This document shows positions 1 to 64,000 of a stretch of DNA of 64,000 nt, one piece after another. Every line of letters begins with the position of its first letter. The first letter of the stretch is position 1. The notes under the pieces are model-generated. The model was given only the letters and a program-made list of their open reading frames with translations. It searched no databases and was not told the origin of the DNA. A program made the position numbers and the translations under genes. This DNA is from Octopus vulgaris (taxonomy: Eukaryota), in contig OX597832.1 in NCBI GenBank assembly GCA_951406725.2, positions 1,054,001-1,118,000 on the forward strand. The letters run 5' to 3'.

Positions 1-360
1 AATTTTTTCTTTCAAACTGTTTTTTCCAAAATTTTAGTTTCCCCATATAACCCTTTATTTTCTGAGAAAAGGTAACCAAATCTGATTTTCTACCTTGCAA
101 CTTTAAGTTAAGCACATTCACTGTTCTAAAAATATCACTTGATTAACTATATTTTCTTTTTATTCTTAAAATATTCCCTACCTTTACCAACAGATGATGG
201 ATGCCTTAATTTCTGGTGCTCCTCCAACTTAACTTTTTTCATGGAATGATTTGTCATGATGGCATCACATTCCAGACACATAGGTTTTGAGTCTACAGAT
301 ACAAAACCAAACATGATAAAATCTTCTTTGTAGTTCCTCAGTTTTGCCTTTTTAGCAGTT
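1..360 (-). mobile_element. hAT (Buster/Charlie-like) transposase relic, internally deleted
   Basis: My manual minus-strand translation gives a BED finger, AKKAKLRNYKEDFIMFGFVSVDSKPMCLECDAIMTNHSMKKVKLEEHQKLRHPSSVGKGREYFKNKK (360-150). It is followed directly by SDIFRTVNVLNLKLQGRKSDLVTFSQKIKGYMGKLKFWKK, a motif from late in Buster/ZBED5-type transposases. Not in the ORF track. Confidence 0.8.
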
Positions 361-699
361 TGTTCAGATATTACAACTGATCTTAAACAAAATTAAAATA
401 ATAAATACTTTATTTCTATAAATTAAAAGTATTGTTTAGATCACTAAACAATATTGTGTAGTGATCTATTAAAAAATATCAAATTTATTATGAAACTGTT
501 GTGATTGTAAAATTTAAATTATGTAATTCTTAATTGTTGTAATACATTATTGATTATATATTATACATTATTGATTCTTATGGAATAATTATTGAATTTT
601 ATTTTCTTATTATTATTATTCTGTCTTCATATAAATTATTATTAACTAACAGTGTTTTTATTATCGAACAATATTGTGTAGATCTGAAATGGCTTCAAT

Positions 700-3600
700 T
701 TTTTATGGTTACAAATTCTCTGGGGAATTTTTCTGATACACACTTGTTTGATTTTGAAGTACATTGACTTGTAGATGTGAAGATTACATTTACCAAAGAT
801 TTCACTGATATCTCAAGCTTTCTCAGAAAATGTGAAGTTATAAAATGTTGAAGATGAGCATGAAGTTGCTTGGAAATTTAAAAATGAAAAATTCTTGTTT
901 TTTGATTAACTATATACTTCATGATCTTGAGATATACAATTACGTGTATATTAACCCATGACTTCTAAATCAAACAAGTGTGTGTCAGAGAAATGAAAGT
1001 CACACATGAGTATATAGTAAATTGGAAAACAAAAATTTTTCCTTAAAAAATTTTCAAGCAACTTCATGCTCATTTTCAACAACTTCAGGTTTTGTGAGGA
1101 AACTTCAAGGTTCAGTGAAATGTTTGGTATATCGTTCAGAGATATCAGTAATTTATTTTAACCAATTACTTGTGCATCCGATATATGTTTATGAGGAAAA
1201 TGAAATGTCACAAATGAGTAAATAGTAATTGCAAAATCAAGAATTTTCTTTTCAAATTTTCCACAGAATTTCATGCTGATTTGCAACTTCGTTTTCTTAG
1301 AAATTTTGAGATTTCATTGAAATGTGTGGTAAATATAATTTTCTCATCTAGAACTGAATTTATATTAATGCATGACTTCTAAATTAAACAAGTGTGAAAT
1401 GAAAGTCACAAATGAGTATATAGTAAATCGGATAATAAGAATTTTTCATTTCAAAATCTCCAATTTATGCTGGTTTTCAAGATTTTGCAACATCATGTTT
1501 TCTGAGAAGACTTGAGATTTCAGTGAAATGTTTGGTAAAAACATTCTTCACCTCTAACAGTTATAGTATATTATCCCTTTACTTCTGAACCAAATAAATG
1601 TTTTGTCAAAGAAATAGAAAGTCCTGAATGAGTAGAAAGTATACAGGCAAAGAATAATGTTTCAACTTGATGCTTATTTGCAATATTTTGTGACTTCACG
1701 TTTTCTGACATCTGTCAGTTGAACGAGTGATTGTGAGAAAAATTAAGTCACAAATGAGTAAGTAGTAAATGCGAAAAGAAGAATTTTTCATTCCAAAATT
1801 TCCAAACAACCTTATGATGATTTGCAATAGTTTTCTGAGGAAACTTCAGTGTTCAGTGAAATGTTTGGTAAATATATTATTCAGAGCTATCAGTTAATGT
1901 ATTTTAATCAATTACTTCTCACTCCGAGATATGTTTATGAGGAAAATGAAATGTCATGAATGAATAAATAGTAAATGCCTAAACAACTATTTTCATTTTA
2001 AAATTTCCAAACAATTCCATGCTGATTTGCAACATTTTGCAACTGCATGTTTTCTAAGAAAGTTTGCGATTTCAGTGAAATGTTTGGTAGATATAATCTT
2101 CACAACTTCAAGTTAATATATATTAACGCATGACTTCTAAATCAAACAAGTGTGTATCAGAAAAATTAAAGTAACAGATGAGTATATAGTAAATCGGAAA
2201 AAAGAATTTTTGGTTTCAAAATTTCCAATTTCTTACTGGTTTTTATCATTTTGCAACTTCATGTTTTCTGAGAAAGCTTGAGGTGTCAGTAAAATGTTTG
2301 GTAAAATTATTCTTCACCTCCTACAGTTAATGTATATTAACCCATTAATTCTGAATCAAACAAATATATGTCAAAGAAATATAAAATTATGTATGAGTAA
2401 AATGTATACGGACAAAGAATAATGTTTGAATTCAAAATTTTCTAACAATATCATGCTGATTTCCAATATTTTGTGACTTCAGGTTTTCTGATACCTGTCA
2501 GTTGGGTACGTGATTGTGTGAAAAATTAAAAGTCACAAATAAATAGTAAATGCAAAAAGAAAAAATTTTCATTTCAAGATTTCCAAACAACTTCATGCAG
2601 ATTTGCGACATTTTGCAACTTCATGTTTTCTGAGGAAAGTTCAGAGTTCAATGAAATGTTAGGTAAATATATTATTCAGACCGTCAGGTAATGTATTTTA
2701 ACCAATTACTTCTCCATCCAACACATATGTATGAGGAAAATGAAATGTCATAAATGAGAAAAGAGTAAATGCGAAAAGAAGAATTTTCATTTCAAAATTT
2801 CAAAATAATTTCATGCTGATCCGCAACATTTTTCTAAGAAAGCCTGAGGTTTCAATGAAGTGTTTGGTAAATATAATCTTCACATCTACAAGTTAATGAC
2901 CTCTAAATCAGACAACTGAGTGTCAGAAAAATGAAAGTCACAAATAAGTATATATTAAATTGGAAGGCAAGGATTTTTCATTTCAAAATTTCCAAACAAT
3001 TTCATGCTGGTTTGCAACATTTTGCAACTTCATATTTTCTGAGAAAGCTTGAGATTTCAGTGAAATGTTTGGTAAAAACACTCTTCACCTCTAATAGTTA
3101 ATGTATATTAATCCATTACTTCTGAATCAAACAAATGTGTGTCAAAGAAATGTAAAGTCATGAATGAGTAAACAGTATATGGGCAGAGAATAATTTTTCA
3201 ATTAAAAATTTTTCAATTTCGTGTTGATTTGCAACATTTTGTGACTTTACATTTTCTGTTAATGTATATTAAACTTTTACTTCAGAATCCGAGAAGTGTG
3301 TATCAAGAAAAACAAAGTGATAAATGTGTAAGTATTAACTGCGGAAACAAGTATTTCTGATTTCAAAATTTTCAAACACTATCTTGCTGGTTTGCAATAC
3401 TTTTCAACTTTGTTTTCTGAGGAAACTTCAGAGTTCTGTGAAATGTTTGGTAAATACAATCTTTACATCTATCAGTTGATGTATATTAAACTTTTTACTT
3501 CTCAATCCGACAAGTGTGTATAAAAAAAAGTGTGTATATGACAAGTGTTTGTCAGAAACATTAAGTCATAAATGTATAAATTGTAAATGCAAAAACAAGA

Positions 3601-4096
3601 ATTTTTAATTTCAAAATTTTCGAATGATTTGATGCTAATTTCAATCATTTTGTGACTTCATGTTTTCTGAGAAAACTTGAGAATTCAGTGAAATGTTTGG
3701 AAAATATAATATCACATCTATCAGTTAATATATATTAAACCTGTACTTTTCAATAGATGTGGAAATAGTAAGTGCAAAAACAAGAAATTTTTATTTCAAA
3801 ACATTCAAATAATTTCATGCTGATTTCCAACATTTTGTGACTTCATTTTTCTGAGAAAGCTAGAGATTTCATTGAAATGTTTGGTAAATACAATCTTCAT
3901 CTCCAACAGTTCATGTATATTAAACCATTACTTCTGAATGAAACAAGTGTGTGTCAAAGAATTATAAAGTCTTGAATGAGTAAACAGTATATGGGAAAAA
4001 AATAATTTTTCGTTTCAAAATCTTCAAAAAGTTTCATACTGATTTCCAACATTTTGTGATTACCTGTTTTCTGAAAAAATCTTGAAGTTTAGTGGT
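700..4096. repeat. AT-rich satellite, ~205-220-bp monomer, ~740-795-bp four-monomer higher-order repeat
   Basis: The anchor GAAATGTTTGGTAAA recurs at ~1117, 1319, 1525, 1858, 2077, 2291, 2653, 2857, 3062, 3440, 3690 and 3874. The variant monomer with ATGAGGAAAATGAAATGTCA recurs at ~1117, 1858 and 2653. The left boundary is approximate. Confidence 0.9.
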
Positions 4097-4170
4097 TGTT
4101 GTGTGGACGCCCCCAGACGATAAGTAGGCTAGTCCAATACGTATAGTGTACGTGATAGCTAGTCGTAGAA
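4097..4170 (+). mobile_element. Left part of a split Mag/Gypsy-type 5' LTR
   Basis: The satellite stops abruptly and TGTTGT starts at 4097. It pairs with an LTR end ATGACA (11726) and a PBS-like TGACGACGAGG (11728-11738). Confidence 0.55.
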
Positions 4171-4182
4171 GCATTGCGCAGA

Positions 4183-5716
4183 TTTTTTTAGTTGAGTTGT
4201 TGATAACGGAGTGTGTTTATCGTGAGAGCGTTAAATATTTGTTGATATTGTAAATTGTTGGTTTTTTTCCCCATTGGTGGAACAATGGAGAAAACGCTGG
4301 CGAGCGGCCACAACTGGAAATGGAATGGAGGAGGAAGCATTGGAAATGATTGAAGTTGGGGTGGAACCAGGAAAGGTGAAGGAATGTGAGAGGTTGCTGG
4401 TGGGAGAGGGAGATATGTAGAAGTTGGCGCCGCCTGCAGAACTGACAAGCAATGTAACAAAGTGAACAGTTGTATTTAACTCGATGAAAGGAGCAGCGAG
4501 AAGGATGGAGATTGCGACAGTGAAAGAGGTTGAGGAGTGTTTGAGAAGCATGAGGGGACTGACGACATTTGTAGCAGGAAGAGAGAGGTACGCCGCCGTT
4601 GAGATACGCTTTGTGACTGAGGAAGATGCAACGGAGGCATTAGGATCGTAGGAGTTGGTGCTTCTGCCTTCGTATTGTGGCAAACGTGCGGCCGGAGTGC
4701 GAGTAGGCAAAGTGCCCCCCAGAACTGAATGAAACATGGCTGTTGACAGCCATAATGTTCAACATGAGGGATGGGGCCAAGATGTTGAGGGCCACAGGGA
4801 CACATGGAATCAGCTGCTGGGGATGCAGGATCGAGCTCACTATCCGGGCAGCAATAGAAGACTTAAATTGGATTGCTGAGGAGATGGTGCTGCCAGACGA
4901 CTTGAGATTGAGGGTGGTGGTGGGGAGCAGGCCGCCGGTATGTTTTGCATGTAGGGAGAGGGGCCACATGAGGGCGGGGTGTCCACATGGAGAGCAGATG
5001 GAAAGGCGTGATAGTGCGGACCGGATGGTGCAGGTGGAGTTGGAGGAAGGAACAGCAGAGGAGAGATTCATGGTGGTGGAGGGAAAGGAAGGTAGAGGTA
5101 GGAGAGTGAGCCCGCCGCCGGGTGGCCAGAAAGAGAGGATGGAAGAGGTGGAAATGAAGGCTGCGACCAGAAGGAGGGAATACAAAAGGGTGGTGGCGAA
5201 GGGGAGTGAGGAGGTGATCGAAAAGGTATTGGAGAGGGAGTTGCAGAGGGAGGAAGCAGTGTTGAAGGCGCCGGTTGTTCCAGTGAAGGAGGGGGTTCAG
5301 GAGTGCAACTGTACGAGGGTGGAGTGGAGATGAAAAAGGAAAAGGTACCAGAAATGGAAGTAGAGAAGAGAGGAGCAAGAAAAGGGAAAAATAAATGGTA
5401 TTTCGTAACATATGCAAAAAACAAAGAGACAGAAAGAAAAATTGTAAAATTTAAGCATGTAATAAGAGTGAGGTTGTCCACGGATATGTATTCCGAAAAT
5501 ATGAAGGCCATTGTGGTCGACAAAGACACATACAAGAGACAGAGAAACATGCGCGGAGATAAGATTGACCCGCCCGGAGTGTTGGTGGAGTTTGACGAGC
5601 TGCCACCCGTAATTGAACCCAGACACTTGGAGCCTTTCATGAGGTATTAAAAAGGAAAAAAAAAAAAACAAGAGTAAGTAAAATTATTTTGTTGAAAGAA
5701 AAAAGAGAACAGAAAA
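4183..5716 (+). mobile_element. ORF1-only non-LTR element copy 1 (Tx1/L1-type gag-like ORF1), frameshifted, 3' tail lost
   Basis: RRM-like segment YAAVEIRF...LLPSYCGKRAAGVRVGKVPP, CCHC knuckle CFACRERGHMRAGC, E/K/R-rich linker, and C-terminal domain KWYFVTYAKNKETERK...EPFMRY ending at stop 5650. Homologous to copies 2-4. Confidence 0.8.
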
Positions 5717-6398
5717 GATCTGGTGTCGAAGAAATTCTTCATGGTAGACACCTGTTGTTGTAGCATTTGGCCTTTTCGTCTCACTGCAGACAAGCCTAAG
5801 CGTTCTTCCATTGTTTTGCACGCCATTGACTCGTCTCCTATAACTACCTTCGGTCAGATTTCTCTGCGCCTCGTTATTAATCTTCGTTGAGATTTTCAAT
5901 GGGTTTTCGTCGTCGCTGACATACTGCATCCTATTCTCGGTGCTGATTTCTTGGATCATTTTAATATATTGGTAGATGTTAGGCGTCGGAGGTTTCTCGA
6001 CAGTACCACGTCGCTCTCCACGCCGACCAGAGGTTCTACCAATGCGGTTCTTAGCCCGACATATGTTGTTGCCACCTCTGGAGACGCCTTTCATTCTCTT
6101 TTGGCTTCATTTACTGAGCTAGTGAACATTACTTTTCAGCTGGCAAAGCCTGCCCACTCGACCCTTCATTTTATTACCACCACTGGGCTGCCTGTTTTTT
6201 CGCGCCCACGGTGCCTTGCGCATGACCGTCTAAAAATGGCTAGGGCCGAGTTTGAGCACATGCTCCAACATGGCCTGATACACCCCTCCACCTGCCCATG
6301 GGCGTCTCCCCTTCACTTGGCGCGAAATTGGGAGTCTGATTTGCGATCGGTAGGAGATTATCGTCGCCACAATGCAGTAACAATACCAGATTGCTACA
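5717..6398 (+). mobile_element. Ty3/Gypsy pol fragment (protease to RT N-terminus, CsRn1-like)
   Basis: FFMVDT...FQWVFVVADILHPILGADFLDHFNILVDVRRRR...PVFSRPRCLAHDRLKMARAEFEHML...PWASPLHL...VGDYRRHNAVTIPDCY. Confidence 0.85.
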
Positions 6399-6695
6399 CC
6401 CCATATGAATTCTTCAGGGTTAGGGTATCTTTTTTTCTTCGCAAATGTAAATAAACCCAATCTGTTTCTTAAACGAGGGACATATTCATACAGCACGGAA
6501 TGTTGTTTACGTCAATGGAGGTCAGCGATTGGTTAAAATTGCCGAAATGCTCGAAATTAAAGTCGAAATATGTTACAACATATAGAATTTTCTCAATAAA
6601 GCCAAGAAAAAATGATGTTTTATAAACACATTCTACCAGTATACGAAGTTTAAAAGTGTTTAGTTAACTAGAAATTGTGTTGAAAACTGCCGTTC

Positions 6696-8714
6696 AAAAG
6701 GAAATGTGGAAGAAAAAACAACGGAGGAAGGATTCACGGTGGTGGAAAGAAAAAGAAAGAGAAGTGGAAGAGTGAGCCCGCCGCCAGGCAACCAGAAAAA
6801 GAAGAAAGAAGAGGTGGAAATGAAAGCTGCGACCAGAAGGAAGTGTAGTATGAATGGTGAAAGGAGTACAACAGAACAAGGAAAGGAATGGAAATGTAAT
6901 TGGGTCTTACCTGGCCGGAGATGAACTCGGATCGCCTTTAGCCAACTCGCTCGCGTCCTGTCTTCTTGGTGTCTTCGTCGTGTCTGCGCAACTGGTCAAT
7001 GCCGCACGTGCGTTCTGTCTGTCACTTCCGCTTCCGCCGGCGCATGCGCCCTGCAAGACCTGCAAGACCCACTTCCGCCCCCCCCCCCATTCCGTCACAC
7101 TCCTTCACCATCACACCACACGCCCCCCTGATCTATAGATCACTGAACCGGCTTCCTCACTCGCTCCCGCACCTAAAACTGGTTTCATAATCAGCTAACC
7201 AGGGAGGAGGGTGCCGCTCCCTCTGTGGTCGCAGTGCGACCCTAGGACTTGTTTCTGGTGTGTTGCTGCCGACCTCGTCATCCTGTCTGTTGTTTTCGTC
7301 TTGCCCACTGTTGCTTGTCCCATCCTCTGGGGCATGGACAATCCTCCGTAAGTCGGATCTCCACTTTATCTGCGCTGAGTTGGTCCGTCTCCTCCATCTC
7401 TAGATATAACGCCAACGCCGGGCCATCCAAATACAACGGCATAAAACTAGCCAGGTCAGCTATACCGTGTAGCTTCGCCACCAACTTTACCCTCTTCAAC
7501 CAAGCGACCACATCGGTGTCGCCGCAAAACGGTGTTATAGGCTCGCGTGAAACCATAGCACTCTGCATAATTTTCTATTTTTATTTTTACGAAACCGAGT
7601 GATTATTTGCCGAAATAGCTTGTAGTATGAATGGTGAAAGGAGTACAACAGAACAAGGAAAGGAATGGAAATGTAATTGGGTCTTACCTGGCCGGAGATG
7701 AACTCGGATCGCCTTTAACCAACTCGCTCGCGTCCTGTCTTCTTGGTCTCTTCGTCGTGTCTGCGCAACTGGTCAATGCCGCACGTGCGTTCTGTCTGTC
7801 ACTTCCGCTTCCGCCGGCGCATGCGCCCTGCAAGACCTGCAAGTCCCACTTCCGCTCCCCCCCACCATTCCGTCACACTCCTTCACCATCACACCACAGG
7901 AAGGAAGATAAAAGGGTGGTGGAGAAAGAAAGAGAAAAAGTAATCATAAAAGTGTTGGAGAAGGAGTTATAGAAGAAGGAAACAGTGTTGAAGACGCCGG
8001 TTATTCCAGCGAAGGAAAAAGATTCAGGAGTGCAACTGTACGAGGGTGAAATGAAGAAATTGTTCTGAGTGGAGATGGAAAAGGAAAAGGTACCAGAAGT
8101 GAAAGTAGAAAAGAGAAGAACAAGAAAAGAAAATAAATGGTATTTCGTAACATATGCAAAAAACAAAGAGACAGAAAGAAAAATTGTAAAATTTAAACTT
8201 ATCATAAGAGTGAGGTTACACACGGTTATATATTCCGAAAATGTGAAGGCCATTGTGGTCGACAAAGACACATACAAGAGACTGAGAAACATGTGCGGAG
8301 ACAAGCTTGACCTGCTCGGAACGTTGGTGGAGTTCGACGAACTGCCACCCTTAGTTGAACTAAGAGACTTGGAGCCTTTCATGAGGTATTAAAAAGGAAA
8401 AAAAGAGTAAGTAAAATTATTTTGTTGAAAGGAAACAAAAAAGGAAAAAGTAAAAATGATTCATGTAAAACAAAGAAGAGACAAAAAGATGATTAAGAAA
8501 AAACAATAGAAAAATAGAACGATTGTAAATAGTGAGTATAAACGTTCAAATGGTACTGCATGGGAGTGGGGCCCATGCAGCCATTTCATTTCTTCATTTT
8601 TATATAATATCTCATTCTCATTCGTTTTATGTTTGATGCCCCCATTGTGGTGTTGTGTCTGTCCTTGTAGTGTCCTCCTCTCTGTTGTGGCCGTAGTGCC
8701 AAATAAAGAAATAA
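6696..8714 (+). mobile_element. ORF1-only element copy 2 (5'-truncated, interrupted by an LTR element at 6844-7898)
   Basis: Collinear with copy 1 (RVSPPPG, EEVEMKAATRR, KWYFVTYAKNKETERK...EPFMRY, stop 8392). Followed by a 3' UTR, a hairpin at 8548-8586 and an AATAAAGAAA tail. Confidence 0.8.
6844..7898 (-). mobile_element. Miniature (TRIM-like) Gypsy LTR retrotransposon with 5-bp TSD GGAAG
   Basis: Direct LTRs at 6844-7120 and 7621-7898 (TG...CA, about 5-6 differences). TSD GGAAG at 6839-6843 and 7899-7903. Minus-strand polypurine tract at 7121-7134. The 500-bp interior has a gag start (ITPFCGDTDVVAWLKRVKLVAKLHGIADLASFMPLYL) and an integrase tail (RERHPPPWLADYE). Confidence 0.92.
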
Positions 8715-10296
8715 GCGTCGCGTAGAGAATTTTTGGTGGTTTGTTGTGTTTTGATTTCGCTCACATGTGAGCTGTTGCTTTGTTTGGTTGAATTGCTGAA
8801 TTGTTGAAATTGTGATTGTTGAATTTGTAATTTTTTGAATTCATTGAAAATTTTGTGACTTCCCCATTTATGCGTGAAGCAGTGAATAACGGAAATATGC
8901 TGGTTCAAACGGGCTGTTATGCGGCAGTGACGGGCAAAAGCCTGACAGCTGAGCTACTGCAGATACGCGAATTAGAAGTGAAGGATATGGACTGTAAGAA
9001 GTTTAATACCTTGTTGGAGAAGGAAGGAGGATGCCTACAGCTGACAACCCCCAAGGAAAGGACAGAGAAGACAGAGAGAAAAATCATTACTTATAGAACA
9101 TTGAATATAGCGACAAGGAAGGTGGAAGTAGCAGGCGTTGAAGAGATAGAGGAATGCTTAAAAGATGTGACAACTTTCTACAACAGAGGAAGAAAATTTG
9201 GCACGGTGGAGGTACGCTTCGTTAATGAAAACGAAGCAAAGAAGTACTCTACCATAGCCTTGAAATCAGCACAGTGGGCACTCTTGCCTACTTATTGTGG
9301 CAGACGCGCAGCCAGTGTGGGGATAGGGAGAGTGCCACCCGAAATTAACAAAGACTGGCTTGTGGCAGCCATCCTCTACAATACAGAGGAGAAAGTAGAG
9401 ATATTGAAAATATCAAAGACAGTGGAGGTCAACTGGTGGGGATATGGCCTAGAGGTGATGGTACTTATCAGCCTGCCTGATCTCCACAAAATGATAGAAG
9501 AGATAGTCCTGCCCGATGAGACCAGACTGAGAGTCATGGTGGAGGGTGACCACCAATATGCTTCCAATGTGGTGCAAGGGGACACATAAAAGCAAAGTGT
9601 CCCCGGAAACATGCACAAGAGGTGGTGGAGAAGGATCGTCAGGAAGAAGTAAAAGTAATAGCAGAGGAGGAAGTAGAGCTCACTGAAGTAGAGATGAGAG
9701 GAAATAGTGAATCTCCACCGAAAAAGAAAAGAAAAACAGAGAAAAAGGAAAAAAAGAAAAATGAAGCAACGGGAGAACAAATACAAGCGCCGGAGCCTTC
9801 AACAAGTAAGGAGGAGGAGGTTTAGAGAAGGCCACGTAAAAGAAAACACGAAAGAATGATGGTGATGTACGAGAAAAGTATAGAAATAGAAAAGCGAATT
9901 GCAAAAACGAAAGGTGTAATAAGAGTGAAACTGGCAGATAAGGAGGCGGATTGAAAGAAGAAGCAGTGTTGTTTGATGACGAAAAAGCAGCTAGAAGGAG
10001 ATATTTGGAAGTAGGATGGATAATGCACCATACGGGTTCAATACAATGAATTACCACCAGTGGTAAATTTTGAAGATCTAATGGGGGGGGGTTCTGATAT
10101 AAAAACGATACAAACTGAATTGTAAAAACAGTAAAATGGAACTTTCTATTTTGGGGGGTAGAAAGCCATTTCATTATCATAATTCTTCACACCTCATAAC
10201 TCATTCGTTAATCGTTATATATACCCATGTTTGTGTTGTCTGTCCATGTAATGTCCTTTCTATAAATAAGGCTTTATGCCTATAATAAAGAAAAAA
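8715..10296 (+). mobile_element. ORF1-only element copy 3 (apparently full length, ~1.58 kb)
   Basis: ORF 8855-9589 (CYAAVTGKSL...RGRKFGTVEVRF...LLPTYCGRRAA). It frameshifts into a CCHC knuckle (CFQCGARGHIKAKC) and then a decayed C-terminal domain (EIEKRIAKTKGVIRVKL...VQYNELPPVV). Hairpin at 10134-10171 and AATAAAGAAAAAA tail. Confidence 0.82.
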
Positions 10297-11601
10297 GCGT
10301 CGCATAGAGAATTTTTGAGTTGTTGATTTAGTCTGGCGATAACGTTGTTGTTGAGAGCGGTGAGTTATTGGACCTTAAATTTTTGAAACTGTTATATTGT
10401 TGGAATTTTGTTAATTATTGTTGAATTTGTTTCTTTCTTCCCCATTTTTGGGTGAAGATATGGAAGCTGGCAGTTACGCTGCGGTGACAGGCAAAAGCCT
10501 GTCAGCCGACATGCAGCAACTGAAAGAAGTGAAGTTAAAAGACAAAAATTTTTTAAAGTTTAATGGACTGTTTGAAAAGGAAGGGGATTTCCTCCGGTTG
10601 GCGTCACCTGTCGAATTTTTGCAAGAAGCCGAGAAGAAAATTATTGTGTATCGCATATTGAACATTGAAACAAAACATGTGGAAGTAACAGAAATTGAAG
10701 CCATAGAGGGGTGTATACGGGAAGTCAAAGAAGTGATCACTTTCTATGCCAGAGGAAAGAAATACGGCACAGTGGAGGTGCGTTTCATGAACGAAGAAGC
10801 AAAAAAGTACTCCACTGTGACTTTGAGAACGGCCAATTTACTGCGGAAAACGAGCCGCAAGAGTGAGGATAGGGAGAGTGCCCCCGGAAATAGACGAGAC
10901 ATGGCTAGTGGCAGCCATCTTCTATAACTGTGAAAATGAAGCAGAAGTAATTAAGGTGGAGAAGTCTAATGAGATAAATTGTTGAGGTTATGGACTAGAA
11001 GTGATAGTCTATATAGCCCTACCAGACTTGCATAAAATAGTAGAGGAGCAGGTGCTCCCCGATGAGACCCAACTGAGAATATGTTATAATGATAGAAGTA
11101 GGGGACACATGCAGGCGAAGTGTCCCCATAAACAGGAGGAATGTTATAATGATAGAAGTAGGGGACACATGCAGGCGAAGTGTCCCCATAAACAGGAGGA
11201 ATTGGAGAAAAACCGGGCAGAGATGGTAACGGCAGTGGTGGAGGAAGAAAAGAAAGTAGAAGAAAGTGGTAAACAAGAAAAGGACAAGTGCAGAGTCACT
11301 GCCAAAAAGCCCGAAAAAAAAAGGCGGCAAAAGCACAAGAGAAAGAGGAAGAGAATGTAATTCGAACCCTGGAACCGGAGCCGACAACAGGTAGGAGTCA
11401 AGAAGAGAGATATGAGAGGTGGAGGAAGAGGATAAGCGAAAAAATAGCGCAAATGAGGCAGTCAAGGCAGCCGAGAGGATAGATTATATTATTCATTTTT
11501 CATATTTGCATACGTCTTTTTATGTACCCCATGTTTTGTGTTGTCTGTCCTTGTGATGTCCCTTCTATTTTGAGGCTTTATTCCTATAATAAAGAGAAAA
11601 G
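10297..11601 (+). mobile_element. ORF1-only element copy 4 (~1.3 kb, C-terminal domain deleted)
   Basis: SYAAVTGKSL...RGKKYGTVEVRF; degenerate knuckle CYNDRSRGHMQAKC duplicated (11081-11200); same 3' tail TGTCTGTCCTTGT...AATAAAG. Confidence 0.8.
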
Positions 11602-11791
11602 GCGTCACGTAGAGCAAACTGAAGCCGTCGGTCGACTAGATGTCGAGTCGTCGGAAGTGAGAGTTCGGTAGTTGAGTAGAAGTACATTATTGGCGAAGGC
11701 ACGCCATCCGAATGTGCGATATGACAGTGACGACGAGGTTTCGAATAGTACCGAAATGGAAGAGTTATTGAAAGCAGTTGTCAACAGCAGT
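11602..11791 (+). mobile_element. Right part of the split Mag/Gypsy LTR, PBS and gag start
   Basis: LTR end ...ATGACA at 11726, then TGACGACGAGG (one mismatch to the Mag-type PBS TGGCGACGAGG), then ATG at 11756 reading MEELLKAVVN. Confidence 0.6.
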
Positions 11792-11985
11792 GGAGCGCAA
11801 TGGCCCAATGGTTAGGGCAGCGGACTCGCGGTCGGAGGATCGCAGTTTTGATTCGCAGACCAGGCGTTATGTGTGTTTATTGGGCGAAAGCACCTAAAGC
11901 TCCACGAGACTCCAGCAGGGGTGGTAGCGACCCCTGTTGTACTCTTTCGCTCCAACTTTCTCTCACTCTTTCTTCCTGTTTCTTG
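11792..11985 (+). mobile_element. tRNA-derived SINE (5' part)
   Basis: tRNA-like head GGAGCGCAATGGCCCAATGGTTAGGGCAGCGGACTCGCGG with an A box and a degenerate B box (GTTTTGATTCGC). Confidence 0.7.
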
Positions 11986-12024
11986 TCCCCGACTTCCTAC
12001 GCAACCACTGAGTCTGGATGCGCA

Positions 12025-12356
12025 TTTATCCATCTGTCGTTGAAAGAAAACGCGGTGCCGGTGTTCAAACCGAAAAGGAATGTACCTTTTGCGGCGTTAA
12101 ATCAAGTTGAGAAGGAATTAAAAAGATTGGAAAACATGGAGGTAATTGCAAAAGCAGATTACTCTGAGTGGGCGGCTCCTACTGTATATATAAAAAGAAC
12201 AACAAAATAAGAGTATGTGCGGACTTCTCAACTGATCTTAATGATTGTTTAAAAAATTACAATTATCCGCTTCCAAACCCAGAAGAAATATTTGCTAAGT
12301 GCAATGGTGGGAAAATTTTTTCCAAGCTGGATTTGTCAGAGGCCTACCTCCAAATT
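12025..12356 (+). mobile_element. Gypsy (Mag / K02A2.6-like) RT N-terminal fragment
   Basis: LKENAVPVFKPKRNVPFAAL...SEWAAPTVYIK, a frameshift, then KIRVCADFSTDLN...YPLPNPEEIFAK...FSKLDLSEAYLQI. Confidence 0.85.
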
Positions 12357-12894
12357 TGCTGGTTCCCCAGAACTTCGTAGAAGTTGTGTGGGTTTTTTAC
12401 TACCCAGTTCTTCGTTGTTAAATAATTTTGCGAATTCTTTTTGCTTAGAACTTGACGTACGCTTCAATATTTCTTCTTTAATGGATGAATACGAAACTGG
12501 TTCCATAGGGTTCAGCAGCAAACCCCTGATTTCATTGCTTAGAGGTGGAGGCAAATTACTAAGCATGATGTTGTACTTCTGTTCTTCATTTGTTATTCTG
12601 TTAGCTTTGAAGCTTGCCTCTAGTTGTGCCAACCAAATTACAGTGTCTCCAGTCCACGGAGGACAATTCAATACATTGACAGAAGCTTGTGTGTAACTTC
12701 TGTCGAAGTATGATGTCTCGAATTCTTTTTTTTCCTGCTCCATTATATTTGTGAATATATATATTTTTTTGTTTTTTCGTTTTTCTTAAAAGGTTTCTTC
12801 TTCAGCGTTCTCTTGTGTCAATAATTCCGTAACTTATTACTGTCTGCGTAGTATATACGAATGGCTGCGTATTTGAAAACGTTCGGGTCACCAG
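12357..12894 (-). mobile_element. Gypsy (CsRn1-like) gag N-terminus with tRNA-Trp-like PBS
   Basis: ORF starting at 12743: PPWTGDTVIWLAQLEASF...LGSKKPTQLLR. PBS TGGTGACCCGAACG (minus strand, 12893-12880) lies 1 nt after an LTR end ...CTTACA. Confidence 0.8.
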
Positions 12895-13821
12895 TGTAAG
12901 AAATACGAACGCACGTGGTCGCATTGGGTAGGGAATACGATCGCACGTGGTCATATTCTTAACGAATTATTACAAGCCATAAATACATGCAGTAACAACA
13001 GAACATAAGTGAATTGACGACAGCGTGGCAGTTTCAGCCATTTTGAAATATGACTATAGCGATTTCTAATATCTTCACTATTTGAAAGGCAAGACAGAAA
13101 TTATCTCGTTTGAGGTTACAGCCATCTTTGGCCAACTTGTTCCTGTTGTAAACACTAACCTGATTGGTTGACACGTGACGCGATTTGTCTCCACTTATTT
13201 TCGCACCACTGTCCCGAAACAACCAATCACGGCCTTTGGTTAAGATTCCATTTCTGAAGCTCGTTTGAGCCACCCAACCGGTATATAAAGGAGTGTTTTC
13301 AGACACTTTTTGTCTTTGGTTCCAGTCCTTGTAAGGACTAACTTCAGACCACAGAGCTACTCAACCCGGCGACAGACGATTGCTCCTGCTACAACTAGCG
13401 ACGATGCTAATGTACACTCACCACAGAAAGCCTACTACCTTCGCCGTCGCCACCATCATGTACCAACTTCGAGTCGCCTCTAACATCTTCGCCATACAAA
13501 CTGTAAACCAATTTCCATTATTAATTCTATGCTTTGTACCTTTCTATGCCACATGCATTCACCCTGATTGTATCTGTCACACACACGAACACACAGACAC
13601 AAAAACGTGTTGCATACGCACATACGTGCTAACACTTACAAACTTCTAACATCAGCACGATTGTAAATAAAATGATATTTATCTCTCAACCGAAGGCTTG
13701 TCGTCAATTCACTAATGTTCTTTTGGTATTGCATTGTATTTATGGCTTATAATAATTCGTTAAGACCACGTGCGATCGTATTCCCTACACAATGCGACCA
13801 CGTGCGTTCATATTTCTTACA
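12895..13821. mobile_element. LTR region with ~125-bp inverted ends (TGTAAG...CTTACA)
   Basis: 12895-13022 is the reverse complement of 13699-13821 with a few mismatches and indels. On the + strand there are a CCAAT (~13223), a TATA-like TATATAAAG (~13282) and an AATAAA (~13666). Confidence 0.75.
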
Positions 13822-15085
13822 GTCACAAATGAGTATATAGTAAATCGGAAAATAAGAATTTTTTATTTCAAAATTTCCAAAACATTTTGTGCTGTTTTGC
13901 AACATTTTTCAATTTCGTTTTCTGAGAAAGCTTGAGATTACCGTTAAATGTTTGGTAAAAACACTCTTCACCTCTAATAGTTAATGTATATTAACCCATT
14001 ACTTCTAAATCAAACAAATGTGTGTCAAAGAAATGTAAAGTCCTGAATGAGTAAACGGTATATGAGCAGAGAATATTTCAATTCAAAATTTTCAAACAAT
14101 TTCATGCTGATTTGCAACATTTTGTGACTTCATGTTTTCTGTTAATGTATATTAAACCTTAACTTCTGAATCCGAGAAGTGTGTATCATAAAGAATAATG
14201 TGATAAATGCTTGCAACATTTTGCAACTTCGTTTTCAGAGTTCCGTGAAATATAATCTTCACATCAGTTCTCGATCCCACAAGTGCTTCTTAAAAAAAGT
14301 GTGTATGTATGATGAGTGTTTGTCAGAAAAATTAAAATTCATGTGTAAGTAGTAAATGTGGAAACAAGAATTTTTTATTTCAGTATTTTTGAAACAATTT
14401 CATGCTAATTTCAAACATTTTGTGACTTTATATTTTCTGAGAAAGCTTGAGATTTCATTGAAATGTTTGGTAAATCTTCATCTCCAACAGTTAATGTATG
14501 TTAACCCATTACCTCTGAATGAAACGAGTGTGTGTCAAAGAAATATAACGTCACGAATGAGTAAATAGTGTATGGGAAAAGAATAAATTTTCATTTCAAA
14601 ATCTTCAAACAATTTCATTCTGATTTCCAACATTTTGTGACTTCATATTTTCTGAAAAAGCTTGAATTTCAGTGAGTATATAGTAAATCGGAAAGGAAAC
14701 ATTTTTCGTTTCAAAATTTCCAAACAATTTCATGCTTGTTTGCAACATTTTGCAACTTCATGTTTTCCGAGAAAGCTTGAGACGTTAGGTAAATATAATC
14801 TTCACAAAAAGCAGTTAATGTTTATTCACTCAATACTTTTCAATCGAAAACTGAGTGTCAGAAAAATGAAAGGCAGAAGAATTTTTCATTTCAAATTCTA
14901 TCAAAGAATTTCATTCTGCTTTCCAATCTTGTGATTTCATATTTTCTGAAGAGGCTTGAAATTCAGTGACATGTTTGGAAAATATATTCTTCACCTCTAT
15001 CTGTCAATGTACTTTAAACATTTACTTCTGAATCTGCGAAGTTTGTATCATAAAAAATATTGTAATGTAATTGTTTTCGCACTTA
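13822..15085. repeat. Same ~215-bp satellite, resumed after the retroelement nest
   Basis: GTCACAAATGAGTATATAGTAAATCGG and AAATGTTTGGTAAA monomers. Confidence 0.9.
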
Positions 15086-15287
15086 TGAGGGTTAGTGTTA
15101 GGGTTGGGTTAGTGGTAGGGGTATAGTGAGGGGTAGGGCTAGGGCTAGGTTTAGAGTTAGGGTTAGGAGCAGGGTTAGATTTATATATTTGTTTTCGCAT
15201 TTTAAAGTGTTAGGCTACTGATAGGGTTAGGTTTAGGGTTATGGTTAGGGCTAGAGTTAGGTTTAGGGTTAGTGTTAAGTTTAGGTT

Positions 15288-15447
15288 AACAACAATAACA
15301 ACAACATCAAAAAATACCTTAGGAATGAGAACCCAGGTTCGAAATTTCCCCAAGACACCTGATGAAGGCTGGAGGGTATATCAGCCGAAACGTTGTGTTA
15401 ACTATCAAGACGAGGACAAATCAATTGTAAATAATGTAAATAATGTA
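15288..15447 (+). mobile_element. Penelope-like element terminal (pLTR) fragment
   Basis: Non-satellite, non-telomeric insert carrying a minimal hammerhead motif, which is a hallmark of Penelope-like pLTRs. Confidence 0.55.
15354..15399 (+). ncRNA. Minimal type I hammerhead ribozyme motif
   Basis: GACAC-CTGATGA-A-GGCTG-(GAGGGTATAT)-CAGCC-GAAA-CG-TT-GTGTT. Stem I is GACAC/GTGTT, the CUGAUGA and GAAA core is intact, stem II is GGCTG/CAGCC, and stem III is the palindrome AACGTT. Confidence 0.75.
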
Positions 15448-18061
15448 TTTCAGTGAAATGTTTGGTAAATATAACCTTCACATCTGTCTGTTAATGTATA
15501 TTAAACCTTTATTTCTGAAACCGACAAGTGTATATCATAAAAAATAAAGTCATAAGAGAATAATATATTTGTTTTCACATTTAAGAGAAAGTCGCGTGAG
15601 CATTTCGTAACCCGAAGAGCAGGAAGGGTGAGGGTTAGGGATTAGTGTAAGGGATAAGATTAGGGTTAATGTACAGTTTCGGGTTAGGTTTAGGGTTAGG
15701 GTTAGTGTCAGGGTTAGCGTTATATTCAGGGTTAGTGTCAGTATTAGGGTTAGGGTTAGCGTTTAAGGTTTAAGGTGAGGGTTAGGTTAGGTTTAGGTTT
15801 AGGGTAAGGGTTAGGGTTTGGGCTAGGGTTTAGAGTTGAGTTCGAGTTACGGTTAAGTTTAGGGTTAGGGTTAAAGTTAGTATTATGGTTAGGGTTAGTG
15901 TGAGGGTTAGAGATAGTTTTATGTTTTAGGGTTTAGTGTTAAATTTAGGGTTAGGGTTAGAGTGAGGGTTATGTGAGGAATAGTGTTAGAGTTAGGGTTA
16001 TGGTTGGGGTTGGTATTATGGTTAAGGTTAGGTTTAGGGTGTGATCTAGGGTTAAGGCTAGGTTTAGAGTTAGGGTTAGTGTTAGTGTTACGGTTAGCAT
16101 TAGCATAATGGTTTAGGGTGTACGGTTGGGTTAGGGTTTGGGATAGGGTGATGGTAAGAGTTAGTGTTAGGCTTAGGGTTAGGGTTCGGGTTAATGTTAT
16201 GGTTAAGGTTAGAATTAGGGCGAGGGTTAGGTTTAAGTTTAGGGTTATGGATAGGTTTAGTGTTGGTGTTAGGATTAGGGTTAAGGAGAGGGTCAGAGCT
16301 AGGGTTAGGGTTATGGTTAGAATTAGGGTTAGGGTTAAGATTAGGGTTAGGGTTAAGGTTAGCATTAGTGTTAGGGTTATGGTTTGGGGTAGTGTACGGA
16401 TTAGGTTTATTGTTAGATTTAGGATTAGGGTTAGGTTTCGGTTTTTGGTTAGGGTTAGGATTAGCGTAATAGTTTAGGGTGAATGCTTGTGCAAGGGTTT
16501 GGGATAGGGTTAGGTTTAGATTTAGTTTTAGGGTTACTGTTAGTGTTAAGTTTACGGTTAGGGTTAGGTTTAGTTTTAGTATGAAGGTTAAGGGTTAGTG
16601 TTACGGTTAGGTATAAGCTTAGATTTAGGGTGAGGGTTAAGGTTATTGTTAGGGTTAGGGTTACGTTCTGTGTTATGTTTAGGGTTAGGTTTAAGGTCAG
16701 CGTTAGTATTAGGGTTAGGTTTAGGGTTAGGGATAGGGTTGGGGTTAGTGTTAGGGTTAGTGTAAGTGTTGGGGTTAGGGTTAGGGTAAGGGTTATGGTT
16801 AGTGTTAGGGTTAGAGTTAGTGTTAGGTTTAAGGTCAAGGTTAGGTTTAAGGTTACGGTTAGTGTTAGGGTGAGGTTTAGGGTTAGGGATATGTTTAGGG
16901 TGAAGGACGGGTTATGGTTAGGTTTAGGTTTAGTGTTAGGGTTGGGGATAGGTTAGGTTTAGGGCCAGGCTTAGGGTTAGGGTTTGGGGTAGTGTTAGAG
17001 TTAGGGTTAGGATTATTGTTACGTTGATGGTTAGAGTTAGGGTTAGTTTTAAGGTTAGGGTTAGTGTTAATGTTAGTTTTAGGGTTAGAGTTAATGATAA
17101 GTTTAAGGTTAAATGGAAGGTAATGGTAATGGTTAGGTTTAGTGTTAGGGTTCTATGGTTAGGTTTAGTGTTAGGGTTCTATCTAGGGTTAGGGCTAGGA
17201 TTAGGGTTAGATTTAGGTTTAGTTTTAGGGTTAGCATTAGGTTTAGGGTTAGGGTTTGAGTTAGCTTTAAGGTTAGGTTTAGATTTAGTGTTAGGGTTAA
17301 GGTTAAGGTTATGGTTAGGCGTAGGTCTAGTGTTAGGTTCAGGGTTAGGTTTAGTGTTAGTCTCAGTGTTTAGGTTTAATGTGACGGTTAGGTTTAAGCT
17401 TAGGATTAGGGTGAAGGTTAGGGATAGGTTTGGTATAAGTGTTAGGGTTAATGTAAGTTTTAGTGTAACCCTAAAACTTTAGGGTTAGGGTTAGGTTTAG
17501 GCTTAGGGTAAGGATTAGGGTCAGAGTTAGGGTTAGGGTAAAAGTTAGGACTAGTGTTAGGGTTAGGGTTATGTTTATTGTTAGGTTTGGGTTAAGTTTA
17601 GGGTTAGGGTAGAGTTAGTGTAAGAGTAAGGGTTAGGGTTAGGTTTAGTTTTAGGGTTTCGGTTAGGGTTAGGAGTAGGTGTAGGGTGAAGTTTAAGGTT
17701 ATGTTTAGTGTTAGTGTTTGGGTTAGGGTTAATGTAAGGGTGAGGTTTAGGGTTAGGGTTAGGGATATGGTTATGTTTAGTGTTAGTGTTTGGGTTAGGG
17801 TTAATGTTAGGGTTTGTGTTAAGGTTAGGTTTAGGGTTAGGGTTATGGTTAGGATTAGGGTTTGGATTAAGGTTACATTTAGGGTTAGGGTTAGGGCTAG
17901 GTTGAGTGCAAGGTTTAGGGTTAGGGTTTGGATGAGTTTGAGGGTTAGGTTTAGGCTCTAGGGTTGGGGATAGTGTTAGGGTTAGTGTTAGGGTTAGGGT
18001 TTGGTTTAGGGTTAGGTTTAGGCTTGGGTTCGATTTAGGTTTAGGTTGAGGGTTAGGGTTA

Positions 18062-18603
18062 TTAAATGTAAAAACAAATATTTCTCATTTGAAAATTTTC
18101 AAATGATTAGTTAATGTATATTAGCCAATTACCTGTCAATCGGAGAGTGATTGTCAGAGAAATTAAAAGTCATAAATGTGTAAATATAAATGCAAAATCA
18201 AGAATTTTTCATTTCAAAATTTCCAAACAATTTCATGCTAATTTCCAACATTTTGCAACTTCATGTTTTCTGAGGAAACTTTAGAGTTCAGTGAAATATT
18301 TGGTAAATACAATCTTCATCTCTAACAGTTAATGTATATTAACCCATTACTTCTGACTGAAACAAGTGTATGTCAAAGAAATATAACGTCACAAATGAGT
18401 AAACAGTATATGGGAAAAGAATAATTTTTCATTTCAAAATCATCAAACAATTTCATTCTGTTTTCCAAGATTTTGTGACTTCAGTGAGATGTTTGGTAAA
18501 TATATTCTTCGTGTATGTTAAACCTTTACTTCTGAATCCGCCAAGTGTGTATCATAAAAAAACAATATCATAAATGTGTAATATATTTGTTTTCTCATTT
18601 AAG
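18062..18603. repeat. Satellite island inside the telomere-like array
   Basis: About 2.5 monomers of the same ~215-bp satellite. Confidence 0.9.
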
Positions 18604-21600
18604 AGGGTTATGGTTAAGTTTAGTGTTAGGGATGGGGTTAGGGTTAAGGTTTGGGTTGGGTTAGGGTTACATTTAGGCTTAGTGTTAGCGTTAGGGTTAG
18701 GGTGAGGGTTAGGGTTAGGGTAATGGTTAGGTTTCGGGGTAGGCTTATAGTTAGGGTTAGGGTTCAGGTAAGGGTTAGGTTTAGGGCTAGCGTTAAGTTT
18801 AGGGTTTGGATTTAGGGCTAGTGTAAGTGTCAGGTTTATTGTTAGAGTTAGGGTTACAGTTAGGGTTAGGTTTAGGTTTAGGGTTAGGATTAGGGTAAGT
18901 GTTAGGTTTAAGGTGAGGGTTAGGGACAGAGTTAGGGTTAGTGTTAGTGTGAGGGTTACGGTCAGGGTAATGGTTAAGGTTAGATTTAGTGTTAGTGTTA
19001 GGGTTAGGGTCTGCTTTAGGTTTAGGTTTAGGGTTTGGGTTAGGGTTTGGTTTAGTGTTAGGGTTAGTATTAGGGTTAGTGTTAGGGTTAAGGTTAGGAT
19101 TAGGGTTAGGTTTAGGGCTAGCATAAAGTGTAGGGTTAGGTTTAGGGTTAGTGTGTTAGGTTTAGGGTTAGTGTTATGGTTAGGGTTAGAATTAGGGTTG
19201 GGCGTAGGGTTAGGTTTAGGGTTAGGTTTGGAGTTAGGTTTAGGGTTTGGTTTCGGGTTAGGTTAAGGGCTAGAGTTCAGGATAGGGTTAGGGTTATGGT
19301 TTCAGTTAGGGTTAGGATTAGGGTAAGACTTATGGTTAGTATTAGTGTTAGCGTAGGTTTAGGGCTAAGATTAGGTTTAGGTTTAGGGCTAGTATTAGGG
19401 TTAGGGCTAGGTTTAGGGTTAGGCTTAGAGTCAGGGTTAGGTTGAAGATTAAGGTTACTGTTAGGCTTAGGTTTAGGATTAGTGCAAACTTTAGGTTTAG
19501 GGTACGGTTAGGATTAGGGTTAGTGTTTGGGTTAGGTTTAGGATTAGAGTTAAATTTAGGGTTAGTTTTGTGGTTAGGGTGAGGGTTAAGTTTAGGGTTA
19601 GAGTTCAGTTTAGGCTTAGGGATAGGGTTAGGATTAAGGTTAGGGTAAGGCTGAGTGTTAGGGTTATGGTTAGGGTTAGTGTTAGGATTAGTTTAGGTTT
19701 AGGTTTATTAGTTAGGTTTATGGTTAAGGTTAGAGTTAGGTTTAGGGTTAGGGATAGGAATATGGTTTGGTTTAGGGTTAGGGTTAGGTTGAAGTTTAAG
19801 GTTAGTGTTAGGTTTAGGATTAGTGCAAACTTTGTTTAGGGTTAAGTTTAGGATTAGGGATAGTGTTAGGGTTAGGTTTAGGTTTCGAGTTAGGGTTAGA
19901 CTTATTTTTAGGTTGAAGGTGAGGTTTAGGGTCAGGATTTTGGTTAAAGTTATGGTCATGTTTTAGGGTTAGGGTTTGTGTTGCATTTAGCGTTAGGATT
20001 AGTTTTAGAGTTGGGGTTATGGTTATGATTAGGATTAGAGTTAAATTTAGGGTTAGTTTTGTGGTTAGCATTAGGTTTAGTGCTAGGGCTAGACATAGGG
20101 TTAGTGTTTGATTTAGCGTTAAGTTTAGGGTTAGATTTAGGGTTAAGGTTAGTGTTAGTACTAAGGTTAGGGTTAGAGTTAGGATTTGGGTTAGGGTTAA
20201 GTTTAGGTTTAGCATCAGGATTAGTGTTAGGGTCATGGTTACTTTAAGTGTTACGGCTAGGGTTAGTGTTAGGGTTAGGGTTAGGTTTAGTGTTAGTATT
20301 AGGATAAGGGTTATCGTTTGGGTAAGGGTTACATTTAGGGTTAGGCATAGGGCTAGTGTTAGGGTTAGGTTTAGGTTTATGCTTAGTGTTAGTGTTAGGT
20401 ATAGGATTAGTGCAAGCGATAAGATTAGGGTTAGGTTTAGGCTTAATGCTAGGGTTAGTTTTAGGGTGAGGGTTAGCGTTGGGGTTAGGGTTAGATTTAG
20501 GGTTAGAAATAGGGTTAATATTAGGGTTGGCGTTAACATTAGGGTTAGGTTTATGGTTAAGTTGAGAGTGAGGTTTAAGGTAAGTTTTCGGGCAAGTGCG
20601 AGAGTTAGGTTTTAGGGTTAGCTTTAGTGTTAGGTTTAGTGTTAGGTTTGGGGTTAGCATTAGGTTTTTGGTTAGGTCTAGTGTTAGGATTAGGTTGAGG
20701 GTTAGGAATAGATAGTGGGGTAGGTTTACGGTTAGGTTTAGGGTTAATGTTAGGGTTAGTGTGAGGTGTAGATTTAGGTCTAGGTTTAGGTTAAGTTTAT
20801 GATTAGGGTTGGGTTTCGTGTGATTGTTAGAGTTAGGGTTAGGGTTGGGGTTAGGACTAGTGTTAGGGTGAGGGATATGGTTTATGGTAGGGTTAGGTTT
20901 AAGGTTAGGTTTAGGTATAGTGTTAGGGTTAAGGTTAGGGTTAACGTAAGGGTTGGTTTCGGGTAAGGTTTAAGGTTAAGGTGAGGTTTAATGTTAAGGT
21001 TTGAGTTCATGGTAGGGTTAGCATTAGTGTTAGGTTTCTTCGTAGGTTTAGCGTTAGAGTTAGGTTTAGGTTAGGTTTAGTGTTTGGTTTGGATTTGGGT
21101 TAGTTTTAGAGTTAGGTTAAGTGTTAGGATTAGGGTTAGGTTTAGGGTAGTTTTAAGGTTACTATTACCGTTAGGCTTAGGTTTAAGTTTAGGGTTAGGG
21201 CTAGGGCTTGTGTTAGGTTATGTTCAGGGTTAGGTTTAAGTTTAGTGTGAGTGTTAGGGTTAGGGTTAGTGTGAGGACAAGGGTTAGGGTTAGTTTTAAT
21301 GGTTAGCGTTAGGTTTAGTGTTAGAGTAAGACAGGGTTCGTGTTTGAGTTAGGGCAACGGTTAGGGTTAGTGCTAATGTTAGGGTTAGAGTTAGGGTTTG
21401 GGTTAGGGTTTGGTTTAGGAGTTAGGGCAACGGTTAGGGTTAGTGCTAATGTTAGGGTTAGTTTTAGGGTTAGGTTTAGGTTTATGGTTAGTGTTAGTGT
21501 TAGGGATAGGATTAGTGTAAGCGATGGGATTAGGGTTAGGGTTAATGTTAGCTTTACTGTTAGGGTGAGGGTTAGCATTGGGGTTTTAGTTAGGGTTACA

Positions 21601-22888
21601 TTTATGGTTAGTGATAGTGTTAGTATTAGGGCTGGAGTTAGTATTGAGGTTAGGTTTATAGTTAGATTGAGAGTGAGGTTTAAGGTAAGTTTTCAGGTAA
21701 GTGTGAGGCTTAAGTTTAGGTTTTAGGGTTAGCTTTATTCTGCTTGTTCCCTAATTCCCGCCCTTCAAACTTCACAGCTCAGCATCGTCTATACCAACTC
21801 GTGCTCCTTATTTCCAAAGTTCAGCGAATTATTTACACTGGCCATGCGTTTAGGCTAATGTTTAGTGTTATTGTTAGGATTAAGTTTAGGGTTAAGGTTA
21901 GGGTTAGGGTTATAATTAGTGTTAGGGTGAGTGTTAGCATTAGGGTTAGTGTTAATGTTTGGCTTCAGGTTACGGTTAAGGTTAGTGTTAGAGTTATGTT
22001 TAGGGTTAATTTCTGTATAAGGGTTAGGTTTAGGGCTATATTGATGGTGAGGATTAGGGTTAGGGTTCTGGTTATGGTCAGGGTTAGGTTTTACGGATAG
22101 GATTAGTGTTCGGGTTATGGTTAGTCTTAGGGTTTTGGTTAGATTTAGCGTTAGTGTTAGCATTAGGGTTAAGATTAGATTTAGGGTTAGTTTTACAGTG
22201 AGGTTTATGGTTAGTGTCAGTGTTTGGGTTAGGGTTAGGTTTAGTGTTAGGGTGAGGTTAGGTTTAATTTTAGGGTTAGTGTTAGGGTTAGGATTAGGGT
22301 TAGGATTAGGGTTAGATTTAGCATTAGTGTTAGATTTTAGGGTTAGTGTTAGTGATAGGGTGTTATGGTTAGTCTTATGTTTAGGGCAAGGGCTAGGTTT
22401 AGCGTGGGATTAGTTTTAGGGGTATGGTGAAGTTTAAGGTTAATGTGAGGTTTATTGTTAGGGTTAGTGTTAGTGTTGGGGTTCAGTTTAGGTTTAGGAT
22501 TAAGGTTAGGTTTAGGGTTTGTGTTATTGTTACGATTAGTGTTAGGTTTTGGGTTAGTTTTAGGGGTAGATTACATTTATTGTGAGGTTTAGGGTTATGG
22601 TTCAGGCTAAGGTTTAGGGTTAGATTTGTGGTTACAATTACAGTTAGGATCAGGTTTAGGTGTAGTATCAGGGTTAGGGTTAGGGTTAAGGTTAGGGCTA
22701 TGGTTAGTGTTAGGATTAGGGTTAGGCTTAGTGTTAGTGTAATTGTTAGGTTGAAGATTAGGTTTAGAGTTAGGGATAGGGTTACTGTTAGTGTTCGGAT
22801 CAGGTTTAGGGTTAGGTTTAGGTTTTAGGGTTAGGATGAATATTAGGGTTAGGGTTAGTGTTAGTGTTAGGGTTAGGGTATTATTTAG

Positions 22889-23107
22889 GCAGTGAGCTGG
22901 CAGAAACGTTAGCACGCCGGGCGAAATGCTTAGCGGTATTTCGTCTGTCGTTACGTTGTGAGTTCAAATTCTGCCGAGGTCGACTTTGCCTTTCATCCTT
23001 TCAGGGTCGATAAATTAAGTACTGGGGTCGATGTAATCGACTTAATACCTATGTCTGTCCTTGTTTGTCCCCTCTATGTTTAGCCCCTCGTAGGTAATAA
23101 AGAAATA
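22889..23107 (+). mobile_element. tRNA-derived SINE, full length, with 12-bp TSD
   Basis: Head GCAGTGAGCTGGCAGAA...GAGTTCAAATTC, core GTCGACTTTGCCTTTCATCCTTTCAGGGTCGATAAA, tail AATAAAGAAATA. TSD GGTATTATTTAG at 22877-22888 and 23108-23119. Confidence 0.9.
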
Positions 23108-26100
23108 GGTATTATTTAGTTTTAGGTTTAGGTTTAGGGTTAGGTTTAGTTTTAGGGTGAGGTTTGGGTTTAGTGTTAGGGTTTGGTTTAGAGTTAGGTT
23201 CAGGTTTAGTGTGTAGGTTATGGTGAGGTTTAGGGTTAAATTTAGAGTTAGTGTTAGGGTTTATATTTAGGGTTAAGGTCATTGTTATTATCAGGGTTAT
23301 GATTAGGTTTAGGGTGAGGATCAGGGCTAGGGACAGGGTGTAAGGTTTAGTGTTAGGGTTAGGTTTAGGATTAGGGTTAGGGTAAAGTTTAGGTTTAGTG
23401 TTAGGAGTAGGGTTAGGTTTAGGGTTAGTGTTAGTGTTAGGGTTGGCTTAGGGTTTAGGTTTAGGTAAAGGTTTAGTTTTAGGGTTATGGTTAAGGTGAG
23501 GGTTAGGGTTGGGGTTAGAGTTAGGGTTACTGTGAGGGTTAGGTTTAGGCTTATATTTAATGTTAGGGTTAAGGTTAGGACTAGCGTAAACATTAGTTTC
23601 AGGATTAAGGTTAGGGTTAGCATTATGGTTAGTGTTAGGGTAAGGGTTAGCATAAGGGTTAGTGCTAGTGTTAGGTTTAGGGCTACAGTTAAGGTTAGTG
23701 TTAGAGTTAGGTTGAGGGTTAGTTTTCATGTTAGGGTTAGATTTATGGTTATATTGATTGTGATGTTTAGATTTAGGCTATGGTTATGGTTACGGTTAGT
23801 GTTAGTGTTAGGGTAAGGGTTAGTGTCAGGGTTAGCGTTAGGTTTAGGTTTATGGTTAGGGTTTGTGTTAGTGTTACAGTCCGTGTCTGTGTAAGGATTA
23901 GGTTTAGGGTTAGGTTTAATTTTATGGTGATGGTTTTGGTTAGGGTTAGGTTTAGGTTTAGGGTTGAGGATTAGGTTGAAGGTCAAGTTTTGGGTTAGGT
24001 TGGGATTGGGTTTATGGTTAGTGTTAGGTTTTAAGGTCAGGGTTAGTTTTAGAGTTAGGTTTAGGGTTAGTGTTATGGTTTTGGTTAGGTTTAGCATTAG
24101 ATTAGGGTTAGGATTAGTTTTATAGTAGGTTTACTGTAAGGTTTAGGGATAGGTTTAGGGTTGGTATTAGCGTTAGGGGTAGTCTAAAGGTTAGGGTTAG
24201 AGTTAGATTAACTGTATGCGTTAGGTTTAGTGTTAGGGCTAGGTTTAGTGTTAGGGTTAGGGTTAGGCTTAGTTTTATGGTTAGGGTTAGTGTTAGGGCC
24301 AAGTTTAGGTTAGGTTCAGTTTTAAGGTTAGGTTTAAGGTTAGGTTTAGGGTTAGGGTTAGGTTTAGGGTTAGGGTTAGGTTTAGGGTTAGGGTTAGGGT
24401 TAGGTTTAGGGTAAGTGTTAGTGTTAGGTTTAGGGTTAGGGTGAAGGTTAGGTATAGAGTTAGTGTTGGGGTTAGTGCTAGTTTTTCGTTTAGTGTTAAG
24501 GTTAGGTTTAGGGTTAATGTTAGAGATAGTGTTAGGGTTATGGTTAGAGTTAGGGATAGGTATTGGGTTAGGTATTGGGTTAAGTTAGCATTAGGTTTAA
24601 GGTTAGGGTGGGGGTTAGTGTGAGTATAAGTTTTAGGCTTATGTTTAGGTTTTGCTGTAGGCTTTGCTTTCAAGTTAGGGTTTGGGGTTAGTTTTAGGGT
24701 TAGGTTTTGGGTTAGGGTAAGTGTAAGGGTTAGGGTTAGCATTAGTGTGTGGGTTATGTTTAGGATTAGGGTTAGGTTTAGGGATAGAATTTGTGATAAG
24801 GTTAGGGTTAGGGTTAGGTTTATGTTTAGGGTTTGGGTGAGAGTTATGGTGAGGGTTAGGTTTAGGGTTAGTGTTAGGATTATATTTAGGTTTAGGGTTA
24901 ATGTTTGGGTAAGGGTTAGCATTAGTGTTAGGTTTAGGGTTAGTGTTAGGATTATATTTAGGTTTAGGGTTAATGTTTGGGTAAGGGTTAGCATTAGTGT
25001 TAGGTTTAGGGTTAGTGTTAGGGTCAGTTTTAGTTTTAGGGTTAGTGTTAGTTTTAGTTTTAGTGTTAGGGTTAGGTTTAGTGTGAGGTTTAGGTTTAGG
25101 GTTATGGTTAGTTTCAGGTTTAGGGTGAGGGTTAGCATTAGGGGCTAGGGTTTACGGTTAGGGATAGGTTTGGATTAGGCTTAGGGTTATTTTGAGGGTT
25201 AGTTTGAGGATTAGGGTTAGGTTTAGTGTGAGGTTTAGGTTTAGGGTTATGATTAGTTTCAGGATTAGTGTTAGGGTTCGGGTTATGTTCAGGGTTAGGG
25301 TTAGTGTTAATGGGAGAGCTAGTGTTAAGGTTAGGTTTAGGGTTTGGGTTAGGGTTAAAGTTATCGTTAGATTTGGGTTTATGTTTAGTGTTAGTTTTCG
25401 TGTTATGGTTAGTGTAAGTGTTATGTTTTGGGTTAGGTTTAGGGTTAGGGGTAGGTGTAGTGTTAGGTTTAGGATTAGGGTTAACATTTTATTTAGTGTT
25501 AGGGTTAGTGTTTGAGTGAAGGTTAATGTTAGTGTTTGAGTGAAGGTTAATGTTAGGGTTAGGGTGTAGAGTTTTGGTTTAGCATTACGGTTAGATTTAG
25601 GTTTAGGGTTAATTTTAGGTTTAGTTTTAACTTAGGGTTAGTGTTATAATAGGGTTAGGGTTAATGTTAGTGTTAGTGTCAGAGTGAGGGTTAGGGTTAC
25701 TGGTAGGGTTACAGTTAGGGTTAGGCTTAGGTTTATGGTTAGTGTTGGGGTTTATGTTAGGATTAGTGTAAGCGTTAGTTTTATGGGTTATGATTAGGTT
25801 TTGTGTTAGGGTTAGTGTTAAGTTTAGGGTAAGGGTTAGGGTTAGTGCTAGAATTAGTTTTACAGTTAGTTTTTGTGTTCAGGTTAGGTTTAGGGTGAGA
25901 TTGAGGGTGAGGTTTATGGTTAGGTTTTGGGTTAGTGTTAGTGTTTCAGTTAGGTTTAGTGTAATGTTTAGAATTAGGGTTAGGATTAGGTTTAGTGTTA
26001 GTTTTAGGGTGGGGTGTAGAATTTGTGCCAGTGTTTGGGTTAGAGTTAGGTTTAATGTTAGGGTTAGGGCTAGGGTTAGGGTTACTGTTACAGTCAATGT

Positions 26101-29100
26101 TAGGTTTAGTGTTACTGTTATTGTTAGTTTTATTAGAATTAGCATTAGGGTTGGTGTTAGGTTTAGGGTTTTGTTTAGGTTTTCAGTTAGGGTTACAATC
26201 AGGTCTATGGTTAGGATTAGGATTAGTGTTCCTGTTATGGTTAGTGTTAGGTTTAGGGGTAAGGTGTGCATGAGGGTTGTCCTCAGGGTTAAGATAAGTG
26301 ATAGGGTTAGAATCAGGTTTCGTTTTAGGATCAGTGTCAAGTTTAGCGTTAAGATTATATTTTGGTTTAGGGTTAGGCATAGGTTTAGGGTTAGGGTTAG
26401 TGTTACAGCTATGGCTAGGGTTAAGTCTAGGGATAGGATTAGGATTAGTGTTAGTTTATTGTTAGGTTTAGGGTGAAGGTATGAGTTAGGTTTGACATTA
26501 GGGTTAGTGTTAGTGTCAGTGTTAGGCTTAGTGCTCGGGCTAAGTTTAAGATTATGGTTAGGATTAGGGTTAGGTTTAGTGTTAGAGTTAGGTTTTGGTT
26601 TGGTGTTACATTTAGTTTTTGAGTTTATGTTAGGGTTAGTGTTAGATTTACATGTTTTAGGTTTACATTTATAGTTAGCATTAGAGTTATGTGTAGGGTT
26701 AGGTTTGAGGTTAGTGTTCCTGTTACGGCTAGTGTTAGGTTTAGCGTTTTGTTTAGGGTGAAGGTATGGGTTATGTTTGACATTACAATTAGGGTAAGGG
26801 ATTGGGTTAGGAATAGGTTTTGGATTAGTGTCAGTGTTTGGGTTGGGGTTAGGGCTAGTTTTAGGTTTAGGTTTATGTTTAGTGTTAGGGTTGGGGTTAC
26901 TGTTAGGTTTAGTGATACTGTTAGTGCTAGGTTTAGTGTTAGGGTTAGTGTTAGGTTTAGGGTTTTGTTTTGGTTTGCAGTTAGAATTAGGGTTAGTGTC
27001 TCTGTTATGGTTAGTGTTAGATTTAGTGTTAGGTTTAGTGTTGACGTTAGGGTTAGGGTAAGCAATAGGGTTAGGTTTAGATTTTGTGTTAGGGTCAGTG
27101 TGTGGGTTAGGGTTAGGATTAGGGGTTAGGTTTAGGGTGAAGCCAAGGGTTAAGACTAGGGTTATTGTTCCTGTTACTCTTGGGTTTAATGTTAGGTTTA
27201 GGGTTCGGGTTAAGTCTAGGACTAGGACTTGGTTTCATATTATGTTTAGGTTTAGGGTTAGGTTTAAGGTTAGGGTTAGTTTAGGGTTAATTTTAGGGTT
27301 CGGTTTAAGGTTAGGGTTAGGTTTAGTGTTAGAGCTAGGGTAGGTTTAGGGTTAGTGTAAGGTTTAGGGTTAAGTTTATTGTTAGCTTTAGGCTTAGGAT
27401 TGTGATTAGAGTTAGAGTGAGGGTTAGGGTTAGGGCTAGGGTTAGGTTTAGGTTTAATGTTATGGTTAGGGTGAGGTTTAGTGTTACTGTTAGTGTAAGG
27501 TTTAATGTTAGAGTTAGTGTTATTGTTAGTGTTAAGGTTTTATTTAGGTTTGCGCTTAGGGTTAGGGTTATGTCTAGGGCTAGGGTTATATCTAGGGTTA
27601 GGATTAGGGTTAGTATTCCTGTTACGGTTAGTGTTAGGTTTAGTCTTCGGTTCAGGGTTAAGGTGTGCATTAGGGATGACACTAGGGCTAGGATTATGTT
27701 TAGGGTCAATGTTTGGGTTAGGGTTAGCATCACGGTTAGGGCTAGCTTTAGAGTTAGGGTTAGGGTTAAGGTTAGGATTGGGGTTAGTGTTTGGGTTTAG
27801 ATTAGGGTTAGGTTTAGGGTTAGATGGGTTAGGATTAGTTTTATGGTTACGTTTAGTGCCAGTTTTAGGGTTAGGGTTGGGGTGAGGGTCAAGTTTAAGG
27901 TTAGGGTTAGGTTTAGTGTTACTGTTAGCATAAGGTTTAGTGTTAGGGTTAGTACTGGGATTAGTGTTAGGTTTTGTTTAGGTTTGCCATTAGGGTTAGG
28001 TTTAGGGTTAAGTCTAGTGTTAGGATTAGGGTTAGTGTTTGTGTTAGTGTTATATTTATTGTTTGATTTTAGGTTTGACATTATGGTTATGATAAGGAAT
28101 AGGGTTAGTGTTAGTTTGGGGTTAGGTTAAGGGCTAGGTTTCGTGTTAGGGTAAGTGTCCAGTTTAGGTTTAGGGTTAGTGTTAGGTTTAGGGTTAGGGC
28201 TATGGCTAGGGTTTGGGCTTGGGTTAGGATTAGGATTAGGGTTAGTCTTCCTGTCACAGTTAGTGTTAGGTTTAGTGTTAGGTTTAGGGATAAGGTGTGG
28301 GTTAGTGTTGATGTTAGGTTTAGAGATGGGGTTAGAGTTAAGGTTAGGCTTAGGTTCAGGGCTTGGACTAGGGCTAGGTTTAGTGTTATGATTAGGGTTA
28401 GGTTTAGGGTTAAATTTAGGTTTAGTGTTAGAGTTAGGTTTAGGGTTAGGATTAGAGTTAGTTTTAGTGTTTGGTTGAGGGTTAGGGTTAGGTTTAATGT
28501 TATGGATAGGGTAGGTTTAGGTTTAGGTTTAAGGTTATGTTTAGTGTTAGTTTTAGGGTTAGGGTGAGGGTTAAGTTTAGGGTTAGGGTTAGGTTTAGTA
28601 TTACTGTAAGTGTAAGTTTTAGTGTTAGAGTTAGTGCTAGGTTTGTGTTAAGTTTAAGTTTTATTTAGGTTTGTGATTAGGGTTAGCGTTAAGTCTAGGT
28701 TTAGGATTAGGGTTATTGTTCCTGTTATTGTTAATTATGTTTAGGTATTAGGTTTAGTGTTATGTTTAGGGTTAAGGTGTGCATTAGGGTTGATGTTAGG
28801 CGTAGTATAAGGGATAGGTTAGTGTTAGGTTTTGGGTTAGGATCAGTGTTAGGGTTATGGTTAGGATAAGGTTTAGATTGAGGGTTAGAGTTACTCATAC
28901 AGTGAATGTTAGGTTTAGTGTTGCTGTTAGTGTTCAGTTTAGTGTTAGAGTTAAGTTTAGTGATTTGTGCAGGTTTGTGGTTAAGATTAGGGTTAGAGGT
29001 AAGTCTAGGGTTAGGATTAGGGCTAGCATTCCTGTTATGGTTAGTGTTAGGTATAGTGTATGCATTAGGCTTGACTTTAGTGTTAGGGTAACGAATAGGG

Positions 29101-32100
29101 TTAGTGTCAGGTTTCAGTTTAGTGTCAGTGTTAGGGTTATGGGTTGTGCTAGGGTTAGAGTTAATGTTAGGGTCGTGTTAAGTTAATGTTTTTTTTAGGT
29201 TTGTGGTTAGATTTAGGGTTAGGGTTATGGTTACAGTAAGGTTTAGGCTTATTGTTAGGATTAGGGTTAGTATTAGGTTTAATGTTACTGTTACGATTAG
29301 TGTTAGGTTTAGGGTTTTGTTTTAGTTAGTGTTAAGTGTAGAGTTAGGATTAGGGTTAGTGCTCCTGATATGGTTAGTATTAGGTTTAATGTTAGGTTTA
29401 GGATTAAGGTGTTTATTAGGGTTAGGGTAAGGTATAGGATTAGGGTTAGGTTTTATGTTAGGGTCAGTATTAGTTTTACGGTTATATGTAGGGTTAGGGT
29501 TATTGTCATGGTTAATGTTAGGGCTATGGTTGGTATTAGCATTAGAGTTAGTGTTAGGGTTAGTGTTAATGTTAGAGTTAAGTTTAAGGTTAGGGTTAGT
29601 TTTAGTGTTAAGTCTAGAGTTAGAATTAGGCTTAGTGTTCGTATTACGGTTAGTGTTAGGTTTAGCATTTGGTTTAGGGTTAAGGTGTGATTTAAGGTTA
29701 ACGTTATGTTTTGGTAAGGGTTAGGGTTAGGGTTAGAGCGTTATGTTTTGGTAAGGGTTAGGGTTAGGGTTAGGATTACAGTTAGGTTTAGGTTTAGTGT
29801 TAGTTTTAGGGTTTAGGTGTGGGTTAGGGTTGGCATTAGGTTTAGGGTAAGTAATTGGGTTAGAGTTAGGGTTAGGGTTAAGTTTTGAGTTAGGTTTAGG
29901 ATTAGGGTTAGGGTGAGGTTTAGTGTTAGTTTTAGGGTTAGGTTTAGAGTGAAGGTTAGTGTTAGCGTTAGGTTTAGTGTTATTGTTAGTGTAAGTTTTA
30001 CTGTTAGAGTTAGTGTTAGGATTAGTGTTAGGTTTAGGGTTTGGTTTAGGTTTGCAGTTATGGTTAGTGTTAGGGTTAAGGCTAGGGTTAGTGTTCCTGT
30101 TATATCTAGTGTTAGGTTTAAGGTTAAGAGTTAAGTCTATAGTTAGGATTAGGTTTAGTGTTCATGTTACAGTTAGTGTTAGGTTTAGTGTTTGGTTTAG
30201 GGTTAATGTGTGGGTTATGGTTGATGTTACAATGAGGGAAGGGGTAGGGTTAGGTTTCATGTTCGGGGTCAGTGTTAGGAAGAGGGTTAGTGTTGTGTTT
30301 AGTTTTAGGTTTAGGTTTAGGGTTACTGTTAGTGTTCGGTTTAGTGTTAGAGTTTGTGTTAGCTTTAGTGTCGGGTTTAGGTATTTGTTTATGTTTGTGG
30401 TTAGGGTTAGGGTTAGAGCTAGTGTTCCTGTTATGGTTAGTGTTAGGTTTAGTGTTAAGTTTAGGTTTAAGGCAAGCGTTAGGTTTGATATTAGGGTTTG
30501 GGGAAGTGATAAATTTAGTGTTACATTTTGGGTTAGAGTCAGTTTTAGGTTTAGCTTAAGAGTGAGGGTTAGGACTAGGGTTAGAGTTAGGTCTGGGTTT
30601 GGGTTTAGGTTTAGGGTTAGTTTTAGTGTTAGGGCTATGCCTAGGGTTACGTTTAAGTTTAGGGTTAGGTTTAGATTTAGTGTTAGGGTTAGAGTCAGTG
30701 TTAGGGTTAGTGTTTGGGTTAGGGTTAGTGTAAGGGTTAGGCTTATAAGTGTAAAGTGTAGGGTAAGAATCACAGTTAGTGTTCATATTACGGTTAGTGT
30801 TACAGTGAGTTTGGTTATATTTAGTGTTAAGTCGTGGGTAAGAATTGACGTTATGATTAGGGTAAGAGATTGGGTTAGTGTTAGGTTTTGGGTTAGGGTA
30901 AGTGTTCGGGTTAAGGTTAGGGTTAGGTCTAGGTTTAGGGTTAGGGTTTCTGTTACGGTTAATGTTAGCATTAGTGTTACTGTTAGGATTATTGTTAGAG
31001 TTAGTTTGAGGGTTAGTGTTTGGTTTACAGATTTGTTTAGGTTTGTGGTTAGGGTTAGGGTCAAGGTTAGAGTTAAGTCAAGGGTTTAAGATTAGGGCTA
31101 GATGGATCATGTTAGGTTCAGTGTTAGGTTTAGGGTTAAGGCGTGCGTTAGGTTTGACGTTAGGGTTAGGATAAGTGATAGGTTTAGTGTTAGTTTTTGG
31201 GTTAGGGTCAGTGTTTAGGGTTAGGGCTACGGTTAGTTATGGTTAGGTTTAGGGTTAGGTTTAGTGTTAGGGTTAGCCTTGGGTTAGGTTTAGGGTTAGT
31301 ATTTGTGTTAGGGTAATGGTAATGGTTAGGCTTATAGTTAGGGTTAGGTTTAGTTTTACAGTTAGGTTTAGGTTTAGTGTTACTGTTATTTTTAGGTTTA
31401 GTGTTAGAGTTAATGTTAGGGTTATGTTTTTAGGTTTGCAGTTATGGTTAGGGTTAGTGTTAAGTGTAGGTTTAGGATTAGGGTTAGTGTTTCTGGTATG
31501 GTTAGGGTTATGTTTAGTATTATGGTGTGGGTAAGGGTTGACGTTATGATTAGGGTAAGGGATTAGGTTAGGGTTAGGTTTTGGGTTAGGGTCAGTGTCA
31601 GTTTAGGGTTAAGATTAGGTTTAGGGTTAGGTTTAGGGTTTGGGTTACTGTTTTGGTTAATGTTATGTTTAGTGTTACTTTTAGAATTAGGTTTAGGGTT
31701 TTGTTTATTTAGGTTTACAGTTAGGATTAGATAAAGTGTTAGTGTTAGGTTTAGGGTTGAAGTTAGGGTTAGGATGAGGGATAGGGTCAGGGTTATGTTT
31801 TGTGTTAGGGTCAGTGTCAGGTTTAGGGTTAGGTTTAGTGTTAGGCTTAGGCTTAGGGTTATGGCTAGGGTTAGGGTTAAGTCTAGTGTTAGGATTAGGC
31901 TTAGTGTTCCTGTTGCGGTTAGTGTTAGGTTTAGGGTTAGGGTGTGGGTTGGGGTTGATGTTAGGGTTTGGGTAAGTAATAGTGTTAGAGTTAGGGTTAG
32001 GGCTAGGGAAGGACTGGGTTTAGTGTTACGATTAGGGTTAGGTTTAGAGTTAGGTCTAGTGTTAGGGATAGGTTTAGTGTTAGTGTTAGGTTTAGGTTTA

Positions 32101-32699
32101 ATTTTAGAGTTAGTGTTACTGTTAATGTAAGTTTTAGTGTTAGAGTTAGTGCTAGGATTAGTGTTAGGTTTAGGTTTTGTTTAGGTTTGCTGTTAGGGTT
32201 AGGGTTAAGTCTAGGTTTAGGATTAGGGTTAGTATTAGGATTTCTGTTAGGTTTATGTTTAAGATGTGTGTTAGGGTTGACGTTTGGGTTAGGATTGATG
32301 TTAGTGTTAGGGTCGGTGTTAGGGTTAGTGTTACAGTTAGGGCTAGTGTTAGAGTTAGGGTTAGTGTTAGGTTTAGGGCTTGGGTTAGTGTTAGTGTTAG
32401 GGTTAAGGTTAGTGTTAAGTTTAGGCTTAGTGTTACTGTTAGTGTAAGGTTTAGTGTTAGAGTTAGTGCTAGGATTAGTGTTAGGTTTCGGTTAGGGTCA
32501 GTGTGAGGGTTAGTGTTAGGGCTAGGGTTAGAGTTATGGTTAAATTTAGGGTTAGGTTTAGGGTTAGCATTTGTGTTAGGGTTAGGGTAACGGTTAGGCT
32601 TTTAAGGTTTAGTGTTAGAGTTAATGTTAGGTGCAGTGTTATGTTTGCAAGGATTTTTACTGCAGAAATGATAATGTATTTAATGCCAAAATAAACAGA

Positions 32700-32990
32700 A
32701 TTATGGAAATTTAATCTGTTTGGAACGTTCTCTTTGAAATAACATCAGAGGCTCTCAAATGTAAGTGTGAGGGTTGTTGCCCAGGTTTGTCAATGACTGC
32801 AGCTAAGGTAGCAGGTATTTTTGCCAAGTGTAAGGACTTTCATAACCATAAATGGGGAATAACCAAATGCTTTCCTATAATCAAACCTTAATGTCACAAG
32901 GTTTCTTTGATGTTTTCTTACTTCAGACAGTACAACTTTATTTATCAAAAGTTGTTTGGCACATACACACACTCCCTTCTTTCCATCTGC
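32700..32990 (-). mobile_element. RLE-type (R4/Dong-like) non-LTR RT fragment
   Basis: KQLLINKVVLSEVRKHQRNLVTLRFDYRKAF matches RT domains 2-3 of R4-like elements. Confidence 0.6.
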
Positions 32991-33132
32991 TTAGTCATCA
33001 GTTTGTCTGTCTGTATATGTCATTATTCAGTTTTATTTCAAGATTTCTTGCTGATAGAGAAAGAGCCTGTTTCTAACTTATATCCAAAGCTCCTTCACTG
33101 GAATTTCAACATCAACAGAGTAATTTTGTATG

Positions 33133-34863
33133 TCATCGTCATCATCGTTTAACGTCTGTTTTCCATGCTGGCATGGGTTGGATGGTTTGACTGAGGAGTG
33201 GCAAGCCAGTTGGCTGCACCAGGCTCCAGTCTGATTTGTCAAGGTCTCTACAGCTGGATGCTCTTCCTAATGCCAACCACTCTGAGAGTGTAGTGGGTAC
33301 TTTTTACATACCACCGGTATGGGAGCCAGTCAGGCAGCACTGGCATCAACCACGTTCAGATGGTGCTTTTTATGTGCCATGGGGGGGGGGGCACTGGTAG
33401 CCAGTCAGGTGACACTGGCATCGACCCATACTTGAATGGTGCTTATTATGTGCCACCAGCATAGGTGTCAGTCAGGCAGCACTGGCATTGGCCACAACTA
33501 CGATTTCCATTCTGATTTCGATTTCACTTAACTCAATAAGGTCTTCTCAAACACGGCATATCATCCGATGATTCAAGGGTACTTTTAAATGGACTGGCTA
33601 TGCGACACTCGTATCAGCCATGGCTGTGATCTCACTTTACTTGCCAGGTCATTGGCCACGATTCAATTTCACTTGACTCAACAGGTCTTTTCAAGCACAG
33701 CATATCACCTGACAATTCAAGGGTACTTTTGAATGGGTTGGTTATGTGTCACTGGTATCTGCCACAGCTTCTCAATCACAGCATATCTCCAAAGGTCTCA
33801 ATCTCTTGTCATTGCCTCTGTGACGCCCAATGTTCAAAGGTTTTGCTTCACCAACTCATCCCATGTCTTCCTGGGTCTCCCTCTTCCATGGGTTCCTTTC
33901 ATTGTTAGGGTGTGACACTTCTTCACACAGTTCTCCGCATCCATATGCAGCACATGACATACCAGTGCAGTTATCTCACTCGCACACTACATCTGATGCT
34001 TTTTATGTCCAGCATTTCTCTCAGGGCACTTACACTTTGTTGTGTAGGCACAGACATTACACATCCAGCGGATCATACAAGCTTTATTTCTTTCAAGCCT
34101 ATGCATGTCCTCAACAGTCATGGCCCATGTTTCACTGCTATGTAGCATGGATGTTTGCACACATGCATCATACAGTCTACCTTTCACTCTGAGCGAGAGG
34201 CCCTTTGTCACCAGCAGAGGTAAGAGCTTTCTGAATTTTGCCCAGGCTATTCTTATTCTAGTGGCAACGCTCTCAGAGTATCCACCCCAACTACAGACTT
34301 GGTCACCTAGGTAGCAGAGGCTATCGACTACTTCTATTTTTTTCCCCTGGCATGTGATGGAATCTGTTTTCTGTACATCTTTGGTATTTATTGACCCTGT
34401 GCATCTGCCACACACAAAAACTATCTTCCTGGTTAACCTTCCTTTGATATTGCTGTACATCTTACATGTCCATAGAATATAGAAAAGGCAATCTATGCCT
34501 TTTCTACAGATTGAGCAAGGCCATCTACCTGAAGGGGTTTGTAATTTGTCCACCTTCTAGGACTTCGGTTTTTGCTAGATTGACTCTATGGCTCTTTGAT
34601 TCTAGACCTTGCTTCCACTCTTGAAATTTCATCTCTAGTTCTGGTAGTGACTCAGCTATTAGAGCAAGGTCATCAGCATAGAGGAGCTCCCAAGGGCAGC
34701 CTGTCTTGAATTCCTCTATTATTGCATGGAGGACTATAATGAATAAGAGGACTGATCCTTGGTGAACCCCTACTTCTACCCAGAAATCTTCACTATACTC
34801 ATTGCCAACCCTCACCTTACTGGCAGTATCTCTGTACAGGGCTTGTACAGCTCTAAGCAACCA
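33133..34863 (-). mobile_element. RTE LINE, 5'-truncated and decayed (same family as 49742-53356)
   Basis: GVHQGS...CPWELLYADDL, PHD-like WPCSICRKG, long 3' UTR and a (GAT)n tail ending at 33133. Confidence 0.9.
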
Positions 34864-34959
34864 TGTATGTATATGTGCAGATTTGTATGTTTTGCTTTAT
34901 TTATGTATTCTCATGCATATAGCTGCATGCCCAGACATGCTCATATATACTTAAATGAC

Positions 34960-36445
34960 AAACTTCTGGAAAGTTTTACAGTTTTTTGAAGTTCCAGTGA
35001 TGGCTTGGATCTGCAGTCTTTGAATTAGCTTTCTCCTTTCTGGTTTTGAGAAGCCTAATTTCTCAAGACTAGTACTTAGGCAGTGTATTACATACCCAGG
35101 GCCCCAATGATTACAGGTATAAACCTGAACTTGTAATCTGGGTAGAGTAGTTGTAGATTCCTCAATAGTTCAGCATAGGTATTTTCTCTTTCAATGATCT
35201 TTATGTTAACATTCACTAGACGGTTGATTTCCACAACTGTACAGTTTCTCTTCTCAACCTCAAATTACTATGTCGGGTCTATTATGTTTACATTTTATTG
35301 AGGTTTTCACTGGGACATTCCACCAGTACTCCATACTGTAGGTTCTTACTTCTTTGGCCATGAGGTTATCCTTCTGATGGATCTCATTATACAGTGTCCT
35401 AGCTACAACATCATGTCTCATTGGCAGATAATACCATAATGACATTTTCAGACAACTGCTTATGATGTGGGTAATATCTTCAGTGTTAACTCCACAAAGT
35501 CTGCATCAGTTATCAGATTTTGCTGCTTTTCCTGCGTCTCTGTTCCTTTTGTACATTAGATATTTGGTTGATATTTCTTATTCCTGGATTGCAAACGCAT
35601 ACCCTCCAAAGAGGGAGTTAGTAATCTGGTTGTTAGTCCATGATAGACTGCTTTAATGATCAATGTTACTATTATCCCGTAGCTTTCTACTAACATATCC
35701 ATGCATGGTCTTCTGCAGATATACCCTTATCCTTTCATCTGATATGTTGCGGTAGAGTTGTGTGACTTCTTTGGGTATGTATTTAAGGTTATCAGACAAG
35801 GAATGCTGCTTTCCAAGTCTCATGTATGCAGACTTGGTCAAGAGGTGCACTTCGATACTTTGTGGTTGAAAGATGTTGCCGAAGGGATATGATACGACAT
35901 TCAAAGACAGTTTGGATTGATGTTAAGCCTCTTCCCCCTTGTTTTCGTTTTAGGTAGAGGCGGTCTACGTCACTGATGATGTGGAAATTATGTGTGTTAG
36001 TATCTTCCGGGTTTTCACATCAATGGCTCGGATCTCATCAAGCGTCCAATCAAGTAACCCAAATGTTGGTATGAAGTACTGGCACAGCAAACACATTGTG
36101 GGCCACAGTTTTATTGAATGTTGAGAGTTCCGAGGTCCATATTTTCTTTATTCGGCTATAATATTCTTTAGTGACATGCGTTTTGTAACAAGTGTCATCG
36201 TAAGGTATGTTTTCATCTACCCCAAGGTACCTGTAACATTCCTCGTCAGATACAGAGGAAACGGGTTATTGATGGAGATGTCAAGTTTCTTTTATAGTTT
36301 TCCCTCTTTTCACAGCCATATAACAATATTAATCCTGACCAAACTCCAACCCTATATTCTTTGAGAATGTTGTAACCAGGTCAAGGCTCTTTTTCATCTC
36401 ATGCATATAGTTTCGAGTCATCCACAATGAAAGCGTGAGTAGTGT
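34960..36445 (-). mobile_element. R4/Dong-like non-LTR retrotransposon 3' half (RT end, CCHC, restriction-like endonuclease), decayed
   Basis: THAFIVDDSKLYA (YxDD region), then CRLCGVNTEDITHIISSC, YYLPMRHDVVARTLY, WWNVPVKTSIKCKHNRPDIVI and FIPVIIGALG. Confidence 0.8.
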
Positions 36446-37813
36446 AGTGTAATAAATGTATGTATGTATATATGTATGCATGCATGCGTGTATGCATGTA
36501 CATACGTAAGCATGTGGTGGGGACAGAGAAAGAAAGAGTGAAGTCTATGAAAGTGAAGCTCAATGAAGGAAAGCAAAACATTATTCGAGCTCACGAATTA
36601 TCTCCCCTCTGTCAGTAAAATCAGACGCATCTCTTTGCTTGTTATTGCGCCACTACACCAAATTTTAAAAAATAACTTTTCTTAAAAAAATAACTTTTTG
36701 AATATGTATATATTAATAGGAAATAAGTATAATAAAAACGCTGAATAATGAATGGCATCATTAAAATAAAACGACTGAATGATGAATGGATATGTTAGCA
36801 TGATAGTCCATTAGACAAATAAGCTACACGATTTGATTATTGAAATAGGTATACGGTAAACGCAAAGTAATATTCACGCAACACATGGAACTTTGGTGAG
36901 CATAAAATGCAAAGCAACTATTTTCTGAAATGATTAAGTTAATAGAATTAGAATTAATCTTATCTTAGTTGTTAGAAGATACTAGATTTTTCTAAAATAA
37001 ACGGTAAAGCTGAATTTCCTTGGGCGTTGACAATCGAAAACTGTTGCTGATAAAAAATACTATATAGTGCCAGTTCGACAACATCAAGTTTAGTTTATAA
37101 TAATACATTCTTGATAGTTGATAGATTGGTATTATCTATCTCTTGGTATAAATTTATAATAAATATCCTTGTAAACTTGTGTGATAGCACCCTAGAAGAG
37201 GGGACTATTTTTTGAAGCGGTTGTTTACTACGTTAATCGTTGGCGAAAAGAAGCAGGTTAGGTTGGTGAGTGTCGAAGAACACAAGATGATTCGTAGGTC
37301 ACCATGAAAAAGGAATGTTTCATCCAGCGACAATTGATTCACTCTTGGCAAACATAATAGATTTTTCTCCTTGTTTAGAATATTCAAGTGTCGGCAAATA
37401 TTGACATTGTAACCGACGAATTCCTTTTAAAAGCGTAAACCACGAAAAGGAAACAAGACAGCACTATATCTCACTCGAACACAAACACATTTTATCCTTT
37501 ATCTGGAATTATATTACATATTCCTAAAAATTGCCAACTCTTTTTCTCAATAGGCATTCTTTGAATGGAAAAAAACATTTTTCATCAAGTCTTTTTGCAT
37601 GACTTGAGTATTTAAACATATACACATCCATAAAAAATATTACACCTTTAATGTATGTATATACATGTATAACAAATAGACATAATACATTTCTTTCTTA
37701 AACATATTAAAGGTGATCGCGACTTGGTTCAATTTTTATACTCTCTGCAGCCTTATTTTGCTGATAATTTCATTAAATATCTGTTTTGACTTGCAACTTT
37801 AAGGACATTCGCG

Positions 37814-37873
37814 ATGAGTGGCGGTTTAAGAACCCATAAGAGAGACACGAAGATGCGCATTAGGGCCTTTCCT
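37814..37873 (+). CDS. CUL3: Cullin-3, coding exon 1
   Basis: Translates to MSGGLRTHKRDTKMRIRAFP followed by a GTAAGT donor. Matches the CUL3 N-terminus (..KDTKMRIRAFP) with a phase-0 intron. Too short for the ORF track. Confidence 0.93.
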
Positions 37874-40800
37874 GTAAGTATTGCACTATTCTTGATTTTG
37901 TAAAATTACATGTTGAATTATCATAAATGCAATCAAGTTATGTTTTTGTTGTAATCAGTATAATTTTCATGAGACTGTATTTTCTAATGTAGCAGTACAT
38001 GCATAAAATAGAAAAATATTCAAAATGGCGGGTTAAAGTAAGTCTTGGAAAGACTTCTGTAACCATAGCAGTCTGCACTTTTATATTCATTTATTCATTG
38101 AAAGACTTTTATTTGCTCTACAAAATTCGCCTTTTAAAAAATAGAAGTACTTACCCGTGTTAAAGATTCTTAGATCTAACTAAATTTAAATTGTGCCACT
38201 ACGAATTGTCTTGTATACTATCATATTTACAAGCAGAGTTAATCACAATTGAGCCTGTTTTTATTGACATCAACTGAGAAATTAAATGATTTTTGAAATT
38301 TGTTATGGAATAATTTTCTAATTTCATTGACAGTTTCTTTTATATATACATATATTATAAAAGTTACGAAATGAAACTGATACATATGTAGAAAAACATT
38401 TAATAAAATTGAAGATAATGTCCTTGTATATATTTCATTATCATCGAACAAATTTTATAAATTTATTGGTAATATAACTTAATAATAAAGTATGTTTTCC
38501 TCAACTTGTCAGTGTCCTGCTATCTCTCACCCTTATATGAAATAGATACGCATACACACAGACCTACATATATTTTATTATTCCTTACCATACATTGCGG
38601 CGCACCTGTTTATTTATTTAGTTTTTTTTAATAAAATAGTTACGTGACAAAACATCGAAAATATTTCTTTTTGCCACATATTTAAATATTTTTCTGGAAT
38701 GAGTAATTATATGCATGTTTCTATAACAATTTTACTTGTATTTTTTAAATTCTTATGGAACTATCATTACAATTACTAGTTTTTGCTCCTGCGATTTCAA
38801 ATTTTGTTTAGGTTGATAAAACAATTATCGGTTAATTCAATTAATATGGACAATCTCTTACTGGTTTTGTACAGTGAAATCATTTCAAGTACAGTAAGTT
38901 TCGATTTGAAAAAAAAAAAGTCTTGTTGCTGTATTGAAAATGTCTGAAATTTGTAATATTTACAAAGAATGTTTTGCTCGTGTTTCTTGTATATGTATTT
39001 TGCAGATTTAGTGAACTGTTAAATTTAAAGAATCTCATATTGAATGAAGAACATTTCTTATAAATTGTAAATAATTAATATACACGTTGATTAATCCTTT
39101 TGTTAATATTGTTTTATTCGTTTTCATTGTGTAACTTTGGAGGCTTTTTTCTTTTTCGTATACAATAGGTAGTTTAAAAATCGATTTTTTGTTTATGTCT
39201 CAACTTCACCATATAAAGTCTTGAGGCTACTACTGCTGCAGTGAATAAGTAGCAGCCAACGTTTTGAGAGAACCAGGCTCAATTTTCATTTATCTGTTGG
39301 ATCAAATTCCCTCCTTGTTTGAGATCATTGGTAATAGAATGTCATTAAGTATTAGAATGTAAGAAATTTGTAATTGCAATACATTCAAAATATTTGTGTT
39401 TATTTTTTAAAAATTTTAAATTGCGGCCTTTTTTCTTTTAAATACCACACAAAGATGATGATGTTAGTCCTGGTAAATATGTTTTCAATAGGTTTATATA
39501 GATTTACAAATTCAATGTTTACATACTTTATGACTTGAAAAACAAAATGTCATTTGCTGACATGAATCAGCCATGTCAACCATTTATTACATAGGTAAAT
39601 ACTTCAAGGATAAACTGCATATAGCATCTTACTAACTGTTCATGTATGACGTTCAGGTCCCCACTTTTCGTATCGTTTATTAGTATTACCACTATACTGA
39701 TCCTTCTGGTATTACAACGGAAAGGCTCTTAAAATACTTTAGCAATTTAACTGTAGTTGGCCGATCTGCCTAGAAAAATGAATTGCTGTAAATAGAAACC
39801 CAGCTAAATTGTATAGCAGACCCGCCCGCGTAACTCATGCTAGCACGAAAAGCGTGTTGCAAGATAATGGTGATGATAGTGGTCGAAAACAATTAAGTTA
39901 TACTTGATTTTGTTTGAGTCTTGCGTCTTAGCTCATCTGTACTTTTGCTCAATTTACAATAAATAAAATTGTATCTTTATCAGATTTTAATCAAAAAACA
40001 TTTTAGGCTATCGGATTTGTTGAACTTAGGGATTTCGATTGGTTAACAATTGGGCTCTTTTGTTGACAACAATAAAAAAAAAAAAACTAACCTATAAATT
40101 TTTATATAACAGTATGTTTTGGGTTAAATTATTTTTTCAAAATTATAGTCTTTTCATCTATAATTTAATAGAATTTTTGAAAAAGATATTACAAGTGTAG
40201 ATTTTTTTAAGAGCTTAAATTTTGTTTTAATATGGCAGTTTCTTTAAGTATTTAATTTATTAAGCGAATTAAGATAAGTTTTTGTGAAATATATTTCTGA
40301 TATTTTAAAGAAATATTAGCTTAAAAAGTTTGAAAATTGAATGAAAAAGGCTTAAGGCAGTCATAGTCAAATCTACATTATTATTGGCAGCAAGAATTTC
40401 TGAAGATTAACATCAGGCAAAGGACCCTCTGCACTATAAAGGATTAGGTAAGAATAACTACATATGTGATGTAATCAATGGGTCCACATGATGTGCAGTG
40501 TGACTCATATATCAAGAAATATTTTAGTAAAGTAGAATATTCCTCAGCAAAACCAACAACCTAAGTAGCAAAGAATTGTAAAAATCATAATTTTCTGTAA
40601 AAGTAATAGTTTCTGCTACTAACATCATTTAACATGAAGAACTTAATGGTGATATAATGTGAGGGAAGTTTAGGGTGTTAGTGTTTTAGTGGTGAAATGA
40701 TTTTTCTTATTTTTAAATGATGATGAATAGGAAGGAAGAATCTGAAATGGATACTTAAAATTGAGCTTTAGATGTTTAACTTGAAAAACAATCTGAGTGC

Positions 40801-41674
40801 CTGTTATAGAAAAGACTTGATCATTAAAGGTATTCATTCTAGCTCCTTGTATTTGTTCTGGCCTCTTACATTCTGAGTTCATATCACATTATGGTCAACT
40901 TTGCTTTTCATCCTAGTGTCAATAAAGTATCAGTAATATCAGTATAGTTTAAGTGTCAAATGAGAGGCAAGGCATCTGGCTCTTTGCATTCTGGATTCAA
41001 ATCCTGCTGTATTTTATTTAGGTGACACACTTAGTCATCTGGGTCACTCTATTGTAAACATTTAGGCCTGGTTTCCAGTTTGAAGATAGTTTCTTCTTTT
41101 TACCACCAGTATCAAGTTCTGTAATGGGTCTGGATGCTGCCTTTTGTTATGGACTAAGGAATAAAAAAAAAATTGACATTTGCTTTTTTATACCTCACAA
41201 TATCCTACCAAAGTCAACTTTGTCTTTCATCCTTATAGAATTGATTTAAAAAAAAACAGTCCAAGCAATGGACTGGCAAAATTGTCAGAAAGTCAAGCAA
41301 GATGTCTGAACCTTTTGTGTTCTGACAGCATTGTCTACAAGTGACACTATTACCAAGCTGTATCAGCCCAAATCCAATGGCTTTTCCCTTGGATAAAGTG
41401 TTGTTGAGGGGAGACATGCATCGGCAACTGCTGGCCTTCATAAAAAATCTTGCCATGCTTGCACATTTGTACATTGCTTTGTTGGCTTTGTTCAAGTAAG
41501 TTTATTGTACTGATGGTTATATAATCCAAATGGATTATACATGTTTATTTGAATACTGTGAGATGGTAAAGTATAATTTGTCAATTTCCTTCAATTCTTT
41601 GTTCTTGATAATTGGCAGATATAGAGATCAAATCATAGCATAAATTAAATCAAAGACCTTTGGTCTAGTAACTG

Positions 41675-41810
41675 TTGTAATCCCTGATGTAATCTCCAGG
41701 GATACAGGCATCCAGCAACAGGACCTCCGTAATGCCATGATGGACCGTGAAGTCTGGCATAGCATGGTAAATTCCATTGTCTCGACCACGGTCGAACAAT
41801 GATGATGATG
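41675..41810 (+). mobile_element. Severely 5'-truncated RTE/RTEX-type LINE with TSD
   Basis: PDVISRDTGIQQQDLRNAMMDREVWHSMVNSIVSTTVEQ*, then a (TGA)n tail. TSD AGTAACTG at 41667-41674 and 41811-41818. Confidence 0.75.
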
Positions 41811-42619
41811 AGTAACTGCTTAATATTTGAATAAAATGTGATGAGAAGGAACTAACATTGATAAAATAATCAAAGAATAAACAGCATATGAATAGTTCCT
41901 TTGACATATAATCATGAATTATTTAAGTAAAATATATAACTTGCATCAAACATTCTTTTAAAAAAAACATTTATTTCAAAAGTTGGATAACTACCATTTA
42001 TATAGCTTTATCACATTAGCTATTTTCAGCTTTACAGGTCTTGCATAGGTCTTTAAACTGTTTTAACACTTCAACTTTAGGTTACATTGAATTGCCTAAT
42101 TTTTTAGATTTTCTCATCATATAGCTTTTACTGTCACTTCTTTTCACAAAGAGTAACATTATTTTCCTTTTGGCTTAAGCAAAAGTTTTCCAATTCCTTT
42201 CATGTATGAGACATTCTGCTTTCAAAAAGGGAACACATTGCATATGTCTGAAAACAGATCAGTTACAGTTAAAATATTTTTTGATCAGGTTGACTTTGGT
42301 ATAATTATATTGAGAATACATTACTGCCTATTTCATTTATCAGTTTAACTTGATATGAGATCTTTATTAATTCAAGTAAGCAGTAGTCTCATTACAATTT
42401 TTCTTGCTCTTATGTTTGCATATGCAAACACACACATCACATAGAATGTAAGTTGACCTTATTGGGAAAAATGTTTGTTACATTATCATGAGGTGTTTGT
42501 GACCATAGCTTCCAGCCGTTGCATCTTGGAAATCACCAATATTTTTGATGTGGCCTGGTCCTTTGTTTTCAGGATCAGGAAAGGGTTGGTGGGAATATAT
42601 CATCTGTGCTGAAGAGATA

Positions 42620-42785
42620 GTTACTCAACCATCAAATGTTATCAGGATGCCTAAGTTCATTCAGCAGATCCACATGGTTGTTGCTGTCAACCCAAGGGTG
42701 TCAATGAGAGCCTTTGCCAAACAGCTCAATGTAGGAGAGTCCACTATGAAAGGTGCAGTGCACAAGGACATCAAATATATATATG
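42620..42785 (+). mobile_element. Tc1/mariner-family transposase HTH fragment
   Basis: IRMPKFIQQIHMVVAVNPRVSMRAFAKQLNVGESTMKGAVHKDIKY resembles the NP..S.R..A..L.V...T HTH of Tc1/maT transposases. Confidence 0.55.
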
Positions 42786-44619
42786 TGTGTCCAGTTCTTA
42801 TCTGGCAAGATCTAGGAGAACTGTGATCAGTTGACAAGCATCACATCTCTTCCTACTTCTCTTGATTTGAAATCTCTGGACAAGTGTCTCTTTTTATAGA
42901 AAGGGATTGGCCACTGCCTTTTGAATAAACTTTCTGAACAGAAAATTGTAGAAGCCTCACATATATAATCTTTAATGCCATGTTCCATGCTGGAATGGGT
43001 TGGATAGATTGACAGCATCCAGTGAGTCTAAGGACTGCATCATGCTCCAATGTTTAGTTTGGCATGGTTTCTATGGCTGGATGCCCTTCCAAACACCAAC
43101 CACTTCACTGTTTACTAGGTGTTTTTTTTCATACCACATTCATTATTGAAGTCACTGTGCTGCTAGCAGGACTACTGACTGTGAGAAGTGGTGGAGGGAC
43201 AACTTCATGCTAGGGGACAAGAAGATTAAACTATGAGAAAGGGTGAGTCAGATCAGGTTCTTGTAGAGAAACATCTAGTAGGGTCGGGGAAAGAGAGCAA
43301 GAGAAAAGGATCAGCAGAAGCTGCAAGAAATAATAGCTATGAATTCCTTGTGTTAAAGGAGTAATGTGTTCCTAAAAATCTTGGTTAAAGTGAAATCTCG
43401 TAATGCAAAATTAATTTTCCCATAGATTTTCATACTATAGAGTGAGAATGTATTGTGATAGATTTCTTTGAAAAAAAGCAACAAATAATACAACCACTTC
43501 TCTACATGAAAATAGCAATTTCTAAACTTAAACAGTACAATATGTATACACAAAAACATTTGAAGTGAAATACATTAGGGAATAAATAAAATTAATAATA
43601 TTATAATAGGGTATGTTCTTATTACAAAAATGTTGTCTAATGTGTGATGTGTGTTGGAAAATGTGAGTTATTGGGAGGATGAAGGATACTATCTTCTGTC
43701 TTGATAGATGAAGAACATCCCAAATTCTATGTAAATTCTTCTTATAATTTCATATTCTCATCAGTATTAGAAGATTGCCCTTATTCTGACAGCATCAGCT
43801 CCTCATTAAACTTTCTCTATGGGACACTAGCCTATCACATTATCTTCGAACACTATACCATTTGCAAGTACCACAATATCTTTCTGAATTTGATATAGGC
43901 TGGTGGAAAACTTGTAAAGTCAGTGTTACAGTCTGGCTATATATTTTTCCAAGTACCAATACTCAATGTAATTCCTTTATGGTTCCCCTTTGCCCCTCTG
44001 CCTTTCTTGGTTTGTTTCCAGACATCTTGAATGGTACATAAATTCAAGGAAAGTTCTGTTTTGTGTGAGTAAAAAATTGTCTTATTCCAATGGAAATGAG
44101 AAGATAAAAGGGTGAAGGAGTGAGAGTTGGGAGGAAGCATTGTATGATTAAGTTAATTAAAGGGTTACCAGATTCATGGGCACATTGCACCTTACACTTC
44201 TGACTTGTGGCTGACATGATGATACTACTATTGTTGCTGCAGTCTCAAGTTAATCTTCAATGAACTAAGATTTAAATCTTCAACTTTTAAAAAGATAATC
44301 TAATGAGATAATGTAATACTAAGTATTACATTATCTCACATCATGATTATAGTTTTTCAGATTGTTAGCTATAATAATCTCAGATAAAATGCCAGCCTTT
44401 ATTGCTAAGAATAAAGTGTATCTATTAAATTCTTAAGATTCATTTGAGTTTCCATAAGGGCAAAATTACAGACCACCTCTTAAAATTTGTGGTCATATTC
44501 TACAATTTCTGTAAGCACAAAATCCTCTAACTTGATAATCCTAATGTGACAGATGCCTGTGTCCATATGTTGTATAAATACATACATAATACATACATGC
44601 ATACAAATTACAAGTATAA

Positions 44620-45125
44620 ACATGGTTTTGTGATTAAGAAGTTTGCTTCCCAACTGTGTGGTTTCAGATTGGTAACACTGTGGCACCTTCGGTAAACATC
44701 TGCTGTAGTCCTTGGCCAATCAAGGCCTTGTGAGTAAATCTAGTTGATAGAAACTGAAAGAAACCTTTCCTGTATGTGTTTGAGTACATATTTCCCCCAC
44801 CTTCATCTTTGTGTGTTGACTGATTGTAAACAAAGGTCTCTCTGTTCATACAAATAGTATCTACTTGCAATTTATCACAAAAGTATGCCTGGACCTCTTG
44901 ACATGTCTTGACAAATTGTGCAGTCTTTGTAAACAAAAGGTTTGTTTTTTTGTGTCATTTGTTTCCAGTTTTCTGTGCAACAATGTTCAGTAGACTGGGA
45001 GATTGTTACCTTGCTAAGTAAGAGTTGGTGCCTGGAAGAGCATATAGCTGTAGAAACTCTGACTTGATACACTCTTCTGATCCATGCAAGTATTGAAAAG
45101 CTGACATTAAAATGATTATTATGAA
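44620..45125 (+). mobile_element. Decayed tRNA-derived SINE
   Basis: Diverged match to the 48715-49136 head (GTGGCACCTT...GGCCTTGTGAGT...GAAACTGAAAGAA), ending in an RTE-like tail. Confidence 0.55.
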
Positions 45126-46042
45126 GCTGTATTTACTATATACTTTCAGTAAATTTGTGGTCTAGTCTGCTAGAAATGTCACTTAGTTTTTAGTGTATCA
45201 GCTTCTTTTTATATATTCAAGTTTGTGGTTTAAATTTTTTCATTCCTTTGTTTCACAATGAAATGCCTTTCAAAACTATGGTCATAAACCTATGTACTGT
45301 GATGAAAATAAGAATGGTTGTTTCATAATTAACTGACCTACTCTGCAAAAGTCTAAATCAGAAAACATTATTTGGTATGAATGAGGTTGTTTATTCAATA
45401 AAAATGATCATATTGGTTATTTGAAGTGCATTAGTGTGGCCAGATTGTAATATAAAGTATTTGTTTTTCAAGTGAGTGGCACTTACTCTTTAGAATAAAG
45501 AATTGATAGTGTTAAACTGTCTCAAAATCAAGATTAAGGAAGACTGATAGTTACTGTCAAATTGACATGGTTTTGTTAGCATCCAGTTTTTATTTGGTAA
45601 GAAAAATGGATGTAAAATTATGCTATAATATTTGTTTGTAGTGACAGTTGAATAGTTATTTTAGATGATCATCTTTAGGTGCCACATTGAATATTTATGT
45701 ATCTTGTTTTAAAATTAAAATCAAGCTTATATTGCAGTTGATAAAGTTGGATATATATATATATATATTTTTTTTTTTTTATCCACTAGTTGAATTAACT
45801 GCTTGCTAAGAGTAAGATTGGTATTTATTCTTGGGCATTTCTTTTGTAGATATCTCATAAAAAATGTATTGTTTGTAATCATATCTTCAACAAATTCAGG
45901 TTGATGGTATTTGACTGAGAAGAATTTGAACATGTTACATATTTGATTTAAATCAGTCTTCTTGTAACAGTAGCTATGGTATCTAGTTTTATGTGCAACA
46001 TTTCAGTCAAATTTATCAAAAGGAATGGTCTTTAAAGATTAA

Positions 46043-46324
<282 letters not shown>

Positions 46325-46524
46325 TAATACTTTATATAGAATTACATCCACAAGTTTTGATGATTTTTAAGAAGCTAAACAAATTTTTGATTAACAGTAT
46401 TGTTATTTGAAAGGAATTATGATTTTGATTATTCTGAGCCAGTCTCAACCCTAATTTAGCTGAAATTTTATAAGTCCTTCTGTGCCTATAAATATATTAC
46501 AGAATTCTCTCTGCTCAAATCTTT

Positions 46525-46907
46525 TATCTTTTACTTGTTTCAGTCATTACACTGTAGCCATGCTGAAACACTGCCTTGAATTTTTAGTCAAATGAATTGC
46601 CCCCAATACTTTAAAAAAAAATTGGTACTTATCCTATCAGTCTCTTTTGCCAAACTGTTATGGGGACACAAACACACCAACACTGGTTGTCAAGCAGTTG
46701 TTGGGGGTACAAACACACATACACACATATATATATATATATAAGATGAGCTTCTCTCAGTTTCCACCTACCAAAATCCACTCACAAGGCTTAGGCCAGC
46801 CTGAGGCTATAGTAAAAGATACTTGTCCAAAGTGCCATGCAGTGGGATTGAACTTGGAACCATATGGATGGGAAGCAAGCTTCTTACTACAGAGCCATGC
46901 CTGTGCC
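46525..46907 (-). mobile_element. tRNA-derived SINE (decayed copy)
   Basis: Collinear with 48715-49136. Confidence 0.75.
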
Positions 46908-47669
46908 ATCGTGGTGAAATCTTTAAAAAGATTGGCCTGAAAATACAGAAAGTACTACATTATCATTGTTTTACCTTCCACTTTTCTATGTCTACGGATC
47001 AGATGGAATTTATTGCGTTAAATTTTCTATGACTGGACATGCTTCCTGCCACCAACCCTTGCTTGTTTCCAAGTAAGATATTTCCTTATGTCCTATCTCG
47101 TCATAGGGAAATATATTACTTATCAGGTAAAATTTTATTCTCACTATAAAATATGATTTCACTTGAGAGTATGGGAAGGTTAAAAATGGCTAAACTATTT
47201 AATTAAACAACCATATAAGATTTCTTGCTACATTGGAACTAACAATAAAAATTGAAAACATCCTTTGATTTCATCTACCATACCCTTATTCATCTACATG
47301 TATTTTTTGGATGTGTGTCAATAATTAGTATTGTTTACTGGAAATTGTGTAGTTTTATGTATTCTCTTTTTTCTTTTACTTTGTGGATACTCTGTTACTA
47401 TAATGACCTTTATACCTCAAACTTCCTGGGCTCACACCACATCCGCTCAGGCATCCCTGACCCACTTGTCTCTCATTCTCTTACCTCTTTTTTGTGTAAT
47501 TCCCTCTTTGCTCATGTGCTCCTCATAGGTGTTAACTTGCAATGGTTCAGTAAACTGTCTTCTATAGCCTTGGGCCAACCAAAGGCTTGTGAGTGGATTT
47601 GGTACACAGCAACTGAAACAAGCCCATAGTGTATGTGTGTGTATTTATGCATGTTTGTTGAGCCAAACT

Positions 47670-47920
47670 GTAAGCACCGAATTTTATATTTACCTAGTAA
47701 CTTTGCTGAAAATTGCTGAAAATCCATAATTGTTTCATAATTTCCATTCTGAGACTTCTATCTGACAATGTTCCATTATATACTCAGCCCAAGCTCTTGA
47801 AGGGTTCTTCTGTGACTGTTGGAATGCTTTCTTCAGCTATTCGAAATTTCAGTTCTTTCTGCACGCCCTTAACAAATGTCAGACTACATGACTTTGCAAT
47901 AAACCACATCCTTGACCACC
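47670..47920 (-). mobile_element. Non-LTR RT thumb fragment (HERO/NeSL-like)
   Basis: MWFIAKSCSLTFVKGVQKELKFRIAEESIPTVTEEPFKSLG resembles the KSRSL...IPTV...PVKSLG motif. Confidence 0.5.
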
Positions 47921-48172
47921 TCACATATGTAATTACATATATATGTATATTTATGTATATAGCCTGTTGTCTTTGGGGAGTCATTTTCTTTTTGTGCCTT
48001 ATAATTTAACACACTCATGGGTAAAATTTCAAATTATTTCTTATTTTTCTTTTCCTAAAATTTTCGTTGTGTGTTGCAACCTTTCCAATAGTCTTGACTA
48101 TGTCCGTTATTTACATTGGGTTCCTTTTTCTTTGTTGGTGCACATGTATGTGCATGTGCCTATGCATGTATA

Positions 48173-48675
48173 CATCATCATCATCATTTAACGTCCGCTT
48201 TCCATGCTAACATGGGTTGGATGATTTGACAGGTCTAGCAAACCAGATTGCTCCAATCTGATCTGGCAGAGATTCTAAAGCTGGATGCCCTTCGTAACGC
48301 CAACAACTCTGAGAGTGTAGTGGGTGCTTTTACGTGCCACCGGCATGATGGCCAGTCAGGTGGTACTGGCAACAGCCACGCTCAAATGGTGCTTTTTATA
48401 TGCCACCTGCACAGTCCAGCTGCACAGGCAACGACCTCGCTAGAATGTTTTTTCACGTGCCACCAGCACAAGTTCCAGTAACGTAACGCAGGTAAAGATC
48501 AGGCTTGAGTGGTGCTTTTAACATGCCATTGGCACGGAAGCCAGTTTGTTGCTCTGGCAACGATCACGCTCGGATGGTGCTCTTAGAGCTCCAGTAATAC
48601 GGATGCCAGTCATCAAATTTCATTTCGATTTCACTTGCCTCAACAGGTCTTCTCAAGCAGAGTTTAGTGTCCAAT
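48173..48675 (-). mobile_element. RTE LINE 3' UTR fragment
   Basis: (CAT)n-TTAACGTCCGCTTTCCATGC tail and body match 52870-53356. Confidence 0.8.
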
Positions 48676-48714
48676 GAGACAGATATGTAGCTTTATTTTT
48701 ATATATATATTACT

Positions 48715-49136
48715 CTTTACTCTTTTGCTCTTTTACTTGTTTCAGTCATTTGACTGCGGCCATGCTGGAGCACCACCTTTTAGTCGAGCAAATCGACCCC
48801 AGGACTTATTCTTTGTAAGCCTGGTACTTATTCAATCTGTATATTTTGCCGAACCGCTAAGTGACGGGGACATAAACACACCAGCATCGGTTGTCAAACA
48901 ATGCTAGGGTGACAAACACAGCCACACTAACACATACACACACACACATACATAAATGTATATACATATGTACGACGGGCTTCTTTCAATTTAGGTCTAC
49001 CAAATCCACTCAGAAGGCTTTGGTCGGCCCGAGGCTATAGTAGAAGACACTTGCCCAAGGTGCCATGCAGTGGGACTGAATACGGAACCATGTGGTTCGT
49101 AAGCAAGCTACTTACCACACAGCCACTCCTACGCCT
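48715..49136 (-). mobile_element. tRNA-derived SINE, near full length
   Basis: Minus-strand head AGGCGTAGGAGTGGCTGTGTGGTAAG...GGTTCCGTATTCAGTCCC, an internal (CA/TA) tract and a (AGAGTA)-like tail. Confidence 0.85.
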
Positions 49137-49741
49137 GTATATATAAATATATATATATGTATGTATATATGTAAATTCAGTAATTTTGTTGCAGAGAATT
49201 CCTTGCGAATTATATTCAAACTCGCTGCACCTTCCAGAGAAAACACAGATTTTCAAAAAATGGCCAGCTAAGACTTTAACTTTCAACCTGTTTCATTCAT
49301 ATTTTTAAGCGTTTGATTGGTAACCCTAATCTGCTCCCCCTTCGTTTCTCTATTTATCTCTAAACATGGCGTCTTCATGCATTTTTAAATTCCTCCTCTA
49401 CTTTCAGCGCTATCTTCGTTGTTTATTCCATTCCCCTTCAAAATATGCTCCCTCGTATCGTATCGTATTTATTTATTTATTCTCTCTCTGGTTTTCATTT
49501 ATCTAATTATTTTTCCCCTGAAATTCAGTAATTTTGTTGCAGAGAATTCCTTACGAATTATATTCAAACTCGTTGCTTCGATGTTCGCCCGCCCTCCCAC
49601 CCTCTCAACCAATACCGGAAGTTTCTACCCCTGTCTTACTTAACTACCCCCCCACCCCACTCGCACTTCTATGTAGGGTTTATCTGATCATATAGCGCAA
49701 AAACTGTGAAATGTATGCAGGTTGTAGTCTAGTGTTTCCAT

Positions 49742-52700
49742 ATGAAATCTGCCAAATGCAAGCTTTCTTTTCAGGTACATGACACGGCTGTCCCTCATCC
49801 CAGGGTCTCAGAGGCCCACACCTCCCACACCCTCAGAGTTGGCACATTGAAAGGTAGGTCTGGAGAGATTGTAGAGCTGCTTGAACGGAGACGTGTGGAT
49901 TTATGCTGCATCCAGGAAGTAAGGTGGAGAGGAGGTTCCGCTAGGCTCCTCACAGGCAAGGAACACAGGTACAAGATTTTCTGGGCAGGGAACATTGACG
50001 GGGTCGGGGGCGTGGGTATACTTCTTGCGGAGAAATGGGTAGATAAGGTAATCGAGGTAGTCAGAGTAAGTGACAGAGTAATTAAAATTAGATTAGTCCT
50101 TCACCATAGGTCAACTACCATCATCTCGGCATATGCCCCTCAACCAGGGCTACCGGAAGGACAAAAAGACCAATTCTATGACACCCTATTGTGGACTACC
50201 TCGTTGACAAATGACAGTGACCTTCTCTTCGTGGCAGGTGATTTCAATGGACATGTTGGACGGCATGTCGGGGGCTTCCATGGCGTTCATGGAGGCTACG
50301 GTTTTGGCTCTCATATTGAGGAGGGAACCAGGCTGCTGGAGTTCTGCGATGCAAATGACCTTATGGTCTGCAATACCAACTTCAGGAAACCCACCTCTCA
50401 CCTAGTCACCTACCGTTCTGGCAGACACACTAGCCAGATTGACTACATCCTTGCCAGAAAAAGGGAAAGAGGGCTGCTTATAAATGCCAAAACCTTTCCA
50501 GGCGAAGAATGTACTCCTCAACATAGATTAGTAGTTAGCGACTTCAGGATCAGAGCTAAATGGTTGCCCAGAAGAAGACCAGCTTGGAGGAGAAGGGTCT
50601 GGAAGCTTAAAGATCCTGCAAATGGACAGAGATTTAGAGACATACTACTCGAAGCCTTTGACGAAATAGAAGGGGATATAGCTTCACTTAATGTGGAAGA
50701 CAACTGGAGATTTCTACGGGACAATCTGCTAACAGCCACTGACCAGATCTGTGGATGGAGCAAAGTACCATCTCGAACCAGAGTAACATGGTGGTGGAAC
50801 ACTGTGGTTGACAGGGCTATTAGACAAAAGAGACAGGCTTGGAAGGACTGGAAGAACGGTGGTAGCAGGGAATTGTATCAGACAGCCAGAAGGGAAGCTA
50901 GGAGACAGGTTTATTTAGCCAGAGGGGAAGCGGATAAGAAAAAATTTGCCAATGTTCTGAGCCGTGAGGATGAAAGACTTGAGGTATTTCGTGTTGCAAG
51001 ACAGTGTGTGAGAGAGAATCGTGATGTGGTAGGAGAGAAGTGTGTTCGCATGGATGATGGTTCACTTGCGCTAAATGAGGATGCAAAGAGAGAGGTTTGG
51101 AGATGCCACTATGAAAGGTTGCTGAATAAAGAAAATGAATGGGATAAAGAGAGTCTGCCGAATGTCAACCCAACAGAGGGATCAGCCATCCGAGTTGAAA
51201 ATTCTTTGGTAGTTAAAGCAATTAGAAGCATGAAGACAGGGAAAGCCCCAGGCCCATCAGGAATTACTGCAGAGATGCTCAAAATATCTGGCAGTGTCGG
51301 CTATAACCTAGTCACCCGTATAGTCAACCAGGTGATACACGAAGGAGTCATACCCAATGACTGGTGTAGCAGCATACTAGTCAACTGCTACAAAGGTAAA
51401 GGTGATGCCCTAGATACAAATAATTACAGAGGTATCAAGCTGTTGGATCAGGTAATGAAGGTTACGGAGAGGGTCATAGCCCAACTAATTAGAGAGAGAG
51501 TTAGTTTAGATGAGATGCAGTTTGGGTTCATGCCAGGGAAAGTACCACTGATGCTATATTCCTGGTAAGGCAGCTGCAGGAGAAATACCTAGCCAAAGAT
51601 AAGCCCCTGTACCTGGCTTTCGTTGACATGGAGAAAGCCTTTGATAGGGTCCCCCGATCCCTTATCTGGTGGTCAATGAGGAAACTAGGGATAGATGAAT
51701 GGCTGGTGAGGGCTGTGCAAGCCATGTACAGAGATGCCGTAAGTAAGGTTAGGGTTGGCAACATGTACACAGAAGAATTCAAAGTAGAGGTTAGGGTCCA
51801 CCAGATTTCAGTACTCAGCCCCCTCCTATTTATCATAGTCCTCCAGGCAATTACAGAGGAATTCAAGACAGGTTGCTCCTCTATGCTGACGACCTTGCTC
51901 TAATTGCTGAGTCACTATCAGAACTGGAGGAAAAGTTCCAGGTGTGGAAGGAGGGTTTAGAATCGAGGTGCCTTAGAGTCAACCTAGCTAAAACCAAAGT
52001 ACTAATAAGTAGGAAGGTAGACAATCCACAAATGTCTTCAGGAAGATGGCCCTGCTCGATCTGTAGAAAAGGTGTAGGTAGAAACTCTATAAGATGTACC
52101 CAGTGTAAGCTATGGACACATAAGAGGTGCAGCAATGTCAAAGGTAGGCTAACTGGGAAGATAGTTTTTGTATGTGGCAGATGCTCAGGAGCATTAACCT
52201 CCGAAAATCTGCAGAAAACAACTTCCATCACTTTCCAGGGAGAAAAACTAGAAGTAGTTGATAGCTTCCGTTATCTAGGTGACCAAGTCAGTAGTGGGGG
52301 TGGGTGCGCTGAAAGTGTAACTGCTAGAATAAGAATAGCCTGGGCAAAGTTTAGGGAGCTCTTACCTCTGCTGTTGACTAAAGGCCTCTCGCTCAGAGTA
52401 AAAGGCAGACTGTATGATGCATGTGTACGAACAGCCATGCTACATGGCAGTGAAACATGGGCCGTGACTGCTGAGGACATGCGTAAGCTCCTGAGGAATG
52501 AAGCCAGTATGCTCCGATGGATGTGTAATGTCAGTGTACATACTCGACAGAGCGTTAGTACCTTGAGAGAAATGTTGTACCTAAGAAGCATCAGTTGTGG
52601 TGTGCAAGAAAGACGATTGCACTGGTATGGTCATGTGGCGAGAATGGATGAAGATAGGTGTCTGAAAAAGTGCCAATCCCTAGCAGTTGAGGGAACCCGT

Positions 52701-53356
52701 GGAAGAGGTAGACCCAGGAAAACCTGGGACGTGGTGGTGAAGCACGACCTTCGAACTTTAGGCCTCACTGAGGCAATGACCAGCGACCGAGACCTTTGGA
52801 AATATGCTGTACGTGAGAAGACCAGGCAGGACAAGTGAGCCCAGCCCACTTATGCATGCCTTTCCTCCCTTGGACACAAAGACCTGTTGAGGCAAGCGAA
52901 GTCGATATAGAACCTCATCCGATGACAGGCACCCATGCCAACCCCCTTTGCTTGCGAAGACATGTTGGGGCAAGTGAAATCGAAATCGAATTGAACCAAT
53001 CATATGACTGGCACTCGGCAGATGCCAGGACCCCTGGACTGGTGCTACGTAAAAAGCACTATACGACTCGTGGCCGATGCCAGCGCTGCCTCGACTGGCT
53101 TCCGTGCTGGTGGCACGTAAAATGCACCAATCAGACCGTGGCCGTTGCCAGCCTCGCCTGGCACCTGTGCAGGTGGCACGTAAAAAGCACCCACTACACT
53201 CACGGAGTGGTTGGCGTTAGGAAGGGCATCCAGCTGTAGAAACACTGCCAGATAAGACTGGAGCCTGGTGCAGCCTTCTGGCTTCCCACATCCCCGGTTG
53301 CACCGTCCAACCCATGCTAGCATGGAGAACGGACGTTAAACGATGATGATGATGAT
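49742..53356 (+). mobile_element. Near-full-length RTE-clade LINE (APE endonuclease + RT + PHD-like finger), two frameshifts
   Basis: IQEVRW, AYAPQ, GDFNGH, QIDYIL and QHRLV (APE); KAPGPSG, YRGIKLL, QFGF, DMEKAFD and LYADD (RT). Frameshifts at ~51540 and ~51875, stop at 52838, ~500-bp 3' UTR and a (GAT)n tail. Confidence 0.95.
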
Positions 53357-53357
53357 T

Positions 53358-53395
<38 letters not shown>

Positions 53396-53398
<3 letters not shown>

Positions 53399-53533
53399 TC
53401 ATCGTTTAATGTCCGTTTTCCGCGCTAGCACGGGTTGGACGGTTCAACCGGGGTCTGGGGAGCCAGGGGCTGCCCCATGCTCCAGTCAGATCTGGCAGTG
53501 TTTCTACAGCTGGATGCCCTTCCTAACGCCAAC
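53396..53533 (-). mobile_element. RTE 3' tail fragment, inverted relative to the adjacent RTE
   Basis: Reverse complement of 53210-53356. Confidence 0.85.
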
Positions 53534-53539
53534 CTGCCC

Positions 53540-54314
53540 TTATGTATATATATGTATATATATGTATATGTATATATATGTATATGTGTATATATGTATA
53601 TATATGTATATATATGTGTATATATGTATATATATGTATATATATGTGTATATATGTATGTATATGTATATATATGTATATATATGTATATATATGTATA
53701 TATATGTATATATATGTATATATATGTATATATATGTATGTATATGTATATATATATATGTTTATGTATATGTATATATATATATGTTTATGTATATATA
53801 TGTATATATATGTTTATGTATATATATGTATATATATGTTTATGTATATATATGTATATATATGCTGCGTGGTGCCAAGGATTCCAACATCACCATCAAA
53901 ATACATGTCCAGATACTGCAACAGCTTGGGTTTCAGAGGACCACAGCTCTTTAACATCCTCCCTAAATGCCTGAGAGACTTACATGGTGTGGATGTGGGT
54001 TTCTTTAAAACTAAACTGGATCGCTTCTTGTTGGGAGTCCCAGACGAACCTACTTCACGACAGGAGACACGGATGCGGGCAGCAGCATCGAACTCCCTTG
54101 TTGATCAAGTGCCACGTATCAGAGGTGGATTCACAAACTAGTGTAGCTCATTCAGCGGTGGTGCCCCAGCATGGCCGCGGCCTTCAGGCTAAAACATTTT
54201 TAAGGATTTAAGGATATGTATATGTATATATATGTATGTATATGTATATATATTTATATGTATATATGTATATGTATATATATTTATATGTATATATGTA
54301 TATGTATATATATG

Positions 54315-54349
<35 letters not shown>

Positions 54350-54410
54350 GTATATATATATATGTATGTGTATATATATGTATGTATATATATATGTATA
54401 TATATATGTA

Positions 54411-54446
<36 letters not shown>

Positions 54447-54490
54447 TGTATATATATATGTATGTATGTATGTGTATGTATATATGTATG

Positions 54491-54527
<37 letters not shown>

Positions 54528-54788
54528 GTATGTATATATGTATGTATGTATATATATATGTATGTATATATATATGTATGTATATATATATGTATGTATA
54601 TATATATGTATGTATATATATATGTATGTGTATGTATATATATATGTATGTATATATATATATGTATGTATATATATATCTATGTATATATATATCTATG
54701 TATATATATATGCATGTGTATATATATATGTATGTATATATATATGTATGTATATATGTATGTATATATGTATGTATATATATATATG

Positions 54789-54838
<50 letters not shown>

Positions 54839-55208
54839 TATGTATGTATATATGTATGTATATGTATATATGTATGTATATATATATATGTATGTATGTA
54901 TATATGTATGTATATATATATATGTATGTATGTATATATGTCTATATATGTATGTATGTATATATGTATGTATATATATATGTATATATGTATGTATATA
55001 TATATATGTATGTATGTATATATGTCTATATATGTATGTATATATATATGTATATATATGTATGTATATATATATGTATATATATGTATGTGTGTATATA
55101 TATATATATGTATGTATATATGTATGTGTGTATATATATATGTATGTGTGTATATATATATGTATGTGTGTATATATATATGTATGTGTGTATATATATA
55201 TATATATG

Positions 55209-55280
<72 letters not shown>

Positions 55281-55634
55281 TATGTGTATATATATATGTA
55301 TGTGTATATATATATGTATGTATATATATATATGTATGTATATATATATATGTATGTATATATATATGTATGTATATATATATGTATGTATATATATATA
55401 TGTATGTATGTATATATATATATGTATGTATATATATATGTGTATATATATGTGTATATATATATATGTATGTATATATATATATGTATGTATATATATA
55501 TATGTATGTATATATATATATGTATGTATATATATATGTATGTATATATATATGTATGTATATATATATGTATGTATATATGTATGTATATATATATGTA
55601 TGTATATATATATGTATGTATATATATATGTATG

Positions 55635-55665
<31 letters not shown>

Positions 55666-56188
55666 GTATATATATGTATGTGTATATATATGTATGTGTA
55701 TATATATGTATGTGTATATATATGTATGTATATATATATGTATGTATATATGTATGTATATATATATGTATATCTATATGTATGTATATATATATGTATG
55801 TATATATGTATGTATGTATATATGTATGTATATATGTATGTATGTATATATGTATGTATATATATATGTATGTATATATATATGTATGTATATATGTATG
55901 TATATATATATGTATGTATATATGTATGTATATATGTATGTATATATATATATGTATGTATATATGTATGTATATATGTATGTATATATATATATGTATG
56001 TATATATGTATGTATATATGTATGTATATATATATATATGTATGTATATATGTATGTATATATATATGTATGTATATATGTATGTATATATGTATGTATA
56101 TATATATATGTATGTATATATATATATGTATGTATATATATATATGTATGTATATATATATATATGTATGTATATATATATATGTATG

Positions 56189-56219
<31 letters not shown>

Positions 56220-56295
56220 ATATATATATGTATGTATATATATATATATTATGTATATATATATATATATGTATGTATATATATATATATGTATG

Positions 56296-56326
<31 letters not shown>

Positions 56327-56413
56327 GTATATGTATGTATGTATATATATATGTATGTATATATATATATGTATGTATATATATATACATATATATATGT
56401 ATGTATATATATG

Positions 56414-56452
<39 letters not shown>

Positions 56453-56453
56453 G

Positions 56454-56489
<36 letters not shown>

Positions 56490-56552
56490 TATATAATGTA
56501 TATATATATGTATGTATATATATGTATATATGTATGTATAAATATATATGTA
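53540..56552. repeat. (TA)n/(TATG)n compound microsatellite, interrupted at 53864-54214
   Basis: Direct inspection. Confidence 0.95.
53864..54214 (+). mobile_element. 5'-truncated CR1/L2-group LINE 3' end
   Basis: [44 protein letters not shown]...AASNSLVDQ, a short 3' UTR and a (TTTAAGGA)2 tail. Confidence 0.75.
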
Positions 56553-56928
56553 TCTCTTATTATAAAAGGCAGATTTTATCTGCCTCCCTTTGGGAGTTAT
56601 ACAAATCTACAATATAGGATTTCTTCAATTACAATTTAGCAATTTTAAGAGTACAATGCATCGCGTCATGCCAGGTCCAGTTTTTAAAATTTAAACTCCA
56701 ATTAAGCAAAATTTACAGAAAACTCACATTCTGGTGTGTGTGTCAAATGCTTTTCTTAGTCTGGTTTACACCACACGCAAACGCACACACACAGTGGGCA
56801 GCGAATAAAATGAAAGTAATTTACTTACTGTAGTGAGTGATTCTTTCACTCTGCCTCCCACTTCCTCTTTCAACACAGACACGCAAATATATAAATAAAA
56901 TTGTAAGCTAACGTGCGTGTGTGTGTGA

Positions 56929-56959
<31 letters not shown>

Positions 56960-57040
56960 TGAGGGTGCGCGCGTGTGTGTGTGTGCGTGTGCGTGAGTGT
57001 GTGACAGGAAAGTTTTTTACGACGAATATAAGTAGCAGAA
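56553..57040 (+). mobile_element. Helitron-like non-autonomous element, 5' part
   Basis: A|TCTCTTATTATAAAAG start resembles the Helitron at 58390. No CTAG end found. Confidence 0.4.
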
Positions 57041-57628
57041 AGATAAGACAGTAAGGTGTGATTTGAGGGAGATTTGGCTGCTATTTCTACCATGTCTAGC
57101 TGCCATGTAGGGGTCTCCCTCATAGGCTCATACATACATATATACATAGATAAGACAGTAAGGTGTGATTTGGGGGAAATTTGGCTGCTATTTCTACCAG
57201 GTCTAGCTGCCATGTAGGGGTCTCCCTCATAGGCTCATACATACATATATACATAGATAAGACAGTAAGGTGTGATTTGGGGGAAATTTGGCTGCTATTT
57301 CTACCAGGTCTAGCTGCCATGTAGGGGTCTCCCTCATAGGCTCATACATACATATATACATAGATAAGACAGTAAGGTGTGATTTGGGGGAAATTTGGCT
57401 GCTATTTCTACCAGGTCTAGCTGCCATGTAGGGGTCTCCCTCATAGGCTCATACATACATATATACATAGATAAGACAGTAAGGTGTGATTTGGGGGAAA
57501 TTTGGCTGCTATTTCTACAAGGTCTAGCTACCATGTAGAGGTCCCCCTCATTGGCTCATATATATATACATACATAAGACAGTAAGGTGTGATTTGAGGG
57601 AGATTTGGCTGCTGTTTCTACCAGGTCT
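57041..57628. repeat. 107-bp minisatellite, ~5.5 copies
   Basis: Unit AGATAAGACAGTAAGGTGTGATTTGGGGGAAATTTGGCTGC...CATACATACATATATACAT with period 107; the inner copies are identical. Confidence 0.95.
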
Positions 57629-57958
57629 GTTAGGCCTTCTCATGTAAACTCAAGCTTTCTTATGCCTTGAACATAAGACCAAAGCAGAGAATGTATTCTT
57701 TTATTCTTCTGCTTTTTCCAGCCATTGGTCTGTGGCCATGCTGGGGCAATGCCTTGAAGAATTGTAGTTTAATGAATCAACTCCAGTTTTATTTTTGTAA
57801 GCATTGTACTTATTCTATCTGTTTCCACTAGGTGACAGGGATGTAAACAAACCAACATTCGTTGTCAAGCAGTGGTGGAGGACAATCACAAGCACAGACA
57901 CGCACACACACACACATACATGCATACATACATATATATATATGTGTGTATATATATA

Positions 57959-58217
57959 TTGCAGCGTGGAAGGTGTTTGTAAGCCATTTAAGAAACACAC
58001 AAAAACCGTTACATTCACTTCAATATTTAAATTTCATTTGCCAAAATATTTTCGTCGCTTTGAGACCGCGACCTGTTCACTGACAAAAATATCGTGCTAA
58101 CAGGTCGCGGTCTCAAAGTGACGAAAATATTTTGACAAATTAAATTTAAATGTTGAAGTGAATCTAACGGTTTTTGTGTGTTTCTTAAATGGCTTATAAA
58201 CACCTTCAACGCTGCAA
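57959..58217. repeat. Long palindrome (119-bp arms, 21-bp spacer)
   Basis: 57959-58077 is the reverse complement of 58099-58217 with scattered mismatches. Confidence 0.92.
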
Positions 58218-58293
58218 CTGTTTTCGTTCCAGCACACGATCTCAGATCAAGTCACTTGCTATGCAAGTACATCTCTGTAACTATTTATACATT

Positions 58294-58326
<33 letters not shown>

Positions 58327-58389
58327 TGTTAAAAACAGTAAGATAACAAAAGAAAGAAAGAGACCTCAATATTATGTAAATAGAGGAAA

Positions 58390-58782
58390 TCTTTATATAT
58401 AAAAGTGAGGTTGTGTGTCTGTCTCCTACGATTTAGATTCCTAACTACTCCCACATTTTGCGGTGCAGTTTAACCAAAAGCGGGTATCTTATAGTCGTGA
58501 TTCATATCGAGACCGTCTGGGTATTAGCGCGCGTCTACGATGAGTCTACGATTTAAAAAAAATTACCATCAATTTTTCCCATTTTTAATCCATTTTTGAC
58601 ATATATAAGGGAAGTAACTCTCTAAAATTTATTATTAAATCTCAGAACGTAAAAAGCTACAGTAACACCCCTCCCCCTTTGTGGTTAGCCATATTGAGAT
58701 GGCTATTATACTTTACATCTCTAAAAATGCTTATATAATTATTTCCCTTACAAACCCGAGCAACGCCGGGCGATACTGCTAG
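58390..58782 (+). mobile_element. Complete non-autonomous Helitron (393 bp)
   Basis: A|TC start (TCTTTATATATAAAAG), subterminal GC hairpin CCCG-AGCAACGC-CGGG (58755-58770), CTAG|T end, no TSD. Confidence 0.85.
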
Positions 58783-58800
58783 TATATATATATATGTATG

Positions 58801-58840
<40 letters not shown>

Positions 58841-58968
58841 TATGTGTATATATATATGTATGTATATATATGTGTATATATATATGTATATATATATATA
58901 TGTATGTATATATATATGTATGTATATATATATGTATGTATATATATATGTGTATATATATATGTATG

Positions 58969-59003
<35 letters not shown>

Positions 59004-59175
59004 TATATATATGTATGTATATATATATGTATGTATATATATATATGTATATATATATGTATGTATATATATATGTATGTATATATATATGTATGTATAT
59101 ATATATGTATGTATATATATATGTATATATATATGTATATATATATGTATATATATATGTATGTATATATGTATG

Positions 59176-59222
<47 letters not shown>

Positions 59223-59321
59223 GTATATATGTATGTATATATATATGTATGTATATATGTATGTATGTATATATGTGTGTATATATATATGTATATATAT
59301 ATGTATGTGTATATATATATG

Positions 59322-59361
<40 letters not shown>

Positions 59362-60195
59362 TGTATGTATATATATATGTATGTATATATATATGTATAT
59401 CTATATGTATGTATATATATATGTATATCTATATGTATGTATATATATATGTATATCTATATGTATGTATATATATATGTATGTATATATATATGTATGT
59501 ATATATGTATGTATATATATATGTATGTATATATGTATGTATATATGTATGTATATATATATGTATGTATATATGTATGTATATATGTATGTATATATGT
59601 ATGTATATATGTATGTATATATGTATGTATATATGTATATATATGTATATATATATGTATGTATATATGTATGTATATATATATGTATGTATATATGTAT
59701 GTATATATATATATATGTATATATATGTATATATATATGTATGTATATATGTATGTATATATATATGTATGTATATATGTATGTATATATGTATGTATAT
59801 ATATATGTATGTATATATGTATGTATATATATATGTATGTATATATGTATGTATGTATATGTATGTATGTATATATGTATGTATATATGTATGTATATAT
59901 ATATGTATGTATATATATATATATATACATATATATGTATGTGTATATATATATATATATACATACATATATATATATGTATGTATATATATATATATGT
60001 ATGTATATATATATATATGTATGTATATATATATATATATGTATGTATATATATATATATGTATGTATATATATATATATGTATGTATATATATATGTAT
60101 GTATATATATATATATGTATGTATATATATATATGTATGTATATATATATATGTATGTATATATATATATATGTATGTATATATATATATGTATG

Positions 60196-60228
<33 letters not shown>

Positions 60229-60236
60229 GTATGTAT

Positions 60237-60332
<96 letters not shown>

Positions 60333-60333
60333 G

Positions 60334-60370
<37 letters not shown>

Positions 60371-60371
60371 G

Positions 60372-60404
<33 letters not shown>

Positions 60405-60506
60405 GTATAAATATATATGTATGTATATATATATGTATATATGTATGTATAAATATATATGTATGTATATATATATGTATATATATATGTATGTATATAT
60501 ATATAT
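58783..60506. repeat. (TA)n/(TATG)n compound microsatellite
   Basis: Direct inspection. Confidence 0.95.
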
Positions 60507-63250
60507 ATAATAATAATAATAATAATTGTGTACAGTGCTCAGGTGCACTACAACTCATCTAAAGTGTATATATAATCAGGTGTAGTTTTGGCGGATTTCG
60601 GAAAGCATGAGGGCCTTAAAGGATGCAGTGTCATGGCAGTCAACAACTGACGCAGGCAGTTTATTCCATGCTTCAGCAACTCTGAGCGTGAAAAAATGTT
60701 TCCGAAAGTCATGGGAGCTGTGTTGTTTTCTGACTTTGTAGGCATGTCCACGTGTGTTAGACACATGGAGATCAAAAAGATGTTCAGTGTTGTTGTTGGT
60801 GAGGTGGTTGATAACTTTGTGGATGTTTACCAAGTCCGTCGCCAGACGCCGGAGCTTCAGTGAAACAAGGCGCTCAGAATATGGTAGGTGTCTGATGGAG
60901 GGTATGCGTTTGGTTGCACGTCTCTGGACAGATTCCAGGAGGTCAATGTTCTGAGCAAGATAGGGGTTCCAAACTGATGATGCGAATTCCAAGTGTGGTC
61001 ATACCATAGCTGTATACAGTTTTAAATAGATGGCTGGAGAGCGGCTAACAAAAGTCTTGCTGAGTGATGCCAAGACACCCTCGGCCTTTTTGACAATTTT
61101 AGAGATATGCTTTGTCCAACGCAAATCACTGCTGACAGTGATGCCTAGGTCACGCTCGCAAGAGGATTTCTTGATATCAGTGTTGTGGAGGGAGTATGTG
61201 GACGCAGGGTTTTTTTCTCCCAAAATGCATGGTGGTACACTTGTCCACAGCCAGTTTCAGTTGCCAGTCTGTGATCCATTGCTGCATTGTGTCTAGGTCT
61301 GATTGCAGGAAAGAGTTGTAGACATCAGGATCTGTCCTCTTGATTTCAAGGTACAGCTTGATGTCGTCTGCATATTTCAATACTGTGGCATTCTTTAAAT
61401 TGGCATCTATGTCATTAATGTATGTCACAAACAAGAGGGGACCAAGGACAGATCCCTGTGGTACACCCGATGACATCTTATATGGTGTAGAGTGCTGTCC
61501 TAGAACTGTGACTACCTCCTTTCGGCTGAGGATGAAGGATTTCAACCAGTTAAAAAGGTCATCCCCCACACCCATTGCAGAGAGTTTCACCATAAGCCTT
61601 TTGTGTGGCACAGAGTTGAAAGCCTTAGCAAAGTCAAGGTAGACAACATCCACCCATGAGCCACTGTCAGTGATCTGAGTAATGTCCTCAAGGAACTCGA
61701 CAAGCTGGTCACTGCAGCTGGAGTTAGGGACAAATCCATATTGTGAGGGTCGGATGAGACTGTGAGAGCTCCAGAAGTTCCAGAGTGTTTCTCTGACACA
61801 CGATTCCATCAGTTTTGCAATACAGCTAGTGAGACTGACTGGGCGATAGTTGACAGGTGATGTGTGGTCGCCCTTTTTGAACAGAGGAATGACACTGGCA
61901 GTTTTCCAGTGTAGCACCATTGTTGAGACAGTACTGGAAGAAAATAGAAAGCTGGTGTAAAAGGAAGTGCCTGCCACGTTTGAGAAGCAGGTATGTAACT
62001 CCATCGAGACCAGGGGAGGCATAGTTGCGCTTATTTTGAAGGTGACGTCGCAGCATTGCAGGTGTAAATTTCATAGTTGTTATGGAGTTTGCTGTTAGTG
62101 ATGGTGAAGATTGACTTTCAACAGTGAATATGTTTGCATAGCACTCGGCAATGAGTTCTGCCCATTCCTTGGGGTCGTCAGTGATCTGGTTTGTGTGAGG
62201 GTTGCGAAGGGGGCCCACTGGAGAGTGAGGTCTTTGCTTTGAATGCACATATTTCCAGAAAACCTTGCTGTCAGGATTGGCTGCTATGCACTGTTCAAAT
62301 TCAAGCACTGCTTTTTTTGTCACTTGCTTGAGATGGTTGGAGGATTTATTCCGCTTCTTCCTGTTGGTGTCTGATTTATGCAACTTGTATTCCCGTTCAG
62401 CAGGTCGACGTTCATTCCTGGCAAGTCGGACCGCTGAAGTTTCCCAAATTGCCCTTTTGGGGAGGTTCTTCTTTTTTTGTTTACGTGGCACTGATGCTGC
62501 ACATGCTGCCCATATTGAGTCCAGGATACTCTGGAGTATAGTATTCACATCTCCAGAGTTGTAGAATTCACGCCAGTTTGGGTGCTGTAGTTCAGTGTGG
62601 TACAGGTTCCAATCGAAGGAAGCAGATTGGAGATGGTTCAGGTTTTTGTTGCCCGCAAGAGCCAGATTGGCGATGATCATAGCATGATCAGAGTCACCTA
62701 GAGGTTCCTCCGTAGTGCAATTGATAACCGCTTCAGGAGTTGTGGTGAAGAGCAGGTCCAAGGTGTTGTCGCCTCTTGTTGGAGAGGTGACTACTTGTGA
62801 CCAGTTTGCGTCCAGCACAAGCTCAACATAATCGTTTGCACTCTGTGGCCAATGGAAGGTTTCCCAATCGATCTCAGGATGATTGAAATTGCCTGCAATA
62901 AACACATAAGTGGCTGTTTTCCTGGCAGCAGCTCGGAGGATATTGCAAAGCTGTGTGTCCTGATGATAATTTGGGGGACGATAAACAACGCCAAGCAGGA
63001 GTGTTGACATGGTCATACGTACGTCACAGAAAAAAACTTCTTCTTGTGATTCGTTCAAATCGGCACAAGGAATTACCAAAGAATTTGAACGAACGTAGAC
63101 CATCACACCACCACCACGGTGGTTAGTGCGGTCCTTACGGAAGAGGTTGTACCCCGTAATGTTGAAAACCCCATCACAGAGTAAGGAATGCGCCCATGTT
63201 TCCGTGACAGTGATGAAGTCAGGGTCAATACTTCTGACGTAGGCGTTGAA

Positions 63251-63251
<1 letters not shown>
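60507..63251 (-). mobile_element. CR1-clade LINE ORF2 (APE + RT), 5'-truncated, frameshifted
   Basis: ITVTETW, VVYRPP, GNFNHP, NTLDLL and SDHAMI (APE); [27 protein letters not shown] and YADD (RT); CR1 C-terminus TRGH...FFTLRVAEAWNKLP. Stop at 60576, 3' hairpin and (ATT)n tail. Confidence 0.93.

Positions 63252-64000
<749 letters not shown>

Follow-up and report, generated by a model that had tools for sequence, protein, structure and literature searches.

Tandem ORF1-only LINE derivatives in an octopus Ty3/Gypsy LTR and the likely borrowing of transcription start sites

How Tx1-type LINEs choose their targets is generally explained by an endonuclease that recognises particular sequences. Drosophila HeT-A forms tandem arrays and uses the promoter of its upstream neighbour, and Bao and Jurka 2010 is reportedly the reference for HAL1 (half-L1). 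Transposon-targeting LINEs of the Tx1 clade include Xenopus Tx1, found in Tx1D, and crocodilian Tx1-Mar, found in Mariner-N4_AMi (PMC4494074). Targeting of LTR elements by Tx1 is already published: according to the same source, Tx1-8_Crp and Tx1-4_AMi target LTR retrotransposons, SINEU elements are likely non-autonomous passengers of crocodilian Tx1, and the criterion for a target preference was >20% of flanks (PMC4494074). HAL1 is described as a non-autonomous element of the mammalian L1 lineage that encodes only ORF1p (PMC5753468), and HeT-A as encoding no RT (PMC5537684). In Dictyostelium, the APE-type non-LTR element TRE5-A inserts 44-54 bp upstream of Pol III genes in the opposite orientation, and its ORF1p interacts with TBP, Brf1, and Bdp1 (PMC5911963).

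The locus described here lies in a 64,000-nucleotide stretch of Octopus vulgaris DNA (the window; contig OX597832.1), where four stripped-down elements are stacked head to tail at a single precise position of a Ty3/Gypsy LTR. They are non-autonomous derivatives of L1/Tx1-type LINEs, with an RRM and zinc-knuckle ORF1 and no ORF2, and are likely to belong to elements that look for transcription start sites and make use of them, not to parasites of one LTR element.

The array and its inserts

All LTR parts, target duplications, and copies lie on the plus strand, as do the host sequences downstream of the LTR. The left part of the 5' LTR (4097-4170) aligns to positions 1-78 of uninterrupted LTR copies; its CCAAT lies at 4134, and a 4-nt deletion has damaged the TATA box at 4142. 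The decayed target motif noticed ahead of copy 1 in the preliminary description was found at 4171-4182; the final bases of this left duplication are perhaps the element's own, and the C of GCGCAGA at 4179 probably belongs to its 5' start because L368, L414, and L366 likewise start CAGATTTTT. Copy 1 (4183-5702), which has lost its 3' end, consists of a GT-rich 5' UTR and a broken ORF1 with a zinc knuckle (a weak Pfam zf-CCHC match, E 0.014), and is 76-78% identical to a complete single insert in L074. Its junction with copy 2 is gone, the interval 5703-6706 being occupied by nested sequence with a pol-like fragment (assigned by eye, no Pfam match) and a very high-copy repeat at ~6422-6704. Copy 2 (6707-8714) is of the copy-1 type (81-83% identical), 5'-incomplete with an intact 3' UTR and tail, and split by a small nested LTR element (6844-7898) that has two 278-bp LTRs of 98% identity, a 5-bp TSD, and a short gag-like frame on the minus strand.

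The target duplication ahead of copy 3 (8713-8735) holds the motif at 8715-8727, and its 23 nt recur with one mismatch at 10295-10317, a span that takes in the first 8 nt of copy 4. Copy 3 (8736-10294) is a full-length ORF1-only element with 5' UTR, frameshifted ORF1 with zf-CCHC, 3' UTR, and AATAAAG tail. The motif at 10297-10309 marks its junction with copy 4 (10310-11601), which has lost an internal segment, contains a tandem duplication of 60 bp (11081-11202), and is 65% identical to copy 3; identity between adjacent copies of the array is just 63-83%. The right target duplication (11602-11614), equal to LTR positions 79-91, is followed by the right part of the LTR (11615-11726), by a PBS-like sequence and host gag start (11728-11783) that also follow the 5' LTRs of more complete family members, and by a reverse transcriptase fragment of the host family (12039-12300) that is 85-92% identical to its other members. 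The 13-bp motif claimed for every intact junction is indeed present at 8715, 10297, and 11602 with 0, 1, and 1 mismatches, preceded each time by an A-rich tail, as had been stated, and this tail contains AATAAAG; ~0.04 matches of this quality are expected by chance in 64 kb. The output of the repeat finder over the whole window was dominated by simple repeats. No RNA datasets containing the stretch were listed. Contigs from 4 DNA runs cover the left junction, and none of the joints listed among them deletes exactly one unit or the entire array.

No ORF2 match was found within 4097-11738. ORF1-only units measure 1.5-2 kb (5' UTR, ORF1, 3' UTR), some with an open ORF1 of 430-483 aa between TSDs. 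As expected of HAL1-like elements, they lack ORF2 while their ORF1 is homologous to that of autonomous LINEs of the same genome (30-41% identity to ORF1 of intact LINEs, with an RRM-like region and a CCHC knuckle common to both). The elements show an A-rich tail after a polyadenylation signal, TSDs of variable length, and 5'-truncated copies, the hallmarks of target-primed reverse transcription. The intact LINEs encode an APE-RT-zf ORF2 of 1132-1149 aa (Exo_endo_phos, RVT_1, and zf-RVT in Pfam), with an endonuclease closest to L1-type structures, and their 3' tails are similar to those of the ORF1-only elements. Membership of these autonomous relatives in the Tx1 clade is likely; no named Tx1 reference appeared among the 120 homologues listed or in 10 clusters inspected. 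The predicted fold of an intact relative's ORF1 shows RRM-like domains (mean pLDDT 56), Pfam detected only the zinc knuckle in the ORF1 pieces, and a protein search with the copy 3 ORF1 returned nothing among longer proteins, which is weak evidence.

Empty and occupied LTRs

The host element is assigned to Ty3/Gypsy by domain order, its family frames giving protease, RT, RNase H, and integrase in that order, together with TG...CA LTRs and a 5-bp TSD; the Mag lineage is reported as common in molluscs (PMC6238403). The segments 4097-4170 and 11615-11726 proved to be two halves of one LTR family, as had been supposed from joining the array's flanks. Natural LTRs are ~218 bp long, and the copy in the window measures 199 bp owing to two small deletions, one of them through its TATA box. 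The suggestion that its termini are CpG-decayed TGTCGT...ACGACA is ruled out by the ends of natural LTRs, which are TGTTGT (32/35) and ATAACA (30/35).

Empty sites, on which the earlier model depended, exist as 48 distinct uninterrupted LTR copies in the genome; 13 of the 35 full-length ones are flanked by the 5-bp duplications typical of solo LTRs. Exactly one motif (<=3 mismatches) occurs in 30 of the 35 full-length uninterrupted LTRs and none in the other 5. It occupies positions 79-91, ~30 nt behind the TATA box (TATAAA at LTR position 46 in intact copies). A further 16 LTR copies, or 17 counting L287, are broken at the motif site by ORF1-only elements of several subfamilies, all inserted in the sense orientation of the LTR, and 15 occupants compared at their 3' ends show 43-90% identity to one another. 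The occupied fraction in LTR-driven samples is about one in eight (4/29 and 3/29). L294 and L370 have an insert in the 5' LTR and an empty partner LTR, and the two LTRs of L071/L072 carry different elements. Another subfamily (L077, L281, L287) inserts at a second site, 19 nt downstream. The LTR family is small, with 13 exact matches of an internal 19-mer and ~65 copies by overlap of samples, an estimate that is biased low.

Since empty LTRs carry the motif once, occupied LTRs carry it on both sides of the insert, and several subfamilies interrupt the same site, the motif is a regenerated TSD and the array the product of independent insertions; divergent copies thus pile up at one site, in line with the preliminary description. 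It is highly improbable that the motif is element sequence or that the array grew by tandem duplication or passive amplification of one insertion together with its LTR. The shared type of copies 1 and 2, and two copies at unrelated targets that hold the motif in their 5' end, would fit such an origin. Against it stand the motif in empty LTRs, the 63-83% identity of neighbours, and the paired LTRs that differ in occupancy; empty sites and divergent occupants refute both tandem duplication and the motif as ordinary element sequence.

The two exceptional copies (L383/L056 and L288/L427) start with LTR positions 76-90 or 79-91. A motif confined to the element's own 5' end, named beforehand as grounds for rejecting a target, is thus true of L383 and L427 but not general, as most 5'-complete relatives are without it. 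The most plausible explanation for these two is 5' transduction from source copies resident in LTRs, since the motif is present in the empty LTR and the 3' junctions there run on into its right half. Their possession of the LTR motif also suggests that LTR-resident copies are likely transcribed from a start site at the target, at a position inferred rather than mapped.

Targets elsewhere in the genome

Homing of the elements to a single site in a single LTR retrotransposon, as the preliminary description had it, was not supported, the same subfamilies being found mostly at other targets. Among close ORF1-only relatives, the motif site was present in 11 of 87 non-self 3' junctions (3/29, 5/29, and 3/29 in three sets) and the other 76 lay elsewhere. 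By 5' junction, the motif LTR accounts for 5/7 5'-complete copies of the copy 4 type and 5/20 of the copy 3 type, 3 of the latter 5 being one duplicated event. An LTR-specific family like Tx1-8_Crp would have >20% of its copies in one group of LTR elements. The remaining targets are other LTR families, a DNA-transposon-like repeat, unique DNA, and hammerhead repeats, a label given from a motif scan and pair counts. Rfam searches of other targets in 8 loci gave no hammerhead, all 104 matches falling below family cut-offs; these involved models of microRNAs or snoRNAs and lay for the most part on simple repeats. The 3' junctions of four other targets were sought and not recovered.

Elements dedicated to one site of one LTR retrotransposon would account for the occupancy of about one in eight sampled LTR copies and for the bias of the copy 4 type. 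Such dedication is nevertheless very doubtful given the 76 junctions elsewhere and the recurrence of the subfamilies at hammerhead repeats, other LTR families, and the DNA-transposon-like repeat; the data largely refute it for elements of types 1/2 and 3, and it could survive for the copy 4 subfamily only. A one-site LTR hyperparasite is too narrow a model.

What many targets appear to share is not the motif sequence but a position ~30 nt behind a TATA-like box. The TSD begins 26-34 nt behind such a box, picked by eye, in 16 of 19 manually selected sites from about a dozen unrelated targets, the other three being at 15, 20, and 42 nt. At 14 of 31 first-in-array junctions a strict TATAWA is found 43-66 nt ahead of the element 5' start, vs 1-5 per equal background window, in a small sample where the TATA window was set after viewing the data, several junctions come from one target family, and 3 junctions (L383, L392, L421) are miscalls or microsatellite. 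In a short sister LTR, a 12-mer 27-30 nt behind the TATA carries an insert in 5 of the 6 copies seen, and every sister-LTR copy was located via the inserts; in the main LTR family the same 12-mer lies 117 nt behind the TATA and was not seen used. We found no account of TATA+30 homing in the literature searched.

Proposed mechanism and comparison with known systems

We consider it probable, with considerable room for doubt, that the array represents four independent ORF1-only insertions ~30 nt behind the LTR TATA, likely made by the trans-acting ORF2 of a full-length Tx1-type LINE that likely chooses start sites by position and not by LTR sequence alone. The starting point is the empty LTR, whose single motif at positions 79-91 is found on both sides of the insert in occupied copies. 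A helper ORF2 would recognise the common 3' tail, nick the LTR at position 77-79, and reverse-transcribe there; a nearly fixed 3' junction and a variable second cut would give duplications of roughly 10-23 nt. The LTR promoter would then transcribe LTR-resident copies from a start that is the target itself, and the promoter-side duplication, retaining TATA and start site, could be hit again, pushing older copies downstream. The position may be read through a protein that tethers to the initiation complex or through local opening of the DNA. Insertion of copy 3 after copy 4 fits because the 23-nt duplication of copy 3 extends over the initial 8 nt of copy 4; against this, the duplication could be inherited, as copy 3 has its leader in common with L383, its closest relative. 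Copy 1 should be the newest, yet its relatives are more distant than those of copies 3 and 4 (best 5' UTR match 77%, vs 93-94%).

Pattern searches and ORF2 tblastn revealed no autonomous element at the motif site among the loci fetched. One pattern-search match (L063) is not a tail junction, and 3-4 of 6 matches of another pattern search look like chance. The family behind the L098 chimera, considered as the motif-site helper, proved to be SINE-targeting. The autonomous families that were examined have the look of sequence-specific elements: in one of them 26 of 30 copies lie at a single SINE site, others occupy repeats of the (TC)n, (ATT)n, or (ATCT)n kind, and with such SINE and microsatellite targets these relatives exceed the >20% preference criterion. 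This specificity and the missing helper count against a position-reading helper, as do the second fixed site 19 nt on with its other subfamily and the 5/7 bias of the copy 4 type to the motif LTR, which position alone does not explain.

Specific families, second site, and bias speak instead for several strictly sequence-specific Tx1-type helpers, one of them cutting the LTR motif, with ORF1-only elements riding any helper that accepts their tail and start-site clustering reflecting survival of promoter-driven lineages; crocodilian Tx1-8_Crp and Tx1-4_AMi likewise prefer particular LTR retrotransposons (PMC4494074). We regard this as a possible but less probable account. It needs one helper per target for a dozen unrelated targets, some seen once, and a dedicated helper for a small LTR family, no such helper appeared among the loci fetched, and in the sister LTR the insertion site moves along with the TATA box.

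Within the positional reading, a speculative and rather unlikely extension is that the elements seek Pol II start sites and that the ORF1 protein is the targeting module, holding a borrowed ORF2 at the TBP-bound initiation complex and so giving landing at TATA+30 of any strong TATA promoter, promoter capture, and a site rebuilt for the next copy. If true, it would explain ORF1 retention in thousands of RT-less elements and would describe a natural promoter-trap retrotransposon. More generally, the same non-autonomous subfamilies enter unrelated sequences at an apparently constant TATA distance, and the site moves when LTR architecture changes, the first bases of the host transcript apparently being carried off. 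The insertions would mark start sites of old LTR promoters, and where the start site of a 5' LTR holds an insert, the host element is probably severed from its promoter. Two questions become testable, namely target switching by site-specific LINEs and ORF1 retention in RT-less elements.

Compared with known systems, the octopus inserts resemble crocodilian and Xenopus Tx1 as non-LTR insertions that prefer other mobile elements, LTR elements included, and crocodilian Tx1 also in that non-autonomous partners use the same target and that transcription from the flanking target has been suggested. Unlike crocodilian SINEU with its snRNA head, the octopus passengers retain a complete ORF1 and stack in tandem, and unlike crocodilian Tx1, they use many unrelated targets whose apparent common feature is TATA distance; the text of PMC4494074 gives no start-site placement for the crocodilian LTR targets, which its supplementary figures could. 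They share with HAL1 the state of a LINE derivative encoding ORF1p alone, HAL1 being described in PMC5753468 without the site specificity or tandem stacking of the octopus array. Like HeT-A, they are RT-less, form head-to-tail arrays, and rely on a partner's enzyme, but HeT-A is added at chromosome ends and the octopus array consists of internal insertions with TSDs. As in TRE5-A and yeast Ty3, the insertion position appears to be set relative to a promoter (PMC5911963); those two target Pol III genes, whereas the octopus inserts lie in sense orientation at TATA+30 of probable Pol II promoters.

The empty and occupied site in the host LTR

The left and right halves of the interrupted LTR were searched separately across the genome, and 48 distinct uninterrupted LTRs were found among all loci collected. 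The 35 full-length ones are mostly 217-218 bp, start with TGTTGT (32/35) and end with ATAACA (30/35), and 13 of them are flanked by 5-bp duplications. The preliminary description had read the 13-bp motif at the array junctions as a target-site duplication (TSD) and anticipated empty LTRs with a single motif; such copies exist, as the motif is present once in 30 of the 35 full-length LTRs (≤3 mismatches, mostly at LTR position 78-79) and absent in five. More complete family members have the pol order protease, RT, RNase H, integrase, which identifies the host element as Ty3/Gypsy. In the window, its 5′ LTR is followed by a primer-binding-site-like sequence and then by the gag start.

Beyond the window, 16 LTR copies (17 counting locus L287) are broken at the same site, a set inflated by searches driven from the element side. 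In two LTR-driven samples, 4/29 and 3/29 copies are occupied, with one more occupied at a second site in the latter. The cleanest case is L074, where one complete 1.85-kb element has the motif on both sides. The 3′ ends of the occupants share 43-90% identity with one another. Two LTR pairs (L294 and L370) have one LTR occupied and the partner empty, and the pair L071/L072 holds different occupants, so the insertions are independent and took place after those host copies had integrated. The 3′ junction is nearly constant at LTR position 77-79 (5 nt further on in L072 and L077) and the 5′ junction shifts by several bases, as expected for target-primed reverse transcription. With the motif single in empty LTRs and divergent occupants at the shared site, the motif is a TSD and the inserts at the LTR site are independent events.

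Further along the LTR, 19 nt past the array site, a divergent ORF1-only subfamily (L281:1061-3213, L077, L287) uses a second site, and in L018/L019 a tail meets LTR position 178. An autonomous Tx1-type LINE is represented by its 3′ part, in antisense orientation, at the primer-binding region of this Gypsy family (L017:249-1500, also L295); both position and orientation differ from those at the array site.

The array and its surroundings

The motif was recovered where it had been described, at 8715 (0 mismatches), 10297 (1) and 11602 (1), each match directly preceded by an AATAAAG tail, with ~0.04 matches expected by chance in the 64-kb window; a decayed copy lies at 4171. The array comprises four related units over 4183-11601; identity is 81-83% for copy 1 against copy 2 and 65% for copy 3 against copy 4. 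Nested sequence has overwritten the copy 1/copy 2 junction. Copy 2 is interrupted at 6844-7898 by a 1,055-bp TRIM-like two-LTR element (LTRs 98% identical, 5-bp TSD, a gag-like short frame on the minus strand), which is younger than the array. The duplication flanking copy 3 is 23 nt long and extends over the initial 8 nt of copy 4, which suggests that new copies join the array at its promoter end. Two observations speak against this: copy 1 appears older than copies 3 and 4, and the leader of copy 3 is also present in L383, a locus outside the array. In a single contig, from run X8, window position 9719 is joined to 11359 with 36 other letters between, suggesting an allele with a deletion between copies 3 and 4.

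An AT-rich satellite with units of ~185-390 bp occurs on both sides (1000-4080 and 13821-15030), placing the entire nested cluster inside a satellite block. The window is ~1 Mb from the contig start, and ~3 kb downstream of the cluster a telomere-like (AGGGTT)n tract, long and degenerate, occupies 15088-20600. The host RT fragment is interrupted by a gag-like fragment of another LTR element (DUF7041, E 2e-17; minus strand, 12339-12785). An inverted repeat pair (12895-13022/13699-13821, 89% identical) encloses a ~930-bp unit, a possible non-autonomous DNA transposon. Decayed remnants of RT from other LINEs, 22-30% identical to the Tx1-type ORF2, lie at 51059-51870 and 61336-62254.

The inserts and their range of targets

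The search of the 2.8-Gb genome with ORF1 gave 13,233 first-look candidates, of which 150 were scored. The relatives include 1.5-2 kb units with open frames of 430-483 aa and TSDs, and without ORF2; no ORF2 match was found inside the array. Intact LINEs with an endonuclease-RT-zinc finger ORF2 carry an ORF1 30-41% identical to that of the inserts, and have similar 3′ tails. The closest named relative of a LINE ORF2 of this genome, among the matches listed, is from Argonauta hians (63%), which points to an octopod host. The predicted structure of an intact ORF1 (mean pLDDT 56, confident in the N-terminal half only) resembles tandem RRM proteins. The inserts are HAL1-like (half-L1) derivatives of L1/Tx1-type LINEs, probably of the Tx1 clade. 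At L098:2547-2560 and L198:760-800, ORF1-only sequence runs, with no intervening tail, straight into mid-ORF2 sequence of an autonomous family, for which nested insertion, deletion and template switch are candidate readings. Another contig stretch with an ORF1-only element also holds, beyond that element, a near-perfect inverted repeat of ~245 bp (L168:6016-6261).

Homing to a single LTR site, as originally proposed, is not supported; the elements show a partial specificity for it. Among the best 29 non-self relatives of each 3′ UTR, 11/87 end at this site (copy 2, 3/29; copy 3, 5/29, three of which are one duplicated event; copy 4, 3/29), and the 3′ junctions of 76/87 are elsewhere. Among 5′-complete non-self matches, the 5′ junction is at the LTR site in 5/7 copy 4-type, 5/20 copy 3-type and 1/11 copy 1-type elements. 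The LTR family numbers around a hundred copies, and measured against that size the enrichment is enormous; most of the elements still lie elsewhere. The motif is likewise not a general flank of ORF1-only copies: other targets recur, and L383 and L427 carry it in their own 5′ end. Recurring targets include other LTR families (L394/L395/L403, L399/L422/L430, L288, and a short sister LTR), a repeat resembling a DNA transposon that was hit twice (L413, L193), and repeats in which a type I hammerhead motif follows shortly after the insertion. In the last, relatives insert 15-25 nt upstream of the hammerhead-like motif (L162:6338-6394, L154:7206-7263, L113:2878-2935, L152, L169) and also ~30 nt behind a TATA-like box. 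Nine aligned hammerhead copies have 91.5% of cells paired and two-sided change in 10/13 pairs, a strong covariation; Rfam reported none of them. The architecture fits the description of metazoan hammerheads in the part of PMC4209133 consulted.

Distance to the TATA box and comparison with known systems

In the intact LTR, TATAAA lies at position 46 and the duplication begins 31 nt further on. A strict TATAWA precedes the start of the element by 43-66 nt at 14/31 first-in-array junctions vs 1-5 per background window, the interval having been chosen after viewing the data and three of the 31 entries being miscalls or microsatellite; outside this LTR family the figures are 10/23 vs 0-4. The TATA-to-TSD spacing is 26-34 nt at 16 of 19 hand-picked sites. 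Two copies inserted at other targets start with the motif of this LTR and are flanked by a different duplication of their own. For L383/L056 both junctions were seen; L288/L427 lies in another LTR family and has lost the 3′ end of the element. The templates of both copies likely started at LTR position 76-79, which makes the target a probable transcription start site and LTR-resident copies able to act as sources.

We consider it fairly probable that a Tx1-type ORF2 would mobilise the ORF1-only elements in trans and be directed to position TATA+30, where landing would capture the promoter and regenerate the target site; helper, start site and guiding mechanism are what we infer. The main rival to such guidance holds that the helpers are several and sequence-specific, with selection bringing their targets together at start sites; we rate it as less likely. 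The short sister LTR is hit at a 12-mer 27-30 nt behind TATA. This 12-mer is 117 nt behind TATA in the main LTR family, and no insertion was seen there among the copies examined. The autonomous families examined are in (TC)n, (ATT)n or (ATCT)n repeats, targeted by intact families with an open ORF2 (L171-L186), or at one SINE site, and none was found at this LTR site. The (ATT)n-targeting family occurs in tandem arrays that repeat every ~5.9 kb, and the SINE family (L321-L350) sits at a single base of a very common SINE in 26/30 copies.

Our literature search, with most subscription journals and Repbase outside its coverage, returned no account of ORF1-only Tx1 derivatives stacked at LTR start sites, nor of TATA+30 homing. 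The octopus repeat annotation lists L1-Tx1 families, with targets not described in the portion consulted (PMC13282606). Tx1 families preferring LTR retrotransposons are reported in the part of PMC4494074 consulted, which also raises the possibility that non-autonomous partners are transcribed from their own target; their place of insertion within LTR elements may be given in its supplements. As far as the excerpts go, HAL1 (PMC5753468) is a precedent for ORF1-only derivatives, and TRE5-A (PMC5911963) for LINE insertion tethered to a promoter.

Follow-up and report, generated by a model that had tools for sequence, protein, structure and literature searches.

Can a bulged hairpin in the 3′ tails of protein-coding units that carry no reverse transcriptase (RT) be a selected RNA structure, and if so, what would read it? 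The question is raised by a locus in a 64,000-nucleotide stretch of Octopus vulgaris DNA (the window), in which four diverged elements lie head to tail at 4184-11599 (Table 1). The copies represent subfamilies that are ~65% alike, and all four of their ORF1-like genes are broken and have no introns. In copies 2, 3 and 4 the ORF gives way to the tail and a junction within at most 170-330 nt of noncoding sequence, with no endonuclease or RT. A nested element at 6844-7898 interrupts copy 2, while the tail of copy 1 is cut by an unrelated insert and lost before the hairpin position. Copy 4 is ~265 nt shorter, with both the C-terminal domain and the hairpin absent; this form is a rare, deleted variant. 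A HeT-A-like telomere element was considered and rejected, the stack lying within AT-rich satellite and an LTR-like flank, ~3.5 kb from a degenerate TTAGGG array.

Table 1. Features of the four-unit stack and its surroundings, in window coordinates.
Feature	Position	Strand	Remarks
Left flank of stack	4097-4168	+	TGT start directly after AT-rich satellite; 49% GC, CpG-rich
Decayed junction motif before copy 1	4169-4183	+	11/15; chance ~5e-5 per site
Copy 1	4184-5717	+	T-rich 5′ UTR, CCCCATT at 4269; the ORF1-like gene is broken and runs to 5650
Copy 2	6707-8712	+	3′ half only; ORF stop 8390-8392
Bulged hairpin, copy 2	8548-8586	+	6-bp lower stem, UA bulge, 9-bp upper stem, loop AGUGGGG
CCCCATT motif, copy 2	8640-8646	+	~55 nt 3′ of the hairpin; complementary to the entire copy-2 loop
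Conserved tail block	8651-8675	+	ends TGTCC(T/A)TGT(A/G)(A/G)TGTCC; also 10232-10256, 11537-11561
Small stem-loop, copy 2	8688-8701	+	UGGC/GCCA, 4 bp, before the AATAAAGAAA tail
Junction motif, copies 2/3	8713-8727	+	AAGCGTCGCGTAGAG; putative target-site duplication
Copy 3	8728-10294	+	complete, with CCCCATT at 8862 in the 5′ UTR, then a broken ORF and a hairpin-bearing tail
Copy-3 ORF domains	8870-9586 (two RRMs); ~9556-9604 (CCHC knuckle)		followed by K/E-rich linker and small C-terminal domain
Bulged hairpin, copy 3	10134-10171	+	same lower stem, AA bulge, UGGGG-containing loop
Downstream CCCAT, copy 3	10224-10228		counterpart of copy-2 CCCCATT; pairing predicted
Small stem-loop, copy 3	10269-10281		AGGC/GCCU, 4 bp
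Junction motif, copies 3/4	10295-10309	+	14/15
Copy 4	10310-11599	+	CCCCATT at 10440 in the 5′ UTR; the ORF is broken and starts at 10460
Downstream CCCCAT, copy 4	11527-11532		counterpart of copy-2 CCCCATT
Small stem-loop, copy 4	11573-11585		one mismatch
Junction motif after copy 4	11600-11614	+	13/15
Right flank	11615-11780	+	multicopy repeat, 50% GC, CpG-rich; TGACA end at 11726; ATG at 11756
Ty3/gypsy-type RT piece	12204-12374		beyond the right flank

The sole product of the units is a protein with two RRMs and a CCHC knuckle, of the type I ORF1 kind, in which an RRM lies immediately upstream of the knuckle; no ORF2 stands between this single gene and the tail. Its predicted structure (mean pLDDT 82.6) has tandem RRMs as top fold matches, and the knuckle matches zf-CCHC. 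The protein belongs to an octopod family: 396 relatives were found, and eight of the ten looked up were named from Octopus or Argonauta. No RT motif was present in the best 150 of the 396, one of which has a GDLN word, and no Pfam match to Transposase_22, the mammalian L1 ORF1 type, was obtained in 27 aligned family members. Word-index protein searches met the family in 0 of 4693 candidates, 1 of 8000 and 0 of 1366 long proteins, the last being weak evidence on fusions. Three long relatives (P0012, P0037, P0137) were rejected as real fusions, as their WD40, LDL-receptor and astacin domains make them look like gene-model chimeras.

Both hairpins described by the initial annotation lie where it placed them, and each folds as it proposed, into 15-16 bp with a 2-nt bulge on the 5′ side above a 6-bp lower stem (AAAUGG/CCAUUU). 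The copy-2 hairpin reaches an MFE of -19.8 kcal/mol (z -3.23) and that of copy 3 -11.7 kcal/mol (z -3.31), with equally good shuffles in 1/200 cases for each; pair probabilities are 0.69-0.99 when folded within the whole 3′ tail. In copy 2 the hairpin stands 155 nt after the ORF stop and 126 nt before the junction motif, the latter distance being 123-126 nt across both copies. Of the three copies with an intact tail, two carry it. Rfam 15 covariance models (ribozymes, IRE, SECIS, histone stem-loop and others) gave no match between 4000 and 14000 at E up to 5.

The lower stem and bulge are conserved as claimed, with 12/12 lower-stem bases identical between copies 2 and 3. Conservation of the G-rich loop holds in a narrower form, the match between the loops being specifically UGGGG. 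The claim that the upper stem differs in sequence yet stays fully paired was confirmed, as one comparison between two copies. The copy-3 upper stem (7-10 bp; seven Watson-Crick and two to three U-G pairs) is unlike that of copy 2, and in the stem register four of the first seven pairs are changed on both sides (G-C>U-A, C-G>U-A, A-U>C-G, G-C>A-U), with pairs 8-9 going from G-C to U-G; in the MAFFT register, double changes fall in three of six pairs. Under independent substitution, simulated with eight parameter sets, all seven pairs were kept after at least four 5′-arm changes in 0.07-0.7% of runs. A pair-shuffle control (56/500) is uninformative with two alignment rows.

Of 24 public runs listed, four were analysed; the entries listed for them cover 40 substitutions out of 1191, 12 indels out of 211, 15 joints out of 186, 12 joint inserts out of 70, 24 loose ends out of 1709 and 32 pieces out of 4471. 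In all four, summed contig depth steps up at the hairpin bin, by 6.6-, 9.8-, 7.1- and 30-fold for copy 2 and 8.9-, 11.5-, 7.0- and 6.5-fold for copy 3, which is the pattern that conserved tails and 5′-truncated copies should produce. None of the 40 listed substitutions falls in the hairpin. Among the listed indels, one-base insertions in the upper stems at 8562 and 10160 reach 10-28% of depth where seen, with no partner change visible in the listed variants, and one contig of run X14 has A at the closing position of the upper stem, where both window copies have G. The stretch 11230-11457 shows some of the lowest depth, and copy-4-type tails are joined to hairpin-bearing sequence in 4/4 runs (10161>11527 and 8607>11542). 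The broader proposal, that selection has kept a structure in the 3′ tails of these ORF1-only units, fits the invariant lower stem, the paired double changes, the conservation step at the hairpin, and a tandem RRM fold with a CCHC knuckle and no ORF2 behind, the paired changes coming from two copies only. A two-sequence covariance model, run over the window, in which two other LINEs lie, recovered only its own inputs (next best E 0.1), and no partner LINE emerged. A tail-pattern search of metagenomes gave two loci, both unrelated by blastn, and none on viral or prokaryote contigs; a related-locus search of viral contigs gave no match.

Beyond the hairpin, the tail ends in AATAAAGAAA, with no long poly(A). 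The small stem that had been noted before this end is present with 4 bp, but is insignificant alone (z -1.17 for copy 2 and for copy 3) and mismatched once in copy 4; its GGC..GCC is retained in 5/5 loose ends listed there. The conserved tail block pattern was found three times against zero expected, and tail plus junction are identical at 24/26 positions in copies 2 and 3, compared with 27/59 across the 60 nt upstream. An addition to the earlier observation is that the hairpin loop is complementary to conserved CCCCA motifs, which occur both downstream in the tail and at the start of the units, where TTCCCCATT stands immediately 5′ of the ATG in 3/3 intact 5′ UTRs, the rest of which are T-rich.

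The junctions are a further addition. The 15-bp motif AAGCGTCGCGTAGAG recurs at all four intact unit borders (11-15/15 matching), and both differences in its 11600-11614 occurrence show the 8713 form in other contigs. It can be taken for a target-site duplication within flanking sequence that resembles a Ty3/gypsy LTR. As the element's own end it was rejected, since it precedes copy 1 without a tail before it and follows copy 4 without an element after it. We infer that the left flank is the left part of an LTR, and in the right flank TGACGACGAGG at 11728-11738 is what we take to be a primer-binding-site-like motif; the window holds no tRNA genes. The joints listed from other loci include tandems of a tail with a short tail (8711>8517 in X1, 8726>8585 in X14), the junction motif followed by a 5′ end (11619>8740, X2) and tails continuing into the same right flank (11568>11645, X1 and X2). 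Tandem copies around the putative duplication are seen at this locus and at a few joints elsewhere; no empty target site was seen, and targeting may be a preference at best, because contig depth at 11601 is only 11-192, compared with 219-7242 in the preceding tail bin, and the X1 joint 8711>8517 carries another spacer.

We lean, by a modest measure, towards the conserved, fully paired hairpin acting as a signal for a partner LINE, whose RT would thereby recognise and copy the RNA of the ORF1-only element; the partner is probably Tx1, an assignment drawn from ORF1 type and layout only. The unit would be transcribed and its RNA coated by its own ORF1 protein, after which the partner endonuclease-RT would bind the tail, recognising the shape of the invariant lower stem with its bulge; the upper stem would be a spacer required only to pair, and priming would take place at the small stem and the A-rich end. 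The enzyme would nick a Ty3/gypsy LTR at a favoured site, and target-primed reverse transcription would copy the RNA and duplicate 15 bp; each duplicate would be a fresh target, so that different subfamilies pile up in tandem. Among the points against an RT signal are the distance of the hairpin from the junction and the existence of copy 4 without a hairpin; the site that the RT actually uses may be the small stem.

The element resembles systems known from other hosts. In the excerpted text of PMC5753468, HAL1 (half-L1) of mammals encodes ORF1p alone and must borrow ORF2p. The octopus element works like HAL1 but is not HAL1: its ORF1 is type I whereas that of mammalian L1 is of the Transposase_22 type, its host is a mollusc, and it has a structured tail, a short A-rich end and an apparent target preference. 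Tx1 elements are described, in part of PMC4494074, as making tandem insertions that sandwich a ~15 bp duplication, some families preferring LTR retrotransposons; passengers and LINEs of this group (SINEU-3, Tx1-Mar, Tx1-8_Crp, Tx1-4_AMi) likewise insert into another transposon in tandem around such a duplication. The octopus passenger differs in being protein-coding, with no ORF2, and not snRNA-derived. RRM/CCHC variants of ORF1 have been called compatible with Tx1 (PMC5203782, excerpt), and 13 recently active L1-Tx1 families are reported from O. vulgaris in Table 1 of PMC13282606; the repeat library of that study could already contain the ORF1-only family. Type I ORF1, as defined in PMC4120745, is not diagnostic of Tx1, because several other clades have it too. 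The literature searched held no description of a Tx1 3′ stem-loop. Stem-loops with compensatory changes are described for L1-clade tails, lying within the last ~45 nt in a stringent plant L1 (PMC3472496, excerpt), and a bulge is required in the UnaL2 tail (PMC4176376, excerpt). Compared by description in these same excerpts, UnaL2, ZfL2-1/2 and monocot LINE1-1_ZM share with the octopus hairpin a variable paired stem (compensated here in two copies only), a conserved loop word, a bulge and a 3′-tail position, whereas the octopus hairpin is larger, lies ~125 nt from the end and has a second small stem after it.

Selection on the hairpin could instead concern packaging, stability or 3′-end formation, for example as a site for the unit's own RRM-CCHC protein, with the RT reading only the A-rich end or small stem. 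We regard this as doubtful, although the hairpin's distance from the end, its start 8 nt 3′ of the last coding frame's stop in copy 3 and the tandem-RRM and knuckle make-up of the protein all suit it, as do the 73-78% T+G of the 41 nt following internal junctions, like a downstream poly(A) element, and the description of most L1-clade elements as poly(A)-reading (PMC3472496, excerpt); conservation across the ~65%-alike subfamilies and the depth step suit a shared partner enzyme equally well. Long-range pairing of the UGGGG loop with CCCCA, either 55 nt downstream (a pseudoknot) or before the start codon (5′-3′ kissing), is unlikely by some way. The loop is invariant while the stem beneath varies, CCCCAUU pairs with all seven copy-2 loop bases at the tail's best site (-10.4 kcal/mol; shuffle chance 0.02), and the motif before the ATG in the three intact 5′ UTRs gives predicted duplexes of -9.6 to -10.2, but four of the pairs are invariant and so offer no covariation, the copy-3 downstream site has four pairs (-6.5, shuffle chance 0.23) with another site scoring better, and the match was found post hoc in what could be a protein-binding word. 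The kissing version, within that same low estimate, would close the RNA into a loop, so that translation, or copying over the full length, came to depend on the tail being intact. Loop pairing is compatible with an RT signal. The full conjunction, in which a large ORF1-only family of octopods homes into a Ty3/gypsy LTR, its hairpin recruits a Tx1-type RT and UGGGG/CCCCAUU closes 5′ to 3′, is a long shot, as is its corollary that full-length, ORF1-making transcripts would be those copied; we met no description of such a virus-like end-to-end signal in a non-LTR element in the literature searched.

The paired upper stems could also stem from template switching, a mechanism described in part of PMC8794818, by which a single mutation makes one arm a copy of the other; the compensatory pattern would then exaggerate selection, and the hairpin might be close to neutral. 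Upper stem plus loop match at only 11/24 positions and look block-replaced, and the fold is equally stable on either DNA strand; such an event would leave unexplained the identical lower stem and UGGGG loop, the conservation step in four runs and the kept bulge, which arm copying would erase, and we consider it very improbable. Next to no credence is given to tandem host genes or pseudogenes (domesticated ORF1, ZCCHC3-like) multiplied by local duplication, with the hairpin an ordinary mRNA 3′ UTR element. Structure look-alikes do include ZCCHC3 RNA-binding domains (scores 0.87-0.90), and relatives of the protein are annotated as host proteins, but all four genes are broken and lack introns, the borders are sharp and carry a repeated 15-bp motif, the flanks are unrelated, and the four runs contain many related tails as well as short tandems made of tails only, all of which is against it.

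A stem-loop in a LINE-type tail is by itself expected. How an RT chooses its RNA is settled mainly for the poly(A)-reading mammalian L1, and a diverged, many-copy passenger family that retains a defined bulged hairpin in its tail would offer covariation to be read from natural copies, together with a short and testable recognition signal for an enzyme that probably prefers certain sites and whose class is relevant to targeted gene insertion. It would also mean that the half-LINE strategy arose independently in a mollusc, and that some hundreds of octopod proteins now called 'uncharacterised' are transposon ORF1.

Four related + strand units make up the stack that carries both hairpins, each with a T-rich 5' UTR and a single broken gene. 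Likeness is about 83% between copies 1 and 2, about 65% for copies 2/3 against 3/4 and 83% between the tails of copies 3 and 4, and the stack therefore did not arise by recent tandem duplication. Copies 2–4 have no ORF2 behind the gene. The N-terminal 239 residues of the encoded protein gave a good model (pLDDT 82.6) resembling tandem RRMs (seven matches at E < 0.001, mostly RRM pairs, with low TM-scores); after these come a CCHC knuckle, a linker rich in K and E, and a small C-terminal domain that is shared with relatives. By the definition given in PMC4120745, it is a type I ORF1. A full HMMER search returned 396 relatives; of ten checked, two had no species name and eight were assigned to Octopus bimaculoides, O. 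sinensis, O. vulgaris or Argonauta hians, which makes it very likely that the window is octopod DNA. Four related Octopus gene models (P0012, P0037, P0137, P0009) fuse ORF1 pieces with WD40, LDL-receptor or astacin genes, or are named EPM2A-interacting-like, and are probably annotation errors from unmasked copies. The element resembles HAL1, as outlined in PMC5753468, in having ORF1 only, but its ORF1 is of another type, which sets it apart from HAL1 proper.

Features of the stack and its surroundings (window positions)
Feature	Position	Strand	Remark
Stack	4184-11599	+	
Copies 1, 2, 3, 4	4184-5717, 6707-8712, 8728-10294, 10310-11599	+	
Big hairpin (copies 2, 3)	8548-8586, 10134-10171		
Small stem	8688-8701, 10269-10281, 11573-11585		
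15-bp motif	4169-4183, 8713-8727, 10295-10309, 11600-11614		11/15, 15/15, 14/15, 13/15
Outer flanks	4097-4168, 11615-11780		
Fragment	5718-6400		truncates copy 1 tail; resembles protease-to-RT region of LTR retrotransposon; no Pfam match
TRIM-like non-coding LTR element	6844-7898		small, lies inside copy 2; pair of 278-bp repeats (98% alike); ends TG..CA; GGAAG (5-bp duplication) both sides
Tandem duplication	11081-11202		exact, 62 bp, across zinc knuckle of copy 4
Interruption of gag-like start of right flank	~11787-11990		presumably tRNA-like SINE head; no match in ARAGORN or Rfam
LTR-like segment	12896-13821	-	ends are 128-bp inverted repeats (89%), unusually long for LTR; then primer-binding-site-like word and ORF
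Gag-like ORF	12743-12339	-	DUF7041, E 1.9e-17
Mobile-element nest	4095-13821		splits satellite
AT-rich satellite	1-4094, 13822-15040		
Degenerate TTAGGG-like array	~15100-32000		satellite islands near 18200
LINE	49742-52838		endonuclease, broken RT, PHD finger downstream of RT region
LINE fragment	61177-63322	-	

The big hairpin is real. Its strings occur where the initial annotation placed them, and each copy forms a lower stem of 6 bp, a 2-nt 5' bulge and an upper stem that is paired throughout. The fold scored z = -3.23 (copy 2) and -3.31 (copy 3), 1 of 200 shuffles being equally good in each, and was retained within the whole tail (pair probabilities 0.69–0.99). Conservation was borne out for the lower stem (12/12 bases identical) and for the G-rich loop, in which UGGGG is invariant; upper stem and loop together agree at 11/24. 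The proposed compensation in the upper stem holds in the stem register, where four of seven Watson-Crick pairs differ at both positions and every pair is intact; the MAFFT register gives 3/6. Simulated independent substitution with at least four changes in one arm kept all pairs in 0.07–0.7% of runs; the pair-shuffle control in the MAFFT register (56/500) has no discriminating power because there are only two rows. The second, small stem is present, but alone is not significant (z -1.17). The suggested covariance-model search, run on the window, came up empty: neither it nor a pattern scan found a third big hairpin in the window, the model finding none in either of the two other LINEs, and Rfam had no match to the hairpin region. 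The big hairpin is probably under selection, and a stem-loop of such kind is expected in such a tail.

The 15-bp motif stands directly behind the AATAAAGAAA tail in copies 2, 3 and 4. Before copy 1 it is decayed (~5e-5 per site, with six such sites across the window) and no tail precedes it, and after copy 4 no element follows; it therefore reads as host-site sequence, apparently duplicated at each insertion. The outer flanks are ~50% GC and CpG-rich, against 27–32% GC in the satellite and 5' UTRs. The left flank starts TGT, and the right ends TGACA, followed by what we take to be a primer-binding-site-like word and ATG; an RT piece beyond it weakly matches RVT_1 and also PDB 4ol8, presumably Ty3 RT. 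From these sequence features we infer one putative Ty3/gypsy LTR, with the stack inserted in between. SINEU-3, a Tx1-mobilised element, is described with this kind of arrangement, tandem copies around a 16-bp TSD within a transposon, and two Tx1 families are named as preferring LTR retrotransposons (PMC4494074); 13 recently active L1-Tx1 families are reported in O. vulgaris (PMC13282606). The element's behaviour is that of a Tx1 passenger, but it carries no RT by which to place it in a clade. In our literature search neither an octopod element with ORF1 alone nor the bulged hairpin was found described; Repbase and the PMC13282606 library, outside that search, may list the family under L1-Tx1 or among unknown repeats.

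Contigs of four public runs (24 listed) were compared with 8380-11780 at 80% likeness. Summed contig depth, which is not a copy number, rose 6.6–30-fold at the copy-2 hairpin bin and 6.5–11.5-fold at the copy-3 bin in all four runs and stayed high until the tail, near-identical pieces having a depth of 17–36; the part common to most relatives therefore begins at about the hairpin. GGC..GCC of the small stem is kept in 5/5 listed loose ends covering it, read as majority lines (agreement 0.64–0.69), with differing loops. Copy 4 is ~265 nt shorter than copy 3 from knuckle to tail. Copy-4-type tails join hairpin-side sequence in 4/4 runs, some of the lowest depths are those across 11230-11457, and a contig of run X14 departs from copy 4 at 11445 and continues for ~210 bases; copy 4 therefore appears to be a rare form with a deletion. 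At other loci, contig joints include tail-to-short-tail tandems and tails running into the same right flank, and both differing positions of the copy-4 motif have the form found between copies 2 and 3.

Of the 1191 substitutions in the four runs, none of the 40 listed falls at a stem position. Against a pairing constraint count single extra bases at 8562 and 10160, within the upper stems, for which no partner change is visible, and an A in place of the upper stem's closing G in one X14 contig. Template switching, by the mechanism described in PMC8794818, could produce paired upper stems as an artefact, which we consider quite improbable; that the units form a host gene cluster is more improbable still. 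A role in packaging, stability or 3'-end is unlikely, though the best placed of these alternatives. Long-range pairing of UGGGG with a CCCCA-type motif, which is doubtful, would be compatible with an RT signal: in copy 2, a CCCCAUU that lies 55 nt further downstream is predicted to pair with every base of the loop (-10.4 kcal/mol), and all three intact 5' UTRs have TTCCCCATT ahead of the start codon (predicted -9.6 to -10.2). However, the downstream site in copy 3 offers four pairs only and is not the best site, and loop and motif show zero covariation, so that a pseudoknot or 5'-3' contact is purely hypothetical.

We lean, a little beyond an even chance, towards the hairpin as part of a cis signal for a partner LINE. 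In stringent LINE tails, paired stems are described as variable with compensatory changes and loop words as fixed (PMC3472496), and a bulge as needed (PMC4176376). Depth at 11601 (11–192 vs 219–7242 in the tail bin) counts against targeting of the flank, as does one tandem elsewhere whose spacer differs from the motif; no empty target site was seen among the contigs of the four runs. Under the cis-signal reading, element RNA would be transcribed and coated by ORF1 protein, the partner's endonuclease-reverse transcriptase would bind the tail and copy the RNA by target-primed reverse transcription into a preferred LTR site, perhaps at other loci too, and the duplicated target would be used again and again, building the stack.
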